Assembly (NCBI GenBank): GCA_963817305.1
Contig: CAWFOD010000017.1
Location: 357,821-421,820, forward strand
DNA from: an uncultured Acidobacteriaceae bacterium
GTDB taxonomy: Bacteria > Acidobacteriota > Terriglobia > Terriglobales > Acidobacteriaceae
Length of the DNA stretch: 64,000 nt
Reading direction: 5' to 3'
Shown: one piece after another, positions 1 through 64,000 of the stretch
Position numbering within the stretch: the first letter of the stretch is position 1
Layout: each line of letters starts with the position of its first letter
Notes under the pieces: generated by a model
The model's input: the letters and a program-made list of their open reading frames with translations, nothing else
Database searches by the model: none
Told to the model about the DNA's origin: nothing
Program-made: the position numbers and the translations under genes

Positions 1-374
1 CGCTGGTTGGCCTCGATCGCGATCACATTTGCGCCCGCCCGCTCCATCATGTAAGTGTGGCCGCCTTCCAGCGGACCAAGTTCAAGTACGCATTGCCCCG
101 AATATGAACCGAGCTGCGTTTCTAGCCATTTGATGCGAGCGTCGTCGAAAAGCGGGGCGTTGCCGCTTTCAAATCCGGGCACAGCTGAACTCCATGCATC
201 CTTGAAGATGTTGAACGGAGTGGAAGGCGACGGGGCGTCGCGAGTGTAGACATCGCGAAATTGCGGAGACTGGCCCCATAATTTTCCGCCCAACTGAGCT
301 ATACGACGAGCCCCCGGCAAGGTCGCCGCTGCCTTCATCGCCGCCGCCCGGTACTTGTTCCAGCTTCCCGGCAT
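1..374 (-). CDS. class I SAM-dependent methyltransferase-like protein, N-terminal part (gene runs off left edge)
   Basis: Not in the ORF track (no stop in window). Minus-strand ATG at 374 opens a frame to position 1: MPGSWNKYRAAAMKAA...GQCVLELGPLEGGHTYMMERAGANVIAIEANQ. The LELGPxEG..ERAGA stretch resembles SAM-binding motif I. Confidence 0.45.
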   Translation of the reverse strand, partial: MPGSWNKYRAAAMKAAATLPGARRIAQLGGKLWGQSPQFRDVYTRDAPSPSTPFNIFKDAWSSAVPGFESGNAPLFDDARIKWLETQLGSYSGQCVLELGPLEGGHTYMMERAGANVIAIEANQ

Positions 375-606
375 TGTGAAGTGATTACCCTTTCTCAAGT
401 GTTCAAACGTGGAAGTTTGGAAATCCAACCAAGGAGAATAACATCACACGCGTTTTTATTGACCCCAGGTTGGTATAACGGGATAATCGGTTGCTGCTGG
501 CATTGGCCACCGAAGTTTCCCGGGTCGCCATGCCGCCGGCTTACCCAGGTGCTCTCTCGCGATTTCGGATCACTGCCAAATAGAACCCTTCGCGCACGAG
601 GCCTTT

Positions 607-2656
607 ATGATCAGTCGACAGGCCCTTGATACCACCGATTTTGCAATGTTGCGAAGCCGGGAAGAACGCCGGCCGAGACAACTAGGCCTATTAAAAGTTG
701 CTGGAATCACTATTGCGTTTTTTGCTGCGGCCGTTTCTGCTGCCTCCGCTCAGACATTCACAACGCTGTATAGCTTTGCGTATGCCAGCGGAGGCCAGTT
801 CGTTTCGGTGCAAGGTACCGATGGGAACTTTTACGGAACAATTTTTGGACAGATAGAAACCAATTATGATTGCGGCGGCACATCATATCCGTGTGGCACC
901 ATCTTCAAGATTGATGCCGGGGGTAATCTGACCGCGCTGCATAACTTCAACTTCACCGACGGCGGTCTTCCAACCGCGTTAATCCAAGGCACAAGTGCCA
1001 ACTTTTACGGAACCACTAAGATTGGAGGAACCGGTACTCCATGTTCGTTTAACCCTACCCCAGGGACGATCTTTACTCTCACTGCGGACGGCACTTTGGC
1101 AACTCTCCACGACTTCGACTGTACCGACGGCGCATCCCCAACCGGAATACTGCAGGGAGCCGGCGGGAATCTCTATGGAACGACTGCGAGTGGCGGAGAT
1201 GGCTGCGTCCCTGCGGGCTGTGGCACTGTCTTCAAAATAACGCCCTCAGGCACACTGACGACACTCCATTTCTTTGACGGCACAGATGGAAGCGCGCCCG
1301 TCGGCCTACTCCACGCCTCAGGTACATTCACGGCCCTTAAAAGCTCTTGTGCCTGCGGGGTGCGCTTGTCGAAGGCAGCGATGGGAACTTCTACGGTGTG
1401 ACTTACTCTGGCGGGGCGAATAGCGGCGGCGCCGGGAGTGGCACAGTGTTCAAAATTACCACCACGGGAACCTTGACCACTCTTTACAGCTTTTGCTCCC
1501 AAACCAACTGCACTGACGGCTGGGGTCCGGTGGGCGGGCTAATTCAAGGAAGCGATGGCAACTTCTACGGGACTACTGCGTACGGCGGAACGGGCGTCTG
1601 CGGCGAAAGCGGGTGCGGCACAATTTTCAAGATTACCCCGTCCGGCAATTTAACCACGCTTTACAACTTTTGCTCTCAGGCTAACTGCGCTGACGGCAAT
1701 ACCCCGGAGGCAGCCTTACTGCAAGCTGCTAACAGAGTTTTCTACGGTACAACGACGCAAGGCGGCGCAAATAACGGCGGTACATTCTTCAGTTTGTCGG
1801 CGGGACTTAACGGAGCTACTGCCTCCTCTACCAGCGTGAACCTTTCCCTCTCGAACATTGTTGCGGGATCGAGCGGACCAGTCGTAATGACGGCTACGGT
1901 CTCACCCGTATCCCGCAGCGGCACTCCGAGTGGGACGATTGCGTTCTTAAATGGATCGACCTATGTAGGAACATCTGCCATCACCGCTGGCGCGGCCACT
2001 TACGACTACGACCCAAGCAGCTTGTCGGCAAATACTTATCAGATCACTGCTGCGTATAGCGGAGACAGCACGTTTGCCGGTTCCAATTCGCTTGCGCAGA
2101 CTCTCACGGTTGCATCCGCACCGAATCCGGATTATCAGTTGTCAGTCAATCCCTCCGCTCTAAATATTATGGCGGGACAAAGCGGTAAAGCTGTGTTTAC
2201 CGTCACGCCAGAAAACGGATTCGACACCGAGGTGAGTTTTGCCTGCAGCGGTTTACCGGCTGTAGCACCTGTACCTTCGATCCGGCGAACCTTACTCCGA
2301 GCAACAGCAATCCGGTCACCTGCATGCTCACAATTACTACAACTGCCGCCAGCGCAATCTTGCGCGGGCCGAAGCCATTTGCTCTATGGCCGATTTATGC
2401 ATTCCTGGCGCCGACCACAGGAATGATCTTAGGGATGGGAACTCGGCGGCGCCGTTTGATCCGGGGTTCGCGATTTCTTAGCGCAGCTGCTCTCTTGCTG
2501 ATGTTGGCATCGCTCACCTCATGCGGTAGCAGCAACAAGGCCACAAGCCTTATCACTTCGCCCCAAGCCAGCATTGTCACAGTCACCGCGTCGACCAGTG
2601 GCACGGGCGCGATCAACCATACAGCAACATTGAGGATCACCATCACGCCACAATAA
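607..2656 (+). pseudogene. GloVer tandem-repeat (choice-of-anchor type) / Ig-like repeat surface protein, broken into three frames
   Basis: ORFs 607-1401, 1347-2426 and 2324-2656 read as one protein. It has a signal/TM segment and repeated units (GTDGNFYGTT..GG..GCGTIFKITPSGTLTTLHSF). These are followed by Ig-like repeats (ITAAYSGDSTFAGS) and a C-terminal hydrophobic segment. Frame changes lie at about 1341-1401 and about 2258; each needs one added base to restore the frame. Confidence 0.7.
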
Positions 2657-2686
2657 CGAGAGGCGCTCGACGAACAACAAGAACCA

Positions 2687-2704
2687 GGCCGCGCAAGCGC
2701 GGCC
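2687..2704. terminator. GC hairpin between convergent genes
   Basis: ggccgcgcaagcgcggcc lies between the stop at 2656 (+) and the stop at 2723 (-). There is no clear U-tract. Confidence 0.3.
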
Positions 2705-2722
2705 CAGTTCGAGTGGTCTTGC

Positions 2723-3436
2723 TTAAAACACATCTCGTACAGTTTTATTAATCAGGCCCACCGAGCCATTGCTCGCTTCGCCGGCAGCATAGGTGAAGTT
2801 AACGGTCTGATCAGCCATATTGATCTGCTCCGTCGCGAGCGCGGTCGTGCTGCCGGAGGCGGTAACCTGCACCATATACGTCCCGTCTGGCACGTTGATC
2901 CCCTGCTGCTTGCCGGGGCTCACGGTCACAGTGAAGGTCTTCGGGTCCTTCACTCCTAACTGTGTCAGCGTGGCTTGCAGTGCGCCGGCGTCAGCCGATT
3001 GCACGAATACAAATCGCGCGTAGCCCGCGGTTACCGGTGTCAGGTTATCGGCGAACTGCAGCAGCGTGGGTTCCCCGCTGCTGACTGCGGCCACGGCTGT
3101 CACGCTCGTGCCAGCCGGCAGAGCCACTTTCGCCGTGATGATCGACGGATTCGTGCACGGCGCCAGCGTGTTGGCCTCGCTGATCTCCACATCATACGTT
3201 CCCGGAGAAAAACTAAGCGGTCCGCTGGTGGTGCCGAACGCTAGTCCTCGCTCCAGACAGGACTCGCCATTCACTAAGACGTCGATGGGAAAGCTGGGGC
3301 TAAGACCCTCGGCGATATCGCGCCCGGGAATTCCGTGCACGATGTAAAGGTAAGCGTCATCGGCCGCGAATCCGTACGCGGCCAGAACAAAACACAGAGA
3401 TGCGAGTTGCATAACGACACGTGTGCGACGTTTCAT
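2723..3436 (-). CDS. DUF4397 domain-containing secreted protein
   Basis: ORF 2723-3496. The internal start MKRRTRVVMQLASLCFVLAAYGFA (signal peptide) at 3436 is preceded by AGGAG. Two DUF4397-like halves are visible (YLYIVHGIPG..VDVLVNG; ARFVFVQSADAGAL). Confidence 0.7.
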   Translation of the reverse strand: MKRRTRVVMQLASLCFVLAAYGFAADDAYLYIVHGIPGRDIAEGLSPSFPIDVLVNGESCLERGLAFGTTSGPLSFSPGTYDVEISEANTLAPCTNPSIITAKVALPAGTSVTAVAAVSSGEPTLLQFADNLTPVTAGYARFVFVQSADAGALQATLTQLGVKDPKTFTVTVSPGKQQGINVPDGTYMVQVTASGSTTALATEQINMADQTVNFTYAAGEASNGSVGLINKTVRDVF

Positions 3437-3901
3437 AAGTCTCCTTTTCAGTTGTGAAGGTTCGGCGCTGATATGGAATGCACCGCTCTCACGCAAAAGA
3501 GCTACGCGTCAGGGCAGTTCACGTTTCACTGCTGAGATCTCAACCGGGAAGCTGATGAGCTTCGTTTGAACCAAACCCTCGACGCAAAGAGAAGTTGTCA
3601 AGATTTGAAAAAATTTTGTGAAGTTCTGCAGGAGCTTCGTGGCGTAAGCGAAGCTCCTGACAATCTGATATTGCGGGAAAGGCGGGCGAGGACAGGAGAA
3701 CTTCCATGCTTAGTAATGTTTACGTCTCTATTCTTTCAGTTATACGGAGATTTATTGTCAACAGGCGAATGCCAACGCCGTGTCGACGAAAACTGAATAA
3801 GGGTAAATTGAAGTAGTCAGTCCAGAAGCGAGGCCCGAACATGACTCCAGAAACAGGAGGGAATGCCGCAATCAAACCGCAGACCAATCGTTAGAGAAAT
3901 C

Positions 3902-3977
3902 TGGTGAGCGCGGAAGGATTCGAACCTTCGACCCATGCCTTAAAAGGGCATTGCTCTACCAACTGAGCTACGCGCCC
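3902..3977 (-). tRNA. tRNA-Lys (anticodon TTT), CCA encoded
   Basis: Reverse complement is GGGCGCGTAGCTCAGTTGGTAGAGCAATGCCCTTTTAAGGCATGGGTCGAAGGTTCGAATCCTTCCGCGCTCACCA. It folds as a cloverleaf: 7-bp acceptor stem (one G-U), GCTC/GAGC D stem, ATGCC/GGCAT anticodon stem with loop CTTTTAA, and GAAGG/CCTTC T stem with TTCGAAT loop. Confidence 0.92.
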
Positions 3978-4115
3978 TCACCATTCTCCAAATAGTTTAC
4001 CATTGGCTGAACGTGGGACTTTTCTTCGGGGCGTGAGGACGACGAAAAGAACAGCTTCAAACTGAATGAGAGCCCAACTCTTGGGGTATAAAGCTTTGGC
4101 CAGGATGCCAATCGC

Positions 4116-5090
4116 ATGACACAAGTCTCGGGGACTCCGCACCTCATCGGTGTGGATGTGGGAGGCACCAAAGTAGCCGCCGGCCTGGTGAATGCTGCCG
4201 GCGAAATCACTTTTCAGACGCGAACTCCCATGGCAGCCAATGACGCTGCAGCCGGGTTGGCGGCGGTAATATCAGCGATCGATGCAGTTCGTGCTTCCTC
4301 TTCTTCCGCGACAGACAGCCCGATTTCGGGCATTGGCATCTGCGCTCCCGGGCCGCTCGATCCGCGCAATGGCGTCGTCATCAATCCGCCAAATCTTCCG
4401 GGTTGGCGAAATTTTCCGCTCGCTGCAGAAGTTTCCAAGGTCTACAAAGTTCCGGTTCGACTCGATAACGACGGAAACGCGGCTGCGTTAGCCGAGGCTC
4501 TATGGGGAGCTGGCCGCGGCTTTCGCAATGTTTTTTGCGCCACCATCGGTACTGGCATTGGAACCGGGATTGTTTTCGATGGCCGCATCTACCATGGCCG
4601 CACCGGCGCCGCCGCCGAAGGCGGTCACAACACAATTGACTATCGCGGTCCGCGTTGCGGATGCGGCAAGCTGGGTTGCATCGAGGCGCTGGCGTCCGGT
4701 CCGGCGATCGCGCGCAGAGCGGCGGAAAAGCTCGCCAAGCCAGGCCAGTCTTCGAAAATATTTGATCTGGCCGGCGGCCATCTCGATCGCATTAGCAGCG
4801 AGATGGTTGGCAAGGCTTATTCCGCGGGCGATAACTTGGCCAAAGAGGTTTTAGAAGAAACCGCGGGCCTCCTCGCCATTTGGCTGGGAAACATTGTGGA
4901 CTTACTTGAGCCGGACGTAATGATCATTGGAGGAGGCGCCGGCGCCATGCTGCGGCCCTTCTTCGATTTGATTCGCAATCGGCTGCCCGAGTGGTGCGTA
5001 AATTCCCATTGCCAGGAAGTTCCCCTGGTGGCTGCCCACTACGGTGCCGATGCCGGCATCGCCGGAGGCGCGGCACTCTGCCGAAATTAA
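4116..5090 (+). CDS. ROK family protein (glucokinase-like)
   Basis: 324 aa. N-terminal IGVDVGGTKVAAGLV ATP-binding motif, GTGIGTGIV, and the ROK Cys motif GHNTIDYRGPRCGCGKLGCIE. Confidence 0.85.
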   Translation: MTQVSGTPHLIGVDVGGTKVAAGLVNAAGEITFQTRTPMAANDAAAGLAAVISAIDAVRASSSSATDSPISGIGICAPGPLDPRNGVVINPPNLPGWRNFPLAAEVSKVYKVPVRLDNDGNAAALAEALWGAGRGFRNVFCATIGTGIGTGIVFDGRIYHGRTGAAAEGGHNTIDYRGPRCGCGKLGCIEALASGPAIARRAAEKLAKPGQSSKIFDLAGGHLDRISSEMVGKAYSAGDNLAKEVLEETAGLLAIWLGNIVDLLEPDVMIIGGGAGAMLRPFFDLIRNRLPEWCVNSHCQEVPLVAAHYGADAGIAGGAALCRN

Positions 5091-5305
5091 CTCTCGCTTT
5101 CCAGACCAGAGATTCCCGCCTGAACTTGAACTGATTAGGATCACGCTCGCACACGTCAGAGATCCCAACCAGCACGCCTTGTGACGTTCGCCGAACGATT
5201 GACACTCTCTCGCTTGGGGCGGTGAAGAGCTTAGGATTTTCAGCAACTTCTAAGCAAACCACCCTAGCTAGAACAGCGATTAATGCTTGACTCCGGTTTC
5301 GGCGC

Positions 5306-6253
5306 TTAAGCGTGAGTTGTGCGATGCAGCTTCGCGGCGCCGCTCTTTGCCGTCCGCGCTGCGAGCTCTTCGAAAGAAGGGACAGACTCGGGAACAATCA
5401 GTTTCCGCTCGGCTGGCTGGACTCCGGTGCGAATCGCTTCGGTGAGCATCTCCAACGCCAGGTCAGTGATAGGACGTATATAAATTGTTGCCGCCAGCAC
5501 TCCGCTTCGCACCCAGGCCTGCCCGGTCTTCGGCAAGCCATCACATCCCGTGAATGGAATCCTCAGCCAGCGCTCGCGATCACTTCCCGAGATCTCTTCA
5601 AATGCTTTTCTCGCGCCCGCTGCCATGCTGTCGTCTTGTGCTCCCACCAGATCGATTTGCGTTTCTTGCGACGTTCGCAATCGCAGCCACGAAGTCACTG
5701 CCCGGTGCGCGCTTTGCTCCGTCCAGTTCGCTCGCATCGTCTTCACTTGAATATTCGCTGGCTTGGTCCGGTTCATACCGGCAGTTCGCTCGTTGGCCGC
5801 GGAACTGTTCGCTGGACCCTCGATATATAAAATCGAACCGCCCTGCGGCAGCAACGCGGCAAACTGTTTGCCCTGAATCTCTCCGACTTCGCCATGATCG
5901 GAACTGATGGAGAATACCGGCACCTGGCAAGTCTGCCGGAGCTGGTGAACATAATCCGCTTCGTGATTCAGAATCACCCAGCCAATATCCGCGGCCGTAG
6001 CCGCACGCGCCACTTGCGGGAACCCGGTTCCACCCGCCGGCTCGAACACAATCGCATCGGGACGCGTTGCCGCCGCTCCCTGAATGTAATGCAGCAACTG
6101 CTGGCTCTGCGTTACCGCATCATTATTGGCGTGGATGATCTTCAGGTCCACACCCAACCGCCGCGCAGCTTTCTCTGCCGCGGCCGCCTGCTCTTGCTGG
6201 TAGTCGTTGTCGTCGTTGGTGAGAGAGACCAGGAAGTTGAGTTTTTTCATCAC
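5306..6253 (-). CDS. sugar-binding protein, periplasmic-binding-protein type I (LacI/ribose-binding fold)
   Basis: 315 aa. MKKLNFLVSLTNDDNDYQQEQ...IIHANNDAVTQSQQL...DAIVFEPAGG is typical of ribose/galactose-binding-like domains. No obvious signal peptide. Confidence 0.6.
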   Translation of the reverse strand: MMKKLNFLVSLTNDDNDYQQEQAAAAEKAARRLGVDLKIIHANNDAVTQSQQLLHYIQGAAATRPDAIVFEPAGGTGFPQVARAATAADIGWVILNHEADYVHQLRQTCQVPVFSISSDHGEVGEIQGKQFAALLPQGGSILYIEGPANSSAANERTAGMNRTKPANIQVKTMRANWTEQSAHRAVTSWLRLRTSQETQIDLVGAQDDSMAAGARKAFEEISGSDRERWLRIPFTGCDGLPKTGQAWVRSGVLAATIYIRPITDLALEMLTEAIRTGVQPAERKLIVPESVPSFEELAARTAKSGAAKLHRTTHA

Positions 6254-6552
6254 TACCCCAGGCCTTCATCATAGCCAACTTTTCTGCTCTCCGATGGTTA
6301 CCGGAGTCACTACGGATTTGTTCTTCGATAATTTCCGGATTGCGATTTACCAACAATCGGACGACCAGGAAAATGTCATCTTCCGTTTTTATTTTCTCCC
6401 CAATCTCGCCGATGCCGTAACTCCTTGTCGCGGCTATATTTCTGAACCATCACGGGTGATAACCAACCGAATACCTCCGCCCAACGGCGCAATTGCTTTA
6501 TAGGCGCAGTTCTGCGGTAATCCAAAGCGGAGATTGTTTCCCAAAATTTTCT

Positions 6553-6912
6553 ATGGACACTGTCTTGCTGCGAACCACGGAACCTGTTGAAGACTCTTCC
6601 AGCCCTCACTTGGCTCAGCTTTTCGTGCGCTCGCAATCCGTAGTATCACGCCGCGTCGCCGGAGAGACTTTGATCGTTCCCGTGCGCGGCAAGGTTGGAG
6701 ATCTCGCGTCGATCTACAGCTTCAACCCAACCGGCTCTTTAATCTGGCAATCGCTCGAATCGCCGAAGAGTCTTGACGAATTGGTCAGCGTTGTCGAAAA
6801 CGAATACGCGGTCGAGCGCGATCAGGCGGAGCAAGACGTCAAACAGTTTTTGCACGACATGCTCGCGGCAGACTTGGTGCAGATTCGCGAGCCGCTACTG
6901 AGGGTGGGATAA
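6553..6912 (+). CDS. PqqD family peptide chaperone (RiPP recognition element)
   Basis: ORF 6493-6912. VVSRRVAGETLIVPVRGKVGDLASIYSFNPTGSLIWQSLESPKSLDELVSVVENEYAVERDQAEQDVKQFLHDMLAADLV matches the PqqD pattern. The start at 6553 (MDTV..) is a guess. Confidence 0.75.
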   Translation: MDTVLLRTTEPVEDSSSPHLAQLFVRSQSVVSRRVAGETLIVPVRGKVGDLASIYSFNPTGSLIWQSLESPKSLDELVSVVENEYAVERDQAEQDVKQFLHDMLAADLVQIREPLLRVG

Positions 6913-6924
6913 ATCAGGGGGACC

Positions 6925-8188
6925 ATGGAACAACTGAGTTACGGAGCATTCAGCGCGGACGTGCATCAGCGACAGTCCGGTCAGCGCGTGCCCATGCAGG
7001 TTTCCATCGAAGTCACCCGCCGCTGTCCGCTCGAGTGCCAGCACTGCTACAACAATCTTCCCATGGGCGATCAAGCCGCCCGCAGCCGTGAAATGACTAC
7101 CGAAGAGCATTTCAAAATGCTCGACGAACTGGTCGAAATGGATTGCTTCTGGCTTATCTACACTGGCGGCGAGATTTTCGCCCGCAAGGACTTTCTTGAG
7201 ATCTACACTCACGCCAAGCAAAAGGGCTTCCTGATTACGCTTTTCACCAACGGCACTCTTATCACCGAAAAGATTGCAGACTACCTGGTGGAATGGCCGC
7301 CCTTTGCCATCGAGATCACGCTCTACGGTCGCACCCGGGAAACCTATGAAGCCCTTACCCAAATCCCCGGCTCTTACGACCGCTGCCTGCGCGGAATCCG
7401 GCTCTTGCGCGAACGCGGATTGCCGGTCAAATTAAAGACCGTAGCTACTACGCATCAACAAACATGAAGTCTCCGCCATGCGGCAGTTTGCGGAAGAGGA
7501 GTTGGGCGTCGAGTTCAAGATGGATGGCCAGATCAATCCTCGGATTGACTGCTCTCAAAGCCCGCTGGCAGTGCGGCTTTCGCCGGAAGACGTGGTAGCT
7601 CTCGATATGCATGCTCCCAAGGGCGTGAGCGAATATCGCAGGTTGGCCAAAGATGAAATGGATCATCCTCCCAGCCTCTCGAAGAACGACACTGTGTATT
7701 TCTGCGGCGGAGGCCTCAATTCATTTGCCATTAATGCCTATGGAGAAATGGGAATTTGCGTAATTTCGCAGCAAGAGACGTTTGACATTCGCCGGGAAGG
7801 CCTGCAGCCCACCTGGGAGCATTCTCTGAAGGAGCTGCGCACCCGCAAACGCTCCCGCGTCACAAAGTGCATGCAGTGTCGCATTCAATCGCTCTGCGGA
7901 ATGTGTCCCGCCAATGGCGAAATGGAAAACGGCGACCGGGAGAGTCCAGTCGATTTTCTTTGCAACGTGGCACATCTGCGCGCAGCCGTGATCGGAGTTG
8001 AAATCCCGCAGCACGGAGAGTGCGAGTTCTGCGCTGGCGGTAGTCAGCACCAGGAGTTACTGGAGTCCGCGCGCCGTATCCAGACGAAAGAGATCGATGT
8101 AGACAGTTGGACCGGCAGGCAGCAAATTTTTCCGATTCTGAATAACGTCAGCGTGGCCGCCGGATGCGGTGGCTGTGGTAGTCACTGA
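6925..8188 (+). CDS. radical SAM/SPASM domain peptide-modifying enzyme; interrupted by a 1-nt insertion near 7447-7450 as sequenced
   Basis: ORF 6925-7467 has EVTRRCPLECQHCYNN (CxxxCxxC) and GGEIFARKD. ORF 7478-8188 continues the fold with SPASM-like Cys clusters (CGGGLNSFAINAYGEMGICV; CMQCRIQSLCGMC). Skipping one base gives ..KTVATRINKHEVSAMRQFAEEELGV.. Confidence 0.8.
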
Positions 8189-8212
8189 AAATAAAGCCAG
8201 AATCAAGGCCCT

Positions 8213-8380
8213 ATGAATCAGAAAACAAATCAAACCGAGGGCAAGAAAATCTACGAGTCGCCGAAACTGACGACTATCAGTCTCCGCCCGGAGGAAGCAG
8301 TTTTAGGCCATTGCAAAGTTGCCGGGACGGGGGGACCGGGCGGTATCTGTGGATTCACCTGTATGAACGCCGGATCCTAG
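8213..8380 (+). CDS. putative RiPP precursor peptide (55 aa, 3 Cys, C-terminal Ser)
   Basis: Below the ORF-track size cutoff. ATG 8213 to TAG 8378-8380 encodes MNQKTNQTEGKKIYESPKLTTISLRPEEAVLGHCKVAGTGGPGGICGFTCMNAGS. It lies 24 nt after the rSAM stop and 32 nt before the kinase-like gene, on the same strand. It contains a YxxPxL leader-like motif. Confidence 0.6.
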   Translation: MNQKTNQTEGKKIYESPKLTTISLRPEEAVLGHCKVAGTGGPGGICGFTCMNAGS

Positions 8381-8412
8381 CTGGTACTAATTCCCGGAGC
8401 CTGCGGTCGGAA

Positions 8413-9429
8413 ATGACGAGCCACCCTGTGCCGCGACTGACGAAACTCGACGATTCTCGTGCCGCACTTTACGGTGGCTTCTCCGTCGGCGGCGTATCTG
8501 TCCACCTTGCTGGTCAACGCCGCGCTGATGTTGCACTGGTCCCGCCTCTTCAGCCTTTTCACATTGACACAGGTGTTTCCGACATTCACGTTCGAGTTGA
8601 GTGGGTCGCGGGAATCGATTCATGCTGCGTTCCTCCACTGTTTGAATCCGGAGCTGTGTGGCGTGTGTACGAAGCGGAAGATAGCCTTCAGTTCGATTTC
8701 AACGTTCCCTTTCTCGGGTCGCAGCCCTACAAAAGGCTGATCGTAGACTCCCGCTTTCGCCAGGCGACGCTGCAGATGAATCAGCAATCGTTTGCGGCCG
8801 TACCCGGCGTTCCCGAGCCCTTAGAATATCCCCTCGACGAACTCCTCATCATGCACCGCCTCACCCAGGAGCCCGCGATCGAGCTGCACGGGGTCGGCAT
8901 CGTCGGCCCCAACGGGGCAAACAACTTATTCGTCGGCCATTCCGGAGCAGGGAAGAGCACCACCGCTCGCCTCTGGACCTCACTTCACGATGTTGACATC
9001 CTCAGCGACGACCGCATCATCGTTCGTGAACTTCCGGTCCGCGAACACCCGGTTCGCGAACACTCGGCTGAGGAAGATAAAATCCGTAGCAAAGCGTCTT
9101 ACGAAAGTAACCGCTTAGCAGACCCGAACCAGATCTACGTGTACGGCACCCCGTGGCATGGCGAAGCGCATTTCGCCCTCCCGCAGCGCGCTCCGCTGCA
9201 AAGAATTTTCGTTCTCGAACACGGCCACGGCAACATCCTCACCCGCCTCACGCGCAGCCAGGTGGTCGCCGAACTTTTCGCGCGTGCCTTCGTCCCCTTC
9301 CACCGTCACGAATACGTGGACCACGCCCTGAGCTTCCTGGAGCGCGTTGCCGATTCCGTCCCCTGCTATCGCTACTCCTTCGAGCCCGACGAGCGCGCCG
9401 TAGAAAAAATTCTTCAATTCAATGATTGA
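8413..9429 (+). CDS. HPr kinase-related (HprK C-terminal domain-like) P-loop protein
   Basis: ORF 8311-9429; the likely start MTSHPV is at 8413. LHGVGIVGPNGANNLFVGHSGAGKSTTARLW...LSDDRIIV is the HprK-like P-loop module. There is an internal 15-bp tandem duplication (PVREHPVREH, 9034-9063). The stop overlaps the next start (ATGATTGA). Confidence 0.75.
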   Translation: MTSHPVPRLTKLDDSRAALYGGFSVGGVSVHLAGQRRADVALVPPLQPFHIDTGVSDIHVRVEWVAGIDSCCVPPLFESGAVWRVYEAEDSLQFDFNVPFLGSQPYKRLIVDSRFRQATLQMNQQSFAAVPGVPEPLEYPLDELLIMHRLTQEPAIELHGVGIVGPNGANNLFVGHSGAGKSTTARLWTSLHDVDILSDDRIIVRELPVREHPVREHSAEEDKIRSKASYESNRLADPNQIYVYGTPWHGEAHFALPQRAPLQRIFVLEHGHGNILTRLTRSQVVAELFARAFVPFHRHEYVDHALSFLERVADSVPCYRYSFEPDERAVEKILQFND

Positions 9430-12400
9430 AAGTGAGTCCGATTCAGAGCGCTTCGAGGCCCTCAGCCGCGAGCTTCTGAGTAACGGATTTACCGTGCGCT
9501 TCGAGGCGCGCGGCGCCAGTATGTCCCCTTGCATCCGCAACGGCGAGATTGTGCATGTTACCGCCGTAATCGTGAGCAAATTACGGAAGGGCGATATTGT
9601 ACTTACGAAAGGTCATAGCGGATTCCGGGCTCACCGCCTCGTGCTTCTCGATCATGATAAGAATTTTTTCATTACTCGAGGCGATTGCGGACAGCAAGAC
9701 GATCCTCCGGTGCGCGCCGACCAAATCCTGGGCATTGTTCTCGCCAAAGAAGTGAGGCTTGGAACGAAAATCGTGACCGCGAACTTAAACGGTTTCACCG
9801 GCAAATTGTTGCAGGGGGCTGCTCGTGCGCAATATCTCGCGGGCAAGTTGCTTCGTGCTGCAACTTCGCGCACCTCGAATATCGCGCTGGCTTCACTTTT
9901 ATTGTTGTCGCTCGTCTCCTACTCGCGCGCCCAGGTTGTGATTGACGCTACTACGTCGACCTCGAGCTCTCTGAATGCCCGTGGGGCGCAGGCCATCACA
10001 TTTACGCATACGACCGCCGCCACCACGACTGGACTTTTGATCGTCGGCGTGGCCATGGACACCGTCAATGCGACCACAACGACGGTGAGTTCGGTCACCT
10101 ACAACGCCACCGGACTGAGTTTTCTGGGGGCGAAAAACGATGCCGCCAACAGCCGCCGGGTGGAAATGTGGTACCTGCTCAGCCCAACCGCCGGAACCAA
10201 TCTCAATGTTGTCGTAACGGTGAACATACCCGGAGCTGTAAATGAACGCGTAGGAGTCGTCGCAGGCGCAGTTACTTTCACCGGAGTAAATCAGGCTGTT
10301 CCCGTGGGCCCATTCGTATCCGCAAGTGGCGCAGCCGGTACAGCTTCTTCTGACACCGTACCCAGCGTTCTCAACGGTATGGTCATGGATACTCTGGCAG
10401 TCGCAGAAAATGTGACCGTTACGGTCCCCGGGACTCACACATCCCTCTGGAACGCAAGATCAGGCGCTGTTGTGGCCGGCGACGTGAGGAGCACCGGAAG
10501 CACTGCCCCCGGTTCTCCCAGCGTTTCCATGACCGAAACTTTCAGTGCCGCTTCCAATTGGGCGCAAGGAGCAGTATCCATCAACCCCGCAGCCCAGGTG
10601 ATCGTTGACGCCGCTACGTCAAAGGTGCAGGCAATCAACGGTTCTGGAATACAGACGGTAACCTTCGCTCATACCACGGCCACAACCACCACCGGGCTCT
10701 TGATCGTCGGCGTCGCCATGAACATCGTGAACGCGCCCACAACCACCGTAAGCTCGGTCACGTACAACGGCACGGCACTCCATTTTCTGGGAGCGCACAA
10801 CGATGCAGGCAACACTCGACGCGTCGAGATGTGGTACCTGCTCAGTCCAGCGGCGGGAACCTTTAACATCGTGGTCTCAGTCGACATACCCGGAGGCACC
10901 GCCGAACAAGTTGGCGTGGTAGCTGGTGCCGTGACATTTACCGGAGTCGACCAAACCGTTCCACTGAGTCCCTTTGTCTCTGCGGACGGCGCAAACGGCG
11001 CAAACTCGCAGCTCGATGTTCCCAGCGTGATTAATGGAATGATTCTGGATACGCTTTCGGTCACCGGAAATCAAACCGTCACCGTTCCTGGTCCACAGGT
11101 CTCGGAGTGGAATACAAATACCGGTGGCGGCGCGACGGATGTTCGCAGTTCCGGCAGCGCCCGCACTGGAGCGCCCAGCGTTCCTATATCCGAAACTTTC
11201 AGCGGCACCTCGAACTGGTCGCTTGGTGCCGTGTCCATCAATCCGTCTACCGCCGATATTGCCGTCACCACCAGTGTGGGCAGTGCGGTTTTTCTCGGAC
11301 AAAATACAACCTATAACATCACCGTCTCCAACAATGGCTACTCGGCCGCGAACTCGGTTACCCTCACTGACAGTCTGGCTTCTGGAATGACGCTTGTCTC
11401 TGTCACTCCCAGCGCGGGAACCACCTGCACCGGATCCGGTCCCATTACTTGTACTCTTCCCACTCCGTTTGCCAGCGGGGCCACCGCTACCATTGCGGTG
11501 GTGGAAACTGCCAGCGCCACCGGTTCATTTGCCAATACCGTCACCATCACGGATTCCGGAAGCCCCCCCGATCCCAACACTGGAAACAATTCCTACACAG
11601 CCGTCGCCACGGTGCAGTCAATTTCATGCGCTAGTGTTTCGCAGGCTACAACCGGAACGAACCTCTCCGGAATCTTGAACACTTACTATCCCGGAACCGC
11701 CAGTGTCACCGCCGGAGCCACCTCGATCCCCGTAGGTGCGGCAACCGGCGCTGGGACCGCCATCGCAGCTGGCAATCTTCTGCTGATTATCCAGATGCAG
11801 GATGCCAGCATTGACGACGCCAATACCATCGCTTACGGCAACGGCAGCACCGGCCAGGGATTCACGAATCTGAACAGCGCGGGCGATTATGAGTTCGTTA
11901 CCGCGCAAAACGCGGTTCCCGCAACCGGAGGATCCGTAACCATCACGGGAGCCGGTAGCGGCGGTGGAACGGTTTTCGCTTATCATTCCGCCGCAGTCTC
12001 GGCAAACGCGGGCCAAAGCAAGTATCAGGTGATTGTGGTGCCGCAATATTCCACGGCGTCATTCAACGCAACCACTCCGCCTACTGCACTCGCGTGGAAT
12101 GGTTCAACGGGCGGCGTGCTCGCGCTCGACACTTCCGGCACCCTGACGCTGAATGGAGCCACCATCGCCGTGGATGGTCTGGGCTTCCGCGGCGGTGCGG
12201 GAATGCAATTAACCGGCGGAGCCGGTGCCGCTACAGATTATGAAGCGCCCGCTCCCGCCACCTACACCGGGGCCGCTGGCGGCGAGGCCGGTTACGATGC
12301 CAACAAAGGCGAAGGTATTGCCGGCACACCTGCGTGGGTAGAATCGGGCACAACTTTTCTGCAGACGAATACCGGCTATCCCAGCGGCACTGCGGGCACC

Positions 12401-15400
12401 GATGGCAGCATGGCTCGCGGGGCACCCGGCAACGCAGGCGCCGGAGGCACCGACTCCGATCCCGTCAACAATGATCAGAACGCCGGCGGCGGCGGCGGTG
12501 CCAACGGTGGTGCCGGAGGTTTTGGTGGCGACTCCTGGAACACAAATCTCAGCGTAGGTGGCGAGGGCGGTACGGTTTTTCCCGCCACCATCAACCGCGT
12601 TGCCATGGGCGGCGGTGGTGGCGCGGGAACGCGTAACAATTCCGATGGCGACAATCAAGCCAGCGCTGGCGCGGCTGGCGGCGGCATCATCATTATTCGC
12701 ACCTACGGCCTCAGCGGGACCGGAACTCTCACGGCCAACGGCACTTCCGCTTATAACCTCACCGCCAATGATGCTGGCGGCGGCGGCGGAGCTGGCGGCA
12801 CGATCGTTGTTCTTTCCGCCAACGGCGGCGAGGGCGGTCTCACGCTGCAAGCCAACGGTGGGAATGGTGGTAACGCCTGGCAGGCAGAGCCCTACACTCT
12901 CGCCAATCGTCACGGCCCCGGCGGCGGGGGTGGCGGCGGCGTGGTTCTTATTTCTGGCGCACCGGCAAGTATTAGCCTGAGTGGCGGAGCCAGCGGCCTC
13001 ACTGAAAATCCCGGCGTCCCCTACGGTGCCACCGCTGGAGCGGCCGGCACAAGCGTCACCAACGCTTCCATCACCCAGACTTCCGGCACACAGTCCGGCG
13101 CGCAATGCACCCCCGATATGACGCTCGGCAAGAGCCATGTCGGCAACTTCACTCGCGGATCAACCGCCAGCTACACCATCCCGGTTGAGAACCTGAGCCC
13201 GTACGGCCCGACCAACGGCACCGTAACCGTGAACGATACGATGCCCGTCGGCCTCACTCCTACCAGCGCCACCGGTACCGGATGGTCTTGCTCTATCGCT
13301 TCCCAGACTGTGAGTTGCGTCACCTCCGCAGTTCTTCCGGCAAACAGTTTTTATCCTTCGCTTACCATTAACGCTAATGTTTTGCAGACCGCTCCTTCCG
13401 TCGAAACCAACACGGCGTTAGTAAGCGGCGGCGGTGAAGTGAATCTGGCGAATGACAGCGCTACCGATGTAGCTAACGTAATCTCAACCGCCGACCTCAG
13501 CATCGCCAATGCAGCCTCGCCAAATCCCGTGGCCGCGGGCAGCAACATCACTTATACGCAGGTAGTCACCAATAATGGTCCCAGCGCCGCCGACAACGCC
13601 TCGCTGGTGGAAGCGGTTCCCAACAACACTACGTTTGTTTCCATGGCAATACCTGCTGGCTGGAGTTGCACCACCCCAGCCGTTGGCAGCACCGGCAACG
13701 TGGTCTGTACGGATCTGAATATGGCGGGCAGCACAGCCGCCACTTTCTCGCTGGTCACCAAAGTAAATACCGGCACTGCCAACGGCACCGTAATTACCGA
13801 TACTGCGAATGTAAGTTCTTCAGTGAGCGATCCAAATTCGGCCAACAACACCGCTTCGGCTTCCACCATCGTAGGCACCGCTGCCGGAGCTCAGCTGGTT
13901 GTCACCAATGCCGCATCGCCAAACGGAGTTGCTCCCGGCGGCAACATTACTTATACGCAGGTAATTACGAATGTCGGCTCCCTCACAGCCACCGCGGCAA
14001 CTTTTACTGAGTCGACCGTGCCGGCGGCTGATGTGACGTATGTTTCCATCTCAACCGCCGCTGCCCCGGGTTGGACTTGCACTGCTCCCCCGGTAAGCTG
14101 CACCAATCCCAGCGTGGCCCCGGGTGCAACCGGCACCATCACGGCCGTTTACAAAGTGAATGCCACAACGCCGGTTGGGACGACCATCACCAATACTGCA
14201 ACGGTGAATGCCGGAAACCAGACAGGCGGCGCAAACTCTGCGATCGCAACCGACACAGTGACCGCAACCACTTCGCAAGCTGATCTTGCTCTCTCCACTG
14301 CCGCAACCCCGCTCTCGGTTTTTGCCGGCAATGATATTACTTACGTCCAGACCATTACGAACAGCGGCCCGGCGGCTGCCACAAGCGTGAGCTTCCTCGA
14401 GGCGGTGCCCACCAACACTACTTTCGCTTCCGTCTCGGCTCCCGCTGGTTGGAACTGCACTACGCCCGCCGTGGGCGCAACCGGAAATATAACCTGCACC
14501 GATACCAGCATGGCGGCCACGACATCCGCGTCCATCGTCGTCGTCGTCAACGTTCCCTCGAGTGTTACTGCTGCTGCGATCGCAGCGACCTCTTCGGTTT
14601 CCGCGACCAACGCACTCACCATCACCACCAACACCAGCACCCCTGTCACGGTCGCCTGCGACCTGGCGGTCAGCAACAGCGGCACACCCAGTCCCGTCGC
14701 CGCTGGAGCCACCATCACCTACACCCAGGTTGTGACGAACACTGGCCCGAGTAATTGCGCCAACGTGACTTTCAATGAAGCGATCCCCGCAAACACCACC
14801 TTCACGTCTTATGGCGGAGCTCCCGCTGGATGGACTTGCACCTCCTTCGCCACGGGTTGTACCAACCCCAGCTTCGCGCCCGGATCAATCAGCACCTTTA
14901 CCGTGGTCGTGACTGTGAACGCGGGCACTCCTGCAGGAACCATCATTACCGACACTGACACAGTTACCACCACATCCCGCGACACCAACACCAGCAATAA
15001 TTCCGCCACCGTTAACATCCCGGTAGCCAGCGCCACGCAGGCCGATCTCAGTGTTTCGAATTCCGCCAGTCCGAATCCCGTCTCGGCTGGAAACAACATC
15101 ACCTATACGCAGACCGTCGTGAATACCGGACCTGCGAGCGCCAGCACCATCACGCTCTCTGAAAGTCTGCCCGCGAACACTACGGCAGTGTCGCTGACCG
15201 GACCGGGTGGCTGGACTTGCACGGTGGGAACACTGACCTGCACGATCTCAACTTTAGGTGTCACCACTGCAAACTTCACATTCGTCGTGAAGGTGAACAA
15301 CAACGCAACCTCCGGCTCTACGATCACGCAAACCGATACAGTCACTTCCGCCAGCGATCCGAATCCCGGCAACAATAGCGCCTCGGCCAGCGTGCTCGTG

Positions 15401-18400
15401 GCCGGTTCGGCTGATCTCTCCGTTACGAATACCGCGAGCCCGGTGCCCGTGGTAGCGGGCAACAACATCACTTACACGCAAGTTGTGACCAACGCTGGAC
15501 CAAGCATCGCGGCCGGCGCCAGCTTTACCCAGACTACGCCGGCGAATACGACATTCTTTTCCATCGGCACTCTGCCTGCCGGATGGTCCTGCAGCACTCC
15601 CGCAGTCGGGAGCGCAGGGACCATCAACTGCACCAATCCCAGTTTTGCTCCGGGCTCAGCCAGCTTTACGGTCGCGCTTGCAGTAACCGCCGGAACCGCC
15701 GCCGGAACGGCCATCAAGGATATCGCTTCCGCAAGCTCATCAACGTCCGATCCCAATCCCGCGAACAATACTGCAATCGCCACCGACGTCGTCGCTCTCG
15801 CCACTCAAGCCGACTTAATCGTAACCAATACCGCGACGCCAACCTCAGTCGCCGCGGGAAACAACATCACCTACACGCAGAGCGTCACCAATAATGGTCC
15901 GGCTGCGGCAACCACCGTAAGCTTTACGCAAAGCACGCCACCGAATACCACCTTCCAATCCATCACCGCTCCCGGCTGGACATGCACCACTCCCGCCATC
16001 GGAGCCACGGGCACGATTACTTGTACTGTTGCCACGCTGGCACTCAATGCAAGCGCCAGCTTCACGTTAGTTCTGCAGGTAAATGCTGGAACCGCATCCG
16101 GCACAAACATTGCCGATACCGCGACGGCCACTTCTTCGAACATTGTTCCCAGCATCACCAGCAACACCGCGGTGGCAGCGGTTGTCGTGGCCAATGCAAA
16201 CAGCGCCAGTATCTCGATCGTGAAGACAGCCATGCCCACCCCCACCGTCCCCGAGGGCGATACGCTCACTTACACGATCGCCATAACCAATAATGGTCCG
16301 TCGTCCGCAACCAATGTAACCGTGACTGACCCGCTGCCAACGGATGTAACTTATCTCTCTTCCACCACCAGTGCCGGCACCTGCTCGGAAGCTGGTGGAA
16401 CCGTAACCTGTTTGCTGGGGACCATGGCCAATGGCGGCACCGCCACAATAACCATCCTCACCCTGGCCGGCGCGCCAGGAATCGCTACCAACACGGCGAG
16501 CGTGGTCGCAGATCAAATGACCACTCCGAATACATCTACGCAGATCGAGACCATCACCGCCGCCACTAGCATCAAGCTGGAATCATTCATTGCGCAGACT
16601 GGCCAGGATAAAACCGGCGCACACCGCGTCGTGCTCCTTTGGAAAACGGGCACGGAAGTGCACAACCTCGGCTTCAACATTTACCGCGAACAAGGCGGCG
16701 AGCGCGTTCGCCTGAATTCTTCCCTCATCGCCGGCTCGGCGCTGCTCATGAAAGGAGCCCTCCCCAAACATTCCGGCCGCACTTACACCTGGATCGATTC
16801 TTCTCCCGCCGCTGGCAGCGCTCCCTATTGGCTCGAAGACGTGGACGTGAACGGGACGCGTGTTCTTCACGGCCCGGTTTCCGCCACCGCATCCGGACTC
16901 TCCCAGATCGCCAGCAATGCCAAGGCAACTCCGAGTGTGATGTTGAATCATCTCAACCAGAGCCAGCCCGCAGCCTCCGTCGATGGATCCAGCCATCGCG
17001 TCGAAAACACTTCGCAGAATTCTTCTCCCGCTACTTCGCCTACTGCCGCGCAACAGCAGAAGCAGTTCGCTCTTGCGGCACACTCCGCGATCAAGATTTA
17101 TGTAAAGCACGAAGGCTGGTATTGCTTGGCGCAACCGCAACTTGTGGCTGCCGGCCTCAGCCCCAATGTCGATCCCGCTTATCTCCATCTTTATGCCGAA
17201 GCCATCGAGCAACCTGTGCAGATCACGGGAACCACCGCCGGTCTCCGAGGCTTTGGCCCGCAAGCTGCGATCTGTTTCTATGGCACGGGCATCGACACGC
17301 AATATTCCGGAACCAGAGTTTACTTCCTCGTCACGGAAGATTCGAAAGGGGCGCGCATTCACGACCTGCCCGTTTCAACGGGCTCGAATCAAGCTCCCGC
17401 AAGCTTTCCCCTTTACCGTGGAACTCGCGCCTCGTACAACTTATTACTCGGCCCTGACTAGCGCGAATGGTTACAATTTCTTCGGGCCACTCGTCTCCTC
17501 CACAGCCGTCGATGAGACCATTCAGGTTCCCCATCTTGATTCCACATCCACGGAATCCGCAAAGTTAGATGTGATTCTGCAAGGCGTGATTCTTGGCGTT
17601 CCTCACGACGTCACCGTCACGCTGAACGGCGCCTCGCTCGGCGACGTCACCTTTACCGGCGAAGCAAAAGGCACGCTCGATTTGACTTTGCCGCCGGGTG
17701 TTTTACAAGAAGGCGCCAACACGATCACACTCACGTCGCAAAACGGTGAATACGATTACAGCTTGCTGCAGTCGATCCGGATCACCTATCCGCATACCTA
17801 TGCCGCCGATTCGAACGAATTAACTTTCACCGGCCGCGCCGGGGATGAACTCAAACTCATCGGCTTCACGCAATCATCGGTCGTCGTGGTCGACATAACC
17901 GATCCCAACCAACCCGTACAACTTACGCCTCAGGTAACAACGGATCCGAAATCCGAAACCTATACAGCTGCGATACAGGTGCCATGGTCCACCACAAATC
18001 CATCCGCCCCGGCCCAGCACACGCTGATGGCTGTCGTTGGTGCCACCATCGCTTCGCCGGCAGGAATCCGTCAGAATCATCCATCACGCTGGTATAGCGC
18101 TCAATCCGGCAGCGAAATTGTAATGGTGACGTCTGACGACTTCGCCGGTGCTCTCGGTCCACTAAAACGCGCGCATGAAGCCTTGGGCAAGTCATCCGCG
18201 CTCGTGTCGGTCGACGATCTTTACGACGAATTCACTTTTGGTCAGCACAGTCCGGCTGCCATTCGCGCCTTCCTGCAAAATGCCGTTACAGCATGGCATA
18301 CTGCGCCCCATTATCTATTGCTGAATGGCCGCGCCTCGTTTGATCCGCGGAATTATCTCGGCTTTGGACATCTCGACTTCGTTCCCACTCAAATCATCGC

Positions 18401-19163
18401 CACGGCCGGCATGATGACCGCCTCTGACGATTGGTTCTCCGATTTCAACAACACCGGCATTCCGACCATCGCCACCGGGCGCCTGCCCGTGAGCACCTCC
18501 GCGGAAGCCCAGTTGGTAGCCGGAAAGATCGCCACCTACGAAGGCCAATCCACAAATGGTCCCTGGACCGCGCAGGCCCTCATGGTCGCCGATACGAACG
18601 ACACCGAAAACTTCACTACAGATAGCCAGCTCGCGCAGGCGCAGCTGCCTGCTTCAATGCAAGTAACGGATGTTTTCCTCACCACCACCTCCGTCCCCGA
18701 TGCCCAGCAGACAATTCTCACCTCCATCAACTCTGGTCAGTTGTTGGTGAATTACTCGGGCCACGGTTCTGAGGATGAATGGTCAGGAGAAAATCTTTTC
18801 AACAGCACCGAGGCGAGCACTTTGACCAACGGCTCTTCCTTGCCCGTCTTCCTCATCATGAATTGCCTGAATGGATTCTTTCAGGATGTTTACGAAGACC
18901 CGCTGGCAGTTTCTCTCATGCTCGCGCCCGACGGCGGTGCCGTTGCGGTTCTTGCTTCCAGCGGACTCAACCAGGCTCCGCCGCAAACCACTCTCGACAA
19001 ATTAGTGGTGCAGGCCGCCATGGGCCCATCGCGCCTGCCATTAGGCGATGCGATCATTAAAGCGAAGTCTGGCATCACCGACCTCGCCGTGCGCAAAACC
19101 TACAACCTGCTCGGAGACCCGGTGATGCAAATCAAGCCCCCGGTCTCGACTCACAAGCACTGA
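9422..19163 (+). CDS. giant surface protein: N-terminal S24/S26-type Ser peptidase domain, TM segment, two ~215-aa repeats, Gly-rich region, ~10 DUF11 repeats, C-terminal C25 (gingipain-like) peptidase domain; 1-nt insertion near 17408-17411 as sequenced
   Basis: ORF 9422-17461 (2679 aa) plus ORF 17142-19163. N-terminal motifs: GASMSPCIRNGEIVHV, FRAHRLV, ITRGDCGQQDDP. Hydrophobic IALASLLLLSLVSY follows. DUF11 units repeat ADLS..SPNPV.AGNNITYTQ.V.N.GPS...GW.CT. The C25 domain shows VNYSGHGSEDEWSG and FLIMNCLNGFF. Skipping one base of the cccc run joins ..SNQAPASFP to FTVELAPRTTYYSAL.. Confidence 0.75.
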
Positions 19164-19189
19164 CGAACAAGCGCTAACCAGTTCAGAAC

Positions 19190-20218
19190 TTAAGCCCGCG
19201 CCATATCCGCAACCACGGCCGCTCGCCGCAGAGGTTCGGCGATCGCCTTCATTACTTTCTCAAATCCCGCGAAGTCGAGCGATTGCGCTCCATCGGAGAG
19301 CGCCCGCTCCGGGCAGGGATGCACTTCGATAATCAATCCGTCGGCTCCCACCGCAACCGCTGCCCGTGACACCGCTGCGATTAGACTCTGCTTCCCGGTT
19401 CCATGCGAAGGATCGGCGATCACCGGCAAGTGCGAAAGATCCCGAGCCAGCGCCACTGCCGCCAGATCGAATGTGTTCCGCATCTCCGTTTCGAATGTCT
19501 TAATCCCGCGCTCGCAAAGCACGACTTCACTATTTCCTCCGGAAAGCAAATATTCCGCCGCCAGCAGCCACTCTTTTACCGTGGCCGACGGACCGCGCTT
19601 CAAGAGGATCGGCTTCTTGATTGTCGCCAGTCTCCGCAATAGCGCAAAGTTCTGCATATTCCGCGCTCCCACCTGCAGCATGTCCACGTACTCGCAGATG
19701 ATGTCCACATCCTCCGTGCTCATCACTTCGGTGACCACCGGAAGCCCAGACTCCTCGCGCGCTTCGCGGAGAATCTTCAGCGCCTCCACTCCCAATCCTT
19801 GAAAGTCGTAAGGTGACGTTCGCGGCTTGTAGGCCCCGCCCCGCAGCATTGTCGCTCCCGCCCGTTTTACGGCATGCGCCGTATCCAGCAACTGCTCGCG
19901 AGACTCCACCGAGCACGGCCCCGCAATAATCACCACTCCCGGCCCGCCGATGCTCACGCCGCCCACGTTCACCACCGTGCCCTCTGGCTTTACCTGCCGG
20001 CTCACCAGCTTGAAGGGCTGTGCAATGGCGACTACATTCTCCACTCCGCCCGCTACCGCAAGGGCTTCGATTTCGTGGCGTCGTCCATTCCCCACCGCGG
20101 CCACGATCGTCCGCTCCACGCCGCGTGTGACGTGCGGTTGATAGCCCGCCTCGCGAATGCGCTCAATTACGTGAGCAATCTGCTGCTCGGTGGCTTTCTC
20201 TGACATGTTCACAATCAT
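19190..20218 (-). CDS. aroF: 3-deoxy-7-phosphoheptulonate (DAHP) synthase, type I-beta with N-terminal regulatory domain
   Basis: ORF 19190-20251. The start [26 protein letters not shown] at 20218 is preceded by GAGGAGG. Also [20 protein letters not shown] and DPSHGTG motifs. Confidence 0.85.
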
Positions 20219-20242
20219 CGGTCTGCCCTCCTCAGGATTTGC

Positions 20243-20282
20243 CAAAAGCAAAGGCCGCGATCCTTGGATCGCGGCCTTTGGC
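20243..20282 (-). terminator. rho-independent terminator (minus strand)
   Basis: Minus strand reads AAAGGCCGCGATCC-AAG-GATCGCGGCCTTT followed by GCTTTTGG. It lies downstream of the flp gene and directly upstream of aroF. Confidence 0.55.
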
Positions 20283-20457
20283 TGAACTCGCTTGAATCTA
20301 GTCGATTATCGATGACTCGATCTTCTCGCAAGCCCCGCCGCAGCCGCTACCCTGGTAAACCAGTAGTAGCGAAACTGCCCGGTAAACGAGATAAATCGTG
20401 TCATGAAGAAAACCTGTTTGTGCTTAAGACGGTACCTGCGACGCTAAATTCGCCGCC

Positions 20458-20622
20458 CTATTGAATCGAGCTGGCAGTATTGGAGAATACGTTGTTGGCA
20501 TTAGATCCGATCAGACGAATCGTGCCCACCACCAGGACCAGAATCACCGCCAGCATCACTGCATACTCGGCGATGTCCTGCCCCGCATCTTCTACCCATA
20601 ATCTGCTGATCATTTCGGACAT
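20458..20622 (-). CDS. flp: Flp family type IVb pilin
   Basis: Below the ORF-track cutoff. Encodes MSEMISRLWVEDAGQDIAEYAVMLAVILVLVVGTIRLIGSNANNVFSNTASSIQ, with the Flp signature G/QxxxEY followed by a hydrophobic helix. GGAGGG RBS upstream. Confidence 0.8.
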   Translation of the reverse strand: MSEMISRLWVEDAGQDIAEYAVMLAVILVLVVGTIRLIGSNANNVFSNTASSIQ

Positions 20623-20747
20623 ACTTGCCCTCCAACTCGAAACGTCTCTTGCCGCCGGATGAGAAAAACAGTGGACCCATAATGCCGTAGCCCGCCGCGC
20701 TTGTCAAACCAAACTATTCGAGATTTCCACAAGTAATGCACCTGCAG

Positions 20748-22283
20748 CTAAAGAGGTTCCCGCACCACAGAAACTGGAGTCGGCGAGGTTTGCGCCGGCG
20801 CCGGCAAACTCTGCTGGACCAGTTGTTGCGCCGAACTCTGCGCAAACTTCAAAACATCGCTGGGAAATATTCCCAGGTAGAGCGTCGCCGCCACACATGC
20901 CGCCAGAGCCAGGCTCAATGGGATCGGAATCCGGCTCACCGGAACCTCTTTGCGCGCCTCCCGCATGTACATCACAACGATGATGCGCAGGTAGTAATAA
21001 GCGCCGATTCCACTGTTCAGCACGCCAATCACCGTCAGCCAGATCAGGTTCGCTTTCACTGCAGCGCTGAACACGTAGAATTTCGCAAAAAATCCGCCCG
21101 TCATCGGAATGCCGATCAGCGATAACAGAAAGATGGTGAGCGTGGCCGCCAGCAGCGGAGAACTGCGTCCCAGCCCTTCATAGTCCTCCAGCGTCACATA
21201 ACGTTCGCCCGCGTTGGCGAAGTGGCTCACCACGGCAAACGCTCCCACATTCATCGCGGCATAACTCGCCGTATAAAACATTGCCGCCGAAATACCCAGC
21301 GTCGGCGCAGTGGCGAAAGCTACCAGCAGATATCCCGCGTGTGCGATCGAAGAATAGGCCAGCAGCCGCTTCACATTGGTCTGCACCAGTGCGCCCACGT
21401 TGCCTAAAGTCATCGAAAGCGCCGCCGTCACCCAAATCACCCAGAAGATGGCATGGACGTTAATCACAAACACAATGCGCAACAAAACCGCAAACGCCGC
21501 GGCCTTGGGCGCGGTCGACATCAATCCCACAATCGGCGCCGGCGCTCCTTCATACACGTCCGGTGTCCACACGTGGAATGGCGCTGCCGCCACCTTGAAT
21601 CCCAAACCCACAAACATGAACGCCACGGCCACGAACGCCAGCAAGGGAATCGGCCCCGCCAGCAGCGCTCTGCTGATCTGGTCGATGTTGGTTGATCCCG
21701 TGGCCCCAAACATCAACGCCACGCCATACAGAAAAAATGCCGTGGCAAACGACCCCAACAGAAAATACTTCAGCGATCCTTCCGCGCTGCTCGCCTCATG
21801 CAGCCGGAATCCCGTCAGCACATACGAAGAGATGGAAGAAATCTCGAGCGCGATAAAAATCAGAACCAGTTCCACCGCCGAGGACATCAGCGCCATGCCG
21901 ACTGCGCCGAAAAGAACCAGCGCGTAATACTCTCCGGCGCGAATCCGCTGTACCGCCATGTATTCGTACGAGCTGAGAATCACGACGGCAACAATCGCGA
22001 TCACCAGAACATTGAAAAAAACGCTGAACTTATCCACTTGCACCGTGTTCCAGAAGGCCGGTCCAGGCGACTGCGCCATGATCCAGGTCGCCCCGAGCCC
22101 CACCAGCGATCCCACGAACGCCACGATCCCCAGAACTTTTTGCCCGGTCCGCTCATCCAGCAGCGGTTCCATCAACATCACAATGACGCCAAACACGGAG
22201 AGAACAATCTCAGGCAGCACGCGCACGTAATCGGCGCTCTGTGGCAGCGTTTGCGAATAAGCTGGGAAAAGAGTCGCGATCAC
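20748..22283 (-). CDS. nuoN: NADH-quinone oxidoreductase subunit N
   Basis: 511-aa polytopic antiporter-like subunit. It is last in the nuo order and its start overlaps the nuoM stop. Confidence 0.9.
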   Translation of the reverse strand: MIATLFPAYSQTLPQSADYVRVLPEIVLSVFGVIVMLMEPLLDERTGQKVLGIVAFVGSLVGLGATWIMAQSPGPAFWNTVQVDKFSVFFNVLVIAIVAVVILSSYEYMAVQRIRAGEYYALVLFGAVGMALMSSAVELVLIFIALEISSISSYVLTGFRLHEASSAEGSLKYFLLGSFATAFFLYGVALMFGATGSTNIDQISRALLAGPIPLLAFVAVAFMFVGLGFKVAAAPFHVWTPDVYEGAPAPIVGLMSTAPKAAAFAVLLRIVFVINVHAIFWVIWVTAALSMTLGNVGALVQTNVKRLLAYSSIAHAGYLLVAFATAPTLGISAAMFYTASYAAMNVGAFAVVSHFANAGERYVTLEDYEGLGRSSPLLAATLTIFLLSLIGIPMTGGFFAKFYVFSAAVKANLIWLTVIGVLNSGIGAYYYLRIIVVMYMREARKEVPVSRIPIPLSLALAACVAATLYLGIFPSDVLKFAQSSAQQLVQQSLPAPAQTSPTPVSVVREPL

Positions 22284-23797
22284 TGTCCCACCATCCTGCT
22301 CGCCACCCGCACGAACGGCGTGAGCGCCGCCTGTACCGCTGGATCAATCGCTCCCAGCCACAAAATCGGAGCCACTCCCATCACCAGCGCCGCCACAGCG
22401 CACGGCCACACCGCCCATTTTTCGAATCCCGAGAGATCACTCAAAGAATTATTCACCGCGTGCGTAACCTTGCCGTAAAAAACCCGCTGGTACATCCAAA
22501 GCAAATAAACTGCACTCCAGATAATTCCGGTGGCTGCAAGAATTCCGTAAATCGGCTTATCCTGAAAAGATCCGCTCAGCACCAGAAATTCGCCGATGAA
22601 CCCGTTAAACAAAGGCAGTCCCACCGACGCCAGCACAATTACAAGAAACGAAGCAGAGTAAATCGGCATGGGCGAAGCCAATCCGCCAAATTCGCTGATT
22701 TCATAGGTATGCCGCCGCTCGTGCAGAATCCCCGCCAGCATGAACAATCCGCCTGTGGAAACTCCATGCGCCAGCATGACGAACATCGCGCCATTCAACC
22801 CCGCCTGCGTGAAGCTGAAAATCCCCAGCACCACGAATCCCAGATGGCTCACCGACGAATACGCGATCAGTTTCTTCATGTTCGGCTGCACCATCGCCAC
22901 CAGCGCGCCGTAAATAATCCCGATCAGCGCCAGAATCATGATCCACCAGGCGTTGTGCCGCGATTGCTCGGGAAACAATCCAAGGTTGAATCGCAACAGC
23001 CCATACGTTCCCATCTTCAAGAGCACGCCTGCCAGCAACACGGAGCCCGCCGTCGGCGCCTCCACGTGCGCATCCGGCAACCACGTGTGGAACGGAAACA
23101 GCGGAACCTTCACCGCAAACGCCAGAAAGAATCCCAAAAACAGCCACTGCGCCGCAGCTGGAAACCCCGGCACAGCACCGCTCGCGATCTGTTCGCGAAT
23201 TGTTACGAAGTCAAACGATCCGGTATGCGCATAGAGCCATAGAATCGCCGCCAGCATGAACACCGATCCAATCATCGTGTACATGAAGAATTTCACCGCG
23301 GCATACACTTTGCGCTCGTGACCGAAAATGCCGATCACCAGCGCCATGGGAATCAGCGTCGCTTCCCAGAAGAAATAAAAGAGAAAGAGGTCCAGCGAAG
23401 TGAACACGCCAATCAGCGCGGTCTCCAGAATCAGCAGCAGGATGAAAAATTCCTTTACCCGCTCGTGAATCGAGTTCCAGGAAATCAGCACGCACAACGG
23501 CGTGAGAAATGTCGTCAGCACCACCAGCCACAAAGAAATTCCGTCGATTCCCATGTGGTAGTGGATGTTGGGAGTCGAAACCCACTGCCGGTCAACCTGA
23601 AACTGAAATTCACTTTGCCCGCGATGGAAATAAACCGGCAGATGCAGAGACAGAACAAACGTCAGCAGCGAAATTACCAGCGCAAAAATCCGGATGTCGC
23701 GGTCGCGTCGGGGAAACATGACCAGCAGCAATCCGCCCGCCAGAGGGAGGAACGTCACCAGCGTAAGAATGATGGAGCTGAGATTGTCCGTACTCAT
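22280..23797 (-). CDS. nuoM: NADH-quinone oxidoreductase subunit M
   Basis: ORF 22280-23860. The start [12 protein letters not shown] at 23797 overlaps the nuoL stop (ATGA). Typical NuoM motifs are present (WLPDAHVEAPTAGSVLLAG). Confidence 0.9.
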   Translation of the reverse strand: MSTDNLSSIILTLVTFLPLAGGLLLVMFPRRDRDIRIFALVISLLTFVLSLHLPVYFHRGQSEFQFQVDRQWVSTPNIHYHMGIDGISLWLVVLTTFLTPLCVLISWNSIHERVKEFFILLLILETALIGVFTSLDLFLFYFFWEATLIPMALVIGIFGHERKVYAAVKFFMYTMIGSVFMLAAILWLYAHTGSFDFVTIREQIASGAVPGFPAAAQWLFLGFFLAFAVKVPLFPFHTWLPDAHVEAPTAGSVLLAGVLLKMGTYGLLRFNLGLFPEQSRHNAWWIMILALIGIIYGALVAMVQPNMKKLIAYSSVSHLGFVVLGIFSFTQAGLNGAMFVMLAHGVSTGGLFMLAGILHERRHTYEISEFGGLASPMPIYSASFLVIVLASVGLPLFNGFIGEFLVLSGSFQDKPIYGILAATGIIWSAVYLLWMYQRVFYGKVTHAVNNSLSDLSGFEKWAVWPCAVAALVMGVAPILWLGAIDPAVQAALTPFVRVASRMVGQ

Positions 23798-25827
23798 CGC
23801 GCTCCCGTCCACATCCAGATCATGAAGGCGATCACCACTGCCGAACCCGCCGCAATCCATCCCGCGTACGAGCGAATGTTGCCCGACTGCATGTGGCGAA
23901 CTTCATCGGAAACATGCCTGGCGCCGTATCCCGCGTCGTTCACGGTGGCATCGATAATCTTCTGGTCCACGCCGTGCCACAGAACTCGCGTCGAAAAATT
24001 GATGAGCGGCTTCACAAAGACCGCGCCGTAGAGTTCATCCACATAATATTTGTGCACCAGTGTCTGGTATGCTCCCGCCATCGAGGTCGCAATCTTGTCC
24101 GGTAAGTCCGTCCGCCGGTAATAAAGTTGCCATGCAAGTCCAAACCCCAACAGCGCCGCCAGCACCGAAATCCCCGTAAACATCAACTCGGTCGAAACTC
24201 CAGTCTTCGGCTCCGGACCCTCGGTCTCCTTCTCTGGCACTCCTTTTTCATCTACGGCCGAGGGCTGCGCATTGCCTGGAGCGCTGCCGTGAAATACCGG
24301 TCCGAGAAATTTGTCGAACCGATTGTTTCCGCCCAGCGATCCCGGCACTCCCACATATCCGCCCACCACCGAAAGCACCGCCAGAATTACCAGAGGGATC
24401 ACCATCACCCTGGGGCTCTCGTGAATCCCGCCGTGTCCGTGCCCTCCGTGCGCACCATCCGCCGAGTGGCTTCCATGGCCGTGTTCCGCCTCGCCTCGAT
24501 ACTCACCGAAGAAAGTCATAAACCACAGCCGGAACATATAGAACGATGTGAGCAACGCAGTCACCACTCCTACCAGCCAATAAGCCCAACTCGCCTGGTA
24601 AGAGCGCCACAGTATTTCGTCTTTGCTGAAGAAGCCGGAAAACCCAGGAATTCCGGAGATCGCCAACGTGGCTGCAGTCATGCACCAGAACGTCCACGGA
24701 ATTTTCTTCCGCAACCCGCCCATCTTGCGCATGTCCTGCTCGCCGCCTACCGCATGGATCACCGAGCCCGCCGCCAGAAACAACAGCCCTTTGAAAAATG
24801 CGTGCGTCATCAGATGAAAAATTCCGGCGGAGAACGCGCCCACTCCGCATGCCATGAACATGTAGCCCAGTTGCGAAACCGTCGAGTAAGCCAGAACTTT
24901 CTTGATGTCAGTCTGCGCAATGCCAATTGTCGCCGCAAAAAATGCCGTGAGCGTTCCAATAATCGCAACCACCGTCAGCGCAATCGGCGCTCGTTCAAAA
25001 ATCACGTGCGATCGCGAAACCATGTACACGCCCGCCGTCACCATGGTCGCGGCATGAATCAAAGCCGAAACCGGCGTCGGACCTTCCATCGCATCCGGAA
25101 GCCAAATGTACAACGGAATCTGCGCCGACTTCCCGCACGCACCTACCATCAGCAGAATGCCAATCGCCGTCAGCAGTCCGGCGCCGTCCTTCTCGGCTCC
25201 CATGGGCAGAACGCTCTGAAACACCTGATCAAAATTCAGCGAACCAAAATGCTTGATGAGCAAAAACAACGCAATCAGAAATCCAAAGTCTCCAATGCGA
25301 TTTACGATGAACGCTTTCTTGCCCGCCGCCGCTGCCGAATTCTTGGTGAACCAGAAACCAATCAGCAGATACGACGCCAGCCCCACGCCCTCCCACCCGA
25401 TAAACATCATCAGATAGTTGGCCGACAGTACCAGCGTCAGCATGAAAAACATGAATAGATTCAGATAGCTGAAAAAGCGATAGTAGCTGGGATCCTCCCA
25501 CATGTAGCCGACGGAATAGACATGGATCAGAAATCCAACTCCCGTCACCACCAGCAGCATCACTAGCGACAGTTGATCGAGATAAAACGCGAAGTCAACG
25601 CTGAAACTTCCTGACCGTATCCAATGCGCAAAATATTCATGATAGGGAAGCGTGAGCGAAGAAAACTGCATCGCGACCCACACTGCCATTGCAAACGCAG
25701 CCCCGCTGAACACCAAAGCAATCGTGGTAACGGCCTTGCGCGACGACTTTTTCCCGAAGAAGCCGTTAATCGCGGCGCCCGCGAGCGGCAGAATCGGGAT
25801 CAGCCAGAGATTGAGCATGGGATTCAT
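23794..25827 (-). CDS. nuoL: NADH-quinone oxidoreductase subunit L
   Basis: ORF 23794-25971. The start [17 protein letters not shown] at 25827 overlaps the nuoK stop. [22 protein letters not shown] motif. Confidence 0.9.
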
Positions 25828-26138
25828 AGCTTGAGCAGGTTCACCTGATCCACATTCAATGTCTCCCGCGTGCGATAAACCGCGATAATGATCGCCAGTC
25901 CGACCGCCGCTTCCGCCGCCGCCACCACCATCACAAAGAAAACAAATACCTGCCCCGCCAGCGCGTGCCAATGCGCCGCGAACGCCACAAACGATAGATT
26001 CACCCCGTTCAGCATCAGTTCAATCGACATAAAGATGGTGATGATGTTGCGCTTGATCAGAAACCCAACCACGCCGCAGCCAAACAAGAATCCGCTGAGC
26101 AGCAAATAATAAGAGAGTGGCACATACGACGGAACCAT
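25824..26138 (-). CDS. nuoK: NADH-quinone oxidoreductase subunit K
   Basis: 104 aa with 3 TM segments, positioned between nuoJ and nuoL. Confidence 0.9.
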
Positions 26139-26656
26139 CAGTCCACCTTCCTCGCCGTCGCTTCCGGCTTGCTCGCCAGCACCACGGCTCCCATGATGGC
26201 AATCAGGATTAATACAGAAGTAACTTCAAACGGCAGCAGAAAATCGTGAAAAAGAAGCTGCGCAATCTCTGTGGGATGTCCCGGCAATGCCCCGATCGGC
26301 ACCGACTCCGTTACCGAATGCCGCACCACCACCCACGCCATCAGTACGCTGCTGGTCAGTACACCAGGCACGCCAAACAATAAGGCGATGCGGCTCCCCT
26401 TGGTCTCTTCCTCCACGCCTGCATTGAGCAGCATGATTACGAAAACAAACAACACCATGATCGCCCCGGCATAAACAATCACTTGCACAGCGGCGACGAA
26501 TTCTGCCCCCAGCAATAAATATTCCCCGGCCAGCGCCGCCATCACCGCAATCAGCGACAGCGCGCTATTGATCGGATGCCGCTGCGCCAGCAGGTTCACC
26601 GCCCCGCCCACGCAAACCGCGCCAAACGCGAGAAATAGAATTAGATGGAAACTCAT
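26138..26656 (-). CDS. nuoJ: NADH-quinone oxidoreductase subunit J
   Basis: 172 aa. [35 protein letters not shown] is typical of NuoJ. Confidence 0.9.
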
Positions 26657-26671
26657 GAATCAGTACTGTCT

Positions 26672-27704
26672 TTACCAGGCCACGGCAATCGCAGTCGCTA
26701 CCAGATTCGCAATCGCCAGCGGCAGCAGAAACTTCCAGCCAAAAGACATCAGTTGGTCGTAGCGGAAGCGCGGCAACGTCCCACGCACCCAGATGTACAG
26801 AAAGAGAAAACAGAAAACCTTGGCAAGAAACCAGAATACTGGCAGCACTGCTTGCAGCAACGGAGGCCCAAACAGCGGCCCGCGCCATCCGCCAAAAAAT
26901 AACAGCGTGGCCACGCAAGCCACCGTAATCATGTTGGCGTATTCCGCCATGAAAAACATGGCGAACTTCATCGAACTGTATTCCGTGTGATATCCCGCAA
27001 CCAGTTCAGTCTCGGCTTCCGGCAGATCAAACGGAATGCGGTTCGTCTCCGCATAAGCAGCCATCAGATAAATGAAGAATCCGACAAACTGCCCGTGAAA
27101 AATATTCCACCGCGGAATGAACTCCCAAAACCGCCCCGCCTGCATGTCCACAATCGTCCGCAAACTAAAGCTGCCCGATTGAATCAGCACTCCCACCAGC
27201 GAAAGGCCTAGCGCGATTTCATAACTCACCATCTGTGCGCTGGCTCGCAGTCCGCCCAGCAGCGAATACTTATTGTTCGACGACCATCCTGCCAGCGCCA
27301 CGCCGTACACGCCCATCGAGGTGACGCCCAGAATCAGCAGCAGGCCGATGTTCACATCCGTAATCTGCAGCGGAATGTTGTAGCCGAAAATTCGGAATCG
27401 AGTTCCCGAACGGAATCACCGAAATCGAAGTCAGCGCAAAAATCACCGCCATCATCGGAGCCGCCAGAAACAACGGCTTGTAAACGTGCGGTGGTGTCAG
27501 ATCTTCCTTGAACAAAAATTTCAATCCGTCAGCCGCAGGCTGTAGCAATCCGAATGGTCCCACCCGCGTGGGCCCCCACCGGTTCTGCATGTGTCCAACA
27601 ACTTTGCGCTCCAACCAAACCGTGTATGCGACCGCCGTAAGCAGGACGACCAGCACGATCAACGACTTGATGATCGACACGAGTATGAACACGCCCACCG
27701 ACAA
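26672..27704 (-). CDS. nuoH: NADH-quinone oxidoreductase subunit H; 1-nt insertion in the A/T run at 27387-27390 as sequenced
   Basis: ORFs 27270-27704 (..AYTVWLERKVVGHMQNRWGPTRVGPFGLLQP..) and 26672-27355 (..NIGLLLILGVTSMGVYG..) are the two halves of NuoH. Removing one T gives ..IPNFGYNIPLQITDVNIG.. Confidence 0.85.
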
Positions 27705-27746
27705 GATCTTTCCGTCCTCTCACAACCGCCGATATAAATAGGTGAA

Positions 27747-30114
27747 TCAGTCCGCCGCGACTTCGGCAGGCTTCACTTCGTGGCTTTCCACCACCGATTT
27801 CAGAGCGCGCGAATATCGTCCCAGAGTTCCGGAACTAAAAAGATCATCATTCGCGGGTTGGATCGATTCCGCTTGGTGCGCAACTCCAGGTCCGGCTTCA
27901 ACCAACGAAGTATGCTCGCTGTTGCCCGCCATCACGTTCATGCGGGAAACGTCATAGCCCGGAACCAGCCGCTGAATCTCATCCAGAATCGCCGTCGGAT
28001 CGAACGGGCTCATCTTCGGCTCCAGCCCGTGAGCCTCCAGCCACACGGCGTGACGGTCGGCCTCGCCGGATTGTGCTCCGCGCGATTGCCCCATATCCGC
28101 GTGCGTGCCAGCGCGCACGCCTTCACCGAACGGCACCAGTTTGCGCACATCAAAGCCCATCGCGTCAGCAATGCGAACGATCATCTCGAAATCCGATTTC
28201 GTCCCCGTGACCTCGCCCGCCTTTTTCAGCAACTGCAAATCACCGCAAGTATTTGTAAACGTTCCCGACTTCTCATAAGCATTCGCCGCCGGTAAAACCA
28301 CATCGGCCATCACCGCCGTCTCAGTCAGGAACATATCCTGCACGACAACGAAACTCTTCGAAAACGCGAACGGATCAATCTTCAGCCGTCCCACCGGGTT
28401 CGATCCCACGACATAAAGCGCTTTCAACGTGCCCGGCCTTCGCCGCCTCCACCATGCCCGTCAAATCAAGTCCCGCAGCGTGCGGAATCCCGCCCCACTC
28501 GCGATGAAACTCGCTGTTGCCCGCGATCGGGTGATATCCGGGCAGCAAATCCGGATACAGCCCCATATCGGCCGCCCCGCGCGAATTAGCATAATCCGCG
28601 AGACAAACAAACTTCGTTCCCGGAACACCCGCGCCAAACTTAACAAGACTCGCCACGTCAGCGCCCCGGATCTCCGACCCAGACACAATCACCAGATTCT
28701 GCTCGCCGCGTAATTGGTCACGAAGTCCAATCCACTGCTCGCGCGACGAATGTCCGGCAATCGCCTCTAGAGCCGAATCATCTCCGGCCAGAAAAGCCGC
28801 AACTTTTCCCTCTGCTCCCTCCGGAATTTGCGTGAAATTGGCTGCCTGCCGCCGCAGCTTGATCGGCCGCGAATTGATCACATACAACCGCGCCCGATGC
28901 AGCCGTACATTGTTTCGAATTTGCCACGCCAGCAGCGGATGCTGCTCCGTGGGATCGTTCCCAATCAGCAGCGTAGCCGGCGCGGTAAAAACATCCGTCA
29001 TGCTCGCAGTCGAATTCGCTTTTCCACGCAGCGCCGCCGCCAGGGCAGGGAAGTCCGCGGTGCGATGATGGTCGACGTTGTTCGTCTTCAATACGATTCG
29101 CGCGAATTTGGAGAGCAGATAATCTTCTTCGTTCGTAGTCCGCGTCGAACCGACCACGCCAATCGCCTTGCCACCCTCCACGTCACGAATGGATGCAAAT
29201 CGTTTCCCGATCAATTCAAACGCCTCTTCCCACGTCGAAGGCGTTAACTTTCCATCCTTACGAATCAGCGGACGCGTCAGCCGTTCTTCGTGATTCGCAA
29301 AGTCAAATGCGTACCGCCCCTTGATGCAGAGGAAGTCTCCATTCGTCCCGCTCTTGTCGCGGTTATCTCCGCGAACGATTTCCATGCCTTTATCGGCGCG
29401 CCGCACGCCCAGCGTGGTTTTGCATCCGTCGCCGCAGTGAGTGCAAATCGTGCCCACATGCTTCATCTCCCACGGCCGCGTCTTATAGCGATAGGCACCC
29501 GAAGTGAGCGCGCCCACGGGACAAATGTCGATGCACATCCCGCACTCTTCGCACTCCAGATGATCTTCTTTATTGGGCGCGATGATCGAACTCACGCCGC
29601 GGTTCTGCACTCCCAGCGCCCAAACGTCCATCCCCTCGCCGCACACCCGCACGCAGCGGTAACAAAGAATGCATCGCGGACGATCGAAAAAAACTACCGG
29701 CGACCACTGCTGCTCATCCTTATGATTTTTGGCCTCCATGAATTTTGACTCGGCCGCGCCATAAGAAAATGTCATGTCCTGCAATTCGCACTCGCCGCCC
29801 GCATCGCACACCGGACAATCCAGCGGATGATTCCCCAGCAGCATCTCTACCATCGACTTGCGCGCCTGCTTGATCTCCTCACTATCCGAAGTGACGATCA
29901 TGCCTTCACTGATCACCGTGGTACACGCGGTCTGCAGCTTCGGCATCTTCTCAATCTTCACCAGGCACATGCGGCAAGCGCCCTGCAACGAAAGATTCGG
30001 GTAATAGCAAAACGAAGGCACCTCAATGCCCACACGTTTGCAAGCCTCGATCAACAGCGTCCCCGCCGGAGCGGTGACTTTCTTCCCGTCAACTGTAAGA
30101 GTTACGTCAGCCAT
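27747..30114 (-). CDS. nuoG: NADH-quinone oxidoreductase subunit G; 1-nt insertion near 28432-28434 as sequenced
   Basis: ORF 28375-30114 carries the 2Fe-2S/4Fe-4S Cys motifs and the molybdopterin-like domain. ORF 27747-28427 continues it. Removing one G gives ..MVEAAKAGTLKALYVVGSNPV.. Confidence 0.85.
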
Positions 30115-30120
30115 GAGAAT

Positions 30121-31444
30121 TTAGTGAGTTAATACCGGCAGTTCTTCCACCGAGCCCTCTTTTTCAAACGGACACGGCCTGCCTTCCAAATGATCTTCAA
30201 ATTCTTTGCGCCACTTCTTCACAAACGCAATCGTTGGCATTGCCGCCGCATCGCCCAGCGGACAAAACGTCCGCCCCAGCATGTTCTCCGACAGATAGCG
30301 CATGTTGTCGATGTCTTTCATCACGCCACCGCCGCGATGGAAACGAGTCAGCGTCTTCTCCAGCCAGTCGGTTCCCTCGCGGCAGGGAATGCACCATCCG
30401 CAGCTTTCGTGCTTGTAAAATTTCATCGTGCGGAGTGCGAACTTCACAATGCACTGCGTGTCATCGACCACCACCACACCGCCCGAACCCAGCATCGACC
30501 CAGCCTTGGCCACGGAGTCGAAATCCATCGCGACATCGATTTCATCAGCGGTAAGAGCCGGACAGGACGACCCTCCCGGAACCACCGCCTTCAACTTGCG
30601 CCCGTTCGGAATTCCCGCCGCCCACTTCGTAGATCATCTTCTTCAGGTTGTAACCCATGGGCAGTTCGTAGACGCCGGGCTTCGCAATGTTTCCGCTCAG
30701 GCAAAACAGCCGTGTGCCGCCATTTTTCGGCGTGCCCAGCTTGGCATACCACTCCGCGCCGCCAAGAATAATGTGCGGCACGTTGGCCAGGGTTTCCGCA
30801 TTATTAATGACGGTTGGTCCGCCCCACAGGCCCACCACAGCGGGGAACGGAGGCCGAATCCGCGGAATCCCGCGCTTGCCCTCGAGCGATTCCATCAGCG
30901 CCGATTCCTCGCCCACTTCATACGCCCCCGCACCGCCATGCCAGAAAATATCGAAGTCTCGCCCGCTGCCAAAAATGTTCTTCCCAAGAAATCCTTTAGC
31001 GTACGCATCGCGAATCGCTTTCTGCATGATGATCGATAGATATCGATATTCGCCGCGAATGTAGATGTACCCGCTCTTCGCGCCCACCGCGAACCCGCCG
31101 ATCATCACTCCTTCAATCACCGCGTGCGGATCGTGCTCAAAGATCAGCCGGTCCTTACAAGTCCCCGGCTCACTTTCATCGCCGTTGCACAGCACATACT
31201 TCGGCTTCGCCGATTGCTTCGGCACGAACGACCACTTCATCCCCGTGGAAAATCCCGCGCCCCCGCGACCGCGCAACCCGGAATTCTTCACCTCATTAAT
31301 AATGGCGTCCGGCTCCATGGCCAGCGCCTTCTGCACCGCCTTGTAGCCGTCGAGCTCAAGATAGCGGTCAATATCAGTCGCGCCCTGGCCAAATCGCCGG
31401 GAGACAACCTTGACCTCATCGGGATGTGAAACTAAAGAAGCCAT
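30121..31444 (-). CDS. nuoF: NADH-quinone oxidoreductase subunit F; 1-nt insertion near 30610-30613 as sequenced
   Basis: ORF 30545-31492 (likely start MASLVSHPDE at 31444; GLRGRGGAGFSTG FMN/NADH motif) plus ORF 30121-30594 (..ESCGWCIPCREG..). Removing one A gives ..EVGGGIPNGRKLKAVVPGGSS.. Confidence 0.85.
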
Positions 31445-31529
31445 AACAAAAAAATGTCGACTTTCGATTGCCGACTGCCAATTGAAAAGCAATCCAATCG
31501 GAAATCGGAAATTGGCAATTGGAAATCGG

Positions 31530-32018
31530 TTACTGCGTTGCCTTCATCTTGTACTCGTCCAGCACTCTATCAATCTTCTCCGCCGTCAGGTTCTCATGAA
31601 AGTCGTAATTCACCTGCGCCGCCGGAGCCCAGCTGCATGCGCCAATGCATTCCACTTCCTCGAGCGTAAACAATCCGTCCGGAGTGGTTCCGTGGTTTCC
31701 CACGCCAAGCTTTTTCGCGCAGTGCCGCAAAATCTCTTCGCCGCCCCGCACCAGACAGCTGATATTCGTGCAAACCTGCACATTAAACTTGCCCCGCGGC
31801 TTGGTTGTCAGCATCGAGTAATAGCTGATCACGTTGCGCACTTCGAGTTCCGTTAAATCCAGCCGTCCGGCCAGTTCCGCGATGACTTCATCGGAAAGAA
31901 ATCCAACTTCATCCTGCGCATAAAGCAGCGTAGGCACCAGCGCCGACCGCTTTGTCGGATAATGCGGCAACATCTCCGCAAACCGCGCCTCGAATTCTTC
32001 CGAAAACCTCATGACCAA
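31530..32018 (-). CDS. nuoE: NADH-quinone oxidoreductase subunit E
   Basis: 162 aa, thioredoxin-like 2Fe-2S subunit (VCTNISCLVRG...VECIGACSWAP). Confidence 0.9.
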   Translation of the reverse strand: MVMRFSEEFEARFAEMLPHYPTKRSALVPTLLYAQDEVGFLSDEVIAELAGRLDLTELEVRNVISYYSMLTTKPRGKFNVQVCTNISCLVRGGEEILRHCAKKLGVGNHGTTPDGLFTLEEVECIGACSWAPAAQVNYDFHENLTAEKIDRVLDEYKMKATQ

Positions 32019-32087
32019 ATCCTCTGAGAAGCCTCTGCGTCCTCGGTGGTAAGGGTTAGCTTGGAATCGCTGAAAAACTGCAAGGCC

Positions 32088-33293
32088 TCACCGATCAATC
32101 TCTCCTAAAACAATATCAATGCTTCCGATCGCCGCCACCACATCCGCAATCAGCCCGCCCTCACACATCTTCGGCAGCGTCTGCAGGTTCGCCAAACAAG
32201 CCGCGCGCATGTGCACCCGATAAGGTTTCGCCGTCCCATCGCTCACGACGTAATATCCCATTTCGCCGCGCGGAGATTCCACCGCCTGATACACCTCGCC
32301 CGCCGGAACCGCAAAGCCTTCGGTAATAATCTTGAAGTGATAGATGAGCGCCTCCATCTGCGTCTTCATCTTTTCGCGGTCCGGCAAAACCACCCCCGGA
32401 GCATTCGCCTTGATCGGCCCCTCCGGCATTCCTTCCAGCGCCTGTTTCACAATTGCATTCGACTCGCGCAATTCGCGCACCCGGCACATGTACCGCGCAA
32501 AAACATCGCCTTCCTGCGCCACTGGCACCTTGAACTTGAAATTCTCATACCCCGAATAAGGCATATCGCGCCGCAAATCGAAATCCACTCCGCTCCCGCG
32601 CAGCGTCGGCCCGCTCGCTCCCAGCGCAATCGCATCCTCCGCGGTCATCCGCGCCACGCCCTTGGTCCGCATGCCCCAGATCGGATTTCCCGTCAGCAGA
32701 TTTTCGTATTCATCCACCTTCTCTGGAAAATATCCTGCAAACTTTTTCACCCGATCGAAAAATCCCAGCGGCGGCTCCAGCGCCAGCCCGCCAATGCGAA
32801 AGTAAGAAGTCATCATGCGCTGTCCGCTGATCGCCTCAAACAGTTTCAACACTTCTTCGCGCTCGCGGAAGCAATAAAGAAATACCGTCATCGCCCCGAT
32901 ATCGAGCGCATGCGTTCCCAGCCACACCAGATGCGAATTGATGCGGGTCAACTCATTCATCAAAACCCGCATCCACTGCGCCTTTGGCGGGATTTCCAGC
33001 CCCAGCAGTTTCTCCACCGCCAGCACATAACAAAGATTGTTGGTCATGGGGCACAGATAATCGATGCGGTCGGTGAGCGGCACCACCTGCTGGTAAAACT
33101 TCGCCTCGCACGTCTTCTCGATTCCCGTGTGCAGAAATCCAATATCGGGCATGATCCGCACCACGGTCTCGCCATCGATCTCGAGCAGTACCCGCAGCAC
33201 GCCGTGCGTGGACGGATGCTGCGGCCCCATGTTCAGGATCATCGTCCGATCCTGACCGGGCTCGAGAACCGGCGTCGCTGTCAGGTGCGCCAT
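32088..33293 (-). CDS. nuoD: NADH-quinone oxidoreductase subunit D
   Basis: ORF 32088-33344. The start MAHLTATPVLEPGQDRTMILNMGPQHPSTHGVLR at 33293 overlaps the nuoC stop (TGATG). Confidence 0.9.
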   Translation of the reverse strand: MAHLTATPVLEPGQDRTMILNMGPQHPSTHGVLRVLLEIDGETVVRIMPDIGFLHTGIEKTCEAKFYQQVVPLTDRIDYLCPMTNNLCYVLAVEKLLGLEIPPKAQWMRVLMNELTRINSHLVWLGTHALDIGAMTVFLYCFREREEVLKLFEAISGQRMMTSYFRIGGLALEPPLGFFDRVKKFAGYFPEKVDEYENLLTGNPIWGMRTKGVARMTAEDAIALGASGPTLRGSGVDFDLRRDMPYSGYENFKFKVPVAQEGDVFARYMCRVRELRESNAIVKQALEGMPEGPIKANAPGVVLPDREKMKTQMEALIYHFKIITEGFAVPAGEVYQAVESPRGEMGYYVVSDGTAKPYRVHMRAACLANLQTLPKMCEGGLIADVVAAIGSIDIVLGEIDR

Positions 33294-33736
33294 CAGCGGT
33301 AACCCTCCACCGGATAATCCTTTCGCAACGGATAGCCTTCCCAATCCTCCGGCATCAAAAGCCTTCGCAAGTAAGGATGCCCCGTAAAGCGAATTCCAAA
33401 CAAATCAAAAACCTCGCGCTCAAAATAATTCGCCCCCGGCCACACCGAACAAATCGACTCCACTGCCGGACTCGCACTGTCCAACCGAACCTTAAGCCGC
33501 ACACGTTCTTTCTTGGAAATCGACAGCAGGTGGTAAATCACTTCAAACCGCGGTTCTGCCGGATACCAATCCACGCAAGTCACATCGGAAAGAAAGTTGA
33601 AGGCGCAGTCCGCATCGTCCCGCAGCAGCGCGCAAGCTTCGCGAATGCACGACCGATCCACAGTGATCGTCATCTCGTCGCGGTCGAACTTACCTCCCGT
33701 AACCGCTGCCGGATTCCACGTCAGCAGCCGCGCCAC
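33293..33736 (-). CDS. nuoC: NADH-quinone oxidoreductase subunit C (start uncertain; possibly 33791 with a 1-nt insertion at 33777-33779)
   Basis: 147 aa from a GTG start (..FEVIYHLLSISKKERVRLKV..ANYFEREVFDLFGIRFTGHP..). An ATG overlapping the nuoA stop (TAATG, 33791) is one base out of frame. Removing one C from the CCC run gives MALAPAITDLEQLKSHPAVARLL.. Confidence 0.8.
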   Translation of the reverse strand: MARLLTWNPAAVTGGKFDRDEMTITVDRSCIREACALLRDDADCAFNFLSDVTCVDWYPAEPRFEVIYHLLSISKKERVRLKVRLDSASPAVESICSVWPGANYFEREVFDLFGIRFTGHPYLRRLLMPEDWEGYPLRKDYPVEGYR

Positions 33737-33790
33737 CGCGGGATGACTCTTCAGTTGTTCAAGATCGGTGATCGCAGGGCGCCAATGCCA

Positions 33791-34186
33791 TTACCGTGCT
33801 CCTCGCCGCATGGCCTCTGGACCCCAATCCAGCACGCCTTTCTTCCACACGTAAAAAAATCCCACCAGAACAATGCCGATGTAGACGAACATTTCCCACA
33901 AACCAAAATGCTTGAGATCGTGAAGAATAACCGCCCACGGATAAAGGAACACCGCTTCCACATCGAACAAAATAAACAGCATCGCTACCAGATAAAACTG
34001 CACGGAAAATCGCCCGCGCGAGTCGCCCACCGGATGCATGCCGCATTCATAGGCTTCCATCTTCGCCCGAGTCGGCTTACGCTGCCCAATCAGCCAGGAA
34101 AGCGTAATAATGGCGGTCGCAATCGCCCCAGCCAGCAGAATATGGATGAGAAAAGGCAGGTAGCTTGCGAAGTAATTGTCTGGCAT
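33791..34186 (-). CDS. nuoA: NADH-quinone oxidoreductase subunit A
   Basis: 131 aa (..YECGMHPVGDSRGRFSVQFYLVAMLFILFDVEAVFLYPW..). Confidence 0.9.
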   Translation of the reverse strand: MPDNYFASYLPFLIHILLAGAIATAIITLSWLIGQRKPTRAKMEAYECGMHPVGDSRGRFSVQFYLVAMLFILFDVEAVFLYPWAVILHDLKHFGLWEMFVYIGIVLVGFFYVWKKGVLDWGPEAMRRGAR

Positions 34187-34408
34187 AGGAGAGCGTATAT
34201 ATAATTCGCGCCAAGCGTTAACTAAACATTCTAGATTAGGTGCTGGTGCGCGCGAGTGTCAAGGGAACGAAGAGGAATTTGGCAATTATGCAATTGAGCA
34301 ATCGGAAATTGAAATTCAAGGCCCCAACAGCGCCGCGAACGTTGTAAGCTCGGGGGTGCTCTAGCTGTTCAATTGCGAAAGTACCAAATTACAAATTACT
34401 CAATTCTT

Positions 34409-34993
34409 ATGATTTTCGGCTTCAATACCGACGTCAAACACGGCGACACCATCTACCACGTGCAAAGCGAAGCGCGCGAGAGTGAGAAATTGCTGCAGAC
34501 GCAAGTCTTCATGCGCGGAAGGTGTATCGGCAAGAAAGCTATCTCGTACGCGGCTTCCGCCCAGCAACCCGATTTTAGCGATACTCAAAAAGAGCAACAG
34601 TTGCGCGATCAGCATCGCCTCGTCCTCGAAGCCATCCGCGAAGGCAAGTTGGATGACGTCCTCGATCATGCCGAAACCGAATCCCTGGCCGGCATCAAAC
34701 AACTCGATGTGCAATGGGAGAACGCCGCCTCTGTCCATGCGGATCGCAAACTTACCATGCAACTTCGTGTGACCGAGGCTGGATCGGCCGTTCCTGCCGC
34801 CCGCCTCATCTTTCGCTTTGCTCGTCCTGACGCGGCGCCTTTCTATACCCAGGCCGTCACCGATTCCGCCGGCAACGCCGCCATTTCCATCGAGGTCGAT
34901 GAATCGTCCTTGCCCGATTCCTCCGTCATGGTCCAGGCCAACCACGAAGGCCGCACCGTCACCCGCAAATTCGCCCTGCGCAAATCCGAGTAG
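34409..34993 (+). CDS. hypothetical protein
   Basis: ORF 34373-34993; likely start MIFGFNTDVKHGDTIYHVQSE at 34409. Protein-like composition, but no domain I can name. Confidence 0.5.
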   Translation: MIFGFNTDVKHGDTIYHVQSEARESEKLLQTQVFMRGRCIGKKAISYAASAQQPDFSDTQKEQQLRDQHRLVLEAIREGKLDDVLDHAETESLAGIKQLDVQWENAASVHADRKLTMQLRVTEAGSAVPAARLIFRFARPDAAPFYTQAVTDSAGNAAISIEVDESSLPDSSVMVQANHEGRTVTRKFALRKSE

Positions 34994-35028
34994 GGAACTG
35001 ACGTCCCGGCGTGAGAAAATCCATCAGG

Positions 35029-35277
35029 ATGAAATTGCATATCAACGGAGAAGAGCGCGTTTTCCCAGACCCCGCACCGTCGGCCGAATTCACTCTGTCG
35101 TTTCTGATCGAATCCCTGAACATGAAATCTGACCGCGTCGCCGTCGAGCTCAACCGCGAAATCGCCCCGCGTGATTCTTGGCCCCAGACAATTCTGAAAG
35201 ATGGCGACCGCCTCGAGATCGTGCACTTCGTCGGGGGCGGATGCTCCGTGGAAGAGCGGCGCTTCAGCGCCGCGTAA
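35029..35277 (+). CDS. thiS: sulfur carrier protein ThiS with an 11-aa extension past the GG terminus
   Basis: MKLHINGEERVF...KDGDRLEIVHFVGGG is a ThiS/MoaD beta-grasp ending in Gly-Gly. The frame continues CSVEERRFSAA* into a REP-like element. Confidence 0.7.
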   Translation: MKLHINGEERVFPDPAPSAEFTLSFLIESLNMKSDRVAVELNREIAPRDSWPQTILKDGDRLEIVHFVGGGCSVEERRFSAA

Positions 35278-35320
35278 AGGCCTTGCAAGCAATCTGGGGT
35301 TTAGCCCTAGGGGCCGCAAG
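35246..35320. repeat. bipartite REP-like element, copy 1 (inverted orientation)
   Basis: CCGTGGAAGAGCGGCGCTTCAGCGCCGCGTAA followed by a ggggtttagccc hairpin. Confidence 0.85.
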
Positions 35321-35480
35321 TTGACTCCGGAACCACCTCCTGGATTTTACGTGGCGCAACTTCAGCACTGCGATTCTGCTCAGCTTTTCGACTGCGGCTT
35401 TAGCCGCTGCGGGCCCAAGCATCGTTCTAGTTAACCCCTCCCACCGATTGTCCATTGACTCCCCCTCACTTCTCTCTAAA

Positions 35481-35518
35481 ATGTTTGAAACATTCAGCAT
35501 TCAAATTGTTTCAAACAT
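35481..35518 (+). promoter_or_regulatory. two 13-nt palindromes (putative operator) upstream of the MerR-family gene
   Basis: ATGTTTGAAACAT (35481-35493) and TTGTTTCAAACAT (35506-35518). They lie just downstream of a TTGACT..TAAAAT promoter-like pair and end 12 nt before the ATG at 35531. Confidence 0.4.
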
Positions 35519-35530
35519 AATCGGGGACCA

Positions 35531-36004
35531 ATGCATCACCGCTTTCCATCTCACGACGTGATTGCCCTCACCGGAATCACCGCCCGCCAGCTCCAGTACT
35601 GGGACGAACGCGGCGTCGTCAAGCCCGAACGGGAAGGTCATCGCCGCCTCTACTCCATGCAAAACCTCACGGAAGTGGCCGTCATCTGCGAGCTTCGCCG
35701 CAAAGGCTTCTCGCTGCAGGGAGTACGAAAGGTCATGCGCTTCCTGGACCGCGAGGTCGGCAAGCCCCTCGCTGAAATCGTCAGCCGCACCTCCGACGTT
35801 CACCTGCTCACCGATGGCACCCACCTCTATCTCGAAACATCGGCGCGGCAAATCGTCGATATCCTGAAAAATTCCAGTCAGCCGATTCTCGGCGTCTGCC
35901 TCAGTGACGCGGTCCGTCAGGTGCGCGCCGACGTGATCGCCAGAAAAGTGAGTACTTCCGTAATAGCGCCGCCCGAGCGTCGGCGTGCTAGAAAGGTCTC
36001 TTAG
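35531..36004 (+). CDS. MerR family transcriptional regulator
   Basis: 157 aa. The N-terminal HTH (IALTGITARQLQYWDERGVVKPEREGHRRLYSMQNLTEVAVICELRRKGFSLQGVRKVM) is typical of MerR. Confidence 0.8.
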   Translation: MHHRFPSHDVIALTGITARQLQYWDERGVVKPEREGHRRLYSMQNLTEVAVICELRRKGFSLQGVRKVMRFLDREVGKPLAEIVSRTSDVHLLTDGTHLYLETSARQIVDILKNSSQPILGVCLSDAVRQVRADVIARKVSTSVIAPPERRRARKVS

Positions 36005-36051
36005 ACAAAGGGTTTAGTGGCTAACAAAGTCTGGGTTCACAAGGGGGAAAG

Positions 36052-36315
36052 ATGGTCGGCGAACTGGACATGATCAATGAATGGATCCCGGAACACATGC
36101 AGCCCGGAACCGTCTTTGTGCTGGAAAACGCCGGCGAAGTCGGCGAAAAGGAAGATCCCTACTGGGCCGTGCTGGCCTGCCCGTCCTGCGGCATGCTCGG
36201 ATTAATCACCCGCCGGCAGATCAGCGGCCTCGTCCCCGTCATCTGCGGCTCAGAAAAATGCTCCGCCCAGTTTTTCATCCGTGACAGCGAAGTCATCGTC
36301 CGCAAGCCGTTCTGA
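36052..36315 (+). CDS. hypothetical protein with a Cys4 (zinc-ribbon-like) motif
   Basis: 87 aa with CPSC...CGSEKC. Follows the MerR gene on the same strand. Confidence 0.4.
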   Translation: MVGELDMINEWIPEHMQPGTVFVLENAGEVGEKEDPYWAVLACPSCGMLGLITRRQISGLVPVICGSEKCSAQFFIRDSEVIVRKPF

Positions 36316-36344
36316 TAGCGATTCAAACATCGCCGCGCGCGCAA

Positions 36345-36408
36345 CCGTGGAAGAGCGGCGCTTCAGCGCCGCGTAAAGCCTCAAGAACAAAAGTGGGCTT
36401 CAGCCCCT
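36345..36408. repeat. bipartite REP-like element, copy 2 (inverted orientation)
   Basis: CCGTGGAAGAGCGGCGCTTCAGCGCCGCGTAA followed by a gggcttcagcccc hairpin. Confidence 0.85.
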
Positions 36409-36454
36409 GTCGTCGAATTACGCGACGCCCAAATCAGCCCGCAGTAATAATTAC

Positions 36455-37621
36455 TTAGGATCTCGCCTTCGCCTCGCTCAACGCCACCGGAACCTGATCC
36501 ACAATCTCAATCCCAAACCCCTCCAGCGCCGCCACTTTCTTCGGACGATTCGTCAGCAACCGGATCCTGCTCAGCTTCAAATCCGAAAGAATCTGCGCCC
36601 CGATCCCGATCTCGCGCTGTGTTTGCCGCTCGTTATCCAGCAGCGACGGCAACTTCCGTCCCTTATGAAAAGTCAGCGCCGTTCGCTCTCCAACTTTTTC
36701 CTTCGAAAATCCCTGCGAAGTCTGATGCAGATAAATCAACGCTCCGCGACCCTCCTGAGCAATCCGCCGCAACGATCCTTCCAGCGTGGCATGGCACTCA
36801 CAGCCCGTTGATCCAAACACGTCACCCATTAAACAATGCGCGTGCATGCGCACCAGCACCGGCGCATCGCTCCCCTCCACATCGCCTTTAATCAACGCCA
36901 CGTGCGATTCTCCGCCATCCACTTCGCTCTCGTAAGCAATCAGACGAAACTCGCCAAACCGCGTCTCCACCAGCGCCTCGCCCACGCGATGCACATAGCG
37001 CTCATGCGCCATGCGGTAGCGAATCAATTCCGCCACCGTCAACATCTTCAGCCCGTGCTCGCGGCAGAATTCAATCAAGTCCGGAACCCGCGCCATGGTT
37101 CCGTCATCCTTCATGATCTCGCAAATAATTCCCGCCGGAATCAGTCCCGCCAGCCGCGCCAAATCCACCGAAGCCTCGGTCTGTCCCGCCCTCACCAGCA
37201 CTCCGCCTTTTCGCGCGCGCAGCGGAAACACATGTCCCGGCCGCGCCAAATCCGAAGCCTTGGTCGCCGGATCAATCGCCACCTGAATCGTGCGCGCCCG
37301 GTCATACGCCGATATTCCCGTCGTCACTCCCACTCGCGCATCGATCGCTTCGCAAAACGCCGTCCCGTATTGCGAGGTATTTTCCGCCGACATCGGCCCC
37401 AGCCGCAGATGATCCAGCCGCTCCTCCGTCATCGCCAGGCACACCAGTCCGCGTCCATACTTCGCCATAAAGTTAATGGCTTCCGGCGTCACTTTCTCCG
37501 CCGCCAGCGTAAGATCGCCTTCGTTCTCGCGATCCTCATCGTCCACCACCACAATCATGCGCCCCGCGCGAATCTCCTCGATCGCCGCAGGTACATCGAT
37601 GAATGAAGTTTGCGAGCTCAT
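36455..37621 (-). CDS. ribBA: bifunctional 3,4-dihydroxy-2-butanone-4-phosphate synthase / GTP cyclohydrolase II
   Basis: ORF 36455-37639; start MSSQTSF at 37621. VVVDDEDRENEGDL (RibB) and a C-terminal RibA half (CECHATLEGSL..). Confidence 0.9.
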   Translation of the reverse strand: MSSQTSFIDVPAAIEEIRAGRMIVVVDDEDRENEGDLTLAAEKVTPEAINFMAKYGRGLVCLAMTEERLDHLRLGPMSAENTSQYGTAFCEAIDARVGVTTGISAYDRARTIQVAIDPATKASDLARPGHVFPLRARKGGVLVRAGQTEASVDLARLAGLIPAGIICEIMKDDGTMARVPDLIEFCREHGLKMLTVAELIRYRMAHERYVHRVGEALVETRFGEFRLIAYESEVDGGESHVALIKGDVEGSDAPVLVRMHAHCLMGDVFGSTGCECHATLEGSLRRIAQEGRGALIYLHQTSQGFSKEKVGERTALTFHKGRKLPSLLDNERQTQREIGIGAQILSDLKLSRIRLLTNRPKKVAALEGFGIEIVDQVPVALSEAKARS

Positions 37622-37812
37622 ACCGACAGATTGTAGCAAAGCGTCCTAAGGTTTAAGCCTGAAGCGAGGGAGGTAAGAATTCCAGAAGAAGAACAAACCT
37701 GATACGCTGCGCGCCGGCCGTGTGAATATCGGGAATCACGTCAGGACACAGAGACGCTGCGCTGCCGTGGAATATTCGCACCCCTCACGAAAAGGCGCTG
37801 TCTTTAAACCCT

Positions 37813-38127
37813 TTACGCCGCCGGAGGGCTTGTAGCACGCTTCAGTTTCATTTTAAGCGTGTAGCACTCTTCATGAATCGTTCGTCCGTATTCATCAGCC
37901 TTGGCAGATTCAAGACTCGCGGGTTTCCCGCAAATACTACAACGCACGTTCTTCGAAGGATTTTGGAATGACGGTCCCACAGATGATGGAGATCGAGGAA
38001 TAGGCCTGTCCATACTGAGCCTCCTCTCTAATATCAGACTACTCATGTGGGGTTCTGACGTCTGCCTGCTAGCGCACACACGCAAAGAGCCCACGAACGC
38101 TTCGTCGAATCCTCCTCCGCCTGTCAT
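37813..38127 (-). CDS. hypothetical protein
   Basis: 104 aa. Its ATG overlaps the stop of the upstream 52-codon ORF (ATGA), which suggests translational coupling. C-terminal CSICGKP...HEEC motif. Confidence 0.4.
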   Translation of the reverse strand: MTGGGGFDEAFVGSLRVCASRQTSEPHMSSLILERRLSMDRPIPRSPSSVGPSFQNPSKNVRCSICGKPASLESAKADEYGRTIHEECYTLKMKLKRATSPPAA

Positions 38128-38282
38128 GCAGCCCCGGCAGGCTTTTCTCCCTTGAGGCGTAGTTCTTTTTCTTCCAGCAGTCGATTAATTTCTTTCGTTA
38201 GTTCAAGCAGCTTCTCTGGATCTTGCTCGTTGGCCGCCTGCTCGCACAACTTCCACCAGACTTCCTTCTTCTCGTCTTGCAC
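38124..38282 (-). CDS. small conserved-looking helical protein (52 aa)
   Basis: Below the ORF-track cutoff, GTG start: VQDEKKEVWWKLCEQAANEQDPEKLLELTKEINRLLEEKELRLKGEKPAGAA. Similar in pattern to the ORF at 57022-57213. Confidence 0.45.
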   Translation of the reverse strand: MQDEKKEVWWKLCEQAANEQDPEKLLELTKEINRLLEEKELRLKGEKPAGAA

Positions 38283-38382
38283 TTACATCCTCCAGCCAGA
38301 GGGATGCAGCGAAGCCTAATACGATTTGATCGCGACTTTCAAGGCAGCATTCGCCAACGGCGCGAAGATGTTCCCCTTCGAA

Positions 38383-40056
38383 TTACTGAGGATTCGGCGT
38401 TCCTTGTCCTTGCCCTCCAGTTGGTCCCGTCTGATTTCCGATCACGTCGCCCGATACGATCATCTCAACTCGCCGGTTCAACTGCCGTCCTGCTGCCGTG
38501 CTGTTATCGGCCACCGGATCGGCCTTTCCCATCCCCTGCGCGGTCACGCTATTCATCGATACTCCCTGGCTCACCAGATAATCGCGCACCGCCTCCGCCC
38601 GTTTGTCGGAGAGTGTCTGATTGTATTCATCGCTGCCAATCGAATCCGTGTAGCCCTCAATCTGCAATTTCAAATCGGGATAAGCCAGCACGATCCCCGA
38701 AATCTTCGCCAGTCGCTCCCGCGCCTCGGGTTTAAGGTCGTATTTGTTGAAGGCAAACAACACGTCCGGCATGCTGACAATCAACCCCCGCGCCGTATCT
38801 CGCGTCTGCAATACCTGATTCAACTGCGCCAGCAAGCGCGCCCGCATCGCTTCTTTTTGCTGAATCGCTTCTTGCCGCTGCTGATCAGCCAGGCTCGCTG
38901 CCTGTTGTGCCGCCGCTGCCGCCGCCTGCGCTTGTTGCTGCTGCGCCAAGGCCGCCGCCTGCGCTGCCTGGGCTTCCTTTTGTGCAGCCTCCGCTTCAGC
39001 TCTCCGCCGTGCATCCTCCTCAGCCTGTGCCTGCGCCTGCGCCGCCTGTTGCTGCGCCGCTGCCGCATCCGCCTCGGCTTTGGCCTGCGCTTCCTCGCGC
39101 GCCCGTCGTTCCGCGTCCAGCTTTGCCTGCTCCTTGCGTCGCAGCGTCAGCACCCGCGCATCTTCCGCCATCTGCGTCGCTCCCCGCGCCGCTGTCCCAA
39201 TCGGAGTCCTTCCTTGCTTCCGCTGGTAATAATCCTCCGCCCGCTCCAGCATGTCTTCCGCTTTCGCCAGGCTATCCGGAGCGTACTGCTGTGCCCCCGC
39301 CGCCTTCGCAATCACCACAGCATTCCGCGCCTCCAGCAAATCCAGCGGGACCTTATCGCTCGCCCGGCTCGACGGCAACTGATCCACCGGGACATCGATC
39401 GTGTACTGCTGTCCTTCCAGCACATCGAACTTCGCCTCAATCGGCTCCTCAAATCCCTTGGTCCCTGGTTTGATAATGTTTTCCGCAATCACCTTATTGC
39501 TGGGGTGCGTCACGGCATAATAAGGTTCCGCCGTCAAAATCATCCCAAACGCCTGCAGATCAGTAGTTACATCAATCTTGTCCTTCCCATTTCCACCCGG
39601 CACCACTTCTCCGAGATTCACCGCGCGGCCATCGGGAGTAATCGCCCACAACACATAAGTAAGGTATTGCCCGCCGAACATCTTCACCGGCTGCAAGTGA
39701 GCAAACTCCGCGTCAATCGTCAGCCGTCCGCCCTTGCCTTCCACCTTGGCGTGCCCGGTCACCTCGGGCATCAGATCCGTGCCGCGAAAATCCACCTCGG
39801 TTGACCCACCGCGGTTCCGGTAATTCACCGCCTTCGTCGTGCGCTCGGTCACGGTCACACGGAACACCGGCATATCGTTCTGGCCCGTATTCTGATTCAT
39901 CTCCTGCGGGGCCTGGTCCTGGCTCGGATTCGGAGTCTGCTCCGGGTGCGGGTTCGCCGGGTAAAGCGGAGCTGCACCACTCTGCGCGAAAATCGCACCT
40001 GCCATCGCTACCTGCGTCACCAGCACCAGCAAGCTGTTCGTCACAGTCGTCTTCAT
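38383..40056 (-). CDS. OmpA family protein with an Ala/Gln-rich coiled-coil linker
   Basis: ORF 38383-40140; start MKTTVTNSLLVLVTQVAMAGAIFA (signal peptide) at 40056. The C-terminal OmpA_C domain shows FAFNKYDLKPEARERL..IEGYTDSIGSDEYNQTLSDKRAEAVRDYL..NRRVEMIV. Confidence 0.8.
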   Translation of the reverse strand: MKTTVTNSLLVLVTQVAMAGAIFAQSGAAPLYPANPHPEQTPNPSQDQAPQEMNQNTGQNDMPVFRVTVTERTTKAVNYRNRGGSTEVDFRGTDLMPEVTGHAKVEGKGGRLTIDAEFAHLQPVKMFGGQYLTYVLWAITPDGRAVNLGEVVPGGNGKDKIDVTTDLQAFGMILTAEPYYAVTHPSNKVIAENIIKPGTKGFEEPIEAKFDVLEGQQYTIDVPVDQLPSSRASDKVPLDLLEARNAVVIAKAAGAQQYAPDSLAKAEDMLERAEDYYQRKQGRTPIGTAARGATQMAEDARVLTLRRKEQAKLDAERRAREEAQAKAEADAAAAQQQAAQAQAQAEEDARRRAEAEAAQKEAQAAQAAALAQQQQAQAAAAAAQQAASLADQQRQEAIQQKEAMRARLLAQLNQVLQTRDTARGLIVSMPDVLFAFNKYDLKPEARERLAKISGIVLAYPDLKLQIEGYTDSIGSDEYNQTLSDKRAEAVRDYLVSQGVSMNSVTAQGMGKADPVADNSTAAGRQLNRRVEMIVSGDVIGNQTGPTGGQGQGTPNPQ

Positions 40057-40796
40057 AAGGCCATCTCCAGACTCGTATGGATTCAGCACACTTGCGTCAC
40101 GTAAGTCCTCACCGTACCAGCGCCTTTCCGCTCGCTTCAATACAGCGCATCACTTATAAGTCCTGCTCACTGTACGCATCGCCGTCCTCGCTCCAGCGGC
40201 GAACCCCAGTTTCCCATCCCTCCATTTTGGGCTTGTGTCCGCCGTCAGAGGCCTCATTCGGTGAAGAACCTCATTGACAACGGGTGCTCGCCGGAGTATT
40301 TTTCTTGCTACTTGGGGTGTGTGTCGTGAAGGGACTTCGTTGGCTACTTGTTCTCTTTCTTCTGGGTGCGTCAGTCTGCGTATCTGTTGTGCCCCGAGTC
40401 GACCTTCCCGAAACCAAGTTCAATGAAGCGGATGCGCCTGTAAATCTGGCGCCTCCCGTTCGGCTTCGCATCCAGATCATCATTCCCGTAGTCGACCCCA
40501 ACATGGTTATGCCGGTGTTGCCGGTTTATTGTGCAGCTGGGTGTGTCGTCAGCACCCATACACCTGACCACGCAACTGCACCCGGCCAACGCCATCAACG
40601 CTCTCTACAGCAGCTTCTCTGTACGCTCCTGATCTGAGTCAGCTCTCGCACTCAAACTGAATCTCCGCGCCCCCGACAGTTCCTTTGTTGCGTGCGCGCA
40701 GCATTCCCCCCCGATTTCACTGAGTGGACACAATCTTCGCTGCATTGCTCTCAGATTGCCGTCTTCAGTAACCGATGACCCCTTAGGAGCGACGAC

Positions 40797-41363
40797 ATGA
40801 AGTTCAATAAGTCTGACCAATCCTGGCGTTCCACCCTCTGGAAGCCCGCCCTTCTCTTCGTTTTCGTATCGGCTGTTCTGATCGCCGCCGATCAGCTCTC
40901 TCGACACTTTGGGCTTGAGGAATCGCGCCGAATCGTCGACGACCTGCTCGGAGGTTTGATTGCCGGATCCATCTTTCATCTGTACGAGCGCCAGAAGGCG
41001 CGCAGGTTAAGCGAACACCTTCACCTGATCGATCTCACAAATCACCACATCCGCAATGCTCTGCAGCCTTTGATGTTCGTCGCCCACGGGTCTGAAGGTA
41101 AAGCTCAGATGAAAGTAGTCGAGGAATGTGTGCGTCGAATCGATTGGGCTCTGCGCGAGGTCCTTCCCGGCAAATCGCAGGAAGCATTCGTAGGGCATGC
41201 TCGTGGATCCACTCTCCGGAATGGCCTGACCCTTAAAACGGAGGAGCCGGTCTGGTCGTCGGGAACCGAACTTTCCCAGACAGCGTCCGCAAGAACTCAA
41301 CCCAAACCGTTTTTCAGTCAGTGGCTCGAAAACTGGAGGAATCGCAATGAAAAAGCCAGTTAA
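40797..41363 (+). CDS. hypothetical membrane protein (HisKA-like helix, no kinase domain)
   Basis: 188 aa. Two N-terminal hydrophobic segments, then LIDLTNHHIRNALQPL, which resembles a histidine-kinase phospho-acceptor helix. Confidence 0.4.
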   Translation: MKFNKSDQSWRSTLWKPALLFVFVSAVLIAADQLSRHFGLEESRRIVDDLLGGLIAGSIFHLYERQKARRLSEHLHLIDLTNHHIRNALQPLMFVAHGSEGKAQMKVVEECVRRIDWALREVLPGKSQEAFVGHARGSTLRNGLTLKTEEPVWSSGTELSQTASARTQPKPFFSQWLENWRNRNEKAS

Positions 41364-41434
41364 TCAATGGTCAAAGCATTTGACCCGGGAACTCGGCGGC
41401 GCTCCGCCGTTCGGCTCCAGCCAGAGAGGCAACG

Positions 41435-41722
41435 ATGGATAAATTAAGCGTGCGGTTTCCTCACTGGTCCGCCGAACCACTGCACCCCGACCCCGTATTC
41501 GGCAAGGCTTACTCCGATGCGCGCTTGTATCTGAAGGATCAGAGAATCTCTCAGTTGATAGTGCTGCTGCAACAAGTCCAGGTATCCGCCGGAAGATTGG
41601 GAGCCTTACCGAAACCTCAACTCAATGAGATCGTCTCCAGCGCGGTTCACCTGTGTGGCTTCGTTAATCCAATCCTGGCTGAAGACGTGATTGCCACAGT
41701 TCTGGAAGCGTTCGAAGTGTGA
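41435..41722 (+). CDS. hypothetical protein
   Basis: 95-aa ORF on the same strand as the preceding gene. No recognisable domain. Confidence 0.35.
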   Translation: MDKLSVRFPHWSAEPLHPDPVFGKAYSDARLYLKDQRISQLIVLLQQVQVSAGRLGALPKPQLNEIVSSAVHLCGFVNPILAEDVIATVLEAFEV

Positions 41723-41966
41723 GATTCGATGCCGGTGAGCCCGTGATTTGTTGCGCAACTTGAAAATCAGGCTTGCACTGCTACACCTGTTGAACTCAGG
41801 CGCAGTGCGCGGCTGGATGTCCGACTGCTGTTGAGGGAACGGCCGGGGGACCGTTACTCAACGCAGTCGGACGCCACCTGCCACACGAGTGATGTGCATA
41901 GTACCGGACGCCTTGCTCATATCCCTGCGAATTTGCCGTGCAGCGCGCGCTTCGGTCCGATCGCCG

Positions 41967-42647
41967 TCAGTTTGCGGGTCCGGCAAACAGCAGCAGGTTC
42001 CCATCCGGATCCCTGACCACGAAATTCCTGGCGCCCCAGGGTTGCTTTTTCAACGTCTGATGAAAGGCAACCCCAGCGGAGCGAAACTCAAGAAACAGCA
42101 GTTTGATCTCCTCCGCGGTAGCGACCGTCATCGATGCCGACAACAGCTCCTCCCGATCACGGACCGTTGCCTCGATCACCGGTCGCTCGACGCATCGTAG
42201 ATTTAGATGCGCCGCGTCCCGTCTCACCTGGGCATAGAAGGGAGGCTTGCCATAACTGAATACCAGCGAAAAGCCTAATTTCCCACGGAAGAATTCGCAT
42301 GATCTCTCGATATCGGTGACCAGCAGTTGCGGCTCCGCACCAACAATCGTCGCTCTCGATGGCGATGACTTCTCCTTGAGCGTCGAAGTCGAAACTCCGC
42401 TCTTCAAGGCTTGCCAACTATCGAAGCCTTCCTGTCTTGCGACCACTTCCTGCGCATCACTGAGCTTAAAGCTCGCCGCAAGAATCTCGGAGTCAGCCAT
42501 ATTCTGGAAACGAGGCAAATACTTCCGGATTTGTGCGCCGACAGGATAGTGGCCTTCGCGGTGCCACCGCAATATGAGCTTGGCTTGCTTTTTGAGGTTT
42601 TCCAGATTGGGCATGTAGGCCTCCACGATGAGATCGTAGGTGGGCAT
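41967..42647 (-). CDS. VOC (glyoxalase/bleomycin-resistance) family protein
   Basis: 226 aa. The C-terminal half (PQLLVTDIERSCEFFRGKLGF...WGARNFVVRDPDGNLLLF) is a VOC fold. Confidence 0.7.
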   Translation of the reverse strand: MPTYDLIVEAYMPNLENLKKQAKLILRWHREGHYPVGAQIRKYLPRFQNMADSEILAASFKLSDAQEVVARQEGFDSWQALKSGVSTSTLKEKSSPSRATIVGAEPQLLVTDIERSCEFFRGKLGFSLVFSYGKPPFYAQVRRDAAHLNLRCVERPVIEATVRDREELLSASMTVATAEEIKLLFLEFRSAGVAFHQTLKKQPWGARNFVVRDPDGNLLLFAGPAN

Positions 42648-42766
42648 TGCCCTTCGGCGCTGTGCCGTTGCATCCTACATGCGCAGGTTGCAGTATCTGC
42701 GACGGTCTCAGGGGTTGTCAATTGAGAACGTCGCCCGGGAAGTATCATAGGTCGAGGAGTAAAGCC

Positions 42767-43327
42767 GTGACCAAGCGTCCACTCCGGGTTCAACCTCAAC
42801 TCGCCCAATCCGCAGTGCGGATCTTTGCCGCCAACGACCGCATGAATCAGATGCTCATTGATCATCTTGATCCTGCCGCCTGGCGGGCCAAACCGCCCGG
42901 TAACGTCCGCACCATTGCGGCGATCTTCACCCACATGCACAATGTTCGCACCAAGTGGATCAGGCTGACTGCACCGCACCTGAAGGTGCCCCCGCAGCTC
43001 AACCGCTCCCGCTGCACGCCGCCGCAGGCCCGCGCTGGATTAGCCGAAAGCGCCGCTCGCTGCTCGGAAATGATCGCCGAAGCCCTCAGTGGAGGCGGAG
43101 GTCGCGTTAAGGAGTTTTGCAGAGACGGCTGGGCCCAACCGTGGCCGGTTGGCCCGGAAATGCTCTGCTATATGCTCGCTCACGAGGCCCACCATCGCGG
43201 GCAGGTGAGCATGCTGGCCCATCAGTTCGGTTGTCCATTGCCGATGAAAGTGATGTCTGGACTCTGGAATTGGGAAAAGCTGTGGAAAGAATGCGGATTG
43301 TCCGGCGCCCCCGCCGGCCACTCTTAA
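42767..43327 (+). CDS. DinB family protein
   Basis: ORF 42647-43327. The GTG at 42767 follows a GAGGAG RBS. NDRMNQMLIDHL...IAAIFTHMHNVR...LAHEAHHRGQV is typical of the DinB four-helix bundle. Confidence 0.75.
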   Translation: MTKRPLRVQPQLAQSAVRIFAANDRMNQMLIDHLDPAAWRAKPPGNVRTIAAIFTHMHNVRTKWIRLTAPHLKVPPQLNRSRCTPPQARAGLAESAARCSEMIAEALSGGGGRVKEFCRDGWAQPWPVGPEMLCYMLAHEAHHRGQVSMLAHQFGCPLPMKVMSGLWNWEKLWKECGLSGAPAGHS

Positions 43328-43375
43328 GAAAGCCCAAACCGGGCGATGATGCGAAGATAGGTTCCCAACCTCAAC

Positions 43376-43822
43376 TCAATGCAGCACCGGCGTCGCCGAG
43401 GCCGACACGCAAACCCAGCTACCGTTTTTCTTCATCCAGGTGTCAACGAATCGGTCCTGCCGCACGTACGCCTTCCCGCCTTTTATCCCCTTCGACCGAA
43501 ACACGCCAGTTGCGATTGCCACATCTCCTTGTACATGCACATTGATCGATTCTGGCGTGACCTGCTCTTCTTCGGAGGCCTTGGCAGAATGAATCAGATT
43601 CAGGAAATCCGTCTTGGTCTGCAGGCTCCCGTCGTCGTTGATGAGGACGATATCGTCAGCCAGTATGCCATCGACAGCCTTTGCGTCCCGAAGCTTGAAC
43701 GCCTGGTTCCAGGCCTTTTCCATGGCGACAATTTTCGACGTCACCATCACAGAATCATCCTGAGCCCAAGCACTCACGCCCACGCTTATCAGTATGACGA
43801 TACCCAAACACCAAGCTTTCAT
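43376..43822 (-). CDS. DUF4440 / SnoaL-like (NTF2 fold) secreted protein
   Basis: 148 aa with a signal peptide (MKAWCLGIVILISVGVSAWA). AMEKAWNQAFKLRDAKAVDGILADDIVLIN...DTWMKKNGSWVCV. Confidence 0.7.
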   Translation of the reverse strand: MKAWCLGIVILISVGVSAWAQDDSVMVTSKIVAMEKAWNQAFKLRDAKAVDGILADDIVLINDDGSLQTKTDFLNLIHSAKASEEEQVTPESINVHVQGDVAIATGVFRSKGIKGGKAYVRQDRFVDTWMKKNGSWVCVSASATPVLH

Positions 43823-44110
43823 CTTGGACTCCGTTTGTGCCCAATCCGAGTATGGCGGTAAATGCTGATTTTGGGAACGATCCAGCAGTCGTTAAGCACT
43901 CGAAAGTAACGGCCCATCCGTGCAGATCTCTTCTAAGAGGGGTGGCCCACCCTTGCGCCTTTTGCAAGGGTGGGGATTCCCGAACCTGTCCAGTTTTTGA
44001 TTTCCCTTGCTGGTCCGGTCATCGGAGGCTTGAGGTCTGACCCGTGATCGCTCAGCAGAGCGGAATGCCATCCTTTCGCAAAAACCGCGAAAGGATGGGC
44101 CACCCGCCCT

Positions 44111-45000
44111 TGTCATCCTGAGGCAGGAGTCCTCGGCTACGCCGAGGACTCCCAACGAAGGACCTATGCAATTCGCCGACAGCACACAAGCTGGCGGGCA
44201 GCCTCACACGCGCTTCCATTTCCACGACCGAGGCTGCCCCACTCGTCGCGCTTTTCGACGAGTGGGAACCACGGACCTCAAAGTTCCGTTTCCGTCGCCA
44301 CCACAAGCGCCTGGGGCGGCCAATGAATATTCATGCGACTTCAGCCGACGCCCATTCTTCCGCATCTTGATTAACCACAATTGTCATCCTGAGGCAGCGG
44401 AGTCCTCGGCTACGCCGAGGACTCCCAACGAAGGACCTATGCAACTCGCCGACAGCACACAAGCTGGCGGCCCGCCTCACACGCGCTTCCATTTCCACGC
44501 CCGAGGCTGCCCCACTCGTCGCGTTTTTCGACGAGTGGGAACCACGGACCTCAAAGTTCCGTTTCCGTCGCCACCACAAGCGCCTGGGGCGGCCAATGAA
44601 TATTCATGCGACTTCAGCCGACGCCCATTCTTCCGCATCTTGATTAACCACAATTGTCATCCTGAGGCAGCGGAGTCCTCGGCTACGCCGAGGACTCCCA
44701 ATGAAGGACCTATGCAACTCGCCGACAGCACACAAGCTGGCGGGCAGCCTCACGCGCGCTTCCATTTCCACGCCCGAGGCTGCCCCACTCGTCGCGTTTT
44801 TCGACGAGTGGGAACCACGGACCTCAAAGTTCCGTTTCCGTCGCCACCACAAGCGCCTGGGGCGGCCAATGAATATTCATGTGGCTTCAACCGACGCATT
44901 CTTTCGCGTGTCGACCAACGCCGATTGTCATCCTGAGGCAGCGGAGTCCTCGGCTACGCCGAGGACTCCCAACGAAGGACCTATGCAATTCGCCGAGGCA
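44111..45000. repeat. tandem array of three ~271-273-bp units, each with two long hairpins
   Basis: The module tgtcatcctgaggcag..ggagtcctcggctacgccgaggactcccaacgaaggacctatgcaa recurs at 44111, 44382, 44655 and 44926. Each unit also carries cccactcgtcgcg(c)ttttcgacgagtggg. Related single hairpins lie at 43940-44105. Confidence 0.9.
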
Positions 45001-45214
45001 CTCCTGAGGCCTCGGAGAATATCTCCCGCATTAGTGGAATGTCTGGCTGAATGACTGGATCATGCTTCAAGCGGTAGAGGAGAAAGTTTTCATTAGCATC
45101 CAGCTCTATGACAATGGGCTGGGGCTGAGCACTGTAGGCGGCGAGAATGCCATCCAATTCTCTGAGACGCTTCTCGGCCCACTGTAATTTCAGGAAAACT
45201 GGATTGTCCGGCAC
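44981..45214 (-). CDS. hypothetical protein, possibly a gene remnant running into the repeat array
   Basis: 77-aa ORF. Its last ~10 codons are encoded by repeat-array sequence. Confidence 0.25.
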   Translation of the reverse strand: MPDNPVFLKLQWAEKRLRELDGILAAYSAQPQPIVIELDANENFLLYRLKHDPVIQPDIPLMREIFSEASGVPRRIA

Positions 45215-45295
45215 AACCTCAGGCTATGACGGCGCGGCCACGTCCGTAAAGTAAATAGCTATCCCAAAAAGAATATAGGGATAGACGGGAATTTT

Positions 45296-45332
45296 CCAAA
45301 AAGCCAAAGCCCCGAGTATCGCTCGGGGCTTC
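45296..45332 (-). terminator. rho-independent terminator (minus strand)
   Basis: Minus strand reads AGCCCCGAG-CGATA-CTCGGGGCT followed by TTGGCTTTTTGG. It lies outside the left inverted repeat of the IS1-like element. Confidence 0.5.
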
Positions 45333-45437
45333 GAGATACCAGACGACGTTCGCCAAACACCTTTTATGATAAACAGAGCAATTGAAATGTCAAACGACGG
45401 AGAAATTCGGTAGTGGGCTGTTTTGAATTTATTGGTT

Positions 45438-45833
45438 TTAGCTTGGCTTCGGGAACAGGTAATTGACCACGATGTATCCTAGACCCAAAACGTCGGCAGT
45501 GGTAGTTCCTATGAAAGCGATTAGAACCGAATTATCGAGATGAAAACCCAAAACATGAAAACCTAAAACATGAAAACCTTCCAACATCAGAACGGCCACT
45601 ACTGAGATGAGCCATCCAGCGCAGAGAGGGAAAAGCTTTTTTGCCCAGCGGTCGCGATGTCCAGTGTTTACACTGAGCGCATTATTCTCTAGGCGTAGCC
45701 TATCCAATTCTATCTTTTGGGTTTCAATCTGGTAGAACTCCCCGGCCGCTGGCGCAGCCGGGGCCACAACGATGCTATCGACCGTGAGGGCGGCGGGTTG
45801 ATTACCCTCTAACGGCGACTGGTTGTCTGTCAT
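45438..45833 (-). CDS. small membrane protein, candidate toxin partner of the Panacea-domain protein
   Basis: 131 aa. Its start overlaps the upstream gene by 32 nt. Two C-terminal hydrophobic helices. Internal 15-bp x3 repeat (GFHVLGFHVLGFHL). Confidence 0.5.
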   Translation of the reverse strand: MTDNQSPLEGNQPAALTVDSIVVAPAAPAAGEFYQIETQKIELDRLRLENNALSVNTGHRDRWAKKLFPLCAGWLISVVAVLMLEGFHVLGFHVLGFHLDNSVLIAFIGTTTADVLGLGYIVVNYLFPKPS

Positions 45834-46335
45834 GCTGGGATGCGGCGAGTCGCTCGAAATATTCCTTTATCACGTTGTCCGGAATATCCGTATTGCGAAC
45901 GTCCCTGTCGTAAACCTGACTCCACGGCGAATTTTCCGCGTGAGTCATGCTCGATAATTGACTGGCTGAATAACGACCATACAACTGCCAGACCCTAGCG
46001 ATGATTTGACGGGCGAGCATGTCTCGCGCAGGATCACCGCTATTAAGGCGATAGGCTCTAGTGACTACCTGTCCGTTCTCGAAATAAGCTTCGCCTGCTG
46101 GCGATGTGATTGGTCCACTCCCGTAACGCCTGAACTCGCTATACAGAGAAGGGATCACAGGCCCCCATTGCCACGCTTCGACACGTTCATCAAGAAGCCG
46201 TTCTCCAGTAATTGCCATGTACCAGCCGTAGGCAAAATAAACCAGCTTTTGCAACTGCATTGGAGTGAGCTGTTTGCCTTCGTTCTTGGCGAGCTCTAGG
46301 AACTCATTAGCTACTTGTTTTGAGGTGTACGGCAT
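45802..46335 (-). CDS. Panacea (DUF4065, SocA/GepA-like) domain antitoxin-type protein
   Basis: 177 aa. MPYTSKQVANEFLELAKNEGKQLTPMQLQKLVYFAYGWYMAITGERLLDERVEAWQWGPVIPSLYSEFRRYG matches the DUF4065 pattern closely. Confidence 0.8.
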   Translation of the reverse strand: MPYTSKQVANEFLELAKNEGKQLTPMQLQKLVYFAYGWYMAITGERLLDERVEAWQWGPVIPSLYSEFRRYGSGPITSPAGEAYFENGQVVTRAYRLNSGDPARDMLARQIIARVWQLYGRYSASQLSSMTHAENSPWSQVYDRDVRNTDIPDNVIKEYFERLAASQHDRQPVAVRG

Positions 46336-46458
46336 AACACGGTCTCCATCAGGTTAGATGGTGGAAGGGGAGCGAGAGATGCTACGCATGGCCAATGGCG
46401 GAAGCACCCGCTGAAGGGAGCCTACCACTAAATACTAAAACTGTCATCAATTTTTTAT

Positions 46459-47312
46459 TCATGCGGCTTTTAGCGTTGCAGTCGAACGTAGATGTACCAA
46501 TTCCCCCAAACTCCAAACGTGGTCCGCGAGGCCCGCTTCCATCGCAGGAGTGCCCCGCAATGTTTGATGAATGCGGCAAAAATTGTAGTACACATGATAG
46601 ATGGCAACCATATGGCAGTGGTTTTCAAACTTCTTCGAAAATGCCTTCGTCAAGCGTGTAAACCGTCGGACACCCATCCGCAAATTGAGATTTTGCCTCC
46701 CCACATAACTCGTGGAAATGTACTGGCGATCAGGGTCACCGCTCAAGATACCAGTGCAAATACCAATGCACTGCGCAGGGCTGTAGCGGCTATCAGGATT
46801 ATCGGCGGGAGAGCCGTACAACTTTATCAGCATCGCGTAATCCACTTCATTCCGAAAGCACCTTCGACAGCTTCCGCGTAAGCGCGGTGACCGTCAGTCG
46901 TGATCTGAATGCGCGTGGTCACACGCGACGCCAAATCCTCCATGAATTTGCAGGCCCACGACGCATCGCGCCCGCCACACAGGTACGAGAGAATCAGCTT
47001 GGAATCTGCGTCAATCGCGGTCCAAGTCCATACGCTCCCTGCTCCCGCTCCTTGCTTTGATTCAGGAACGTTCTTCTCTTTCGCGTAGCAGAAACTCCAC
47101 ACTTCATCACATTGCACGCGCTGGACGCGGACGCCACGCACTGCAGAATCGTGAAACGCCGCGCACGCCGCGCCCATGTCACGAATGAGTTTGAGAACCG
47201 CGTCCTTACAGACGCCAGTCATACGCACCGTGGAACGGATGCTGTTTCCCTCTATCAAGGCTCCGATTACCTGTGGGCGACGTTCATTTGTTAGGCGGTT
47301 CATGACAATCAT
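46459..47312 (-). pseudogene. IS1-family-like DDE transposase, split by a frameshift near 46845-46855
   Basis: ORF 46827-47312 has an HTH, then ..VQCDEVWSFCYAKEKNV..WTWTAIDADSKL..ITTDGHRAYAEAVEGAFG. ORF 46459-46845 has ..DYAMLIKLYG..RQNLNLRMGVRRFTRLTKAFSKKFENH... One base is missing relative to an intact frame. Confidence 0.75.
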
Positions 47313-47366
47313 TATGCTTGAGCGTTAAAGCAATGTCAAGCACAATCGCAGTTTGTTATAGGTTTA

Positions 47367-47396
47367 TTGACAATGTACCCCTTAAAGTGATATGAT
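47367..47396 (+). promoter_or_regulatory. sigma70-like promoter
   Basis: TTGACA (47367-47372), 18-nt spacer, TATGAT (47391-47396). It faces the 47631 gene. Confidence 0.35.
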
Positions 47397-47630
47397 TTAG
47401 AAATACTAAGGGCCATCGACCCTGGATAGGCTTGCCGGCATGCCCAGAGCGAATGGCCCGAAAGGTGGTTCAGATGATAAGAAGTTTCGCCCCTAAAAAG
47501 GGCTAAGGGCAAAGGAAACTCCCTACACGATCTGCCAGAGCGGGGGCGTTCCAGACGTGGTGCGTCCCCCAATTTGGCTTTATCAAATATACCACGAAAC
47601 GGGCCGATTTTCAATAACGAGGTTAAGGTC

Positions 47631-48167
47631 ATGAGCAACGAACAGAATCCATTTGAAGCTGCAATTGCCGCGCTAGAAGCACGTCGTGCGCAGGTTAATG
47701 CGGAGATCGATGCGGACGTTGCCAAGCTGCGCGAGATCGGAGAACGCATGTCTGGTATGGCCCTAACATCTGGTGCAACGCCGAGCACGCCAGCCAAGAT
47801 CGAAAAGGACACGTTTTTCAATATGACGTTGCCAGATGCTGCCAAGAAGTTTCTCGCAATGTCTAACAGGAAGACGCAAACTACGAATGCGATTATTGAC
47901 GCCCTTGAAAAGGGTGGCCTGAAAAAGACTACCTATGCATCGATGTACGCTAGCCTGAGCCGTCGCGAAAATAATGTAGGCGACATCGTGAACGTAAATG
48001 GCGACTGGGGGCTTCCTGAGTGGTACGGGGCTAAACCAAAACCCAAAAAACGCAGTGCTGTGTCACTTAACCCTAAAGACTTCGAGGACGACGACGCGGC
48101 GATTGCAGAACAACACGACCAGCAGCTACGAGACGAGGAAGAATTGAAGGTCAACACTGAAACCTAG
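47631..48167 (+). CDS. hypothetical protein (cargo of the IS1-like element)
   Basis: ORF 47574-48167. ATG at 47631 after a GAGG RBS (MSNEQNPFEAAIAALEARRAQ..). Acidic C-terminus. Confidence 0.5.
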   Translation: MSNEQNPFEAAIAALEARRAQVNAEIDADVAKLREIGERMSGMALTSGATPSTPAKIEKDTFFNMTLPDAAKKFLAMSNRKTQTTNAIIDALEKGGLKKTTYASMYASLSRRENNVGDIVNVNGDWGLPEWYGAKPKPKKRSAVSLNPKDFEDDDAAIAEQHDQQLRDEEELKVNTET

Positions 48168-48403
48168 CTCGGCTCGGCCTTTTCCGCCTTCCACCTTACC
48201 CTAGCAGCTTGGCTTGCAATCTCCCTTTTGCGCTCGGGACTCAGTTTTTCCGCTCGGCGTTTTCCGCCGACCTTTCCGCCTAGCTTCCCGAGGGCTACAG
48301 CCGCCGGATTCTTTTTCTTAGCCTTCAATGGTGCGCCTGTCGCGATCTCCACAACCCTCAGCGCATTCTGTGCGAAATCTCTCTTGCTTGACCGTTTAAC
48401 CAT
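48164..48403 (-). CDS. small basic protein (79 aa), phage/plasmid-type KGG..RW tail
   Basis: NPAAVALGKLGGKVGGKRRAEKLSPERKREIASQAARVRW is a motif I recall from mobile-element proteins; this is from memory only. Confidence 0.45.
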   Translation of the reverse strand: MVKRSSKRDFAQNALRVVEIATGAPLKAKKKNPAAVALGKLGGKVGGKRRAEKLSPERKREIASQAARVRWKAEKAEPS

Positions 48404-48511
48404 GATTCAGTTTCCCAGACTTACATTGCTACGCGCAACACTAATCTGGCTAAAATTCAAAACAGCCCACTACCAGAAATTCGGAAACGCGTTTCGTCGC
48501 ATAATCGTGTC

Positions 48512-48544
48512 CGTGAAATAAAACGGGCCGCCCGAAGGCGGCCC
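48512..48544 (-). terminator. rho-independent terminator downstream of the 727-aa radical SAM gene
   Basis: GGGCCGCC-CGAA-GGCGGCCC (48525-48544). On the minus strand it is followed by GTTTTATTT. Confidence 0.6.
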
Positions 48545-48571
48545 GATAGCTTTTAAGTTAGAATCTGCCTC

Positions 48572-50755
48572 TCAATCCCCCGCCACCGGCTCACCCACTT
48601 CCGGTTTCGGAGCTGCAGCGATTCCACCGTTCGGCTTGCCCAACGCGCCCAGCGGAATAAATCCATTTTCCGCCACCGCAGGTTTTTCTTTCAGCACAAC
48701 TTCACGATACAGCGAAGCCATGCGCGCGTTGTAAGCCTCATCATTTTTCTGCGGTCCGCGATGTCCCGGAATCGGAGTCTCGGAGTGATCGACCGCCAAA
48801 GCCGCCTTCGCATCCCGTGCCCGCTTCTTCTCCTCGCGCGCATTCTTCGCGATGCCCAGCTTGTCGAGATCGTGCTGCAGTTCGTTGGTGACGATGTCCT
48901 CACGCAACAGCAGCGAGTGCGCCTCGTCCTCCATCTTCACTTTCTTTCCGCCGGCAAAAATCTCGTGCCGTCCATGCTCTTCGTACCACTTGGTAAGCGT
49001 GGCCGTCATGTGCATCTTCTCGATAATGTTTCTCCAGCCCACGCCCGTGTTGTAAGCGCAGAATGAAATCTCGCCCTCCTGCGTCGCATAAGGAATAATG
49101 CACTGCTCGGTTCTGCGGAAGTCATAGTTGAACAAATCCTGGAACCACATTCCCGCGATGAACAGGAAATTCCAGCGATCGGTTGTACGCCGCTTCATCA
49201 CATCCTCGACCGTCCGGTCCGGCCCAACTTTGCCGTAGTTCTTTCCCGTGATGTGATAGTTCTTGTCGAACTTCTTCAGCAGATCCATCAGCTTGAAATG
49301 TGTCGGCGATTGGAACGGATCGTAATTCTTCATCAGGCACAGCGCCATGCCAAACCCGGTCAAGAATTTTCCGCGCGACGCATCGTTCACCTTGGCGATG
49401 TCTTTCGCCAGTTGATCCCCCGCCAAAAACGCGGTCACCGGCACGGCCTCTTTGGTTTCCTTATCAATCATCACCGCCATCCCCGTCCCGCAATTCGGGT
49501 GACAACCGCAGGATAGTTGGCCCCAGTCGTTTTTTGCGTCGTTGGCGTGCATTAGATCTGCCCAGTCGCTGAATGTTCCCATGAAGGAAATGGGGAACCA
49601 GTCGCGGCTGGGTTCGCCTAATCCGGTTTGATTTTTTACGTCGTGCGCCAGGTGAGAGAGCGTGTAGCGCTGGGCCTGGCGGCGATCGTCGGTGACGGCT
49701 TCGTCGCGTCCGGTGAAGCTTACTGGTTGGAAACTCAGGAAGCTGATCGTCTTCGGATTGTCGAGCGCGAACTTGATGATGCGTCCGACTTGTTCGTTGT
49801 TGATGCCGTTAACTATGGTTACGACCGGAACGATTTCTACTCCGGCTTTGTGCAAGTTCTCGATCGCTTTTAATTTCACATCGAACAAATTTCCGACCAT
49901 GCGGTGCGCGTTGGCAGCGTTTCCGATGCCATCGAATTGCAAGTACGCGTAACGCATTCCTGCTTCGACTGCCTGCTGGCAGAATTCAAAACTTTTTGCG
50001 AATTCAATTCCATTCGTTGCTGCTTGCACGGAGTTGTATCCGACTTTGCGCGCGTAGCGCACGGCGTCCAGGAAATATGGAGACAACGTAGGCTCGCCGC
50101 CGGAAAACTGAACGCTCATCTGACGTCGCGGCTTGATGGTAATCGCGTTGTCGAGCATCGTCTTGATTTCTTCCCACTGCAGTTCGTGTACGAAGCCGAC
50201 CTGGTTTGCGTCCATGAAGCAGGGATCGCACATCATGTTGCAGCGGTTGGTGAGATCGATGGTCAGCACGGAGCCGCGTCCATACTTCACGGTGGAGGAA
50301 CCGTGATGGTGAAGCTTCTCGTCGTTATGCGCGACGATGTCGCGTCCGGGGAAAACATCTTCGAGATGCTTCGAGAAATCGGTGTCGATCGACATCACGT
50401 CTTCGAAGTGGCCGTGCTTCGGACAATCTTTCACCATCAGAATTTTTCCGTCGCGCTCGACGATGGTGGCCTTGATCTCGCCGATTTTTTCGTTCATCAA
50501 GACTTCGTGCGGAAGTTTGCCATCGAGAATCTGCTGACGGATTTCGGGCACACACTTCGGGCAAAGAGAATCGGTGGAGCGCGGCCAGCCGAGCGGCGGC
50601 TTGGATTTTTCGTAGGACTTGAGCAGAGGCTTGTCGGACCATTTCGGGGTTGGGGACGCACCTGGGTTGATGCGGTTCAAACGATCGAACACTACCCAAG
50701 CGCCTTTGGCGGCGACTGTGACTGCTTTCTCTACGTACTTAATCGGCTTGCGCAT
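48572..50755 (-). CDS. radical SAM protein, tetraether-lipid-synthase (Tes / GDGT-MAS, COG1964)-like
   Basis: 727 aa. N-terminal Zn-ribbon-like TDSLCPKC...VKDCPKHGHFED, then IDLTNRCNMMCDPCF (CxxxCxxC) and VQFSGGEPTLSP..ATNGIEFAK. The radical SAM call is firm; the Tes-like call rests on my recollection of the family pattern. Confidence 0.75.
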   Translation of the reverse strand: MRKPIKYVEKAVTVAAKGAWVVFDRLNRINPGASPTPKWSDKPLLKSYEKSKPPLGWPRSTDSLCPKCVPEIRQQILDGKLPHEVLMNEKIGEIKATIVERDGKILMVKDCPKHGHFEDVMSIDTDFSKHLEDVFPGRDIVAHNDEKLHHHGSSTVKYGRGSVLTIDLTNRCNMMCDPCFMDANQVGFVHELQWEEIKTMLDNAITIKPRRQMSVQFSGGEPTLSPYFLDAVRYARKVGYNSVQAATNGIEFAKSFEFCQQAVEAGMRYAYLQFDGIGNAANAHRMVGNLFDVKLKAIENLHKAGVEIVPVVTIVNGINNEQVGRIIKFALDNPKTISFLSFQPVSFTGRDEAVTDDRRQAQRYTLSHLAHDVKNQTGLGEPSRDWFPISFMGTFSDWADLMHANDAKNDWGQLSCGCHPNCGTGMAVMIDKETKEAVPVTAFLAGDQLAKDIAKVNDASRGKFLTGFGMALCLMKNYDPFQSPTHFKLMDLLKKFDKNYHITGKNYGKVGPDRTVEDVMKRRTTDRWNFLFIAGMWFQDLFNYDFRRTEQCIIPYATQEGEISFCAYNTGVGWRNIIEKMHMTATLTKWYEEHGRHEIFAGGKKVKMEDEAHSLLLREDIVTNELQHDLDKLGIAKNAREEKKRARDAKAALAVDHSETPIPGHRGPQKNDEAYNARMASLYREVVLKEKPAVAENGFIPLGALGKPNGGIAAAPKPEVGEPVAGD

Positions 50756-51098
50756 ATTAGCTTCTGGCTCCTGGCTTCTAGCTCTTCGCTTGAATCTCCG
50801 GTTTCCGGGGCTGGCTTCAGCTTAATGAACGCGTTCGCCTGGCGCGGAACCTGAGATTCCAACGAATAGCTCGAGTTCTCCCAAGGAGTTGAACCTGGTT
50901 GATAAGACCCTGGTTTGTACACGTTTCCCTGGGAGTTGTCTGTGGCTATCCTATGGGAGGAGAAGAGGATAAGCACCTTTATCCCAACGAATGGGCGAAA
51001 AACGGGGTTTAGTGGTTGGATGGGGGATTGGATGGCGGTAAGTGATTGAAAGGAAAAGGCCCGATAAATGTGACACCCGGATGTGAGTGCCCGCCGGC

Positions 51099-51746
51099 CT
51101 ATGGAACCCGGATGTGGATAATCCGATCCACGACGCCGTTGGACTGACCGTGAATACAGCGCACGTTTAGCTTACTCATCTCTTCTGGGTCGCGGTATGT
51201 GCCATTCTGATCGAGCCGCTGCGCGCTGTAGTACTCGGGGTAGCAGGAAGCGATCACAAATTCGACAAACTGGCGGGGCCCAGGCACGCCTGAGACTGCA
51301 AACCTCGTCCTAGGAAACCCGCTGATGTGCATGTGGGACTCGTGGTGCAGTACCCCGGCTGCGTACTGTTGGGTGTAATCAAACCTTAGCCAGGGGATGA
51401 ACACGTCGGCGAAGTCGGGTAGAGGTCCGGGAGACAGAAGATCTTCCTCTTCCATGGGCAATTGAGCCTTGTAGAACGCGAGGCGCACCATCCGGATATT
51501 GTCGTTACCGTCAAATTCATATAAGAGCTGAAAGACGGAGCCGTCATCTGCGCACTGGAAGCTGTACTGTTTCTCTTCGACAACGGATCGGACCTTTTCA
51601 TAATTCACTGGCTCTCTAATAATGCCTCCCGAGTAGCGGTTCCAAGCTATTCGGGATCCGCTCCGGCAGAATCGGGGATTGACGAGCAGCGATTTCCAGT
51701 CCCAGAAACAATCTCGAACTTGGGATTCGACGTCGGCCGGACTCAC
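51099..51746 (-). CDS. hypothetical protein coupled to the SF1 helicase (possibly DUF2290-like)
   Basis: 215 aa. Its GTG start overlaps the helicase stop (GTGA). His-rich motif GVLHHESHMHISGFP. No domain I can verify by eye. Confidence 0.55.
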   Translation of the reverse strand: MSPADVESQVRDCFWDWKSLLVNPRFCRSGSRIAWNRYSGGIIREPVNYEKVRSVVEEKQYSFQCADDGSVFQLLYEFDGNDNIRMVRLAFYKAQLPMEEEDLLSPGPLPDFADVFIPWLRFDYTQQYAAGVLHHESHMHISGFPRTRFAVSGVPGPRQFVEFVIASCYPEYYSAQRLDQNGTYRDPEEMSKLNVRCIHGQSNGVVDRIIHIRVP

Positions 51747-53899
51747 TTTGCAGCCTTCTGAAGCAGCTTGAGCAGGGTCTTTCGGTCACCTTCGCTCAGA
51801 TCCGCTAGGGCTCCGGGAGCCAGAGCCTTGAGGCTTTCGACCGCCGCTTTAGCCGTCTTGACGGCTCGCCGCCGCCGCGTCGTCTCAGACGCGTCGAGCT
51901 TTCGGATTTTATCCATGTCGGGAAAAACGAACTTGAACCGAGGAATCTCATCAAGAATCTGTTTAAGCTCTTTTATTGCTTCGACCATTTTTCGGCCGGT
52001 GCCGGTTATTCTTACCCATCCCTTCGATCTGGATATGGACGTGAAGGCTCGATTGCGAGTCTCGATCTCCTCGGCGAAATCGTACAGCGATTGGAAACTC
52101 AATATATAAACGACTGGTGCCTCGTTTCCTTTCGCTCTGAACACCGTCGAAAGAGTGACCATGCCGGCCTCGGCGAAATCCGAGGCGTCGTCCACGAGTC
52201 CCGGGATAGTGGAAGCAATGCTCAGCTGCATCAGCATGCTTTGCAGCTGCATCATATAATCCTTCGCGCGCCTTGAATCCAGCGAGATGACCACAATCTG
52301 TTCGGGCGCAACCGCCTCATCTTTTATGTCCGAAGAGATGGAATTGGCAACCCACTGTAGCTCTGCTGCCAAGGTATTGAAGCTCTTTCCGGAGACCAGT
52401 TTCTGTTTGCCCGTGTACATCTGAGCAATTCGGCTTGGACTGTTTTCCGGTGGACGAAAAAGAACAACCTGGCTGCCCTGGTCAAGGTGCCCTGATTCAA
52501 TTTCGTATCCGACCGCCTTCCACGAGGTTTCGTCCCCCAGCATCTGAACTGGGCCCCGGGGGTTGTGGATTCCCAGCCCGACCGCGTGCGCGAGCATAAG
52601 TACCGTCTGAGGGCACCGATAGGATTTTAGGAGAACCAGGTCTCGGTCCATACCCTCGTCCTCGTCGACGTCCAGCGAAACGAGGGGCTTACCTTGCTCG
52701 TCGACGCCAAAAAGTTCTGCCGGATCGGGGATTTCGAGGGAGGCTAGGCTTTGCAGTTCATCATAGGCCCAATAAATGGCGTGGGGAGGCCTAGACAGCT
52801 TGTACAGAATGGGGAAGAACTCTTTGGGGAAGTCTTGGGCCTCGTCTACTAGGATGTAGTCGTACTCAGGATCGATTCTTTGTTGAAGAGCCGCTAAGCA
52901 GCAAGCCCGGAATGGTGTAAGGGAGTCCTGAGCCTTGGCCGACCGAAAATCCAGCGCCCTCGAGCCCTGTCTTTGAGTCAGATCATAGTACACTCCGGGT
53001 CGTGATCGGCCACCCCAGGCGTGGCGTATGTGGAGGATGTCCCAATCCGGATCGACGTCGCTGTAAAAGCGGAAAAAGCGAGTCACGAGATTGCGGGCTT
53101 GGTTGTAGAGGCTTTGTGTATTGAACGTTAGGAGGAGCTTTTTGTCGGGGAAGTGATGGTGAATATTAGCTGCCTTCATTGCCAGGAGGACGGTCTTTCC
53201 AGTGCCCGCGAGGCCGCGGATGCGTTGCGGCCCGGGCGGTATTTGGATGGCGACTTTGTTCTGCTGTTCGTCGAGCAATGCTATATCCGTATCTAGCATT
53301 TTTATCGCGCTGCCGAGGGTGTCCGCCGTTCTCGCCGTCCCGCCCGGGTTTCTTGTCAGAGGGATGGCGGTTTGAAGGACCGATCTTGCGAGTCGCCACT
53401 GTTGGCTGTCGAGCGGCTGATTAAGTCTTAGGAGGTGTTCGTTGGCACCCTCGCCTCCGGACCAAATGACATTCGCAAGTGGTCCGAATTTCTTGCAGAA
53501 TTCCGATTTTGTGCATAAAGGGAGGCCCACGACCGGTTTCGGGTCGAGGCGCCGGCGGAGGTCGCGCACTTTATCGAATCTTGTCCGGAGCTCTGTGGCC
53601 AGGTCGTCAATAACGACGCCCGGAGAGTCAATTTCTATTTCGTGCTTTCCTTCCTGAATCCACCATGTGTCGTCTTCGATAGCAACGATGCGCTCAAGCG
53701 TGATATCGAAACACTTCACCACGATGGGCTGGTAGAGCTGAAGTAGGAAGACTAGGTCCGGCGTCCCAGAAACACCCACGATGGGATATTTGTAGTAACA
53801 GATGCCTTCGGCTTTGCCAGCAGCTTCCTCTATCCACTGGAAGGTCGTCTTAACAGGAAGATCGCCAGCGAATCCCGAGAGGGACGCTAGAAATTCCAT
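51743..53899 (-). CDS. superfamily 1 (UvrD/Rep-like) helicase with an N-terminal nuclease-like (NERD/PD-(D/E)xK-like) region
   Basis: 718 aa. Walker A GLAGTGKT, motif II ILVDEAQDF, YRCPQTV, STVFRAKGNEAPVVYIL, RNRAFTSISRSKGWVRI. The N-terminal ..TPDLVFLL..IVVKCFD.. resembles a D..(E/x)xK nuclease core; that part is inference. Confidence 0.8.
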   Translation of the reverse strand: MEFLASLSGFAGDLPVKTTFQWIEEAAGKAEGICYYKYPIVGVSGTPDLVFLLQLYQPIVVKCFDITLERIVAIEDDTWWIQEGKHEIEIDSPGVVIDDLATELRTRFDKVRDLRRRLDPKPVVGLPLCTKSEFCKKFGPLANVIWSGGEGANEHLLRLNQPLDSQQWRLARSVLQTAIPLTRNPGGTARTADTLGSAIKMLDTDIALLDEQQNKVAIQIPPGPQRIRGLAGTGKTVLLAMKAANIHHHFPDKKLLLTFNTQSLYNQARNLVTRFFRFYSDVDPDWDILHIRHAWGGRSRPGVYYDLTQRQGSRALDFRSAKAQDSLTPFRACCLAALQQRIDPEYDYILVDEAQDFPKEFFPILYKLSRPPHAIYWAYDELQSLASLEIPDPAELFGVDEQGKPLVSLDVDEDEGMDRDLVLLKSYRCPQTVLMLAHAVGLGIHNPRGPVQMLGDETSWKAVGYEIESGHLDQGSQVVLFRPPENSPSRIAQMYTGKQKLVSGKSFNTLAAELQWVANSISSDIKDEAVAPEQIVVISLDSRRAKDYMMQLQSMLMQLSIASTIPGLVDDASDFAEAGMVTLSTVFRAKGNEAPVVYILSFQSLYDFAEEIETRNRAFTSISRSKGWVRITGTGRKMVEAIKELKQILDEIPRFKFVFPDMDKIRKLDASETTRRRRAVKTAKAAVESLKALAPGALADLSEGDRKTLLKLLQKAAK

Positions 53900-54083
53900 T
53901 CGCTTTTCCTTTCGTATCAGCGCTAATGTCTGAACAGAAATTGTTACGCCCTTGCGCCGGGTGTGTCCAGCAAGACCTGCGCCCCCGCCGCATGTTGCAG
54001 AGGATAGATCAACGGCTCAGCGAAGTAGAAGGGAACTTGCGCCGGTTCGGAGTGACAGGGGTTGAAGAAAGTGAGTGAGGCCG

Positions 54084-54114
54084 TACGCGGCGCTGAAGCG
54101 CCGCTCTTCCACGG
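54084..54114. repeat. REP-like element core, copy 3
   Basis: TACGCGGCGCTGAAGCGCCGCTCTTCCACGG, followed by ttgtgctggctgtcgtggcgtct, which is shared with copy 4. Confidence 0.85.
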
Positions 54115-54359
54115 TTGTGCTGGCTGTCGTGGCGTCTTTCATCGCTTCGGGTCGTGTGTTGAAAGGCAGAATCAAGGTCAAGGGCGGCGGACGGGAGTGT
54201 CTGTCCCACACGAGAGTTTCGAGCTGCGCTCGAATGGACAGCCGGTTGCGGCTGTCCCTACATGTGCGTGTCTTGGCCTAAAGCCCGGTTTTTTTGATCT
54301 TGATCGGCAATTCAGTCGGCCCTGTTCGGAATGACATCGGTTATATGAGTGGGTGGGGT

Positions 54360-54390
54360 TACGCGGCGCTGAAGCGCCGCTCTTCCACGG
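54360..54390. repeat. REP-like element core, copy 4
   Basis: TACGCGGCGCTGAAGCGCCGCTCTTCCACGG, followed by ttgtgctggcagtcgtggcgtct. Confidence 0.85.
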
Positions 54391-54519
54391 TTGTGCTGGC
54401 AGTCGTGGCGTCTCACGCGGTTTTCCATTTTCTTTCCTACATCTCCGCCAGTGAACTGGCGGGCTATTTTCGGGCGGTCCCTACGGGACCTTTGGGTCGC
54501 TGGCTTCGGCGCGGGCTTC

Positions 54520-55074
54520 TTATGGATGGCGTTCTTGCTCCGGATAATCTTCCTCCGGATAATCTTCCTCTGGATAATCTTCCTCTGGATAATCCTCGTC
54601 TGGATAGTCTTCGTCGATGCTGGCGTGGAGGGTTAGGGGAGGGTCGAGTTGGTGCCAGGCTTCGCGGTATTTTTCGAGGCGCATGATGCGGGCGTTGCGA
54701 TGGGGATAGAAGCGGAGCATGGGTTGGGGAGTGCAGACTTCGACGGGGATGATGTACCAGATGTCGAGCGGGACGACGTGGGCGGCGATGAAATCGATGT
54801 CGCGCTTGGTGTAGACGGCGCGGCGTTTGCCGACGGTGTAGGTGGCGCGGGTTTCATAGGCATCGGCGCGGAGGGAGTCGGTGCACTTGATCTGTATCCG
54901 GAAGAGGTGAACTGCTGGTTGGGGGCGGTTGTCGAGGATGAAATCGTAACGTTCGGAGTCTCCCCAGGGCTTGGAGATGGCGAAGCAGCGCTGGCTGGCC
55001 TGGTAGAGGAATGCGGCTTCGGAGCGCTCGCCGGTGCGTTTGGTGTTGGGGCGGAGGGGATCGCGCTTCGGCAT
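54520..55074 (-). CDS. PD-(D/E)XK endonuclease (group I intron-associated type, PDDEXK_5-like) with a C-terminal (D/E)EDYP x5 repeat
   Basis: 184 aa. TGERSEAAFLYQASQRCFAISKPWGDSERYDFILDN...FRIQIKCT matches the family pattern. The tail is DEDYPDEDYPEEDYPEEDYPEEDYPEQERHP. Confidence 0.65.
   Translation of the reverse strand: MPKRDPLRPNTKRTGERSEAAFLYQASQRCFAISKPWGDSERYDFILDNRPQPAVHLFRIQIKCTDSLRADAYETRATYTVGKRRAVYTKRDIDFIAAHVVPLDIWYIIPVEVCTPQPMLRFYPHRNARIMRLEKYREAWHQLDPPLTLHASIDEDYPDEDYPEEDYPEEDYPEEDYPEQERHP
54541..54615. repeat. 15-bp tandem repeat x5 (coding, acidic pentapeptide)
   Basis: (c/t)ggataatcttcctc repeated five times; the last two copies are diverged. Confidence 0.9.
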
Positions 55075-55204
55075 GAATGCTCCTGGAAGATTTAGTTTTA
55101 CTGCGGTTTATTTCTAATAGTTATTATAGCAAGGGGAGTCAAGTGGGCTTAGGATCAAAAACTTTTAACACGGGGGAGCACAGGGGGCACAGGGTAGGGC
55201 GGGG

Positions 55205-55955
55205 TTAGTTCTGGGCCAGGTTTTGAGTTGGTTTCGGTTTGGCGTGGGCTGAGGTGGGTTTTGGGGTGGAGGGTTTTTTCGCGGGAGTGGCGGCGGATTT
55301 GGCGGCGAGTTTCTTTTTGTTGAAGTCACGGACGATGCGGGCGACGTAGGCTTTGGTTTCGTAGTAGGGAGGGACTCCGTTGTATTGCTCGACGCGTTGC
55401 GGTCCGGCGTTGTAGGCGGCAAGAGCTTTGATGAGGTCGAAGTTGTAACGCTCGAGCAGGGTGCGGAGATAGCGGGTTCCGGCTTCGACGTTGGCTTGCG
55501 GGTCGAAGGCGTTGTGCACGCCGAGTTGGCTGGCGGTTTGCGGCATGAGCTGCATTAATCCTTGCGCGCCTTTGGGCGAGATGGCGTGGACGTTGAAATC
55601 GCTTTCGGCGCGGATGACGCTGGTGACGAGATCGGGATCGAGCCGGTAGGTGCCGCTGGCATCTTTCACAGTCTGATTCAGATCGAAGGGATGCGAAGCG
55701 ATGACGGCTGGCTGCGCGAGTGGAGCGGGGGTTGGAGGGTCGGGCACGGATTCGAAGTGATCGATATCGGCGGTGGGAATGTCGACGAAGTTGGATTGAC
55801 CGCTATCGATGTAGAGGCGAGTGATGGAGCCGATGGTTTGGCGATGGTTGTGGGCGATGGAGAATCCGTTGCGCAGGATGGCGGAGTCGGAGGCGAAGGC
55901 GTTCGCGAGCGAGTATCGCGATGTAATGAGTCCGAGTTGGACGCGATTGTTTCAT
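55205..55955 (-). CDS. lytic transglycosylase (SLT domain); N-terminus probably displaced by a 1-nt insertion at 55950-55952
   Basis: ORF 55205-55747 carries VIRAESDFNVHAISPKGAQGLMQLMP...AYNAGP. The frame stays open upstream to 55951. An ATG at 55955 is one base out of frame; removing one A of the AAA run gives MNNRVQLGLITSRYSLANAFASDS.. Confidence 0.75.
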
Positions 55956-55990
55956 CTTGCGGCGTGCTTCAGAAAAGAATCAATCCCTCA

Positions 55991-56052
55991 GGGGCTAAAG
56001 CCCGGAAAATTTCCGGGCACTCAACGCGGCGCTGAAGCGCCGCTCTTCCACG
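55991..56052. repeat. bipartite REP-like element, copy 5
   Basis: GGGGCTAAAGCCC hairpin, ~20-nt linker, then ACGCGGCGCTGAAGCGCCGCTCTTCCACGG. Confidence 0.85.
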
Positions 56053-56097
56053 GTACTATACGCGCCGCACTCGTCGGCCAAGGCCGCGGCTAAGAAC

Positions 56098-56982
56098 TCA
56101 GTTTCCGAATACGTCGGCCAGGGCGGCGGCTACGCCGCAATTGTCGTTACCTAGTGTGATGCTCCAGCCACGGGAGCGGAGTTCTTCGCAGGCATTTCCC
56201 ATGATAACCGGATGGCCGGCAAACTCAAGCATTTCGATGTCGTTGTGGTTGTCACCGATGGCCATGACCTGATCGCGATGGAAGCCGCGATGGTCGGCCC
56301 AGCGGGCGAGAGCGTGGCCTTTGGAGCATCCGGCATTGAGGACGTCGATCATGGAAAGATCGCGCTCGGGATATTCGGTGCGCAGGACTGTGATGCGGTT
56401 ATCGAGGCCAGAGGATTCGAGGGCGCGGAGAGCCTGGGCCATGCGCGCCATGGAGCCGCAGAACATGGCTTGCACGGGATCGGTCGTGAGGGAGTTTTCG
56501 ATAGGGATGACGAAGTCGATGTAAGCCATGTTCTTTTCGAGCCAGCGGCGGATGCTGGCGTTAAGCGCGTCGAGGTGTTCGAGGACGATGGCTCCTTTGG
56601 TTTCTTTATCAAAGGTAAGAACGGTGTGGCCGCGGAATTCTTGCATCGCGGCGCAGATATCGTGGCAGGTTTGGCGGGGCATGAGGTCGCGGTGGAAAGT
56701 TTCGCCGGAAAGCGAGCGGGTGACGGCGCCATTGGAGCTGATGAGCCAGAGATCGAAGCCGAGTTGCTGGGCGATGGGCAGGGCGAAGGTGTGGCGGCGT
56801 CCGGTGACGAGCACGATCTCGATGCCGGCGGAGTGGGCGCGGCGCAGCGCGGCGAGATCGTCGGGAGAAATTTGGAATTGAGGATTGAGAAGGGTGCCGT
56901 CGATATCGGAGGCGAGAAGGCGAATGGAGCCAAGAGTGGAACCTGGAGAGCGTCCTGGCGAAAGGCTGACGGTTTCAGTCAC
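56098..56982 (-). CDS. Cof-type HAD-IIB family hydrolase
   Basis: 294 aa. LLASDIDGTLL (motif I), VLVTGR, and AIGDNHNDIEML (motif III/IV). Confidence 0.85.
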   Translation of the reverse strand: MTETVSLSPGRSPGSTLGSIRLLASDIDGTLLNPQFQISPDDLAALRRAHSAGIEIVLVTGRRHTFALPIAQQLGFDLWLISSNGAVTRSLSGETFHRDLMPRQTCHDICAAMQEFRGHTVLTFDKETKGAIVLEHLDALNASIRRWLEKNMAYIDFVIPIENSLTTDPVQAMFCGSMARMAQALRALESSGLDNRITVLRTEYPERDLSMIDVLNAGCSKGHALARWADHRGFHRDQVMAIGDNHNDIEMLEFAGHPVIMGNACEELRSRGWSITLGNDNCGVAAALADVFGN

Positions 56983-57021
56983 ACTGATATTGTGACACAG
57001 GCTGCGTGAAGCCTAGCCGAG

Positions 57022-57213
57022 TCAGGCTTTCTTGCGTTTGTCCATTGCGACGGGAAAATTGATCAGGTTGTAGGTGGAAACGTTGTGAGCATTCTCGATG
57101 AGCGCGCTGATGGCGCTGCGAAGTTCGAGGAGCGCTTTCTCGAGTTCCTCTCCCTGGGCCGTGTCGATCAACGAACATAGCTGACGCACACGCTCTTCGG
57201 GGGAGGTTGCCAT
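57022..57213 (-). CDS. small helical hypothetical protein (63 aa)
   Basis: MATSPEERVRQLCSLIDTAQGEELEKALLELRSAISALIENAH.. has the same pattern class as the ORF at 38124-38282. Confidence 0.4.
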   Translation of the reverse strand: MATSPEERVRQLCSLIDTAQGEELEKALLELRSAISALIENAHNVSTYNLINFPVAMDKRKKA

Positions 57214-57333
57214 CCAGTAACAATTGCAGAAAAGATGAATAAATGCTGTACGGGCTTTAACCTAGAGAGCCTTAAGGCATCTGCTGTAGCTGGAGGACGC
57301 GGTTTCGCTGCAGCGTGTTATATTTCGCAGTCC

Positions 57334-58071
57334 ATGGGATTTCTAGGCTTTTTCTTTCACTGGTGGTCATTTCTGTTGATGGCGGTGGCGATTGTGCATT
57401 TCATTCGCCGGCGTCCGGATTTTTATTGGATTTTTATCATTCTTTTTCTGGGATGGATTGGGGCGGCGATTTATATCGTGGTCGAAGTGATTCCAGATGC
57501 AGGGCTGCTGCGCAGTTCGTTCCAGGTATTTCCGCGCAGGCGAAGGATTCATGAATTGGAACGGGCGATTCTGGATAATCCTTCGGCGGGAAACTACGAG
57601 GAGTTGGGATTGTTGTATCTGGATGATGGAGATTTTGCCAAGGCTCGGGGATGTTATGACCGGTCAATTTCACAGCGGGCGGATTCGGTAGATCCGTTTT
57701 ACCGGCGGGGAGTAGCAGAGATTGAGTTGGGAGATTTTGCCGCGGCGGTGCCGGATTTGGAGCGGGCGGTGGAAGAGGATCCGACGTATGACTTTCATCG
57801 TGGGATCGGGCTGCTGGCGCACGCTTACGCGCAGACGGGGAAGACGGAAAAAGCCGAAAAGCTTTTTAAGGAAGCGACGAAGATTTCTACCAGTTCGGAA
57901 ACTTATTACAACTATGCTTTGTTTTTGCAATCGCAGGGGCGAGTGGAGGAAGCGCGGCAGTGGGTGCAGAAGATTTTGGATAAGCGGGCGACGATGCCCG
58001 GGTATCAGAAGCGGCGGGAGCGTGGGTGGTTTCGGAAGGCGTATGGGATGATGGCGCGGTTGCGGTTGTAG
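57334..58071 (+). CDS. membrane-anchored tetratricopeptide (TPR) repeat protein
   Basis: ORF 57235-58071; likely start MGFLGFFFHWWSFLL at 57334. Two TM helices (PLD-N-like short membrane domain), then TPR-like repeats (GNYEELGLLYLDDGDFAKARGCYDRSI..). Confidence 0.65.
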   Translation: MGFLGFFFHWWSFLLMAVAIVHFIRRRPDFYWIFIILFLGWIGAAIYIVVEVIPDAGLLRSSFQVFPRRRRIHELERAILDNPSAGNYEELGLLYLDDGDFAKARGCYDRSISQRADSVDPFYRRGVAEIELGDFAAAVPDLERAVEEDPTYDFHRGIGLLAHAYAQTGKTEKAEKLFKEATKISTSSETYYNYALFLQSQGRVEEARQWVQKILDKRATMPGYQKRRERGWFRKAYGMMARLRL

Positions 58072-58134
58072 GGGCTAAAGCCCGGTTAATTTTTGGGGAG
58101 CTTTACGCGGCGCTGAAGCGCCGCTCTTCCACGG
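58071..58134. repeat. bipartite REP-like element, copy 6
   Basis: GGGGCTAAAGCCC starts immediately after the TAG stop at 58069-58071, then TACGCGGCGCTGAAGCGCCGCTCTTCCACGG. Confidence 0.85.
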
Positions 58135-58248
58135 TACTGCAAGCGTTTCGATCCACCTTCGCATCCCAAGAACCTACTCGTCAAGCACGGCGTACTCGCC
58201 GACGCGGCTAAAGCCACGGGCTTTCATCCGAGCTTATCCCTTCTGAGC

Positions 58249-60693
58249 TTAGTAACGGTCGTTGGTGTCGATGTTGAAGCCGAGGATGGCGTTGACTTCG
58301 ACGGGTTGAGAGCCGCGTGTGGCGGGGCGGAATTTCCAGCTCGGCAGGGCGGCGATGATTTTTGCGGTCATGGCGGCGGGGCCGGGTTCGAGCACTTGAA
58401 GATTTTTTATATTTCCCGAGGCGTCGAGTTTGCATTTGATGACGACGCGGGCGCGGGGAAGATTTGCGGGAAGGTCAGTGCGTAAGCCCTGGGGTCCGGT
58501 GAGTGGTCCGGCATTGGGATGGGAGCCGGGGTCGGCTTCGGCGAATTGCATGACGACGGTGCCGATGACGGTGTCGAGATACACGGTGTAGTTTTCGCCG
58601 GGAAGTTTGCCATAAAAATCGAATGCGCCGCCGGAGCGGGAAGTGGCGACGATGGTAATGGCGGGACCCTGGTCGGCTTTGACGGAAGAGCGGCCAGGGA
58701 CGGTGGGAGCGCTGCTGTTGCTGGCGTCGAAGCTGGGAAGGTTGACGATGGCGCTGCCGCCGCGGATTTCGACGCCGGGGGCGGGGGATGATCCGGTGGG
58801 CGCCGAGCCGGCTCCGCCGGGGCCAGGGGTGGGAGAGATTCCGCCGCGCGCGTTGGGATCGGAGCCATGACCAACGCCAGACTTTCCTGCGCCGGAGTTT
58901 TCTGCTGTCGTTTTATTCGATAAGCCGCTGCCGGGGCCAGAACCGTTGCCGATGCCGGAGCCACCTCCGGAGCCACCGAGGCCGGGTTGATCGCCTCCCG
59001 AGGGAGACATTGCGAGTGAGCCCTTGCCGCCAGTGCCGGGCAGGGCGCGTTCGGAACCGGGATTGGTGGAGAGAACTACTCCGGAGTTGTCTTTGTTTCC
59101 GCCGGCCGCTCGGGGCGGAGCGAGGGGTGAGCCGATATCTCCGGGCGCGCCACGACCGAGGCCGTTAGCGCCGGAGCCTGAAGGTCCGGTTCCGGCCGAG
59201 GGCGGAGGCGGGATTATGTTGCTGGCAAAAGACCCGTCATTTCCAGAGCCATTGGAATTTCGGGTTCCGTTCGGAGAGCCGCCTACGGAAGGTGGTGGGG
59301 GGACGATGGTAGAAACATTCGGCGAAGATCCGGAATATTTTCTAAATGATCCTGAGGAGTTTGAACCTGAGTTGGCGGCCGATGGTGGCGGTGGAATCAC
59401 GGAGGGTGAAGACTGAGAGCGTCCGGATGAGGAGCCGAAGTTTGAGCGCGAATTCCCGGCGGAGGGGGGAGGCGGGATGACGTTTGTGGCGAGGGTGGCG
59501 CTACCGGTATTGCGTGGTGCGGCAGCATCTACGGGAGTGACCGCTGGCGGGGGCGGGACGACATCCTGCGTGCCGAAGAGTTTTCCGATGATGCTGCTAA
59601 CGAATGATCCGTTGGCCGGTTGCGTGGGAGGTGGAGGAACAACGGCGGGTGCGGGCAGATTGAGTTGTGCCGTGCGCTGAGTTTCGCGCGCAGGCGCGGA
59701 GACGGGCGGGGGAACGACGGTGCTATTCATCTGCACGCGAGAGGGAGAAACTTCGCGCGCGATTGACGAAGGTGCGGGAGCGATGATTGACCCATTGAAA
59801 GAAGGAGCGGGACGGGACTGGTCGCGGCTGACGCGCGTGGAAGCGGGAGCGATCACGCTGGAGTTGAGGGAAGGTGCGGCTTGGGTGCGGTCGCGGGAAA
59901 TTCTTGGGGCCGGGGCGATGATGGTGGAATCCAGTTTGGGCGCGTAGAGAGTGTGCTCGGAATGAATGGTGGGCGCGGGTGCAACTACACCTGCGTTTAG
60001 AGCTGGGATGGAGCGTGAGTTTGGAGAAGAAATATCCGGAGCTGGTTGGATTATGGAATTGTTGAGCGTGAGAGCGGCGCGGGATTGATCTCGCGCGATC
60101 TGCGAAGGCGCCGGGGCGATCACATTCGACGTGAGACTAGGAGAAGTTAGGGAAGAGTGTAAGCCTTCTAGGGGAGGTGGTCCCGGGATGGATTTGACGG
60201 CGAGGAAATTGGCGACCGGGTTGGAGGAAGAAGGAAGTTTGACGCTGGGAGCGTCGACGACTTTCGGGACGAGTGAGGTTCCGCGAGCTACGTGGATGGT
60301 TTGGGTGCGGTGGTGAGCTTCCTGACCACCGGCGTGGCCGGAGGCTCCGGATTGAGCTCCGCCTAAGTCTTCGGTGCGGGGGAGTTCATTGGCAGAGTAG
60401 TAGATGACCTCCTCGCGCTGGATGCGCGGGGCGGCATAGGGACGGAGATTGGCGACTTCGCGCGGAAGAACGATGACGACGAAAATCAGGAATGCTTCCA
60501 GCAGCAGAGACGAAATCAGGCCGCGGTAGGGAAGGATACCAAAGGGAGCTTCTCCGGCGAGACGCGGAGCGGAGCGGGAGAAGGCGGGACGGATGGAGGT
60601 GGTGAACTCCTGCCAGCGCGGCGACCATTCCACCAGAAGCTTGGGAGCGTCGTGGAGGGTGGTGAGTTCTTCGGGTTGGAGAGTTTCAATCAC
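58249..60693 (-). CDS. TonB-family protein with a very long Pro/Ser/Gly-rich repetitive linker
   Basis: 814 aa. N-terminal TM (LISSLLLEAFLIFVVIVL). Repeated (V/I)IAPAP..ISRD.S..AP.LN and (I/V)PPPPS motifs. The C-terminal TonB_C-like domain shows ..VVIKCKLDASGNIKNLQVLEPGPAAMTAKIIAALPSWKFRPATRGSQPVEV.. Confidence 0.7.
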   Translation of the reverse strand: MIETLQPEELTTLHDAPKLLVEWSPRWQEFTTSIRPAFSRSAPRLAGEAPFGILPYRGLISSLLLEAFLIFVVIVLPREVANLRPYAAPRIQREEVIYYSANELPRTEDLGGAQSGASGHAGGQEAHHRTQTIHVARGTSLVPKVVDAPSVKLPSSSNPVANFLAVKSIPGPPPLEGLHSSLTSPSLTSNVIAPAPSQIARDQSRAALTLNNSIIQPAPDISSPNSRSIPALNAGVVAPAPTIHSEHTLYAPKLDSTIIAPAPRISRDRTQAAPSLNSSVIAPASTRVSRDQSRPAPSFNGSIIAPAPSSIAREVSPSRVQMNSTVVPPPVSAPARETQRTAQLNLPAPAVVPPPPTQPANGSFVSSIIGKLFGTQDVVPPPPAVTPVDAAAPRNTGSATLATNVIPPPPSAGNSRSNFGSSSGRSQSSPSVIPPPPSAANSGSNSSGSFRKYSGSSPNVSTIVPPPPSVGGSPNGTRNSNGSGNDGSFASNIIPPPPSAGTGPSGSGANGLGRGAPGDIGSPLAPPRAAGGNKDNSGVVLSTNPGSERALPGTGGKGSLAMSPSGGDQPGLGGSGGGSGIGNGSGPGSGLSNKTTAENSGAGKSGVGHGSDPNARGGISPTPGPGGAGSAPTGSSPAPGVEIRGGSAIVNLPSFDASNSSAPTVPGRSSVKADQGPAITIVATSRSGGAFDFYGKLPGENYTVYLDTVIGTVVMQFAEADPGSHPNAGPLTGPQGLRTDLPANLPRARVVIKCKLDASGNIKNLQVLEPGPAAMTAKIIAALPSWKFRPATRGSQPVEVNAILGFNIDTNDRY

Positions 60694-60710
60694 GGTTTAG
60701 TTGAACACAA

Positions 60711-60770
60711 GGGCTAAAGCCCATCTCATTTCGCGCAATTACGCGGCGCTAAAGCGCCGCTCTTCCACGG
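60711..60770. repeat. bipartite REP-like element, copy 7
   Basis: GGGCTAAAGCCC, linker, then TACGCGGCGCTAAAGCGCCGCTCTTCCACGG. A partial core (GAGCGCCGCTCTTCCACGG) lies at 60857-60875. Confidence 0.85.
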
Positions 60771-60923
60771 TACTCTTTGGGTCCGAGACGGTTCGCCAGA
60801 CCTTCGGACCGCGGCTCTTTCTGCGGTATTTTATAAGCCCTGGTTCGCAGACCTTCGAGCGCCGCTCTTCCACGGTAGTCCAATGGGCTCGGGATTGTCC
60901 GAAGGCTTTGAAGCGACATTCGC

Positions 60924-61328
60924 CTAACCCTTATCGAGCAAGTGGATTCTGATGTCCTCCTGGAGTTGGATTTCTATTTTATCGCCAAGCGCGGTTTCTG
61001 TTTGGGCGATGGTGTGGGTCGGCAGTTCCAGCACTGACGCGGCTCGCAGGTGGACGGGGGCGAAGCGCCAGGGTTGGAGATTGGCGATGACATGTACGAC
61101 AGTGTTGGCGCGATCGAGGTAAAGCACGTCGATGGGATAGCGCATGGCTAGAGTATGCACGCCACGGCAGGGGCGAATCCAGAGGCCGCAGCCATTACGG
61201 AAGTCATCCGACGAGGCTCCGAGGAGGCCGCGCAAACGGGACCAGTGAGTTTGGGCCACGGCGAGATGAGTGGCGAGAAAGCGTTGGCGAGTTTGGTTGA
61301 AGGCGTGGCCGCGTGGAGTGAATCCCAT
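60924..61328 (-). CDS. DUF192 domain-containing protein
   Basis: 134 aa (..GLWIRPCRGVHTLAMRYPIDVLYLD..VLELP..). Confidence 0.7.
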   Translation of the reverse strand: MGFTPRGHAFNQTRQRFLATHLAVAQTHWSRLRGLLGASSDDFRNGCGLWIRPCRGVHTLAMRYPIDVLYLDRANTVVHVIANLQPWRFAPVHLRAASVLELPTHTIAQTETALGDKIEIQLQEDIRIHLLDKG

Positions 61329-61354
61329 AGGCTGGAAAATGTGCGCGAGTTTCA

Positions 61355-61440
61355 GGCGTCCCTCCGGGACGCGTTCTGATCGACGGCTCTACCCGGCGCT
61401 GAACCGCCGGGCTATTGTCGGATGCCCCTCCGGGGCATTT
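61355..61440. repeat. second REP-like family (three consecutive GC hairpins)
   Basis: gcgtccctccgggacgc, cccggcgctgaaccgccggg and gatgcccctccggggcat. Translates to ..PALNRRAIVGCPSGAF.., which I recognise as a recurrent intergenic element type. Confidence 0.55.
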
Positions 61441-61552
61441 TCACGTCTGCGACGTTAAGGTTCAGCGTCTTCCCAATTCTTCTATTCGCTCATCGCCAGT
61501 CATTCCTGGCTTGTCATTCCCAGTCTGTTCTTCCGAGCCAGTCATCCCTTAA

Positions 61553-62452
61553 TTATTTGCTGACGAGGGAGTGGTAGGCCTGGATCAGTGCGGGGCCGAT
61601 GGTGACGAAGAGGAACGGAACCAGAATAAATATGACGAGTGGGGGGACCATTTTGATGGTGGTCTTGGCGGCCTGCTCTTCGGCGCGCTGGCGGCGGGCG
61701 GTGCGCAGGGAATCGGAATGAACACGGAGAGCTTGCGCGATGCTGGTGCCGAAGCGGTCGGTCTGGATGAGAGTGCCGACGAGGGAGCGGATGTCATCGA
61801 CACCGGTGCGGTCGACAAGATTGCGCAGGGCTTCGGCGCGGGGTTTGCCGGCGCGCATTTCAAGGTTGACGAGATGGAATTCGTCGCTGAGATCGGGATG
61901 AGCGTGGTGAAGATCCTTGCCGACGCGCATGAGAGCCTGATCGAGGGCGAGTCCGGCTTCGACGCAGATGACGGTGAGATCGAGAGCGTCGGGTAAAGCG
62001 ATGCGGATGCGATGCTGACGGTCTTTGATCATGCGCTTCAGGATGAAGCGCGGCAGAAAGAAACCGAAAGCCGGGACACAGACCAGGAGCGGGAAGCTGT
62101 CGAAGCCGGAGAAAAGAACGACGCCTGCGAATCCGACGAGAGCCAGCATGATACGGGCGCCGAAATAAAAGCTGACGTGACGGGATTCGCGAAGTCCGGC
62201 CTGGATGAGCCAGGCGCGGGTGCGGGAAACGTCGGAGGGAGAAAGCGGAATCGCTTTGCTGAGGGGATCGAGGGCTTGCTCGATGCGCTCCCGTACTTTG
62301 ACGGCGGGCTTTTCCTGCGCGACGGTGGCGTGGCCGCCGAGAGCGCGGAGACGGGCTCCCAGCACGGAGCTGGGGGTGACGGCGGCCGCGCCGAAGGCGA
62401 AGACCACCAGGACCACGGTAATGAAGACGATGATGGGGAGAATCATTGACAT
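61553..62452 (-). CDS. tadC: type II secretion system F family protein (TadC-like)
   Basis: 299 aa. N-terminal TM, a central T2SSF domain (LPDALDLTVICVEAGLALDQAL) and C-terminal TMs. Confidence 0.8.
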   Translation of the reverse strand: MSMILPIIVFITVVLVVFAFGAAAVTPSSVLGARLRALGGHATVAQEKPAVKVRERIEQALDPLSKAIPLSPSDVSRTRAWLIQAGLRESRHVSFYFGARIMLALVGFAGVVLFSGFDSFPLLVCVPAFGFFLPRFILKRMIKDRQHRIRIALPDALDLTVICVEAGLALDQALMRVGKDLHHAHPDLSDEFHLVNLEMRAGKPRAEALRNLVDRTGVDDIRSLVGTLIQTDRFGTSIAQALRVHSDSLRTARRQRAEEQAAKTTIKMVPPLVIFILVPFLFVTIGPALIQAYHSLVSK

Positions 62453-62634
62453 GGTTCGATTTGTGTTTAACCTTAGCGGCTAAGCCGCTCTCTAGTATGG
62501 GCGCTTTTATCGCAGCCCTTAAAGCGCTGCGCCACCCAAAATTTGCTGCTGCCCGGGTTCTGCTGCTCGGGTTCTGCTGCACCAACCAAAACCTAATGTG
62601 CTGCCACTCCGAAACGATTCGTGTGCTATTAACT

Positions 62635-63603
62635 TCATACCTGAATCTTGATAATCCTGCGGATCACGAAGTAGCCGACGGTTTGCAAAACAATGCTACC
62701 CACCAGCAGGATGTGGCCGATGGGATCGTAAAAGAGCGGATGAACGAATTCCGGGCTGAAGATATAGAGAATTGTTAACACGGTTGGGGGCATACCCATG
62801 AGCAGAGCCATGGTGAGGCGTCCCTGAGCGGTGTGAACGCGAACCTGGCGCTGAATCTTAAAACGCTCGCGGATGACGTAGGAGAGGTTGTCGAGAATTT
62901 CGGCGAGATTGCCTCCGGTTTCGCGCTGCAGCATGACGGCGGTGACGAAGAATTTCACGTCGACGAGAGGGATGCGCTCGGTGAGATTCATGAGGGCATC
63001 GCGGACGGGCATGCCGAACTTTTGTTCTTCGTAGAGTTTGCGGAATTCGGATGCGAGGGGTTCGGTGGTTTCGTTGGAGATCATTTCCAGAGCGGTGGTG
63101 AAGGCGTGTCCGGCGCGGACGGCACGAGCGAGGGTGTCGATGGCATCGGGGAAGAGCTCTTCGAATTTTTCGAAGCGTTTCTGGCGGCGATAGGAGACGA
63201 CGGAGTAGGGAAGAAATGCGCCAATGACGAGGGCGGCCCAGGCAATGGCGGCATTCCGGGTATAGAGGACGGTGACGAGTCCGGCGGCAACGCCGCAGAG
63301 AATGCAGAGCAGAAGGAAATTTCCGGCGCGGAACTTCATGCCCGCCTGCAGAAGGGCGTCTTGCATGGCGGAGACGCGGGCGGAGCGGCGGAGCAAAGTG
63401 TCGAAGGCGGGGATCTTGCTGAGTTGTTCATCGCGGAGCAGGGCGAGTTCTTCGTCGGGCTCGCGCTCCGGAGCTTTCTGGACGGTGGCCAGGCGGTCTT
63501 TGATGAGGCGGGCGCGGGCGCTGCGCTCGTCGAGCAGGGAGAAGGCGGCGAAGGCCACGAGGGCCACGACGATGAAGACGAGAACTGCGATCAGGAGTGG
63601 CAT
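62635..63603 (-). CDS. tadB: type II secretion system F family protein (TadB-like)
   Basis: ORF 62635-63696; likely start MPLLIAVLVFIVVALVAF at 63603. FPDAIDTLARAVRAGHAFTTAL T2SSF motif. Confidence 0.8.
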   Translation of the reverse strand: MPLLIAVLVFIVVALVAFAAFSLLDERSARARLIKDRLATVQKAPEREPDEELALLRDEQLSKIPAFDTLLRRSARVSAMQDALLQAGMKFRAGNFLLLCILCGVAAGLVTVLYTRNAAIAWAALVIGAFLPYSVVSYRRQKRFEKFEELFPDAIDTLARAVRAGHAFTTALEMISNETTEPLASEFRKLYEEQKFGMPVRDALMNLTERIPLVDVKFFVTAVMLQRETGGNLAEILDNLSYVIRERFKIQRQVRVHTAQGRLTMALLMGMPPTVLTILYIFSPEFVHPLFYDPIGHILLVGSIVLQTVGYFVIRRIIKIQV

Positions 63604-63787
63604 GATGCTGTAGGCCTTTGTGGAGTTCCGCAGGGCGAAGGCGATAAGGATGCGAGCCGAACGCGCGAGTATTGTGTCGCAAAAAACGCGACACATCGCG
63701 CGGCTCGCCTAGATCCTTCGCTGCGCAAAAGACGCTTGCTCAGGATGACAAGTCTATTTTTGTTCGCGATCTGCAGATTTGTCTCCC

Positions 63788-64000
63788 TCAGACTTCGGTT
63801 TTTGATTCGAATAGTGCGGGACGCAGGCGGCCGCCGCCGGTGGCAAGGCGATCGGCAAACTGGGGGCGCACTCCGGTGGCTTTGAAGCATCCGCGAATTT
63901 TTCCATTTTCATCCACGGAACGGCGTTCGAAGGTGAAAATTTCCTGCATGGCGATGAGATCGTTCTCCGTGCCGGTGACTTCGGAGATGGAGATGACTTT
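63788..64000 (-). CDS. cpaF: CpaF/TadA family pilus assembly ATPase, C-terminal fragment (gene runs off right edge)
   Basis: Not in the ORF track. The minus frame reads ..KVISISEVTGTENDLIAMQEIFTFERRSVDENGKIRGCFKATGVRPQFADRL..*, with TGA at 63788-63790. This is a typical CpaF C-terminus. Confidence 0.8.
   Translation of the reverse strand, partial: KVISISEVTGTENDLIAMQEIFTFERRSVDENGKIRGCFKATGVRPQFADRLATGGGRLRPALFESKTEV

Follow-up and report, generated by a model that had tools for sequence, protein, structure and literature searches.

A stretch of acidobacterial DNA of 64,000 nt (the window) was found to carry five co-directional genes that probably form a RiPP maturation cassette, in which a PqqD-type RRE, a radical SAM (rSAM) enzyme, a kinase and a leader peptidase would act on a 55-aa precursor. 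All features lie on the forward (+) strand: a PqqD-family RRE gene (6553..6912; 119 aa, discrete), an rSAM/SPASM peptide-maturase-like gene (6925..8188), the precursor peptide gene (8213..8380), a gene for a P-loop kinase-like protein (8413..9429; 338 aa) and a giant gene (9422..19163; about 3,247 codons). The end of the P-loop ORF overlaps the start of the giant ORF at 9422-9429 (ATGATTGA), and the peptidase domain that opens the giant protein is translationally coupled to the kinase gene in the window.

The preliminary description of five packed genes was right as to the PqqD, peptide and P-loop ORFs and the overlap, but two gene models need correcting, the rSAM and giant genes each containing one extra base. 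The rSAM frame is broken near 7453, leaving ORFs 6925-7467 and 7478-8188, and the giant gene near 17404, leaving ORFs 9422-17461 and 17142-19163 in different frames. The protein of ~3,250 aa reported earlier is therefore not a single ORF in the window, though uninterrupted orthologues of 3,017-3,335 aa occur; those of the rSAM enzyme have 420-421 aa. Both extra bases are most likely long-read assembly errors. With these two genes frameshifted the locus may no longer work in this genome, and two independent +1 insertions, one in each of the operon's two largest genes, would suit a decaying pseudogene cluster in this particular genome. Such decay is nevertheless hard to credit: the remainder of each window gene is open and conserved, 16 of 18 interrupted giant genes come from long-read 'MFD' MAGs, and the relative L095 (98.4% DNA identity) lacks both insertions, though it is broken at other sites, one of them within an unrelated ROK gene. 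The extra rSAM base is likewise missing from L004, L007, L013 and L015.

The five-gene arrangement is conserved far beyond chance. A relative is present in 410 species genomes, and among the Terriglobia loci of the 80 species representatives inspected out of these, the order PqqD, rSAM/SPASM, peptide, P-loop protein and peptidase-fronted giant protein was the same in 83 of 83. Wherever the contig extends far enough upstream, the PqqD gene is found 5' of the rSAM gene. The cassette is strictly conserved in soil Acidobacteria, where the giant surface protein always adjoins it. The module was also found in five more distant contexts, in which the peptides keep PEEAVL[G/A]xCK, three Cys and the C-terminal Ser; the L098 peptide, a truncated fragment, retains the LGxCK part of the motif.

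The product of the first gene matches Pfam PqqD (PF05402, E 8.5e-16), and its best NCBIfam matches are lasso-peptide PqqD chaperones (3.2e-11), all under their own cutoffs. Read directly from the sequence, the rSAM enzyme shows CPLECQHC, as described before, and all the cysteines of the SPASM pattern (CX12GX4C...CX2CX5CX3C...C); it matches Pfam Radical_SAM at 4e-20 and Pfam SPASM at 17.8 bits, under the 21.5 cutoff. Of its solved relatives, PqqE (3e-10) and SkfB come closest, and none of the curated NCBIfam cofactor- or protein-maturase models claims it, the best scores being far under the cutoffs.

The leader of the window peptide contains Y14xxP17xL and L24RPEEAVLG32, and its core reads H33-C-K...C46...C50-MNAG-S55. 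A profile search returned 3,580 clusters at 90% identity. The C-terminal Ser is present in all 194 distinct homologous peptides and PEEA[VI]LGxCK in 193, of which 192 have YxxP exactly 12 residues upstream of this motif and 190 have exactly three core Cys. The motif is encoded by 82 DNA versions differing mostly at codon position 3 (variation 0.055, 0.019 and 0.394 at positions 1, 2 and 3, respectively), and core sequences vary strongly between species. The peptide stands beside PqqD and rSAM genes in every related locus, and its ORF is a genuine precursor gene under protein-level selection.

The P-loop protein contains GHSGAGKST and was assigned to the PEPCK/HPr-kinase fold and the Pfam ScmC family, its relatives being labelled PF27840 'ScmC'. 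Sequence matches of the window protein are limited to the Walker-A level, and HMM and PDB sequence searches gave no significant direct HprK match. Foldseek comparison of its AF2 model (pLDDT 76.8) retrieved PEPCKs (E 3e-6) and the HPr kinase 1knx (E 1e-3) with modest TM-scores (about 0.4 to PEPCK, 0.27 to HprK), while distant family members match HprK_rel_B, ScmC, HprK and PEPCK models. H159, K181, D199 and D200 are invariant among the relatives aligned and correspond to the His-Lys-Asp-Asp motif of lasso-peptide kinases, demonstrated to be essential in those enzymes. The earlier designation as HprK-like thus rests on predicted fold, motif and transitive homology, and not on a direct match. 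The gene goes with the peptide cassette and not with polysaccharide loci; together with the conservation of the small ORF and the position of the rSAM enzyme outside the curated maturase families, this supports the candidate rSAM-type RiPP pathway proposed in the preliminary description. The Walker-A-level matches would also suit an ATP-dependent scaffold or phosphorylase, but the catalytic His-Lys-Asp-Asp set is invariant and the C-terminal Ser would otherwise have no obvious explanation. The invariance of this Ser strengthens the idea, raised at the outset, of its possible paeninodin-type phosphorylation.

The proposed leader peptidase occupies residues 1-135 of the giant ORF (9422..9826). 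It matches TIGR02228 at E 1e-9 (38.4 bits, under the cutoff of 51.85) and aligns weakly with the catalytic motifs of human SEC11A/C (E 0.4-1.4). S33, M34, H71, R72, T85-D88 and D94 are invariant across 76 distinct sequences of the domain. By sequence it is classed as a signal peptidase I domain of the archaeal/SipW type (S26B, Ser-His), in which Ser33, His71, Asp88 and Asp94 do not vary; of the S24/S26 type named earlier the S26B part stands, and a LexA-type S24 peptidase was rejected. A Kyte-Doolittle scan and alignment disclosed only one hydrophobic segment in the first 200 residues of the giant protein (aa ~153-171; 9878..9934), a signal-anchor or internal signal-peptide-like element followed by a conserved RAQV.VD. 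The basic residues preceding it suggest that the peptidase domain sits on the cytoplasmic side. In L084-L088 the domain forms a protein by itself and in P0288 and P0343 it is joined to the kinase, and these fusions have no obvious hydrophobic segment in their sequence. SipW processes fibre proteins as their dedicated signal peptidase, and on this precedent the domain could instead serve the giant protein in the same way, the signal-like segment with its RAQ site being in keeping with such a role. However, the only hydrophobic segment comes after it in the chain, and this position, together with the apparently non-membrane kinase fusions, would leave it on the side of the membrane where a signal peptidase does not act. 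That the P-loop protein is no peptide kinase, that the peptide is not a substrate of the S26-like domain, or both, is accordingly given little weight.

Beyond what had been described, the giant protein was found to contain 10 DUF11/CLIPPER repeats and a C-terminal Peptidase_C25 domain. The stalk region (approximate limits 11189..16546) matches Pfam DUF11 at E 6e-133 over 10 stretches and NF047640 at 2e-32, and a Gly-rich AgmC_N-like region (aa 745-1182) breaks the series of repeats. Domains of the CLIPPER type build extracellular stalks and carry isopeptide bonds (PMC12617251). The gingipain/PorU-like C25 domain (18120..19130) matches Pfam PF01364 at E 7e-73 and NF033707 (PorU) at 5e-59, the latter under its cutoff. 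Peptidase and C25 domains are encoded in one unbroken reading frame in 52 loci, where 45 of the genes are complete, with products of 3,017-3,315 aa, and 7 run past the end of the fetched DNA.

This association raises the question of whether the peptide, instead of being a free natural product, works solely for the giant surface protein as its accessory. The modified peptide might be passed on to the CLIPPER/C25 (PorU-like transpeptidase) protein, become ligated to it or be used by it, or might be its cofactor or metal-binding peptide. In every Terriglobia locus with sufficient sequence a C25 protein lies 3' of the module, a different one of 1,216 aa follows it in L090-92, the leader peptidase is physically part of the giant protein in the 52 loci above, and the cassette has no exporter gene. 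Inheritance also looks vertical and syntenic, with DAHP synthase adjoining; single-copy inheritance of this kind beside housekeeping genes is atypical of antibiotic-type RiPPs and counts against a RiPP cassette. On the other hand, L093 and L094 have the module but no C25 protein, the peptidase is elsewhere standalone or kinase-fused, the cores vary strongly between species, as is the case in bioactive RiPPs, and no mechanism connects a cytoplasmic peptide with an exported protein. An accessory role is thus unlikely, though somewhat less so than the alternatives weighed above, and a RiPP maturation cassette with the giant CLIPPER/C25 surface protein as its conserved partner is preferred.

In the pathway predicted for this cassette, the discrete PqqD-type RRE would bind the precursor via the YxxPxL leader motif, and the rSAM/SPASM enzyme would modify the Gly/Ser/Cys-rich core, most likely by thioether-type cross-linking through the three conserved Cys. 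The HprK/ScmC-like kinase would then phosphorylate a Ser, most likely the C-terminal one as with paeninodin-type kinases, and the cytoplasmic SipW-like Ser/His peptidase domain would remove the leader in an RRE-dependent manner, probably at or near the invariant PEEAVLG|xCK junction.

Among known systems the nearest is that of the Linear Polyphosphorylated Peptides (LPP; LppA/LppB/LppK/LppS), described in May 2026 and said to be restricted to Bacillota (Popov et al., Nat Commun 2026, PMC13381572). There the HprK-like kinase LppK polyphosphorylates the precursor, with phosphorylation at core Ser3, and the SipW homologue LppS is the cytoplasmic, RRE-dependent leader peptidase (PMC13381572). Both systems have a discrete PqqD-type RRE, a YxxPx[V/L] leader, an HprK-like kinase, a Ser-His-Asp signal peptidase I homologue of the archaeal/SipW type and no lasso cyclase. 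The preliminary description could assign the combination to no named RiPP class; since RRE, HprK-like kinase and signal-peptidase-like protease already constitute LPP, the adjacent peptidase is accounted for and a partial assignment of the system can be made, the rSAM enzyme being what the cassette adds. The acidobacterial cassette would thus combine the LPP kinase and leader protease with rSAM chemistry. It differs from LPP in its rSAM/SPASM enzyme and 3-Cys core, in the leader past YxxPxL (ISLRPEEAVLG against VLxHQxIxFET), in the C-terminal position of the conserved Ser, in the fusion of the peptidase to the giant CLIPPER/C25 protein or the kinase, and in its vertical, syntenic rather than patchy inheritance; it has neither the NTP-transferase nor the MsbA-like exporter of LPP, and these absences, like the phosphorylation of LPP at Ser3 and not at the C-terminus, count against the proposed pathway.

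Paeninodin-type lasso peptide systems (PadeK, ThcoK, SyanK, PsmK) share the HprK-like kinase with its His-Lys-Asp-Asp motif, a discrete RRE, a [Y/W]xxP leader and a strictly conserved C-terminal Ser, which is their phospho-acceptor. The cassette instead has an rSAM enzyme and a serine-peptidase leader protease; as noted before, neither a lasso cyclase nor a B2 cysteine protease was found in it or its immediate flanks. An HprK-like protein of the ScmC family grouped with PqqD and rSAM/SPASM is also already known from a bioinformatic family, the SynChlorMet cassette (TIGR04248 ScmD, TIGR04249 ScmC, TIGR04250 ScmE, TIGR04251 ScmF). Window proteins score far under its cutoffs (ScmD 24 against 100, ScmE 98 against 400, ScmF 53 against 400) and none matches the ScmC model; SynChlorMet has two rSAM enzymes, whereas the cassette has one, with a clear precursor and a peptidase. 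Last, ranthipeptides and sactipeptides, thioether RiPPs that depend on rSAM/SPASM enzymes and an RRE (for example PapB, SkfB), resemble the cassette in pairing these with an adjacent gene for a small precursor that contains Cys, for which a cross-link is predicted in the cassette. The PapB model gave 55.7 bits against a cutoff of 340, and those classes have no such kinase, serine leader peptidase or giant partner protein.

The cassette, which occupies 6553-19163 of the forward strand, had been described as five co-directional, tightly packed genes, and this arrangement was indeed seen, though the models of the radical SAM (rSAM) and giant genes needed repair. In the ORF listing the rSAM gene is split between frames, as 6925-7467 and 7478-8188, and the giant gene as 9422-17461 plus 17142-19163. 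Alignment with four close relatives and with L095, a related contig 98.4% identical to the window with an intact rSAM gene of 420 aa, located a single surplus base near 7453 and another near 17404. Such breaks may reflect real pseudogenisation of the cassette in this genome. As the relatives lack the extra bases, L095 breaks at other places, including an unrelated ROK gene, and 16 of the 18 interrupted giant genes in related loci come from long-read 'MFD' metagenome-assembled genomes (MAGs), both frameshifts are probably assembly errors. Selenocysteine incorporation at TGA 7465 was ruled out because the downstream ORF lies in another frame and the relatives show a 1-base indel. The overlap reported between the stop codon of the P-loop gene and the start of the giant gene, ATGATTGA, is present in the window. 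Promoter and terminator scans across 6.2-9.5 kb gave no signal beyond shuffle expectation, and the only Rfam match in the window was a tRNA gene (3905-3977, minus strand, 75 bits), hence no riboswitch or leader RNA was found.

The 55-codon ORF at 8213-8380, proposed as the peptide substrate, is a genuine gene, since such an ORF was found beside the PqqD and rSAM genes in 83 of 83 related loci, each time between the rSAM and P-loop genes. A search with a profile built from eight peptides gave 3,580 clusters at 90% identity, each annotated as 'hypothetical'. Serine is the last residue in all 194 distinct peptides, 193 of which end in 'GS' and 193 of which carry the motif PEEA[VI]LGxCK. Among the 193 motif-carrying peptides, YxxP stands exactly 12 residues before the motif in 192, and 190 have a core with exactly three Cys; 5 or 6 residues come after the last Cys. 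Gly, Ser, Cys and Thr abound in the core, from which Asp, Glu and Arg are nearly absent. The 36-nt DNA segment encoding the motif occurs in 82 different versions, with variation of 0.055, 0.019 and 0.394 at codon positions 1, 2 and 3, respectively, and had zero occurrences on the minus strand. Such a combination, a constant leader with a core that varies around a set scaffold, is classically that of RiPPs.

Among the species-representative genomes scanned, 410 were found to hold a relative. The best 80 of these 410 are all MAGs, most of them titled Acidobacteriota (Ca. Sulfotelmatobacter, Acidoferrum, Terriglobales). Four of the 80 loci (L049, L058, L063 and L079) are titled otherwise (Ca. Aquilonibacter, Dormiibacterota, Verrucomicrobiia) and carry typical cassettes; mis-binning or lateral transfer may account for these titles. 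Wherever the contig reaches, every locus keeps the order PqqD, rSAM, peptide, P-loop protein, peptidase and, finally, C25 domain. A tie of the kinase-like gene to polysaccharide loci was ruled out, as its linkage is to the peptide module, and the flanks encode a sugar-binding protein, ROK, DAHP synthase and nuo. In the window, the DAHP synthase gene (19190-20251, minus strand) lies downstream of the cassette and is a neighbour kept in many related loci, and the nuo (complex I) gene run follows at 20748-26656, also on the minus strand. The cassette is unnamed in every database checked, no paper describing it was found in the literature, and a survey of peatland biosynthetic gene clusters lists only generic 'ranthipeptide' and 'RRE-containing' classes. 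The cassette is real, widespread and experimentally tractable; it belongs to a large family and is strictly conserved in the Terriglobia that dominate peat and acid soils.

Assignment of the first gene to the PqqD family proved solid (PF05402, E 8.5e-16), and the nearest curated models are those of lasso-peptide PqqD chaperones. The repaired rSAM protein includes CPLECQHC and the full SPASM cysteine pattern, in agreement with the preliminary description, together with two additional C-terminal CxxC pairs. These lie in a tail beyond the SPASM domain (8020-8188) with GECEFC and GCGGCGSH, kept even in the distant loci L090 and L093, and could provide a further site for a metal or cluster. No curated family claims the enzyme. 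All of its weak matches over the full length are to peptide maturases (MftC, GeoRSP, PapB and ScmF), and its closest solved relatives are PqqE and SkfB.

The P-loop protein (8413-9429) had been called HprK-like. Sequence and profile searches against PDB, Pfam and NCBIfam returned only Walker-A matches, to ABC ATPases and AAA_33, and an exact-sequence look-up gave no record. AlphaFold2 modelling from the single window sequence reached a pLDDT of 34, and from an alignment of 76 sequences a pLDDT of 76.8 and a pTM of 0.72. Foldseek matched the latter model to ATP-dependent PEP carboxykinases (E down to 3e-6, TM about 0.4) and to HPr kinase/phosphatase 1knx (E 1e-3). Established structural classification places PEP carboxykinases and HPr kinases in a common fold. 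Four residues, H159, K181, D199 and D200, are invariant and reproduce the His-Lys-Asp-Asp motif that is essential in lasso-peptide kinases (PMC9266682). When 1.84 billion representatives were searched with a profile, 5,565 clusters (at 50% identity) matched at E<=1e-3, 484 of them at E<=1e-30. Ten distant relatives scanned from among the 150 matches listed gave weak, consistent hits to the models for HprK-related kinase B, ScmC, HprK-related kinase A, HPr kinase and PEPCK, and the Pfam label precomputed on kinase relatives is PF27840 'ScmC'. On the grounds of fold, motif and transitive homology, the name is right in kind, although the window protein itself gave no direct HMM or PDB sequence match to HprK. 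The protein also contains a low-complexity insert, RELPVREHPVREHSAEED..., at aa ~205-235 (9025-9120), modelled with pLDDT <50. In homologues this insert takes the form of an (R/K)ED(K)V-type repeat of varying length, with ~90 aa inserted at that place in one of them.

A serine peptidase domain is present at the N-terminus of the giant protein as previously noted, and its type was revised from S24/S26 to S26B. It is an archaeal/SipW-type signal peptidase I domain by its match to TIGR02228 (E 1e-9, below cutoff), and its catalytic motifs align to SEC11A/C. An S24/LexA-type peptidase was ruled out by the Ser-His motifs with GDxxxxDD and by the matches to TIGR02228 and SEC11. Across 76 distinct sequences there is no variation at S33, M34, H71, R72, T85-D88 or D94. 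The domain lies N-terminal to the only hydrophobic segment of the first 200 residues (aa ~153-171), after which a conserved RAQV.VD occurs; by the positive-inside rule, the peptidase is predicted to be cytoplasmic and the remainder of the protein exported. Directly after this signal-like segment come two tandem modules of ~215 aa (aa ~172-600, 9935-11200), which are ~70% alike, follow the pattern QV[VA]IDA...SINP and have no Pfam or NCBIfam match. These are followed by ten DUF11/CLIPPER repeats, an AgmC_N-like Gly-rich region and a C-terminal Peptidase_C25/PorU-like domain. CLIPPER domains are isopeptide-bonded and occur in the extracellular stalks of fibrillar adhesins (PMC12617251). In 52 loci a single unbroken reading frame spans both the peptidase and C25 domains, and in 45 of these it is complete, at 3,017-3,315 aa.

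Some Terriglobia loci encode the peptidase in a gene of its own (155-178 aa) just ahead of a separate giant gene, and two distant lineages (represented by the proteins P0288 and P0343) have it joined to the C-terminal end of the kinase. The latter lineages have PqqD, rSAM, an ORF of 52-60 aa and the kinase::peptidase fusion, and their peptides read ...KPEEAVLGGCK...ITS and ...RPEEAVLGFCK...PGS. A 1,216-aa LamG/C25 protein follows in one lineage; in the other there is no C25 protein, and an NTP_transf_5 gene lies 2 kb upstream. The module as seen in three additional contexts is in accord with this. These fusions, together with the stop/start overlap in the window, argue that kinase and peptidase act in one pathway.

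The closest parallel is the Linear Polyphosphorylated Peptide (LPP) family of Bacillota (Popov et al., Nat Commun 2026, PMC13381572), in which a precursor with a YxxPxV leader is served by a discrete RRE, LppB, and by an HprK-like kinase, LppK, that polyphosphorylates Ser3. The leader is cut by LppS, a SipW-like signal peptidase I with catalytic S29, H68 and D93, only if the RRE presents it (PMC13381572). The precedent of LppS explains the adjacent peptidase, which the preliminary description had left unplaced. The two systems are alike in RRE, YxxP leader and peptidase type, and probably in kinase type. As in LPP, the cassette has a discrete RRE, encoded separately from the rSAM gene, and a predicted archaeal-type signal peptidase I with S33, H71, D88 and D94 invariant; its kinase resembles PEPCK and HprK in fold, without a significant direct HprK HMM match. 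Compared with the LPP leader consensus YxxPxVLxHQxIxFETxxS, the cassette peptide matches only at YxxPx[L/V] and continues as xxISLRPEEAVLGxCK. The cassette further differs from LPP by the rSAM/SPASM enzyme and the three-Cys core, by an invariant Ser that is C-terminal and not at position 3, by the fusion of its peptidase to other proteins, and by its host phylum, Acidobacteriota. Two LPP core genes were sought in the window: tblastn with an NTP_transf_5 protein identified no NTP-transferase (best E 2.2), and no LSGG[QEM] ABC signature of an MsbA-like exporter occurs in any frame of the 64 kb. LPP is described as restricted to Bacillota, and neither radical SAM enzymes nor Acidobacteria are mentioned (PMC13381572).

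Other families were compared in the same way. The combination of PqqD, rSAM and ScmC is reminiscent of SynChlorMet, which has two rSAM/SPASM genes against one in the window cassette; model scores fell far short (ScmD 24.1 vs 100, ScmE 98.3 vs 400, ScmF 52.8 vs 400), and the ScmC model did not match the window kinase at E<=0.01. With paeninodin-type lasso peptides the cassette has in common the C-terminal Ser of the precursor and the His-Lys-Asp-Asp kinase; the Asn-synthetase-like macrolactam cyclase and the B2 transglutaminase-like protease of lasso systems are absent from the cassette genes and ten flanking genes. Ranthipeptide and sactipeptide maturase models were not reached by the window rSAM enzyme (PapB 55.7 vs a cutoff of 340, StsB 85.3 vs 625).

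With the parts list, conserved residues, synteny, fusions and selection on the peptide established by the analysis, the chemical steps can be proposed by analogy. The RRE would bind YxxPxL of the precursor leader, and the rSAM enzyme would modify the three core Cys, a thioether-type product being the candidate. For RRE-dependent SPASM enzymes acting on Cys-containing cores, thioether-type products are the commonest outcome. The kinase would then phosphorylate the invariant C-terminal Ser, and the predicted cytoplasmic signal peptidase I-like domain would remove the leader near PEEAVLG|xCK. If so, the logic of kinase and SipW-type peptidase, first shown experimentally in 2026 and thought to be restricted to Bacillota, reaches Acidobacteriota and is joined there to radical SAM chemistry. 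The resulting small peptides, rich in Gly, Ser and Cys, would vary in their loops around a constant scaffold and lend themselves easily to heterologous expression and mass spectrometry.

A surface-linked function of the peptide is conceivable, given that an exporter is missing and that the cassette always adjoins a giant surface protein, stabilised by isopeptide bonds and capped by C25; this constant partnership may indicate a role other than antibiosis. A far-reaching reading, to which we give only a small chance, is that of a new RiPP class: an rSAM-cross-linked, C-terminally phosphorylated peptide, matured at the membrane, whose leader peptidase is the cytoplasmic head of a giant exported adhesin, with peptide and adhesin functionally coupled. 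For example, the peptide could be loaded onto, or ligated by, the PorU-like C25 transpeptidase domain of the adhesin. Were this true, ribosomal peptide chemistry would be linked to the assembly of cell-surface fibres in a dominant soil phylum.

Further features were found downstream; the genes given there with coordinates are all on the minus strand. A 215-aa DUF2290 protein, encoded so as to overlap the start of a 718-aa UvrD-like helicase (51099-53899), forms with it a candidate anti-phage defence pair, both matching paired PADLOC models (PDLC02998/9 and PDLC03002, E 3e-131); a PD-(D/E)XK endonuclease gene is located at 54520-55074. A second rSAM gene (48572-50755), unrelated to the cassette, codes for a 727-aa protein with a zinc ribbon of the HMPTM type; its PADLOC hits to viperin (pVip) are weak (2e-12). 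GC content falls to 0.49-0.52 at 45000-48500, against about 0.56 elsewhere. This stretch, possibly acquired as an island beside the defence-like genes, includes a SocA/Panacea antitoxin-domain gene (45802-46335) and small ORFs lacking a family match. Over ~49500-54500 the GC skew turns from negative (about -0.15) to positive (+0.2 or +0.35), with the long ORFs still on the minus strand; a skew switch related to replication, a rearrangement or a join in the assembly could account for this.

Follow-up and report, generated by a model that had tools for sequence, protein, structure and literature searches.

A defective cargo-carrying element of a distant IS1 branch with a probable toxin–antitoxin pair in an uncultured Acidobacteriaceae bacterium

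INTRODUCTION

A 64-kb window of genomic DNA from an uncultured Acidobacteriaceae bacterium (the whole stretch analysed, 64,000 nucleotides) contains a block of about 3 kb that is bounded by inverted repeats (IRs) and holds a broken transposase gene among genes of other kinds. The locus raises the question of whether this block is a single mobile element with cargo or a simple insertion sequence (IS) lying beside unrelated genes and, if it is one element, to which family it belongs and whether it can still move by itself. A preliminary description had proposed an IS1-like element moving a toxin–antitoxin (TA) or defence-type module. Transporter IS (tIS) are IS derivatives that carry passenger genes (PMC9330008, PMC7986276). 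Our reading, to which we assign a probability of roughly 85%, is that the region is one defective tIS copy from a distant single-ORF branch of IS1 that is common in Terriglobales, with a probable TA cargo.

RESULTS

Boundaries and insertion site

The repeats and duplication were exactly as first described (Table 1): the IR arms are complementary at 22 of 22 positions, the 8-mer AGAAATTC lies directly outside both arms, and the element measures 3,066 bp between the outer IR ends. All five ORFs fall inside the IRs, with a single duplication directly outside. When the 22-mer was searched for across the 64-kb window with up to 3 mismatches, just two matches were found, where none was expected (100 shuffles). 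These two terminal matches were still the only ones with up to 6 mismatches, and no internal IR copy lay beside the transposase gene at that setting. The GC content of the element is 51.4%, compared with 56.7% in the window. The search for further copies revealed neither a second element nor an intact transposase within the 64 kb; related IR-bounded insertions were found in other genomes.

The site of insertion was likewise as proposed. Terminator-like hairpins on the minus strand (48545–48524 and 45334–45304) bracket the element, and the intact Tes-like radical SAM gene (727 aa) ends at 48572. Because the element sits in intergenic DNA past the end of the Tes-like gene, with a terminator on either side, no gene was disrupted. 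The Logan contig L002, from an independent short-read assembly, stops exactly 30 nt past 48474, and the contig ends of this assembly imply the presence of an empty-site allele alongside the occupied one. The empty target site, which the preliminary description had suggested looking for, was not recovered as sequence.

Table 1. Features of the element and its flanks (positions in the 64-kb window)
Feature	Position	Strand	Remarks
Target-site duplication, left copy AGAAATTC	45401..45408	.	Same 8-mer directly outside both IR arms
Terminal inverted repeat GGTAGTGGGCTGTTTTGAATTT, transposase-distal (cargo) end	45409..45430	+	22/22 complementary to 48453–48474
Putative PanT-type membrane toxin, 131 aa	45438..45833	-	Overlaps panA 3′ end by 32 nt
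Probable antitoxin PanA, 177 aa (SocA/Panacea, DUF4065 domain)	45802..46335	-	PF13274
Spacer, transposase stop to panA	46336..46458	-	Shared with transposase-less cassette
IS1-family DDE transposase pseudogene	46459..47312	-	Two frames: 46827–47312 and 46459–46845
Divergent control region, transposase gene/ORF178	47313..47630	.	Sigma-70-like consensus matches only
ORF178, variable accessory gene	47631..48167	+	Winged-helix protein by predicted structure
ORF79, basic ~80-aa helical protein beside one IR	48164..48403	-	Conserved across branch
Terminal inverted repeat, ORF79 end	48453..48474	-	Exact reverse complement of 45409–45430
Target-site duplication, right copy AGAAATTC	48475..48482	.	Adjoins right IR arm outside

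Related elements in other genomes

In other genomes, mostly from Terriglobales, 25 independent insertions at unrelated sites end in the same IR and have perfect 8-bp duplications. The 22-bp IR occurs in 89 reference-genome stretches, almost all of them Terriglobales/Acidobacteriaceae MAGs. Related insertions have 0–2 IR mismatches, rising to as many as 5 in diverged or short copies, and every well-delimited family member has an 8-bp duplication. Conservation across the whole family is limited to about 22–24 bp at each tip. Diverged versions with GGTA(G/A)TG ends and 8-bp duplications were found on two alphaproteobacterial plasmids (Hoeflea and Acidiphilium; 4,224 and 2,634 bp).

The transposase gene is carried by 11 of the 25 insertions, which span 2,329–5,363 bp; the others are shorter and lack it, and MITE-like derivatives of 65–874 bp retain the duplications. 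Accessory genes flanking the transposase vary from element to element, and the genes for PanA and the membrane protein are absent from all other full-length elements. Judged by these comparisons, what stays constant in the branch is the set of repeats, transposase and ORF79, and the genes flanking the transposase vary.

A chance or composite arrangement, such as a simple IS beside unrelated genes with outer repeats derived from something else, would fit two of our observations: a transposase-only form of ~1 kb for comparison was not seen among the related elements, and the internal sequences of different elements are unrelated once the transposase and ORF79 are set aside. However, all 11 transposase-containing elements share an identical type of outer end, each of 25 independent insertions has its duplication immediately next to the outer repeats, and even with up to 6 mismatches no inner repeats adjoin the transposase gene. 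This explanation is effectively refuted, with next to no probability left to it. The comparisons instead support the original proposal of a cargo-carrying tIS, as the same IR bounds transposase elements with 8-bp duplications and differing accessory genes. At 3,066 bp with four extra ORFs, the element lies outside the IS1-family format of 740–1180 bp with transposition genes only; given these extra ORFs and the sizes of its relatives, it was filed as a tIS variant.

Family placement of the transposase

For family scoring we used the repaired (frame-joined) transposase and the intact relative P0011. The Pfam IS1 model (PF03400) gave 26.4 bits with the repaired transposase and 30.6 bits with P0011 against a gathering score of 24.1, the match spanning just ~40 residues around the catalytic Glu. 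The top NCBIfam model was also IS1 (NF033558), with 53.8 and 61.3 bits, respectively, below its 100-bit equivalog cutoff. As PF03400 was above its threshold and NF033558 under its cutoff, the protein can be placed in IS1 at the superfamily/family level only, on a distant branch. Homologs at 75–89% identity, and the plasmid relatives at 54–58%, are annotated by their sources as 'IS1 family transposase'; a tblastn search did not retrieve classical enterobacterial IS1. With either protein, IS1595 (DDE_Tnp_IS1595 and Zn_ribbon_IS1595) gave no match at E ≤ 1 in Pfam or NCBIfam. Helix–turn–helix (HTH) matches were weak (HTH_28, E 0.002–0.05), and CxxC pairs were absent from the first 60 residues on inspection of the alignment.

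The intact relatives, which number thousands of sequences, are single ORFs of ~281 aa in which the A6C motif is not present; they begin at MNRL, corresponding to position 47303. A single ORF with no A6C −1 shift rules out the classical IS1 group, though not the IS1 family as a whole, which in ISfinder presumably also includes single-ORF members. Both ends of the element start with GGTAGTG and thus conform to GGnnnTG, as do the ends of every relative, those on the Hoeflea and Acidiphilium plasmids among them. Ends of this form and duplications of 8–9 bp are tabulated by ISfinder for IS1 (PMC10425158). The incompatibility between family, ends and duplication length that the preliminary description had named as a possible objection was not found.

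The same combination of GGnnnTG ends and 8-bp duplications is common to IS6/IS26 and IS1 (PMC6807381), and IS6 models gave weak signals below their cutoffs (NCBIfam NF033587, 30.4 bits vs 125; Pfam PF13610, DDE_Tnp_IS240, 22.5 vs 27). An element of the IS6/IS26 family is nevertheless highly improbable: IS1 outscored IS6 by 53.8 to 30.4 bits in NCBIfam, where the IS6 score falls far under its cutoff, the Pfam IS1 model exceeded its gathering score and IS240 did not, and the homologs are annotated as IS1 by their sources. The profile matches, ends and duplication support the transposase as a member of a distant single-ORF branch of the IS1 family, in agreement with the IS1-like label first given to the element.

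Decay of the transposase

The transposase had been described as frameshifted. The two frames were confirmed, and to this can be added that the shift is a lesion and is accompanied by the loss of a catalytic residue. A 1-nt deletion at about 46848/46849 shifts the frame, joining GAFGM to EVDYAML when compared with the intact ~281-aa relatives. It falls inside the catalytic domain, and no slippery motif (A6C or other) is present there; from its sequence context, the frameshift is a lesion and not a programmed shift. In addition, a GGG codon (Gly) occupies 46699–46701, where the catalytic Glu is invariant (YVGRQN in the window copy vs YVERQN in 14 of 14 aligned relatives); in the relatives this Glu has an Arg at +7, the usual DDE signature. 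At columns invariant among the relatives, the window transposase has 7 private substitutions, compared with 0–5 in the relatives and 0–1 in the closest of them. The frameshift together with the Glu-to-Gly change suggests that the window copy is non-autonomous.

The copy would remain autonomous if the frameshift had been introduced at a CC run during assembly, or were bypassed, and if the Gly were tolerated. The site at ~46848/46849 falls within a 55-nt gap between two independent Logan contigs, where an assembly error may have arisen, and the deletion sits in a 2-nt run. The Logan copy differs from the window at two sites, both synonymous, and both IRs of the element are still perfect. However, the GGG codon was also present in an independent short-read contig that is 100% identical, and the private changes and the lack of a slippery motif likewise speak against autonomy. 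All relatives are single ORFs. The long ORFs nearby, among them the 727-aa Tes-like gene, are unbroken, and this makes widespread indel errors in the assembly less likely. We therefore regard continued autonomy as very unlikely and treat the copy as non-autonomous.

ORF79 and ORF178

Two further small genes had been counted as cargo, which holds for ORF178, a variable accessory gene, and not for ORF79, a conserved one. ORF79 gave tblastn matches at 28 loci, representing essentially every full-length element, and has 732 homologs. Proteins 43–44% identical to it are encoded in the Hoeflea and Acidiphilium plasmid elements. An alignment of 28 sequences has 26 invariant columns. The predicted structure consists of four helices (pLDDT 71.5); the model had no fold match in the PDB, and no relationship of ORF79 to the transposase N-terminus was found. 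Since it is kept throughout the branch, ORF79 is probably a core gene of the IS rather than cargo, and it probably acts as a DNA-binding or regulatory accessory factor.

ORF178 was found in just two other full-length elements (L064; L004/L097), and 770 cluster representatives matched it at E ≤ 1e-3. The AlphaFold model (pLDDT 83.5; residues 60–135 above 95) has a long N-terminal helix, a HARE-HTH-like winged helix and an acidic C-terminal helix. The top Foldseek match was the N-domain of RNA polymerase delta (8x6g_E; TM 0.61, prob 1.0, E 0.027), and the Rok DNA-binding domain was also matched. The ORF178 profile matched RNA polymerase delta sequences at E 0.003. Pfam HARE-HTH gave E 0.043, below threshold. 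The modelled fold suggests that ORF178 is probably DNA-binding. Between ORF178 and the transposase gene are two consensus matches to sigma-70-like sites: TTGACA-17-CATAAT on the minus strand (47339–47311), which stops 7 nt short of the MNRL start codon, and TTGACA-18-TATGAT with TG on the plus strand (47367–47396). No Rfam family was found in this control region.

The PanA/membrane-protein pair

PanA matched PF13274 over the whole domain (69.4 bits vs a cutoff of 25.7, E 6.1e-19), and scored 122.9 bits with the NCBIfam SocA antitoxin model, under its cutoff of 190. The overlapping 131-aa protein has a soluble N-terminal part and, by hydropathy, hydrophobic C-terminal segments at ~66–97 and 103–123. 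It has 46 homologs; searches of Pfam, NCBIfam and PADLOC gave no family match. In three unrelated contexts, a homolog (87%, 62% and 48% identity) overlaps a Panacea gene at its 3′ end. Validated PanT toxins include membrane-depolarising ones, the Helicobacter PanT has a soluble N-terminus and C-terminal TM helices, and many PanAT pairs have been noted beside transposases (PMC8832971).

The PanA/membrane-protein lineage was found at four loci: one with the full copy, one with a deletion cassette and two with truncated remnants. The cassette (L102/L103) is 1,196 bp long, lacks a transposase and has its own duplication (cgaatctg); it is similar to the window from 46465 through 45405 (86.7% identity) and represents an internal deletion of a window-type element. 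The same junction of transposase end, PanA, membrane protein and IR is also present in two 5′-truncated remnants at other loci. Because the L102/L103 similarity begins at 46465, the spacer between the transposase stop and panA travels with the cassette, and it probably carries the cassette's own promoter.

These data make PanA and the 131-aa protein a probable TA pair. The TA-type module of the preliminary description is borne out by the conservation of the overlapping pair in three unrelated contexts and by the cassette and remnants elsewhere, while the 'defence-type' label received no PADLOC defence assignment. Alternatively, the pair may not be a TA addiction module but an abortive-infection or phage-related system, or a membrane protein controlled by a regulator of its own. 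The membrane protein is without a family assignment, PanA matches phage families (phrog_1281, E 1e-43) and is named 'uncharacterized phage-associated protein' by one source, and phage defence is increasingly tied to TA systems (PMC10440598). We consider this alternative unlikely, as the pair shares the validated PanAT architecture of an overlapping bicistron in which a Panacea gene is partnered with a small C-terminal-TM protein (PMC8832971).

The TA and phage-related readings of a Panacea pair are mutually compatible.

DISCUSSION

The element resembles the IS1 family in its best-matching DDE transposase, its GGnnnTG ends (GGTAGTG here), its 8-bp duplication and IRs of about 22–30 bp. DNA flanked by IRL and IRR of IS1 has been mobilised in trans experimentally (PMC12903888), and similar trans mobility of defective copies is suggested here by the derivatives that have duplications, both MITE-like ones and cassettes. 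A classical IS1 has a length of 768 bp, with insA/insB′, a programmed −1 frameshift at A6C and an InsA repressor (PMC12903888). In contrast, the present branch has a single ~281-aa ORF in which neither A6C nor a zinc-finger motif was seen, a separate conserved ~80-aa gene (ORF79) and elements of 2.3–5.4 kb, and its similarity to the curated IS1 models is marginal. The ISMhu11 subgroup of IS1 in ISfinder presumably reaches sizes of about 4.6 kb.

As in tIS, one transposase, IS-type repeats and one duplication accompany internal non-transposition genes that vary between copies. The element thus belongs to a known kind, of which it is a fairly ordinary example, from a branch that is common among soil Acidobacteria. 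For a conserved extra core gene with variable slots on both sides of the transposase, no earlier description was found. Subgroups with passenger genes also exist for IS1595 in ISfinder. The likeness to PanAT lies in the two-gene operon of a Panacea gene and a small C-terminal-TM protein, in the changing neighbourhood and in the proximity to a transposase; it differs in that the partner, a candidate toxin, is without a detectable family, and in the SocA score below 190. An addiction-type gene pair within a transposon recalls the TA modules of Tn3-family transposons (Lima-Mendez et al. 2020, as cited in PMC8832971). Unlike Tn3, the present element has a transposase of a different family and mechanism and lacks both a resolvase and a res site. 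Mobile insertion cassettes (MICs) and MITEs are related kinds, and like them the branch has transposase-less derivatives with the same repeats, some of which carry genes, as does the 1,196-bp PanAT cassette; for this cassette, the origin by internal deletion is demonstrable.

In active members, the ~281-aa DDE transposase, through an N-terminal HTH, would recognise the 22-bp ends GGTAGTGGGC(T/G)GTTTTGAATTT. By the chemistry of the family, the ends would be joined to target DNA cleaved 8 bp apart on its two strands, and filling of the gaps would give the 8-bp duplications that are observed. All DNA between the ends would move along, and the slots on either side of the transposase hold interchangeable genes: here the divergent ORF178 upstream, and PanA with its overlapping membrane protein downstream. 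If it works like the toxins of validated PanAT pairs, the membrane protein would depolarise membranes whenever PanA is not bound to it. Such a pair could stabilise the element or the locus that hosts it, or could serve as a defence against phages. The window copy would have inserted into intergenic DNA between two terminators, with its transposase decaying afterwards, and would now be movable only in trans by a related transposase, as for the transposase-less derivatives of the family.

More tentatively, there may be an undescribed IS1-related branch across Acidobacteriota and Alphaproteobacteria, marked by 22-bp ends starting with GGTAGTG, a single-ORF transposase and ORF79, that serves as a modular shuttle. 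Its slots would be refilled time and again with DNA-binding proteins and two-gene modules resembling TA or defence systems, and the branch would shed transposase-less cassettes that carry genes and go on moving in trans. In that case ORF79 could be an accessory or regulatory factor of transposition of a new kind. We hold this broader picture to be possible rather than likely.

For the host genome, the 3-kb block adjoining the Tes-like lipid gene is of foreign, mobile origin, now immobile alone, and it interrupts no gene. It offers a clean, well-delimited example of a probable TA pair inside an IS-type element from the Acidobacteria, a phylum whose mobile elements have been little studied. The 22-bp ends and ORF79 are simple search handles by which the whole family could be catalogued, and the same handles would allow tests of the role of ORF79 in transposition and of the spread of TA or defence modules in soil bacteria.

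Terminal repeats and insertion site of the element

The arms of the window element, GGTAGTGGGCTGTTTTGAATTT and its perfect reverse complement (repeat pair I7), bound 3,066 bp, and AGAAATTC lies directly outside each arm. The 22-bp repeat, the 8-bp duplication and the length given in the preliminary description therefore match the sequence exactly. A search of the window with the 22-mer at ≤3 mismatches returned these two matches alone (0 expected; 100 shuffles), and the same two were the only matches at ≤6 mismatches; the element thus has no internal or additional ends. Its GC content is 51.4%, compared to 56.7% for the window, and an Rfam search for structured RNA within it gave no match. The insertion would have arisen by DDE transposition with an 8-bp staggered cut of the target.

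The insertion site is intergenic and is bracketed by two minus-strand terminator-like hairpins, 97 bp downstream of a Tes-like radical SAM gene (727 aa), which agrees with the position first proposed. The Tes-like gene is intact and unaffected by the insertion; its product has very many close relatives (74–97% identity) in soil and peat metagenomes.

Positions of the element, its genes and neighbouring features in the window
Feature	Position	Strand	Remarks
Tandem 273-bp units	44126–44944 (and 44080–44996)		three copies (98%, 84% identity) and a fourth partial
Terminator-like hairpin	45334–45304	−	
Target duplication	45401–45408		AGAAATTC
Inverted-repeat arm	45409–45430		GGTAGTGGGCTGTTTTGAATTT
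131-aa membrane-protein ORF	45833–45438	−	32-nt overlap with Panacea gene
SocA/Panacea gene (PanA)	46335–45802	−	Pfam PF13274, 69.4 bits, E 6e-19
Transposase, two frames	47312–46827 and 46845–46459	−	
Gly codon GGG	46699–46701	−	in place of Glu
1-nt deletion	about 46848/46849		within catalytic domain
Divergent region	47313–47630		promoter-like sites
ORF178	47631–48167	+	divergent from transposase gene
ORF79	48403–48164	−	nearest right end
Inverted-repeat arm	48453–48474		
Target duplication	48475–48482		AGAAATTC
Terminator-like hairpin	48545–48524	−	
Tes-like gene	48572–50755	−	tetraether lipid synthase Tes model NCBIfam NF045702, 316 bits, below 450 cutoff
DUF2290 protein and 718-aa UvrD-like helicase	51099–53899 and 54520–55074	−	PADLOC PDLC02998/02999 and PDLC03002 (latter 437 bits)

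Each of the tandem 273-bp units near the element contains a GC-rich palindrome, GGAGTCCTCGGCTACGCCGAGGACTCC. A dispersed REP- or MITE-like repeat is suggested, because a piece of ∼60 nt from the unit recurs in other Acidobacteria loci (L112, L123 and L128); a 256-aa ORF running across the tandem units is probably spurious. The DUF2290 and UvrD-like genes, which match paired PADLOC models, may form an anti-phage defence pair; they lie 2.6 kb from the element, and a PD-(D/E)XK/homing-endonuclease-like gene is nearby.

A family of elements shares the 22-bp ends

In the species-representative genome collection the 22-bp end was found in 89 stretches, nearly all from Terriglobales, Acidobacteriaceae and Sulfotelmatobacter MAGs of peat and soil, with a few in Desulfomonilaceae, ‘delta proteobacterium’ and Binataceae bins; the window's own genome is absent from the GTDB representatives with this repeat. 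Viral contigs lack the repeat, and an association with phage was rejected. When the ends were paired, 25 independent insertions emerged, all at unrelated sites and each with a perfect 8-bp duplication. The preliminary description had proposed looking for further copies in relatives, and these 25 lie elsewhere, with no other family member found in the window. There was no strong target motif: of the 27 duplications listed (25 independent), only 5 include GAAAT/ATTTC, and the sequences flanking them are unrelated.

A transposase gene is present in 11 of the 25 insertions (2,329–5,363 bp), 13 are MITE-like (65–874 bp) and one is a 1,196-bp cassette; no transposase-only form of ∼1 kb was seen. Just ∼22–24 bp of each tip are conserved across the family. 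In the orientation of the transposase, the usual layout is inverted repeat, ORF79 homolog, variable divergent gene, transposase, zero to two variable downstream genes and inverted repeat. The ORF79 module is at the opposite end in the largest element (5,363 bp; L004 1229–6591, corresponding to L097 515–5877; MAG MFD09286.bin.1.36), which carries a nested IS21-type insertion (rve and IstB genes). This element interrupts a restriction-modification locus, since it splits a D12-class DNA methyltransferase gene adjoining an EcoRV-like endonuclease gene.

Diverged elements with GGTA(G/A)TGTCTCAGTTTGAA ends, 8-bp duplications and ORF79 homologs (43–44% identical) were found on alphaproteobacterial plasmids of Hoeflea (4,224 bp, duplication gatgattg) and Acidiphilium (2,634 bp, duplication aagccgag). 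An annotated RES-toxin/Xre-antitoxin pair (L189 4383–5221; Acidiphilium multivorum plasmid NZ_CP041717) neighbours the right end of the 2,634-bp element; it was rejected as cargo, as it lies just outside the right repeat.

The transposase belongs to a distant branch of IS1

The rebuilt transposase has thousands of homologs, the best of which are 75–89% identical single ORFs of ∼281 aa, of Terriglobales/Sulfotelmatobacter origin and with the source label ‘IS1 family transposase’. The repaired protein passed the Pfam IS1 model (26.4 bits against a gathering score of 24.1), the match spanning only ∼40 residues around the catalytic Glu. The top NCBIfam model was IS1 at 53.8 bits, below its 100-bit equivalog cutoff; an IS6 model scored 30.4 bits, and IS1595 gave no match in Pfam or NCBIfam. 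In the plasmid collection, the nearest annotated relatives have 54–58% identity and carry the IS1 family label; the transposase did not retrieve classical enterobacterial IS1 from it.

GGnnnTG ends and 8–9 bp duplications are tabulated features of IS1 (PMC10425158, Table 8), and GGnnnTG with 8 bp is also a feature of IS6 (PMC6807381). Classical IS1 is 768 bp long, has insA/insB′ with a programmed −1 frameshift at A6C, and is repressed by InsA through binding of the ends (PMC12903888). None of these properties applies to the window element. It can fairly be placed in a distant branch of the IS1 family whose members have a single ORF: the original ‘IS1-like’ label is upheld by the best-scoring models, the GGnnnTG ends and the 8-bp duplication, but not in the sense of classical IS1.

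The transposase of the window copy has decayed

Relatives of the transposase have an uninterrupted GAFGM(D/E)VDYAML motif. The window gene has ATGAAGTG in place of the expected ATG-GAA-GTG, a 1-nt deletion that leaves the gene in two frames. A programmed frameshift was rejected: the relatives are all single ORFs, there is no slippery motif at the frameshift and the shift falls within the catalytic domain. The frameshift therefore reads as a probable lesion. In addition, the Glu of YVERQNLNLR, invariant in 14 of 14 aligned relatives and followed by Arg at +7, is replaced by Gly. The window transposase has seven real private substitutions at columns invariant in relatives; the relatives themselves have 0–5, and the closest 0–1.

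In an independent Logan short-read assembly of run ERR12035940, the element is on two contigs. One (L001, window 46843–45381) has 100% identity to the window and so confirms the Gly codon; the other (L002, window 46899–48504) has two synonymous differences in the transposase gene. The 55 nt between them (46844–46898) are unassembled, and since the frameshift site falls in this gap, it alone is not confirmed by the short reads. Logan does not report pieces of ≤150 bp, and either other family copies share k-mers with the gap or the run holds sequence variants there. The same 55 nt encode the transposase's most conserved part. Long genes in the neighbourhood are uninterrupted, which speaks against widespread indel errors in the assembly.

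The frameshift noted in the preliminary description is thus present as two frames, with the correction that lesion and Glu-to-Gly replacement make the window copy non-autonomous; it would be mobilised in trans only. Two full-length family members, L064 (2244–4991) and L093 (1174–4435), also have broken transposase genes (pieces of 155 aa and of 169 and 73 aa), so decay is apparently frequent among copies of the family.

A probable uninterrupted site

The predicted empty junction is ...caaacgacggAGAAATTCggaaacgcg.... The proposed search for this site recovered no sequence: the exact 22-mer junction is absent from the JGI metagenome contigs, and none of 80 loci encoding Tes relatives (74–97% amino-acid identity) spans it. 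In the nearest of these (∼85% DNA identity) similarity is lost 35–40 bp before the junction, and an exact look-up of the Tes protein gave no match.

The Logan contig ends bear on the same question. In these assemblies all 31-mers are distinct within an accession and contigs of ≤150 bp are dropped (PMC12424806). L002 ends at 48504 (48474 + 30) and L001 at 45381 (45411 − 30), the 2-nt offset on the left being as predicted because the element and the right flank both start with GG. Both contigs therefore end, exactly to the base, where k-mers of the filled site switch to those shared with an uninterrupted site (flankL-AGAAATTC-flankR). This implies that such a site probably coexists in the ERR12035940 reads, in a polymorphic population or a second strain.

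ORF79 is conserved and the neighbouring genes vary

ORF79 has homologs at 28 loci, with 26 invariant columns in the alignment of 28 sequences, and 732 homologs in the protein database. The homologs in the two plasmid elements show ORF79 to be an old and integral part of the branch. The protein is basic, and its four-helix model (pLDDT 71.5) has no PDB match. Derivation from the DNA-binding N-terminus of the transposase, as an InsA-like protein, was rejected (hhalign probability 0.6%), and ORF79 is unrelated to ORF178. It may have a DNA-binding or regulatory role.

ORF178 occurs in just two other full-length elements. Its relatives begin MSNEQNPF, so its start was placed at ATG 47631 and not at an upstream TTG; the promoter-like sites in the divergent region may be promoters. 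In the confident AlphaFold model (pLDDT 83.5; >95 over residues 60–135), a winged helix is preceded by a long helix at the N-terminus and followed by an acidic one at the C-terminus. In structure searches the model was closest to the N-terminal domain of RNA polymerase delta, to the DNA-binding domain of Rok and to further winged-helix regulators; a sequence profile finds RNA polymerase delta (E 0.003), and Pfam HARE-HTH gives a full-length match below threshold (E 0.043). Together, these point to a probable DNA-binding or regulatory role.

The position of ORF178 is occupied elsewhere by unrelated genes, encoding for example 268–312-aa proteins without known family, a STAND/AAA ATPase, a Clp-fold protease or an spr1629-type repressor/antitoxin. 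A single homologous family of divergent upstream ORFs was not supported: BLASTP of ORF178 matched the L003 protein in an ‘NG-WGL--WY’ motif only and showed no similarity to the 268-aa type. Downstream of the transposase, other elements have a 99-aa protein with an aspartyl protease, pairs of about 120–159 and 89–97 aa, a DUF2299 membrane protein or no gene. Of the genes first regarded as cargo, the Panacea pair and ORF178 vary between elements, and ORF79 is core.

The Panacea pair and derivatives of its lineage at other loci

The 131-aa protein has a soluble N-terminus followed by two hydrophobic C-terminal segments, and 46 homologs. Homologs at 87%, 62% and 48% identity each overlap the 3′ end of a Panacea gene, and the PanA/membrane pair is a self-contained cassette because this overlap is kept in otherwise unrelated neighbourhoods. 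The distant pair (48%; L107 3337–6167) adjoins genes for an IS1595-family transposase and a P63C-domain protein, and could represent a further IS-associated cassette copy.

Among validated PanT toxins, several are small and depolarise the membrane, and one combines an N-terminal coiled coil with C-terminal transmembrane helices; PanA neutralises through complex formation, and many PanATs adjoin transposases (PMC8832971). The window pair fits this picture, and we infer that the 131-aa protein is a PanT membrane toxin, that PanA neutralises it and that the pair serves stabilisation or defence. The preliminary claim of a toxin–antitoxin or defence-type module is favoured in its first part by the conserved overlap; a defence assignment of the cargo is unsupported, as PADLOC gave no matches.

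The 1,196-bp element (L102/L103, from two JGI metagenomes) has the same ends (one mismatch each) and a separate duplication, cgaatctg. The initial 148 bp correspond to the window element's inverted repeat and the beginning of ORF79; the sequence then skips to the final bases of the transposase gene and continues through PanA and the membrane gene into the inverted repeat (86.7% identity to window 46465–45405). This structure identifies it as a window-type element with an internal deletion, which was inserted at, or mobilised in trans to, a different site. 5′-Truncated remnants with the same junction of transposase end, PanA, membrane gene and inverted repeat are present at two more loci: L191/L192 begins at residue 33 of the transposase and its membrane gene is frameshifted, and L193 begins ∼90 bp before the transposase gene end. 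Experiments on classical IS1 have demonstrated trans-mobilisation of any IRL/IRR-flanked DNA (PMC12903888), and by this analogy trans-mobilisation is plausible in the window lineage.

Overall, the first reading of a cargo-carrying IS1-like element is supported, with four corrections: the IS1 branch is distant, the copy non-autonomous, ORF79 core and ‘defence’ unsupported. The kind is already known, from transporter IS (tIS; defined in PMC9330008 and PMC7986276), toxin–antitoxin pairs in transposons and PanATs near transposases. The organisation of this family, with a conserved ORF79, swappable positions and gene-carrying cassettes, merits a dedicated survey if ISfinder is without a description of it.

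Follow-up and report, generated by a model that had tools for sequence, protein, structure and literature searches.

Among the described toxin-antitoxin pairs in which a Panacea-domain antitoxin (PanA) is encoded with a toxin (PanT), the PanT of Escherichia coli from cluster T3 and that of Bartonella apis from cluster T12 depolarise and permeabilise E. coli cells, and the cognate PanA rescues them (Kurata et al. 2022, PMC8832971). Two members of T3, from E. coli and V. cholerae, proved toxic, HokB served as the reference phenotype, and T12 was termed only 'possibly homologous' to T3 by the authors (Kurata et al. 2022, PMC8832971). As to the antitoxin, neutralisation is affected when the GPV motif of a PanA carries the double substitution G62A V64S (Kurata et al. 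2022, PMC8832971), and an aromatic residue by beta2 and a His ending alpha5 are needed for the neutralisation of a membrane PanT (NetFlax 2023).

The window, by which we mean the whole 64,000-nt stretch of DNA that was analysed, carries a candidate pair of this type on the minus strand, with the following features:

45802..46335, minus strand: panA, 177 aa, putative stand-alone Panacea-domain antitoxin without an N-terminal extra domain
45438..45833, minus strand: panT, 131 aa, putative membrane toxin of a T3-like family, with the C-terminal end NYLFPKP
45802..45833, minus strand: panA/panT overlap of 32 nt, 3' end of panA with 5' end of panT
45540..45579, no strand: 15-bp tandem repeat, 2.7 copies with 96% matches, coding the extra GFHVL unit in the inter-helix loop

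Compared with the T3 pair of E. coli STEC O31 (PanA WP_000287252.1, PanT WP_000019185.1; PMC8832971), the locus is alike in its stand-alone Panacea gene upstream, in the antitoxin-then-toxin order with a small gap or overlap, and in a PanT composed of a charged N-terminal part and C-terminal TM helices. It differs in its acidobacterial host (Sulfotelmatobacter), in the extra 5-residue loop unit and in its insertion-sequence setting, and its PanT is just 21–25% identical to Flavobacterium members of T3. The type I toxins HokB and TisB, small inner-membrane proteins that collapse the membrane potential, would be functional analogues of the window PanT; however, they are single-helix proteins controlled by antisense RNA and without sequence relationship to the present family, whereas the window pair has a protein as its antitoxin. 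On balance, we consider it probable that panA and panT make up a bicistronic type II toxin-antitoxin module of the PanAT kind, whose PanT is homologous to cluster T3 and which is carried as cargo of an IS1-family element.

The first-pass annotation had proposed a 177-aa ORF overlapped by a 131-aa ORF, and both were found on the minus strand at the coordinates listed above. Its assignment of the larger product to Panacea/DUF4065 was borne out by a match to PF13274 SocA_Panacea (69.4 bits, cut-off 25.7; E 6.1e-19, residues 28–138), by which the domain is covered almost whole (model positions 1–112 of 113), and the two motifs that it had named, LQKLVYFAYGW and EAWQWGPVIPSLY, are both present in the protein. 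PanA also matched phrog_1281 of the PHROGs collection at E 1e-43. In the 16 PanAs paired with members of the window toxin family, G58-P59-V60, W55, Y65, H132 and W138 (numbering of the window PanA) were invariant. When compared with the PanA that partners PanT_D11/T12 in Bartonella choladocola (apis) (Kurata et al. 2022; Ernits et al. 2023, PMC10440598), the window PanA retains an aromatic residue ahead of GPV as well as the TH..PW His. A GGAG was read from the sequence 8 nt 5' of the panA ATG, and the region upstream of panA yielded no sigma-70-like promoter, which, like the lack of a PADLOC match for PanT, counts against the PanAT reading.

The smaller product had been described as having a polar N-terminal half and two C-terminal hydrophobic helices, which agreed with a Kyte-Doolittle scan (hydrophobic stretches at about residues 67–88 and 104–127) and with an AlphaFold2 model (mean pLDDT 64; helices at 30–86 and 101–126). 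The predicted TM helices are thus ordered as TM1 (~67–88), a short GFH-repeat loop and TM2 (~104–127). They are preceded by a polar N-terminal part (residues 1–66), predicted to be probably cytoplasmic, of which residues 31–66 contain 7 K/R and 6 D/E, and positive charges (HRDRWAKK) lie directly ahead of TM1. Regarding the loop, a threefold GFHVL repeat had been claimed, of which two units are exact but the third shares only GFH (GFHVL-GFHVL-GFHLD). Since all 22 of the 22 aligned homologues have only two GFH-repeat units, the extra five residues can be read as a lineage-specific in-frame duplication. The two-unit form is also that of a homologue with 87% identity, and PanT further contains a conserved LTVDSIV.AP stretch. 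The overlap of the two genes was confirmed at 32 nt as annotated (45802–45833), and suggests translational coupling. Searches with the 131-aa protein gave no match in Pfam, NCBIfam or PADLOC, and only weak matches in PHROGs (E 0.004–0.02); likewise, no relative of PanA or PanT was found when solved structures were searched by sequence, and Foldseek of the PanT model (pLDDT 64) against PDB returned no match.

The 131-aa protein nevertheless belongs to a large family, having 45 homologues at E <= 7e-18 and, in an exhaustive profile search, 3,407 clusters at 50% identity at E <= 1e-3 (1,123 at E <= 1e-10), because of which the ORF must be more than a chance frame. In about 60 loci, drawn from at least eight phyla, a PanA gene is followed directly by a family member, so the two genes have been kept together across many genomes and phyla; the pair's absence from other genomes as a unit had been named in the first-pass annotation as grounds for abandoning the PanAT reading, which is instead supported by this conservation together with the stand-alone upstream Panacea and the small partner with two predicted TM helices. 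PanA was found immediately upstream of the PanT-family gene in 17 of 19 loci (Acidobacteriota, NC10, 'delta proteobacterium' and Heliobacteriaceae MAGs, Bacteroidota, Planctomycetota and Armatimonadota), directly upstream in 9 of the 11 Bacteroidota genomes having a small-ORF match, and in 29/30 Flavobacterium and Sphingobacteriia loci. The same order was also present in three same-genus genomes. Spacing between panA and panT ranged from −47 to +7 nt in most homologous loci, and was 87 nt in locus L014. The family is patchy, occurring in 4 of 100 genomes of the same genus and in 5 of 400 from elsewhere in the phylum, a distribution that is typical of toxin-antitoxin modules.

We then asked how this family relates to the published PanT clusters. 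The first-pass annotation could not assign the partner to any known toxin family; this has to be revised, since the window PanT, judged by sequence, is related to the published cluster T3, remotely but with solid statistics. In a search with the wider profile A2, which had been built without any Bacteroidota rows, three T3-matching proteins scored 54–55 bits (E about 1e-9, Z = 1.84e9). These three were matched to T3 rows of the list of Kurata et al. 2022 by organism, gene order and gap; organism and gap agreed for all three and the PanA accession was confirmed for one (locus L050: PanA WP_031455055.1, gap 1, the accession and gap given in the T3 list; Flavobacteriaceae bacterium CRH, gap −1, and Chitinophaga terrae, gap 5, both in agreement with the list). 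The route to this link was the genome of Flavobacterium chungangense LMG 26729. In addition, hhalign of profile A1 against profile A4 gave a probability of 97.0% with E 1.2e-10. Profile A1, the narrow one, reached T3 members weakly by itself (E 0.005–0.04, Z = 1.84e9), so that the case for T3 is carried by the wider profile and hhalign, not by the narrow profile. The link from the window to T3 runs via other members of the cluster, not via the validated sequences of E. coli (WP_000019185.1, T3) or Bartonella (WP_077993242.1, T12); there were no E. coli proteins among the matches of a second large profile search, and none of five WP accessions of family members is listed in Dataset S1 of Kurata et al. 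Cluster T1, which holds Acidobacterium capsulatum, was also considered and dropped, its tested members being predicted mRNases and not membrane proteins. Since T3 holds the validated membrane-depolarising PanT of E. coli, the 131-aa partner is placed in a known toxin family, not in a new one. With this assignment, a large family of small membrane proteins (thousands of clusters, without a Pfam or NCBIfam model and 'hypothetical' everywhere) would join the T3 group, and the group would extend to Acidobacteriota and several other phyla, which is of use for annotation and for picking further PanAT pairs for experiments. None of these results alters the accepted view of the PanAT mechanism.

By analogy with the validated relatives, we infer that PanT would be a toxin that depolarises the membrane and that PanA would neutralise it directly; the biological role proposed here has the same basis. 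In the proposed mechanism, PanT, a small protein, resides in the inner membrane, where its two C-terminal helices form a hairpin and its N-terminal region faces the cytoplasm. Free PanT would insert into the membrane, dissipate the membrane potential and stop growth, and PanA would prevent this by direct binding to the N-terminal region ahead of the first TM helix. Translation coupled through the overlap would result in the antitoxin being made first. In this genome, panAT probably has an addiction or stabilising function, with phage defence as a further possibility.

The last of these roles could be the main one, namely abortive infection, in which Panacea senses a phage cue, the membrane toxin is released and the infected cell is killed. 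We regard this as possible but somewhat doubtful. It is compatible with the PanAT module described above, from which it differs in the biological role alone. In NetFlax, PanA and modules like it are linked with defence systems and a sensor role is favoured for Panacea, PanA matches the phage protein families phrog_1281 and phrog_10390, and the patchy, accessory distribution is consistent with such a role. On the other hand, PADLOC had no match for PanA or PanT, the neighbours of the pair are transposase genes with no other defence genes adjoining, and tblastn of PanT against phage records gave only chance-level matches and no homologue. Plasmids were searched by tblastn with a PanT-family member as well, without a match.

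It is rather unlikely that PanT does not arrest growth in its own host at all and is instead a partner, anchor or effector in the membrane, regulated by PanA or employed by it for another purpose, which would leave a conserved unit of two genes that does not serve addiction. In E. coli, toxicity was lacking in 8 of the 25 PanTs tested, one C. difficile PanT of the membrane type among them (Kurata et al. 2022, PMC8832971), and Panacea would be primarily a sensor, as NetFlax proposes. Moreover, in locus L018 of an NC10 MAG the membrane domain is kept beside a mostly deleted PanA, an odd state for a potent toxin unless expression has been lost, and this survival without an intact PanA fits a role other than addiction. 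Against these points stand the two toxic members in the homologous T3 cluster, together with traits typical of toxin-antitoxin modules, namely an antitoxin gene that strictly precedes the toxin gene, their overlap and their patchy occurrence.

Far less probable is a type VI mechanism resembling SocAB of Caulobacter, in which PanA would be a proteolytic adaptor passing the toxin to ClpXP and not sequestering it. The two antitoxins share the Panacea/SocA domain, and the top NCBIfam match of PanA was indeed the SocA antitoxin model NF047745 (E 1e-35), but its score of 122.9 bits is well under the equivalog cut-off of 190. The window toxin, being a membrane protein, has no relationship to SocB. 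Complex formation with the toxin is known for validated PanAs, and neutralisation of a membrane PanT by a stand-alone Panacea is direct; an adaptor mechanism is not expected here. Finally, the idea that the 131-aa ORF is a chance frame over the end of panA, for which the lack of a curated-library match is the sole point, is refuted to near certainty by the conservation of motif and position in thousands of homologues.

Returning to the PanAT module, we found that the pair is cargo of a 3,066-bp IS1-family element, whose ends are perfect inverted repeats of 22 bp flanked by a target duplication of 8 bp. Within the element, the pair occupies the stretch that separates the left inverted repeat from the transposase gene's 3' end. 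The element and its flank consist of the following features:

45409..45430, plus strand: left terminal inverted repeat GGTAGTGGGCTGTTTTGAATTT, 22 nt, 7 nt past the panT stop codon
48453..48474, minus strand: right terminal inverted repeat, 100% complementary to the left repeat
45401..45408 (left) and 48475–48482 (right), no strand: 8-bp target-site duplication AGAAATTC, read from the sequence
46459..47312, minus strand: putative IS1-family transposase, split by a frameshift into two ORFs near 46845
47574..48167, plus strand: 197-aa ORF in mid-element, with a weak HARE-HTH match (E 0.05)
48164..48403, minus strand: 79-aa basic ORF beside the right repeat, kept in many copies of this IS family
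45304..45334, minus strand: terminator-like hairpin of 13 pairs followed by CTTTTTGG, in the host flank beyond the element

The 22-nt inverted repeat occurs at two places only in the whole genome, i.e. at both ends of the element, and 8-bp duplications were present in 7 of 8 other element copies examined. Toxin-antitoxin passengers of Tn3-family transposons (Lima-Mendez et al. 2020, PMC7157771) are alike in that the pair lies inside the element beside transposition genes, whereas the carrier in the window is a putative IS1-family DDE element, a type of about 2.5–3.3 kb. The present pair is an ordinary addition to the known T3 group, with the twist that it is a passenger inside a mobile insertion sequence, and this context provides a concrete, testable example of module movement. 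IS1-family elements with passenger genes exist, such as the ISMhu11 group of ISfinder.

The two transposase ORFs of the window align to consecutive parts of an intact 276-aa homologue (ORF1, 161 aa, to residues 1–155; ORF2, 128 aa, to residues 158–273). No slippery motif was found at the break, so the transposase gene is probably inactivated. The split transposase scored below the cut-offs of both models (PF03400, 18.6 against 24.1; NF033558, 51.6 against 100), whereas an intact transposase of the same IS family (L092, 315 aa) scored 31.3 bits against the PF03400 DDE_Tnp_IS1 cut-off of 24.1. Homologues of the 197-aa ORF adjoin the same inverted repeat in loci L094 and L153, and the 79-aa ORF was found by phmmer at E 1e-14 to 1e-29 in 12 loci bearing the inverted repeats. 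The IS1-family element around the pair had gone unseen in the first-pass annotation. The hairpin at 45304–45334 was considered as the operon terminator and set aside, as it sits outside the element in host DNA, but it could halt read-through from panAT. An empty target site was sought in 18 same-genus genomes and could not be demonstrated, the right flank alone being conserved, and L018 had no clear pair of terminal repeats.

Related copies of the element add to this. In another copy of this IS, a MazF-like pair fills the same slot, and a related metagenome contig contains a 1,196-bp cassette with the same bounding repeats and its own 8-bp target duplication, inside which panAT is found alone. 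It is conceivable, although we hold it only tentatively, that the IS1-family element has a dedicated cargo slot, from the left repeat to the 3' end of the transposase gene, that repeatedly captures toxin-antitoxin modules as the element's own addiction device. If so, the 1,196-bp cassette would amount to a 'toxin-antitoxin MITE', non-autonomous and moved in trans, and a membrane-toxin module would be spreading as a minimal transposable unit. PanAT pairs of this family were found in three settings: free in the chromosome, within a complete IS1-family element and in a mini-cassette of 1.2 kb bounded by repeats.

Two overlapping ORFs on the minus strand, proposed in the first-pass annotation as a putative PanAT-type toxin–antitoxin pair, were both confirmed, with 32 nt in common:

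45802..46335, minus strand: panA ORF, 177 aa
45438..45833, minus strand: panT ORF, 131 aa
45540-45579: 15-bp tandem repeat, 2.7 copies, encoding GFHVL-GFHVL-GFHLD of panT

The 177-aa protein proved to be a Panacea protein as annotated, since Pfam SocA_Panacea matched it across the whole domain (69.4 bits, cut-off 25.7, E = 6.1e-19); it also scored 122.9 bits against NCBIfam SocA_antitoxin, under the model cut-off of 190, and it lacks an additional N-terminal domain. Its own genome contains one Panacea gene only. The 131-aa PanT gave no match in Pfam, NCBIfam or PADLOC, and weak matches only in PHROG. A GGAG is located 8 nt ahead of the panA start, no sigma-70-like promoter was detected upstream of panA, and the 32-nt overlap suggests translational coupling of the two genes. 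A terminator-like hairpin at 45304-45334 lies in host DNA, outside the insertion sequence that carries the pair.

The partner of PanA belongs to a genuine protein family that is very widely distributed. Word-indexed searching yielded 45 homologues (E = 1e-65 to 7e-18), the few named members of which came from 'Candidatus Sulfotelmatobacter' MAGs, and an exhaustive profile search of 1.84 billion representative proteins retrieved 3,407 clusters at E ≤ 1e-3 and 1,123 at E ≤ 1e-10, with members nearly all of 85–200 residues. In the close-family alignment, the N-terminal third is variable with a short conserved LTVDSIV.AP, and the C-terminal part is strongly conserved; the 17 invariant columns include R60, W63, W74, G91, F97, L99, T111 and T112 as well as the terminal N-x-L-F-P. 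Distant members have one common architecture, in which a charged N-terminal part, often predicted to be helical, is followed by the motif R-x-(Y/W), by a first hydrophobic helix that includes W-L, by a short loop with (G)F-x-L-(S/D)-D at its end and by a second helix VLIALIG-TTAN-V-G...V..YLFP.

The two C-terminal hydrophobic helices previously noted in the 131-aa protein were recovered by a hydropathy scan (stretches at about 67-88 and 104-127), and an AlphaFold2 model of modest confidence (mean pLDDT 64) predicted two helices, a long one at residues 30-86 and another at 101-126. HRDRWAKK, the sole positive-charge cluster of PanT, directly precedes the first membrane stretch, which fits a membrane hairpin with both ends predicted to be cytoplasmic by the positive-inside rule. 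The repeat described earlier as three GFHVL units is present, but its third unit differs, the actual reading being GFHVL-GFHVL-GFHLD. Since every aligned homologue has two GFH units, including one about 87-90% identical to the PanT of the window, the extra GFHVL would be a lineage-specific in-frame duplication of 5 residues in the loop between the two helices.

The two genes stay together in other genomes, in unrelated contexts and in several phyla, which removes the objection foreseen in the first-pass annotation that they might not. Two homologues retrieved through their identity had PanA directly upstream, overlapping by 26 or 29 nt, in unrelated surroundings; one pair lies beside P63C and IS1595 genes, the other between exosortase/TPR genes on one side and sigma-54 regulators on the other. 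When one genome per species was scanned for a motif, 19 PanT-family loci were obtained (Acidobacteriota, NC10, a 'delta proteobacterium' MAG, a Heliobacteriaceae MAG, Bacteroidota, Planctomycetota and Armatimonadota), with PanA immediately upstream in 17; the two exceptions were one locus truncated by a contig end and one decayed (L018). PanA was also upstream in 29 of 30 loci from Flavobacterium, Pedobacter and Sphingobacteriales (gaps −47 to +7 nt), and a sample of 400 other Bacteroidota genomes contained 11 with a match, where PanA preceded 8 of 10 small-ORF cases. The PanT family was found in 5/400 other genomes of the phylum and 4/100 of the same genus, a patchy distribution as expected for an accessory module. 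Two identical PanA and membrane-protein pairs, 221 kb apart on one contig of Bacteroides sp. f07 (L024 and L025), suggest a duplicated mobile element.

Kurata et al. 2022 listed 1,268 predicted PanAT pairs, grouped by toxin cluster (PMC8832971). In cluster T3, the PanT of E. coli STEC O31 was validated, depolarising and permeabilising the membrane with rescue by PanA, and a second tested member, from Vibrio cholerae, was toxic (PMC8832971). For comparison, we fetched three pairs that appear in the T3 list. In Flavobacterium chungangense LMG 26729 the PanA accession of the listed pair, WP_031455055.1, is exactly that of the upstream gene, which is followed after 1 nt, the listed gap, by a 119-aa gene that we take to be WP_031455056.1 from its position and its name ('MULTISPECIES: hypothetical protein'). 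For Flavobacteriaceae bacterium CRH the assembly is identical to the listed one and the gap (−1) is as listed, as is that of Chitinophaga terrae (5). These three partners scored 54-55 bits (E = 6e-10 to 1.4e-9, search space 1.84 billion) against a wide profile of 28 PanT-family members, none of them from Bacteroidota. Furthermore, a profile–profile comparison of the close acidobacterial family with a Flavobacterium T3 alignment gave 97.0% probability (E = 1.2e-10) over 74 columns, from the R motif through the two helices to the LFP end. The narrow profile alone scored the T3-list partners weakly (E = 0.005-0.04), indicating that the relationship is distant; sequence statistics, common architecture and identical synteny together make it secure. 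The partner, which had not been recognised as any known toxin family, is thus a distant member of the published T3 membrane PanTs, from a phylum with no studied member. Homology to the validated E. coli toxin itself would follow from the clustering of Kurata et al., our comparison having been made with other T3 members. The PanA domain, the two predicted helices, the conserved unit and the T3 homology all support the putative PanAT pair. Cluster T1, a large cluster that includes other acidobacterial pairs and whose tested members are predicted mRNases (PMC8832971), was rejected as a home for this PanT, being a different family.

By analogy with the validated relatives, PanT would enter the inner membrane and collapse the membrane potential, halting transcription, translation and replication together, and PanA would neutralise it through direct binding. 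An argument against toxicity here is that Kurata et al. saw no toxic effect in E. coli from a third of the PanTs they tested (PMC8832971). For a Bartonella membrane PanT, a stand-alone Panacea was predicted to contact the unstructured N-terminal region and the short pre-transmembrane helix, as confirmed by mutagenesis; substituting the aromatic residue beside beta2, or the His ending alpha5, abolished neutralisation (Ernits et al. 2023, PMC10440598). W55, G58-P59-V60, Y65, H132 and W138 are kept in 16 family-paired PanAs, including that of the window, and 15 of the 16 have an aromatic residue at position 57, directly ahead of GPV; judged from motifs and not from an alignment, these may be equivalent to the mutated residues. 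PanA probably binds PanT at the variable N-terminal part, which in the close family contains the conserved LTVDSIV.AP stretch.

The pair is carried by a 3,066-bp IS1-family insertion sequence (45409-48474) that is flanked by an 8-bp direct repeat, AGAAATTC, and bounded by inverted repeats found at only these two sites in its own genome:

45409-45430: left inverted repeat, 22 bp, perfect match to right
48453-48474: right inverted repeat, 22 bp, perfect match to left

The gene order is panT, panA, transposase, a 197-aa ORF and a 79-aa basic ORF. The transposase resembles IS1 transposases with scores under the curated cut-offs, and an intact one from the same IS family scored 31.3 bits against the Pfam IS1 model (cut-off 24.1). 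A frameshift near 46845 (46820-46860), inside the catalytic domain, breaks the window's transposase into two pieces that align with residues 1-155 and 158-273 of an intact homologue of 276 aa; in other genomes, its homologues are each encoded by one uninterrupted ORF (276-321 aa). Since no slippery sequence was found at the break, the transposase is probably inactive. An empty target site could not be demonstrated among same-genus genomes, as these do not conserve the left flank. The 79-aa ORF (48164-48403), without Pfam or NCBIfam match, has the motif KKNPAAVALGKLGG.KGG.ARA..L....R.EIA..AA.ARW and recurs, with homologues in 12 loci, as a conserved gene at the right end of elements of this family. 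Immediately left of the element, a 273-bp tandem repeat (44110-44996; 3.3 copies, 95% identity) produces several long ORFs on both strands, themselves repeated.

The closest relative of the pair (87% DNA identity) occurs on two metagenome contigs (L079 and L080) in a 1,196-bp cassette (4213-5408) with the same repeats at both ends, one mismatch each, and its own 8-bp duplication, CGAATCTG. Containing panAT and about 135 bp homologous to the right end of the window's element, and nothing else, it represents either a product of internal deletion or a non-autonomous unit that is mobilised in trans. An RHH-PIN (VapBC-like) pair directly adjoins it (5460-6115), making this spot a small toxin–antitoxin island. 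Three same-genus genomes have the panAT pair without these repeats, so the module also exists free in the chromosome. In an NC10 MAG (L018, 1600-3280), a homologous transposase and a small basic ORF stand beside a decayed locus, where PanA, down to its first 20 or so codons, is fused out of frame to a 95-aa membrane-protein remnant followed by diverged repeat-like sequence. This locus may be a dead remnant; with its membrane domain remaining and most of PanA deleted, it is also compatible with a membrane protein that does no harm unless properly expressed.

The outer 19 nt of the repeat were found in other genomes, mainly of Terriglobia, at no fewer than 119 places, and none of the 80 such loci examined contained PanA or PanT. 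Elements of the usual type measure 2.5-3.3 kb (repeat, transposase, middle ORF, 79-aa ORF, repeat), with 8-bp target duplications in 7 of 8 full copies examined. The space from the left repeat to the transposase stop codon is variable, being 20 nt in some copies. In the slot occupied by panAT, one copy (L083, 2104-2766) has a 73-aa ORF and then a PemK/MazF-type toxin (PF02452, 29.7 bits, cut-off 23.1), another (L107, 2791-3541) has what looks like a two-gene module of a 99-aa ORF and a 148-aa aspartyl-protease-like protein (PF13650, 24.4 bits, borderline), and further copies have small membrane ORFs. These varied contents make panAT one among several alternative passengers, at least two of which are predicted toxin–antitoxin pairs. 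IS1-family elements of the ISMhu11 group (ISfinder) can carry passenger genes. Toxin–antitoxin passengers are documented in Tn3-family transposons (PMC7157771), and a non-exhaustive literature search found no published description of PanAT within an insertion sequence. The presence of panAT in an IS1-family cargo slot, together with a repeat-bounded cassette holding PanAT alone, is mildly novel. Short elements of 330-520 bp with the same repeats are also present; four MITE-like ones (L082, L103, L118 and L149; 328-524 bp), which end in the same 19-nt repeats, lack any ORF of ≥ 50 aa matching the transposase, the other element ORFs, PanA or PanT, and solitary repeat ends were seen in many loci.

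What the first reader, a model, noticed from the sequence alone, without database searches (positions are those of the whole stretch)
48572..50755. 727-aa radical SAM protein resembling archaeal tetraether lipid synthase (Tes / GDGT-MAS)
The layout is an N-terminal Zn-ribbon-like CPKC...CPKHG segment, IDLTNRCNMMCDPCF, VQFSGGEPTLSP, ATNGIEF and a long C-terminal extension. This matches my recollection of the COG1964/Tes family, which couples lipid tails into membrane-spanning tetraethers. Acidobacteria are the suspected producers of branched GDGTs, whose biosynthetic genes are still being resolved, so a Tes-like gene here is of biogeochemical interest. The family assignment is from memory, not from a search.
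Basis: inference. Interest (0 to 1): 0.6.

Follow-up and report, generated by a model that had tools for sequence, protein, structure and literature searches.

The report
Divergent acidobacterial Tes-like lipid-coupling enzyme
This gene encodes a soil-acidobacterial relative of the archaeal enzyme that welds two lipid tails into one membrane-spanning lipid; it belongs to a divergent, near-universal acidobacterial branch that has lost one of the enzyme's four metal centres, and it is a published but still untested candidate for making the bacterial lipids used as palaeoclimate proxies.

Summary
The protein is a genuine whole-length homolog of archaeal tetraether synthase Tes/GDGT-MAS: PDB 7TOL gives E 5e-63, and the AlphaFold model matches 7TOM with TM 0.84 over about 560 columns.

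It is not a member of the curated Tes family. It scores 316 bits against a 450-bit cutoff. It falls in a sister clade ("clade B") that lacks all four ligands of the N-terminal [4Fe-4S] cluster. It keeps the rubredoxin-like site, the radical-SAM cluster, the SAM-binding residues and the C-terminal cluster (3 Cys + Met) on which the C-C coupling intermediate forms. Clade B adds a conserved amphipathic N-terminal helix, a 22-residue insert in the zinc ribbon and a 130-residue tail.

The gene is single-copy and monocistronic, with no conserved neighbours. It is a core gene: 57/57 genomes of its family and 284/301 of its class. Canonical Tes is rare in the phylum (42/401) and mostly complementary.

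The most likely function (about 0.55) is tail-to-tail coupling of iso-C15 chains to give iso-diabolic-acid membrane-spanning lipids. This is unproven. Bacterial Tes homologs were already proposed in print, and this scan reached the same reading before on other genomes.

The parts
48572..50755 (-). CDS of the 727-aa clade-B Tes-like radical SAM protein (stop codon 48572-48574)
   Evidence: ORF listing; Pfam Radical_SAM + Zn_ribbon_HMPTM; NCBIfam Tes 316 bits; PDB 7TOL E 4.7e-63; AF2 model pLDDT 80.9 with Foldseek 7TOM TM 0.84
50672..50749 (-). Clade-B-specific N-terminal helix (residues 3-28), amphipathic; inferred in-plane membrane anchor
   Evidence: AF2 helix 3-28 with pLDDT 82-95; hydrophobic moment 0.57 and no TM segment anywhere; conserved at 0.76-0.78 in clade B and mostly absent from clade A
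50390..50584 (-). Rubredoxin-like zinc-ribbon domain (residues 58-122), C65-X2-C68-X42-C111-X2-H114, with a 22-residue insert relative to MJ0619
   Evidence: Pfam PF23545 E 4e-13. C65, C68, C111 and H114 are invariant in 75 sequences of both clades. C111/H114 align to the MJ0619 ligands C33/H36; C65/C68 are matched to C9/C12 by motif only, because the MJ0619 residues available here start at residue 15 (PMC9433317). Insert shown by clade-A gap fraction of 0.5-0.6
50276..50335 (-). Degenerate remnant of the [4Fe-4S]N site (residues 141-160, 'AHNDEKLHHHGSSTVKYGR'): all four ligands replaced (K147, H151, S154, K157)
   Evidence: Ligand-column table; the only internal low-confidence stretch of the model, pLDDT 48-53; motif AHNDExLHxHGSST conserved at 0.87 within clade B
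49706..50269 (-). Radical SAM core (residues 163-350) with CX3CX2C (C172, C176, C179), GGEP, and SAM-binding F180, R285, Q343, S346
   Evidence: Pfam PF04055 E 1.5e-17; residue mapping to MJ0619 F106, R210, Q268, S271
48971..49618 (-). C-terminal auxiliary-cluster and lipid-pocket domain (residues 380-595) with C422, M536, C552, C566 and Y556
   Evidence: These four columns, corresponding to MJ0619 C338, M439, C455 and C470, are the ones conserved across the family and invariant in alignment A2. Y459 maps to Y556. Only Tes/GDGT-MAS matches this half of the protein
48575..48958 (-). Clade-B-specific charged C-terminal tail (residues 600-727); conserved blocks at 600-640 and 681-700, the rest variable and predicted disordered
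   Evidence: Absent from clade A, gap fraction 0.8-1.0; pLDDT below 50 after residue 660
48524..48545 (-). Intrinsic-terminator-like hairpin (9 G-C pairs, then TTTTATTT) 27 nt after the stop codon
50768..50772 (-). Shine-Dalgarno AGGAG, 12 nt upstream of the ATG
   Evidence: Sequence read
50871..50935 (-). Conserved leader element: two copies of CCCNGGGA(A/G)A flanking a variable-length insert, about 115-180 nt upstream of the start
   Evidence: Shared by 17 of 73 related loci whose upstream genes differ; a 6-bp stem is predicted but shows no covariation; no Rfam match. Function unknown

Best explanation
The gene encodes a radical-SAM lipid tail-coupling enzyme of a bacterial sister branch of archaeal tetraether synthase. 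The inferred mechanism follows GDGT-MAS. The protein sits on the cytoplasmic face of the membrane, probably through its amphipathic N-terminal helix. It takes the hydrophobic tails of two phospholipids into two hydrophobic pockets. The radical-SAM cluster (C172/C176/C179) cleaves SAM to give a 5'-deoxyadenosyl radical, which abstracts H from the terminal methyl of an iso-C15 chain. That carbon radical is parked as a C-S bond on the C-terminal [4Fe-4S] cluster (C422/C552/C566, with labile M536). A second SAM activates the second chain, which attacks the parked carbon to form the omega-omega C-C bond. The product would be iso-diabolic acid (13,16-dimethyl-octacosanedioic acid) spanning the membrane. 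If the substrate is ether-linked, or after later ester-to-ether reduction, the product would be a brGDGT-type lipid. Unlike the archaeal enzyme, this one works with three metal centres and not four: the surface-exposed N-terminal [4Fe-4S] cluster is gone, so electrons must reach the active site by another route. SHOWN here: homology, fold, retention or loss of each ligand set, clade position and distribution. INFERRED: substrate, product, membrane association and electron path.
For: (1) Whole-length homology and fold. PDB 7TOL gives E 4.7e-63 over query 93-591. The AF2 model (pLDDT 80.9, pTM 0.83) matches 7TOM/7TOL with E 6.5e-35 and TM 0.84 over 557-567 columns, while the next hit (MoaA, 1e-8) covers only the rSAM core. 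(2) The catalytic inventory is kept: rubredoxin C/H, CX3CX2C, SAM-binding F180/R285/Q343/S346, Y556, and the C-terminal cluster ligands C422/M536/C552/C566. All of these are invariant across 75 clade-A and clade-B sequences. In GDGT-MAS it is this C-terminal cluster that carries the substrate-sulfur intermediate (PMC9433317). (3) Core-gene distribution: 57/57 genomes of its family, and 284/301 genomes and 119/125 genera of its class at E<=1e-150; about 197/401 genomes of the phylum. Named orthologs occur in Acidipila rosea (SD1), Pyrinomonas methylaliphatogenes and Blastocatellia (SD4), Korobacteraceae and Bryobacterales. The literature reports these groups as iso-diabolic-acid producers (SD1, 3, 4, 6; PMC13274423, PMC13159169). 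(4) Canonical Tes is rare and largely complementary: 42/401 genomes, of which only about 8 also carry clade B. That pattern is what one expects of two enzymes doing the same job. (5) It is the only Tes-like gene in this genome, and published searches found no Mss homolog in Acidobacteria (PMC13159169). (6) Identity is 75-98% across genera, which indicates strong purifying selection.
Against: No activity has been shown for any bacterial Tes homolog. The protein is only 30-32% identical to MJ0619 and below the curated Tes cutoff. One metal centre is missing. Tes paralogs need not share function: MA_1114 made no GDGT, and haloarchaea with Tes homologs make none (PMC8941075). No lipid gene is linked to it. 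I could not name the acidobacterial families that lack the gene, so the correlation with iso-diabolic acid is one-sided. Some clade-B relatives have lost further ligands, or even the rSAM motif, which shows the clade is functionally plastic.
Confidence: 0.55

Rival explanations
1. It is a true tetraether (brGDGT) synthase. It would couple the tails of dialkyl glycerol diether lipids, exactly as archaeal Tes does with archaeol, and would not act on ester-linked phospholipids.
For: It shares fold and catalytic residues with Tes. The same genome encodes a 1214-aa protein with two BcrAD_BadFG domains plus DUF2229. That is the 'BBD' core which Sahonero-Canavesi et al. report as conserved in all Ger/PlsA homologs of alkyl-ether producers, so ether substrates could exist. 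E. aggregans, whose reported Tes homolog (32% identity, E 4e-61) has the identity and score typical of clade B, makes some brGDGT (PMC8941075).
Against: The Ger/PlsA-like gene is patchy (23/61 genomes of the family, and not found in a same-genus genome), while the Tes-like gene is universal (57/57). Most SD1 strains make abundant ester-bound iso-diabolic acid but little or no brGDGT (PMC13274423). The strong brGDGT producer S. usitatus carries a canonical homolog at 40% identity (bioRxiv 10.1101/2022.04.07.487437). GDGT-MAS itself binds ester-linked phosphatidic acid (PMC9433317), so the ester/ether distinction may not be enforced by the enzyme.
Confidence: 0.15
2. It is a lipid-modifying radical SAM enzyme with different chemistry on the acyl chain. 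Possibilities include intramolecular macrocyclisation, mid-chain cross-linking (Gms-like) or ring formation, as opposed to intermolecular omega-omega coupling.
For: It is a divergent sister clade with extra N- and C-terminal parts and a lost cluster. Archaeal Tes also makes macrocyclic archaeol, and the paralog MA_1114 makes only traces of it (PMC8941075). Eight genomes carry both clades, and in one genus the two genes lie 4-6 kb apart, which could mean the functions are complementary and not redundant.
Against: The two clades are mostly mutually exclusive across the phylum. Its universality in the class fits a bulk core lipid trait better than a minor modification. There is no cobalamin or methyl-donor domain.
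Confidence: 0.2
3. It acts on a non-lipid substrate, as a cofactor-biosynthesis or peptide-maturation radical SAM enzyme. This covers the old 'class D methylase / 7,8-dihydro-6-hydroxymethylpterin dimethyltransferase' label that JGI still attaches to many orthologs.
For: JGI names; weak NCBIfam hits of the rSAM core to NirJ, MoaA, SPASM maturases and TrsS.
Against: Those hits cover only residues about 160-380 and lie far below their cutoffs (for example TrsS 206 vs 490). The C-terminal half matches only Tes. Lloyd et al. could not corroborate the pterin-methylase assignment and showed that the pocket is a hydrophobic lipid tunnel (PMC9433317). No precursor peptide or cofactor genes are linked in 80 loci. 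Acidobacteria do not make methanopterin (established knowledge).
Confidence: 0.07

Closest known systems
GDGT-MAS / Tes of Methanocaldococcus jannaschii (MJ0619; PDB 7TOL, 7TOM) and the functional archaeal Tes proteins MA_1486 and Maeo_0574
   Same: The overall four-part fold is shared (TM 0.84). So are the rubredoxin-like CX2C...CX2H site, the CX3CX2C radical-SAM cluster, the SAM-binding F/R/Q/S residues, the conserved Tyr, and the C-terminal [4Fe-4S] ligands (3 Cys + labile Met).
   Different: Identity is only 31.6%. All four [4Fe-4S]N ligands are lost. There is a 22-residue insert in the zinc ribbon, a conserved 40-60-residue N-terminal extension with an amphipathic helix, and a 130-residue tail. 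The host is bacterial, with ester-linked iso-branched fatty acids and not phytanyl ethers. It falls in the sister clade in the tree.
Canonical bacterial Tes homologs (clade A), which NCBI names 'tetraether lipid synthase Tes' in Bryobacteraceae; the published S. usitatus and K. versatilis homologs at 40-42% identity are of this type
   Same: Same phylum and same family-level homology. Both are proposed in print as candidates for membrane-spanning lipid synthesis (PMC8941075, PMC10087280).
   Different: Clade A keeps CX3CX2CX2H, is about 540-590 aa long, and scores 501-583 bits on NF045702 against 316 here. Clade A occurs in 42/401 genomes of the phylum, against about 197/401 for clade B.
Mss, the membrane-spanning lipid synthase of Thermotoga maritima and Thermoanaerobacter ethanolicus (Sahonero-Canavesi 2022)
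   Same: It is a radical SAM enzyme that makes diabolic or iso-diabolic acids by tail-to-tail coupling. That is the same product class as I propose here.
   Different: It is a different radical-SAM lineage: the authors found no Tes homolog in those organisms and no Mss homolog in Acidobacteria (PMC13159169). I had no Mss sequence and could not compare directly.
TrsS radical SAM (seleno)protein, NF045646
   Same: It shares the zinc-ribbon plus rSAM N-terminal half (206 bits).
   Different: The score is far below the 490-bit cutoff, and the best stretch covers only residues 92-378 of the window protein.

Membership tests
Tetraether lipid synthase Tes (NCBIfam NF045702 equivalog) | Whole-protein score at or above the curated cutoff of 450 bits | tested here: not met
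   316.4 bits. Orthologs from Acidipila (333), Pyrinomonas (329) and L105 (315) also fail, while clade-A acidobacterial proteins score 501-583.
Tes / GDGT-MAS (structure 7TOL) | Rubredoxin-like mononuclear Fe site, CX2C...CX2H | tested here: met
   C65, C68, C111 and H114 are invariant; Pfam PF23545 E 4e-13.
Tes / GDGT-MAS (structure 7TOL) | N-terminal auxiliary [4Fe-4S] cluster ligated by C73, C77, C80 and a conserved His | tested here: not met
   The aligned residues are K147, H151, S154 and K157. The same loss is seen in all clade-B sequences examined. The region is modelled as a low-confidence loop.
Tes / GDGT-MAS (structure 7TOL) | Radical SAM CX3CX2C cluster and SAM-binding residues | tested here: met
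   C172/C176/C179, plus F180, R285, Q343 and S346.
Tes / GDGT-MAS (structure 7TOL) | C-terminal auxiliary [4Fe-4S] cluster (3 Cys + labile Met439) beside the lipid pockets | tested here: met
   C422, M536, C552 and C566 align with MJ0619 C338, M439, C455 and C470 and are invariant in A2. The identity of the three Cys as ligands is inferred from conservation; the paper names only Met439.
Tes / GDGT-MAS (structure 7TOL) | Whole fold, including the C-terminal lipid-binding domain | tested here: met
   Foldseek 7TOM E 6.5e-35, TM (target) 0.84, 567 columns.
Tes / GDGT-MAS | Placement inside the clade that holds the characterised enzymes | tested here: not met
   In the IQ-TREE tree, MJ0619 lies in an 18-row canonical clade (98/100). 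The window protein lies in the sister clade of N-cluster-less sequences (94/93).
Tes / GDGT-MAS | Catalysis of Csp3-Csp3 coupling between two lipid tails | not testable with these tools
   This needs heterologous expression or an in vitro assay. I found no published test of any bacterial homolog.
Radical SAM superfamily (PF04055) | Pfam gathering score and CX3CX2C motif | tested here: met
   64.7 bits vs a 29.5 cutoff.
TrsS radical SAM (seleno)protein (NF045646) | Score at or above 490 bits | tested here: not met
   205.9 bits, N-terminal half only.
Mss bacterial membrane-spanning lipid synthase | Sequence homology to the T. maritima / T. ethanolicus Mss | not tested
   No Mss sequence or model was available to the tools. 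The literature reports no Mss homologs in Acidobacteria (PMC13159169).

The most novel reading that the evidence does not exclude
Clade B would be the long-sought iso-diabolic-acid synthase of Acidobacteria: a three-metal-centre version of tetraether synthase that works in aerobic soil bacteria on ester-linked phospholipids. On this reading, the published conclusion that only 3 of 14 iso-diabolic-acid-producing acidobacteria have a Tes homolog, and so must use another pathway, would be a threshold artefact. Clade B sits at 30-32% identity, exactly on the 30% filter that study used. The gene would then be a direct genomic marker for the main terrestrial source of brGDGT precursors.
Probability: 0.5. 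Interest if true: 0.75.

Novelty: new variant of a known kind. Interest (0 to 1): 0.5.

Why it matters
brGDGTs are among the most widely used terrestrial palaeothermometers and pH proxies, yet the enzyme that joins the two iso-C15 chains in their acidobacterial producers has never been demonstrated. This work separates two acidobacterial Tes-like lineages. It shows that the divergent lineage, not the canonical one, is the core gene of Terriglobia (284/301 genomes). It also offers a simple reason why a strict homology filter under-counted it. Together these points give experimenters a precise target and a checklist: two [4Fe-4S] clusters plus one Fe, no N-terminal cluster, and an N-terminal amphipathic helix. 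They also suggest a marker gene for metagenomic source attribution. For radical-SAM enzymology, it is a natural experiment on whether the [4Fe-4S]N cluster of GDGT-MAS is dispensable.

Tried and rejected
1. Conserved gene neighbourhood. Clustering all ORFs of at least 100 aa within +-8 kb in 80 related loci found no non-overlapping neighbour shared by more than 13 of 81 loci, so context gives no functional clue.

2. None are present here.

3. Riboswitch or known RNA in the leader. There was no Rfam match at E<=1.

4. Structure in the conserved leader element. Only a 6-bp invariant stem was predicted, with zero covariation, so this is unresolved.

5. Naming the acidobacterial families that lack the gene, by fetching rpoB from negative genomes and scanning the named collection. 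The best matches were only 68% identical and the genomes' own records did not appear, so I abandoned this. The lipid correlation therefore stays one-sided.

6. Supplementary table S21 of Sahonero-Canavesi 2022 is not held, and the Zeng 2022 supplements list no species names I could use.

8. Measuring distances between putative ligands in the model. The coordinates are not exposed to the Python box.

9. HGD-D (PF06050) domain of Ger. It was not found in the own genome; only the BBD core is present.

10. Rejected labels. The 'pterin dimethyltransferase' label is an obsolete annotation of MJ0619. TrsS scores below its cutoff and matches only the N-terminal half. SPASM peptide maturases give only weak core hits, and there is no linked precursor gene.

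11. The 316-aa antisense ORF at 49904-50854 (+) and other overlapping ORFs are shadow frames of the conserved gene.
Full report
OBSERVATION. The ORF is exactly as described: 48572..50755 on the minus strand, 727 aa, with an ATG start. All quoted motifs are in the translation. AGGAG lies 12 nt upstream of the ATG. A strong terminator-like hairpin (9 G-C pairs plus a T-run) lies at 48545-48524, just after the stop codon. The gene is therefore a self-contained monocistronic unit.

In this genome it lies between accessory DNA on both sides. Downstream is an IS1-like element carrying a Panacea-type antitoxin. Upstream is a UvrD-like helicase + DUF2290 pair (earlier scan notes).

WHAT IT IS RELATED TO. 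Pfam finds Radical_SAM (residues 168-330) and the 'HMPTM' zinc ribbon (58-122). The best NCBIfam model is the Tes equivalog NF045702, matched end to end (profile 2-483 of 486). However, the score is 316 bits against a cutoff of 450. The next model, TrsS, scores 206 bits over the N-terminal half only. Everything else (NirJ, MoaA, SPASM maturases) touches only the rSAM core.

Among solved structures, the only strong sequence match is GDGT-MAS of M. jannaschii (7TOL, E 4.7e-63, query 93-591). I built an AlphaFold2 model on a 75-sequence alignment (pLDDT 80.9, pTM 0.83). It superposes on 7TOM/7TOL with E 6.5e-35 and TM 0.84 over about 560 columns. The next hit (MoaA, 1e-8) covers the core alone.

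METAL CENTRES. Lloyd et al. (PMC9433317) define four centres in GDGT-MAS:
- a rubredoxin-like Fe site, C9-X2-C12-X20-C33-X2-H36;
- [4Fe-4S]N, ligated by C73/C77/C80 plus a conserved His;
- the CX3CX2C radical-SAM cluster;
- [4Fe-4S]C, with three Cys and the labile Met439. This is the cluster that carries the substrate-sulfur intermediate.

I rebuilt MJ0619 residues 15-492 from the HMMER printout (the numbering was verified against the published ligands). I then aligned them with 30 relatives. The window protein keeps:
- the rubredoxin pair (C111/H114, plus C65/C68);
- the radical-SAM triad (C172/C176/C179);
- the family-invariant C-terminal set C422/M536/C552/C566.

It also keeps the SAM-binding F180/R285/Q343/S346 and the conserved Tyr (Y556).

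At the [4Fe-4S]N positions it has K147, H151, S154 and K157. No Cys is left there. The same loss occurs in every close and distant ortholog examined (Acidipila rosea, G033 copies, P0121, P0134). The canonical group, including three acidobacterial proteins, keeps C-C-C-H. In the model this stretch (141-160) is the only internal low-confidence segment. It is nonetheless conserved in clade B as AHNDExLHxHGSST. Whether those His residues bind anything is unknown.

TWO LINEAGES. A maximum-likelihood tree was built from 34 rows under LG+C20 and rooted on four other rSAM proteins of the same genome. It splits the family into two groups. The canonical clade holds MJ0619 (18 rows, support 98/100). The sister group holds the N-cluster-less sequences, including the window protein (94/93).

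The split is mirrored in NF045702 scores:
- clade A acidobacterial proteins score 501-583 bits, and NCBI names them 'tetraether lipid synthase Tes [Bryobacteraceae]';
- clade B proteins (window 316, Acidipila 333, Pyrinomonas 329, L105 315) all fail the cutoff.

Relative to clade A, clade B has three additions:
- a conserved N-terminal extension whose residues 3-28 form a confident amphipathic helix (muH 0.57), with no transmembrane segment anywhere in the protein;
- a 22-residue insert in the zinc ribbon;
- a tail of about 130 residues that is partly conserved and otherwise disordered.

DISTRIBUTION. The closest named relatives are MAGs labelled uncultured Acidobacteriaceae or 'Ca. Sulfotelmatobacter' (90-98% identity), and the cultured Acidipila rosea (76%). 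The own genome (5.94 Mb, 94% complete) has a single Tes-like gene and no canonical Tes.

In a sample of 401 high-quality Acidobacteriota genomes, 240 have a match at E<=1e-30, and the E-values are bimodal. About 197 genomes carry orthologs (E<1e-189, 60-96% identity). About 43 carry only the distant class. At E<=1e-150 the ortholog is present in 57/57 genomes of its family and in 284/301 genomes (119/125 genera) of its class. Most of the misses are fragmented assemblies.

Canonical Tes (above cutoff) is present in only 42/401 genomes. About 34 of these lack clade B and about 8 have both. Kin are not independent, so I attach no P-value. The pattern is largely complementary.

Named clade-B orthologs also occur in Pyrinomonas methylaliphatogenes and other Blastocatellia (SD4), in Korobacteraceae and in Bryobacterales. 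These are the subdivisions reported to make iso-diabolic acid (SD1, 3, 4, 6; PMC13274423, PMC13159169).

I could not name the families that lack the gene. The negative side of the correlation is therefore untested.

CONTEXT. Among 80 related loci, no neighbouring gene is conserved in more than 13. In one genus of the same family, the clade-B and clade-A genes lie 4-6 kb apart, separated only by a BNR-repeat protein.

The own genome does carry a 1214-aa protein with two BcrAD_BadFG domains plus DUF2229. This is the 'BBD' core that Sahonero-Canavesi et al. found in all Ger/PlsA homologs of alkyl-ether producers. No HGD-D domain was detected. This gene is accessory: it occurs in 23/61 genomes of the family and was not found in a same-genus genome. 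Such a split fits a universal C-C coupling step combined with sporadic ether formation. That reading is an inference.

LITERATURE.
- Zeng et al. 2022 (PMC8941075) reported 456 bacterial Tes homologs. They list E. aggregans at 32% identity and E 4e-61, which is the identity and score typical of clade B, and Koribacter and Solibacter at 42% and 40%, typical of clade A. They proposed a role in brGDGT synthesis.
- Chen et al. and Halamka et al. used the canonical homolog to pick S. usitatus.
- Sahonero-Canavesi et al. 2022 found no Mss in Acidobacteria. They found Tes homologs in only 3 of 14 iso-diabolic-acid producers under a filter of E<=1e-50 and >=30% identity, and they suggested an alternative pathway.
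- Here, clade-B proteins are 30.0-32.0% identical to MJ0619, with about 216 bits. That is exactly on the filter edge, so under-counting is a plausible explanation. This is an inference, because their query was Maeo_0574, which I could not test.
- A 2026 review (PMC13459092) and a 2026 AEM paper (PMC13274423) still list no functional test of a bacterial Tes homolog.

MECHANISM AND CONFIDENCE. [quoted passage not shown] The rivals are:
- a strict diether (brGDGT) synthase (0.15);
- a different lipid-tail radical reaction (0.20);
- a non-lipid substrate (0.07).

Shown here: homology, fold, the ligand inventory, clade position, and core-gene and complementary distribution. Inferred: substrate, product, membrane docking through the N-terminal helix, and an altered electron path after loss of [4Fe-4S]N.

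NOVELTY AND SCORE. The candidate role is published, and this copy is an ordinary member of a very large, highly conserved subfamily. Other agents of this scan reached the same 'one cluster short' reading on other genomes, and I confirmed it independently here.

Four points go beyond the papers I could read:
- the explicit two-clade split;
- the loss of one metal centre;
- the near-universality of clade B in the class, against the rarity of canonical Tes;
- the threshold explanation for the '3 of 14' discrepancy.

I rate the finding a new variant of a known kind, with interest 0.5.

Noticed in passing
window 50871-50935 (minus strand): A conserved 5' leader element lies about 115-180 nt upstream of the start. 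It consists of two copies of CCCNGGGA(A/G)A ('CCCAGGGAAACGTGTA' ... 'CTCCTTGGGAGAAC') flanking a variable-length insert. It is shared by 17 of 73 related loci whose upstream genes differ. There is no Rfam hit, and the predicted 6-bp stem shows no covariation.
   Followed up: partly
L059, L015, L016, L023, L051 (about 100 nt before the start codon); window 50756-50800: In the Sulfotelmatobacter-like relatives the last ~60-100 nt before the ATG is a run of purine-rich 9-10-nt units (AGCCAAAAGC / AGCCAGGAGC). The number of copies varies between genomes, and the Shine-Dalgarno sequence is embedded in the last unit.
   Followed up: no
L108 = G033:C58:180433-182031 (another acidobacterial genome, family f31): This is a third clade-B paralog (569-aa frame, similar to P0149). 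Its radical-SAM CX3CX2C motif is replaced by 'NLNKQPNLVAEFP' and its GGEP by 'TGDDVT', while the rubredoxin Cys and the C-terminal cluster motifs are kept. It is a 'pseudo-radical-SAM' Tes-like protein and possibly a non-catalytic partner.
   Followed up: partly
G000:C4:686790-690434 (L099:6791-10435, +): A 1214-aa protein has two BcrAD_BadFG activase domains plus DUF2229, the 'BBD' core of PlsA/Ger ester-to-ether reductases. No HGD-D domain was detected in the genome. It is present in 23/61 genomes of the family and was not found in a same-genus genome.
   Followed up: partly
G000:C17:207710-217346 (L109), about 150 kb upstream of the window: A cluster of a HAD + NAD_binding_4 + Sterile fatty-acyl-reductase-like protein (786 aa), a second NAD_binding_4 reductase (376 aa), a pyruvyl-transferase-like protein and two AMP-binding acyl-activating enzymes. 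It may be a fatty-alcohol or ether-lipid-related locus.
   Followed up: no
L195 (G355:C29:228000-246000) and G223:C14, G140:C18: One genus (g7) of the window's family carries both lineages. The clade-B gene and a canonical (above-cutoff) Tes gene lie on the same strand 4-6 kb apart, separated by a 1066-aa BNR/Sortilin-repeat protein on the opposite strand.
   Followed up: partly
window 51099-53899 (minus strand): A UvrD-like helicase (718 aa) overlaps a DUF2290 protein (215 aa) immediately upstream of the Tes-like gene. An earlier scan note reads this as the known Helicase + DUF2290 defence pair.
   Followed up: no
window 45401-48482: IS1-like element fragments (DDE domain at 46827-47312) carry a SocA/Panacea antitoxin gene (45802-46335) and a small overlapping partner. 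The element ends 89 nt from the stop codon of the Tes-like gene.
   Followed up: no
window 44166-44936: Three tandem ~272-bp units give long repetitive ORFs on both strands. These are probably non-coding repeats at the edge of the accessory segment.
   Followed up: no
window 54520-55074 (minus strand): A PD-(D/E)XK endonuclease (PF11645) has a C-terminal (E/D)EDYP x5 tail encoded by a 15-bp repeat. An SLT lytic transglycosylase lies next to it at 55205-55747.
   Followed up: no
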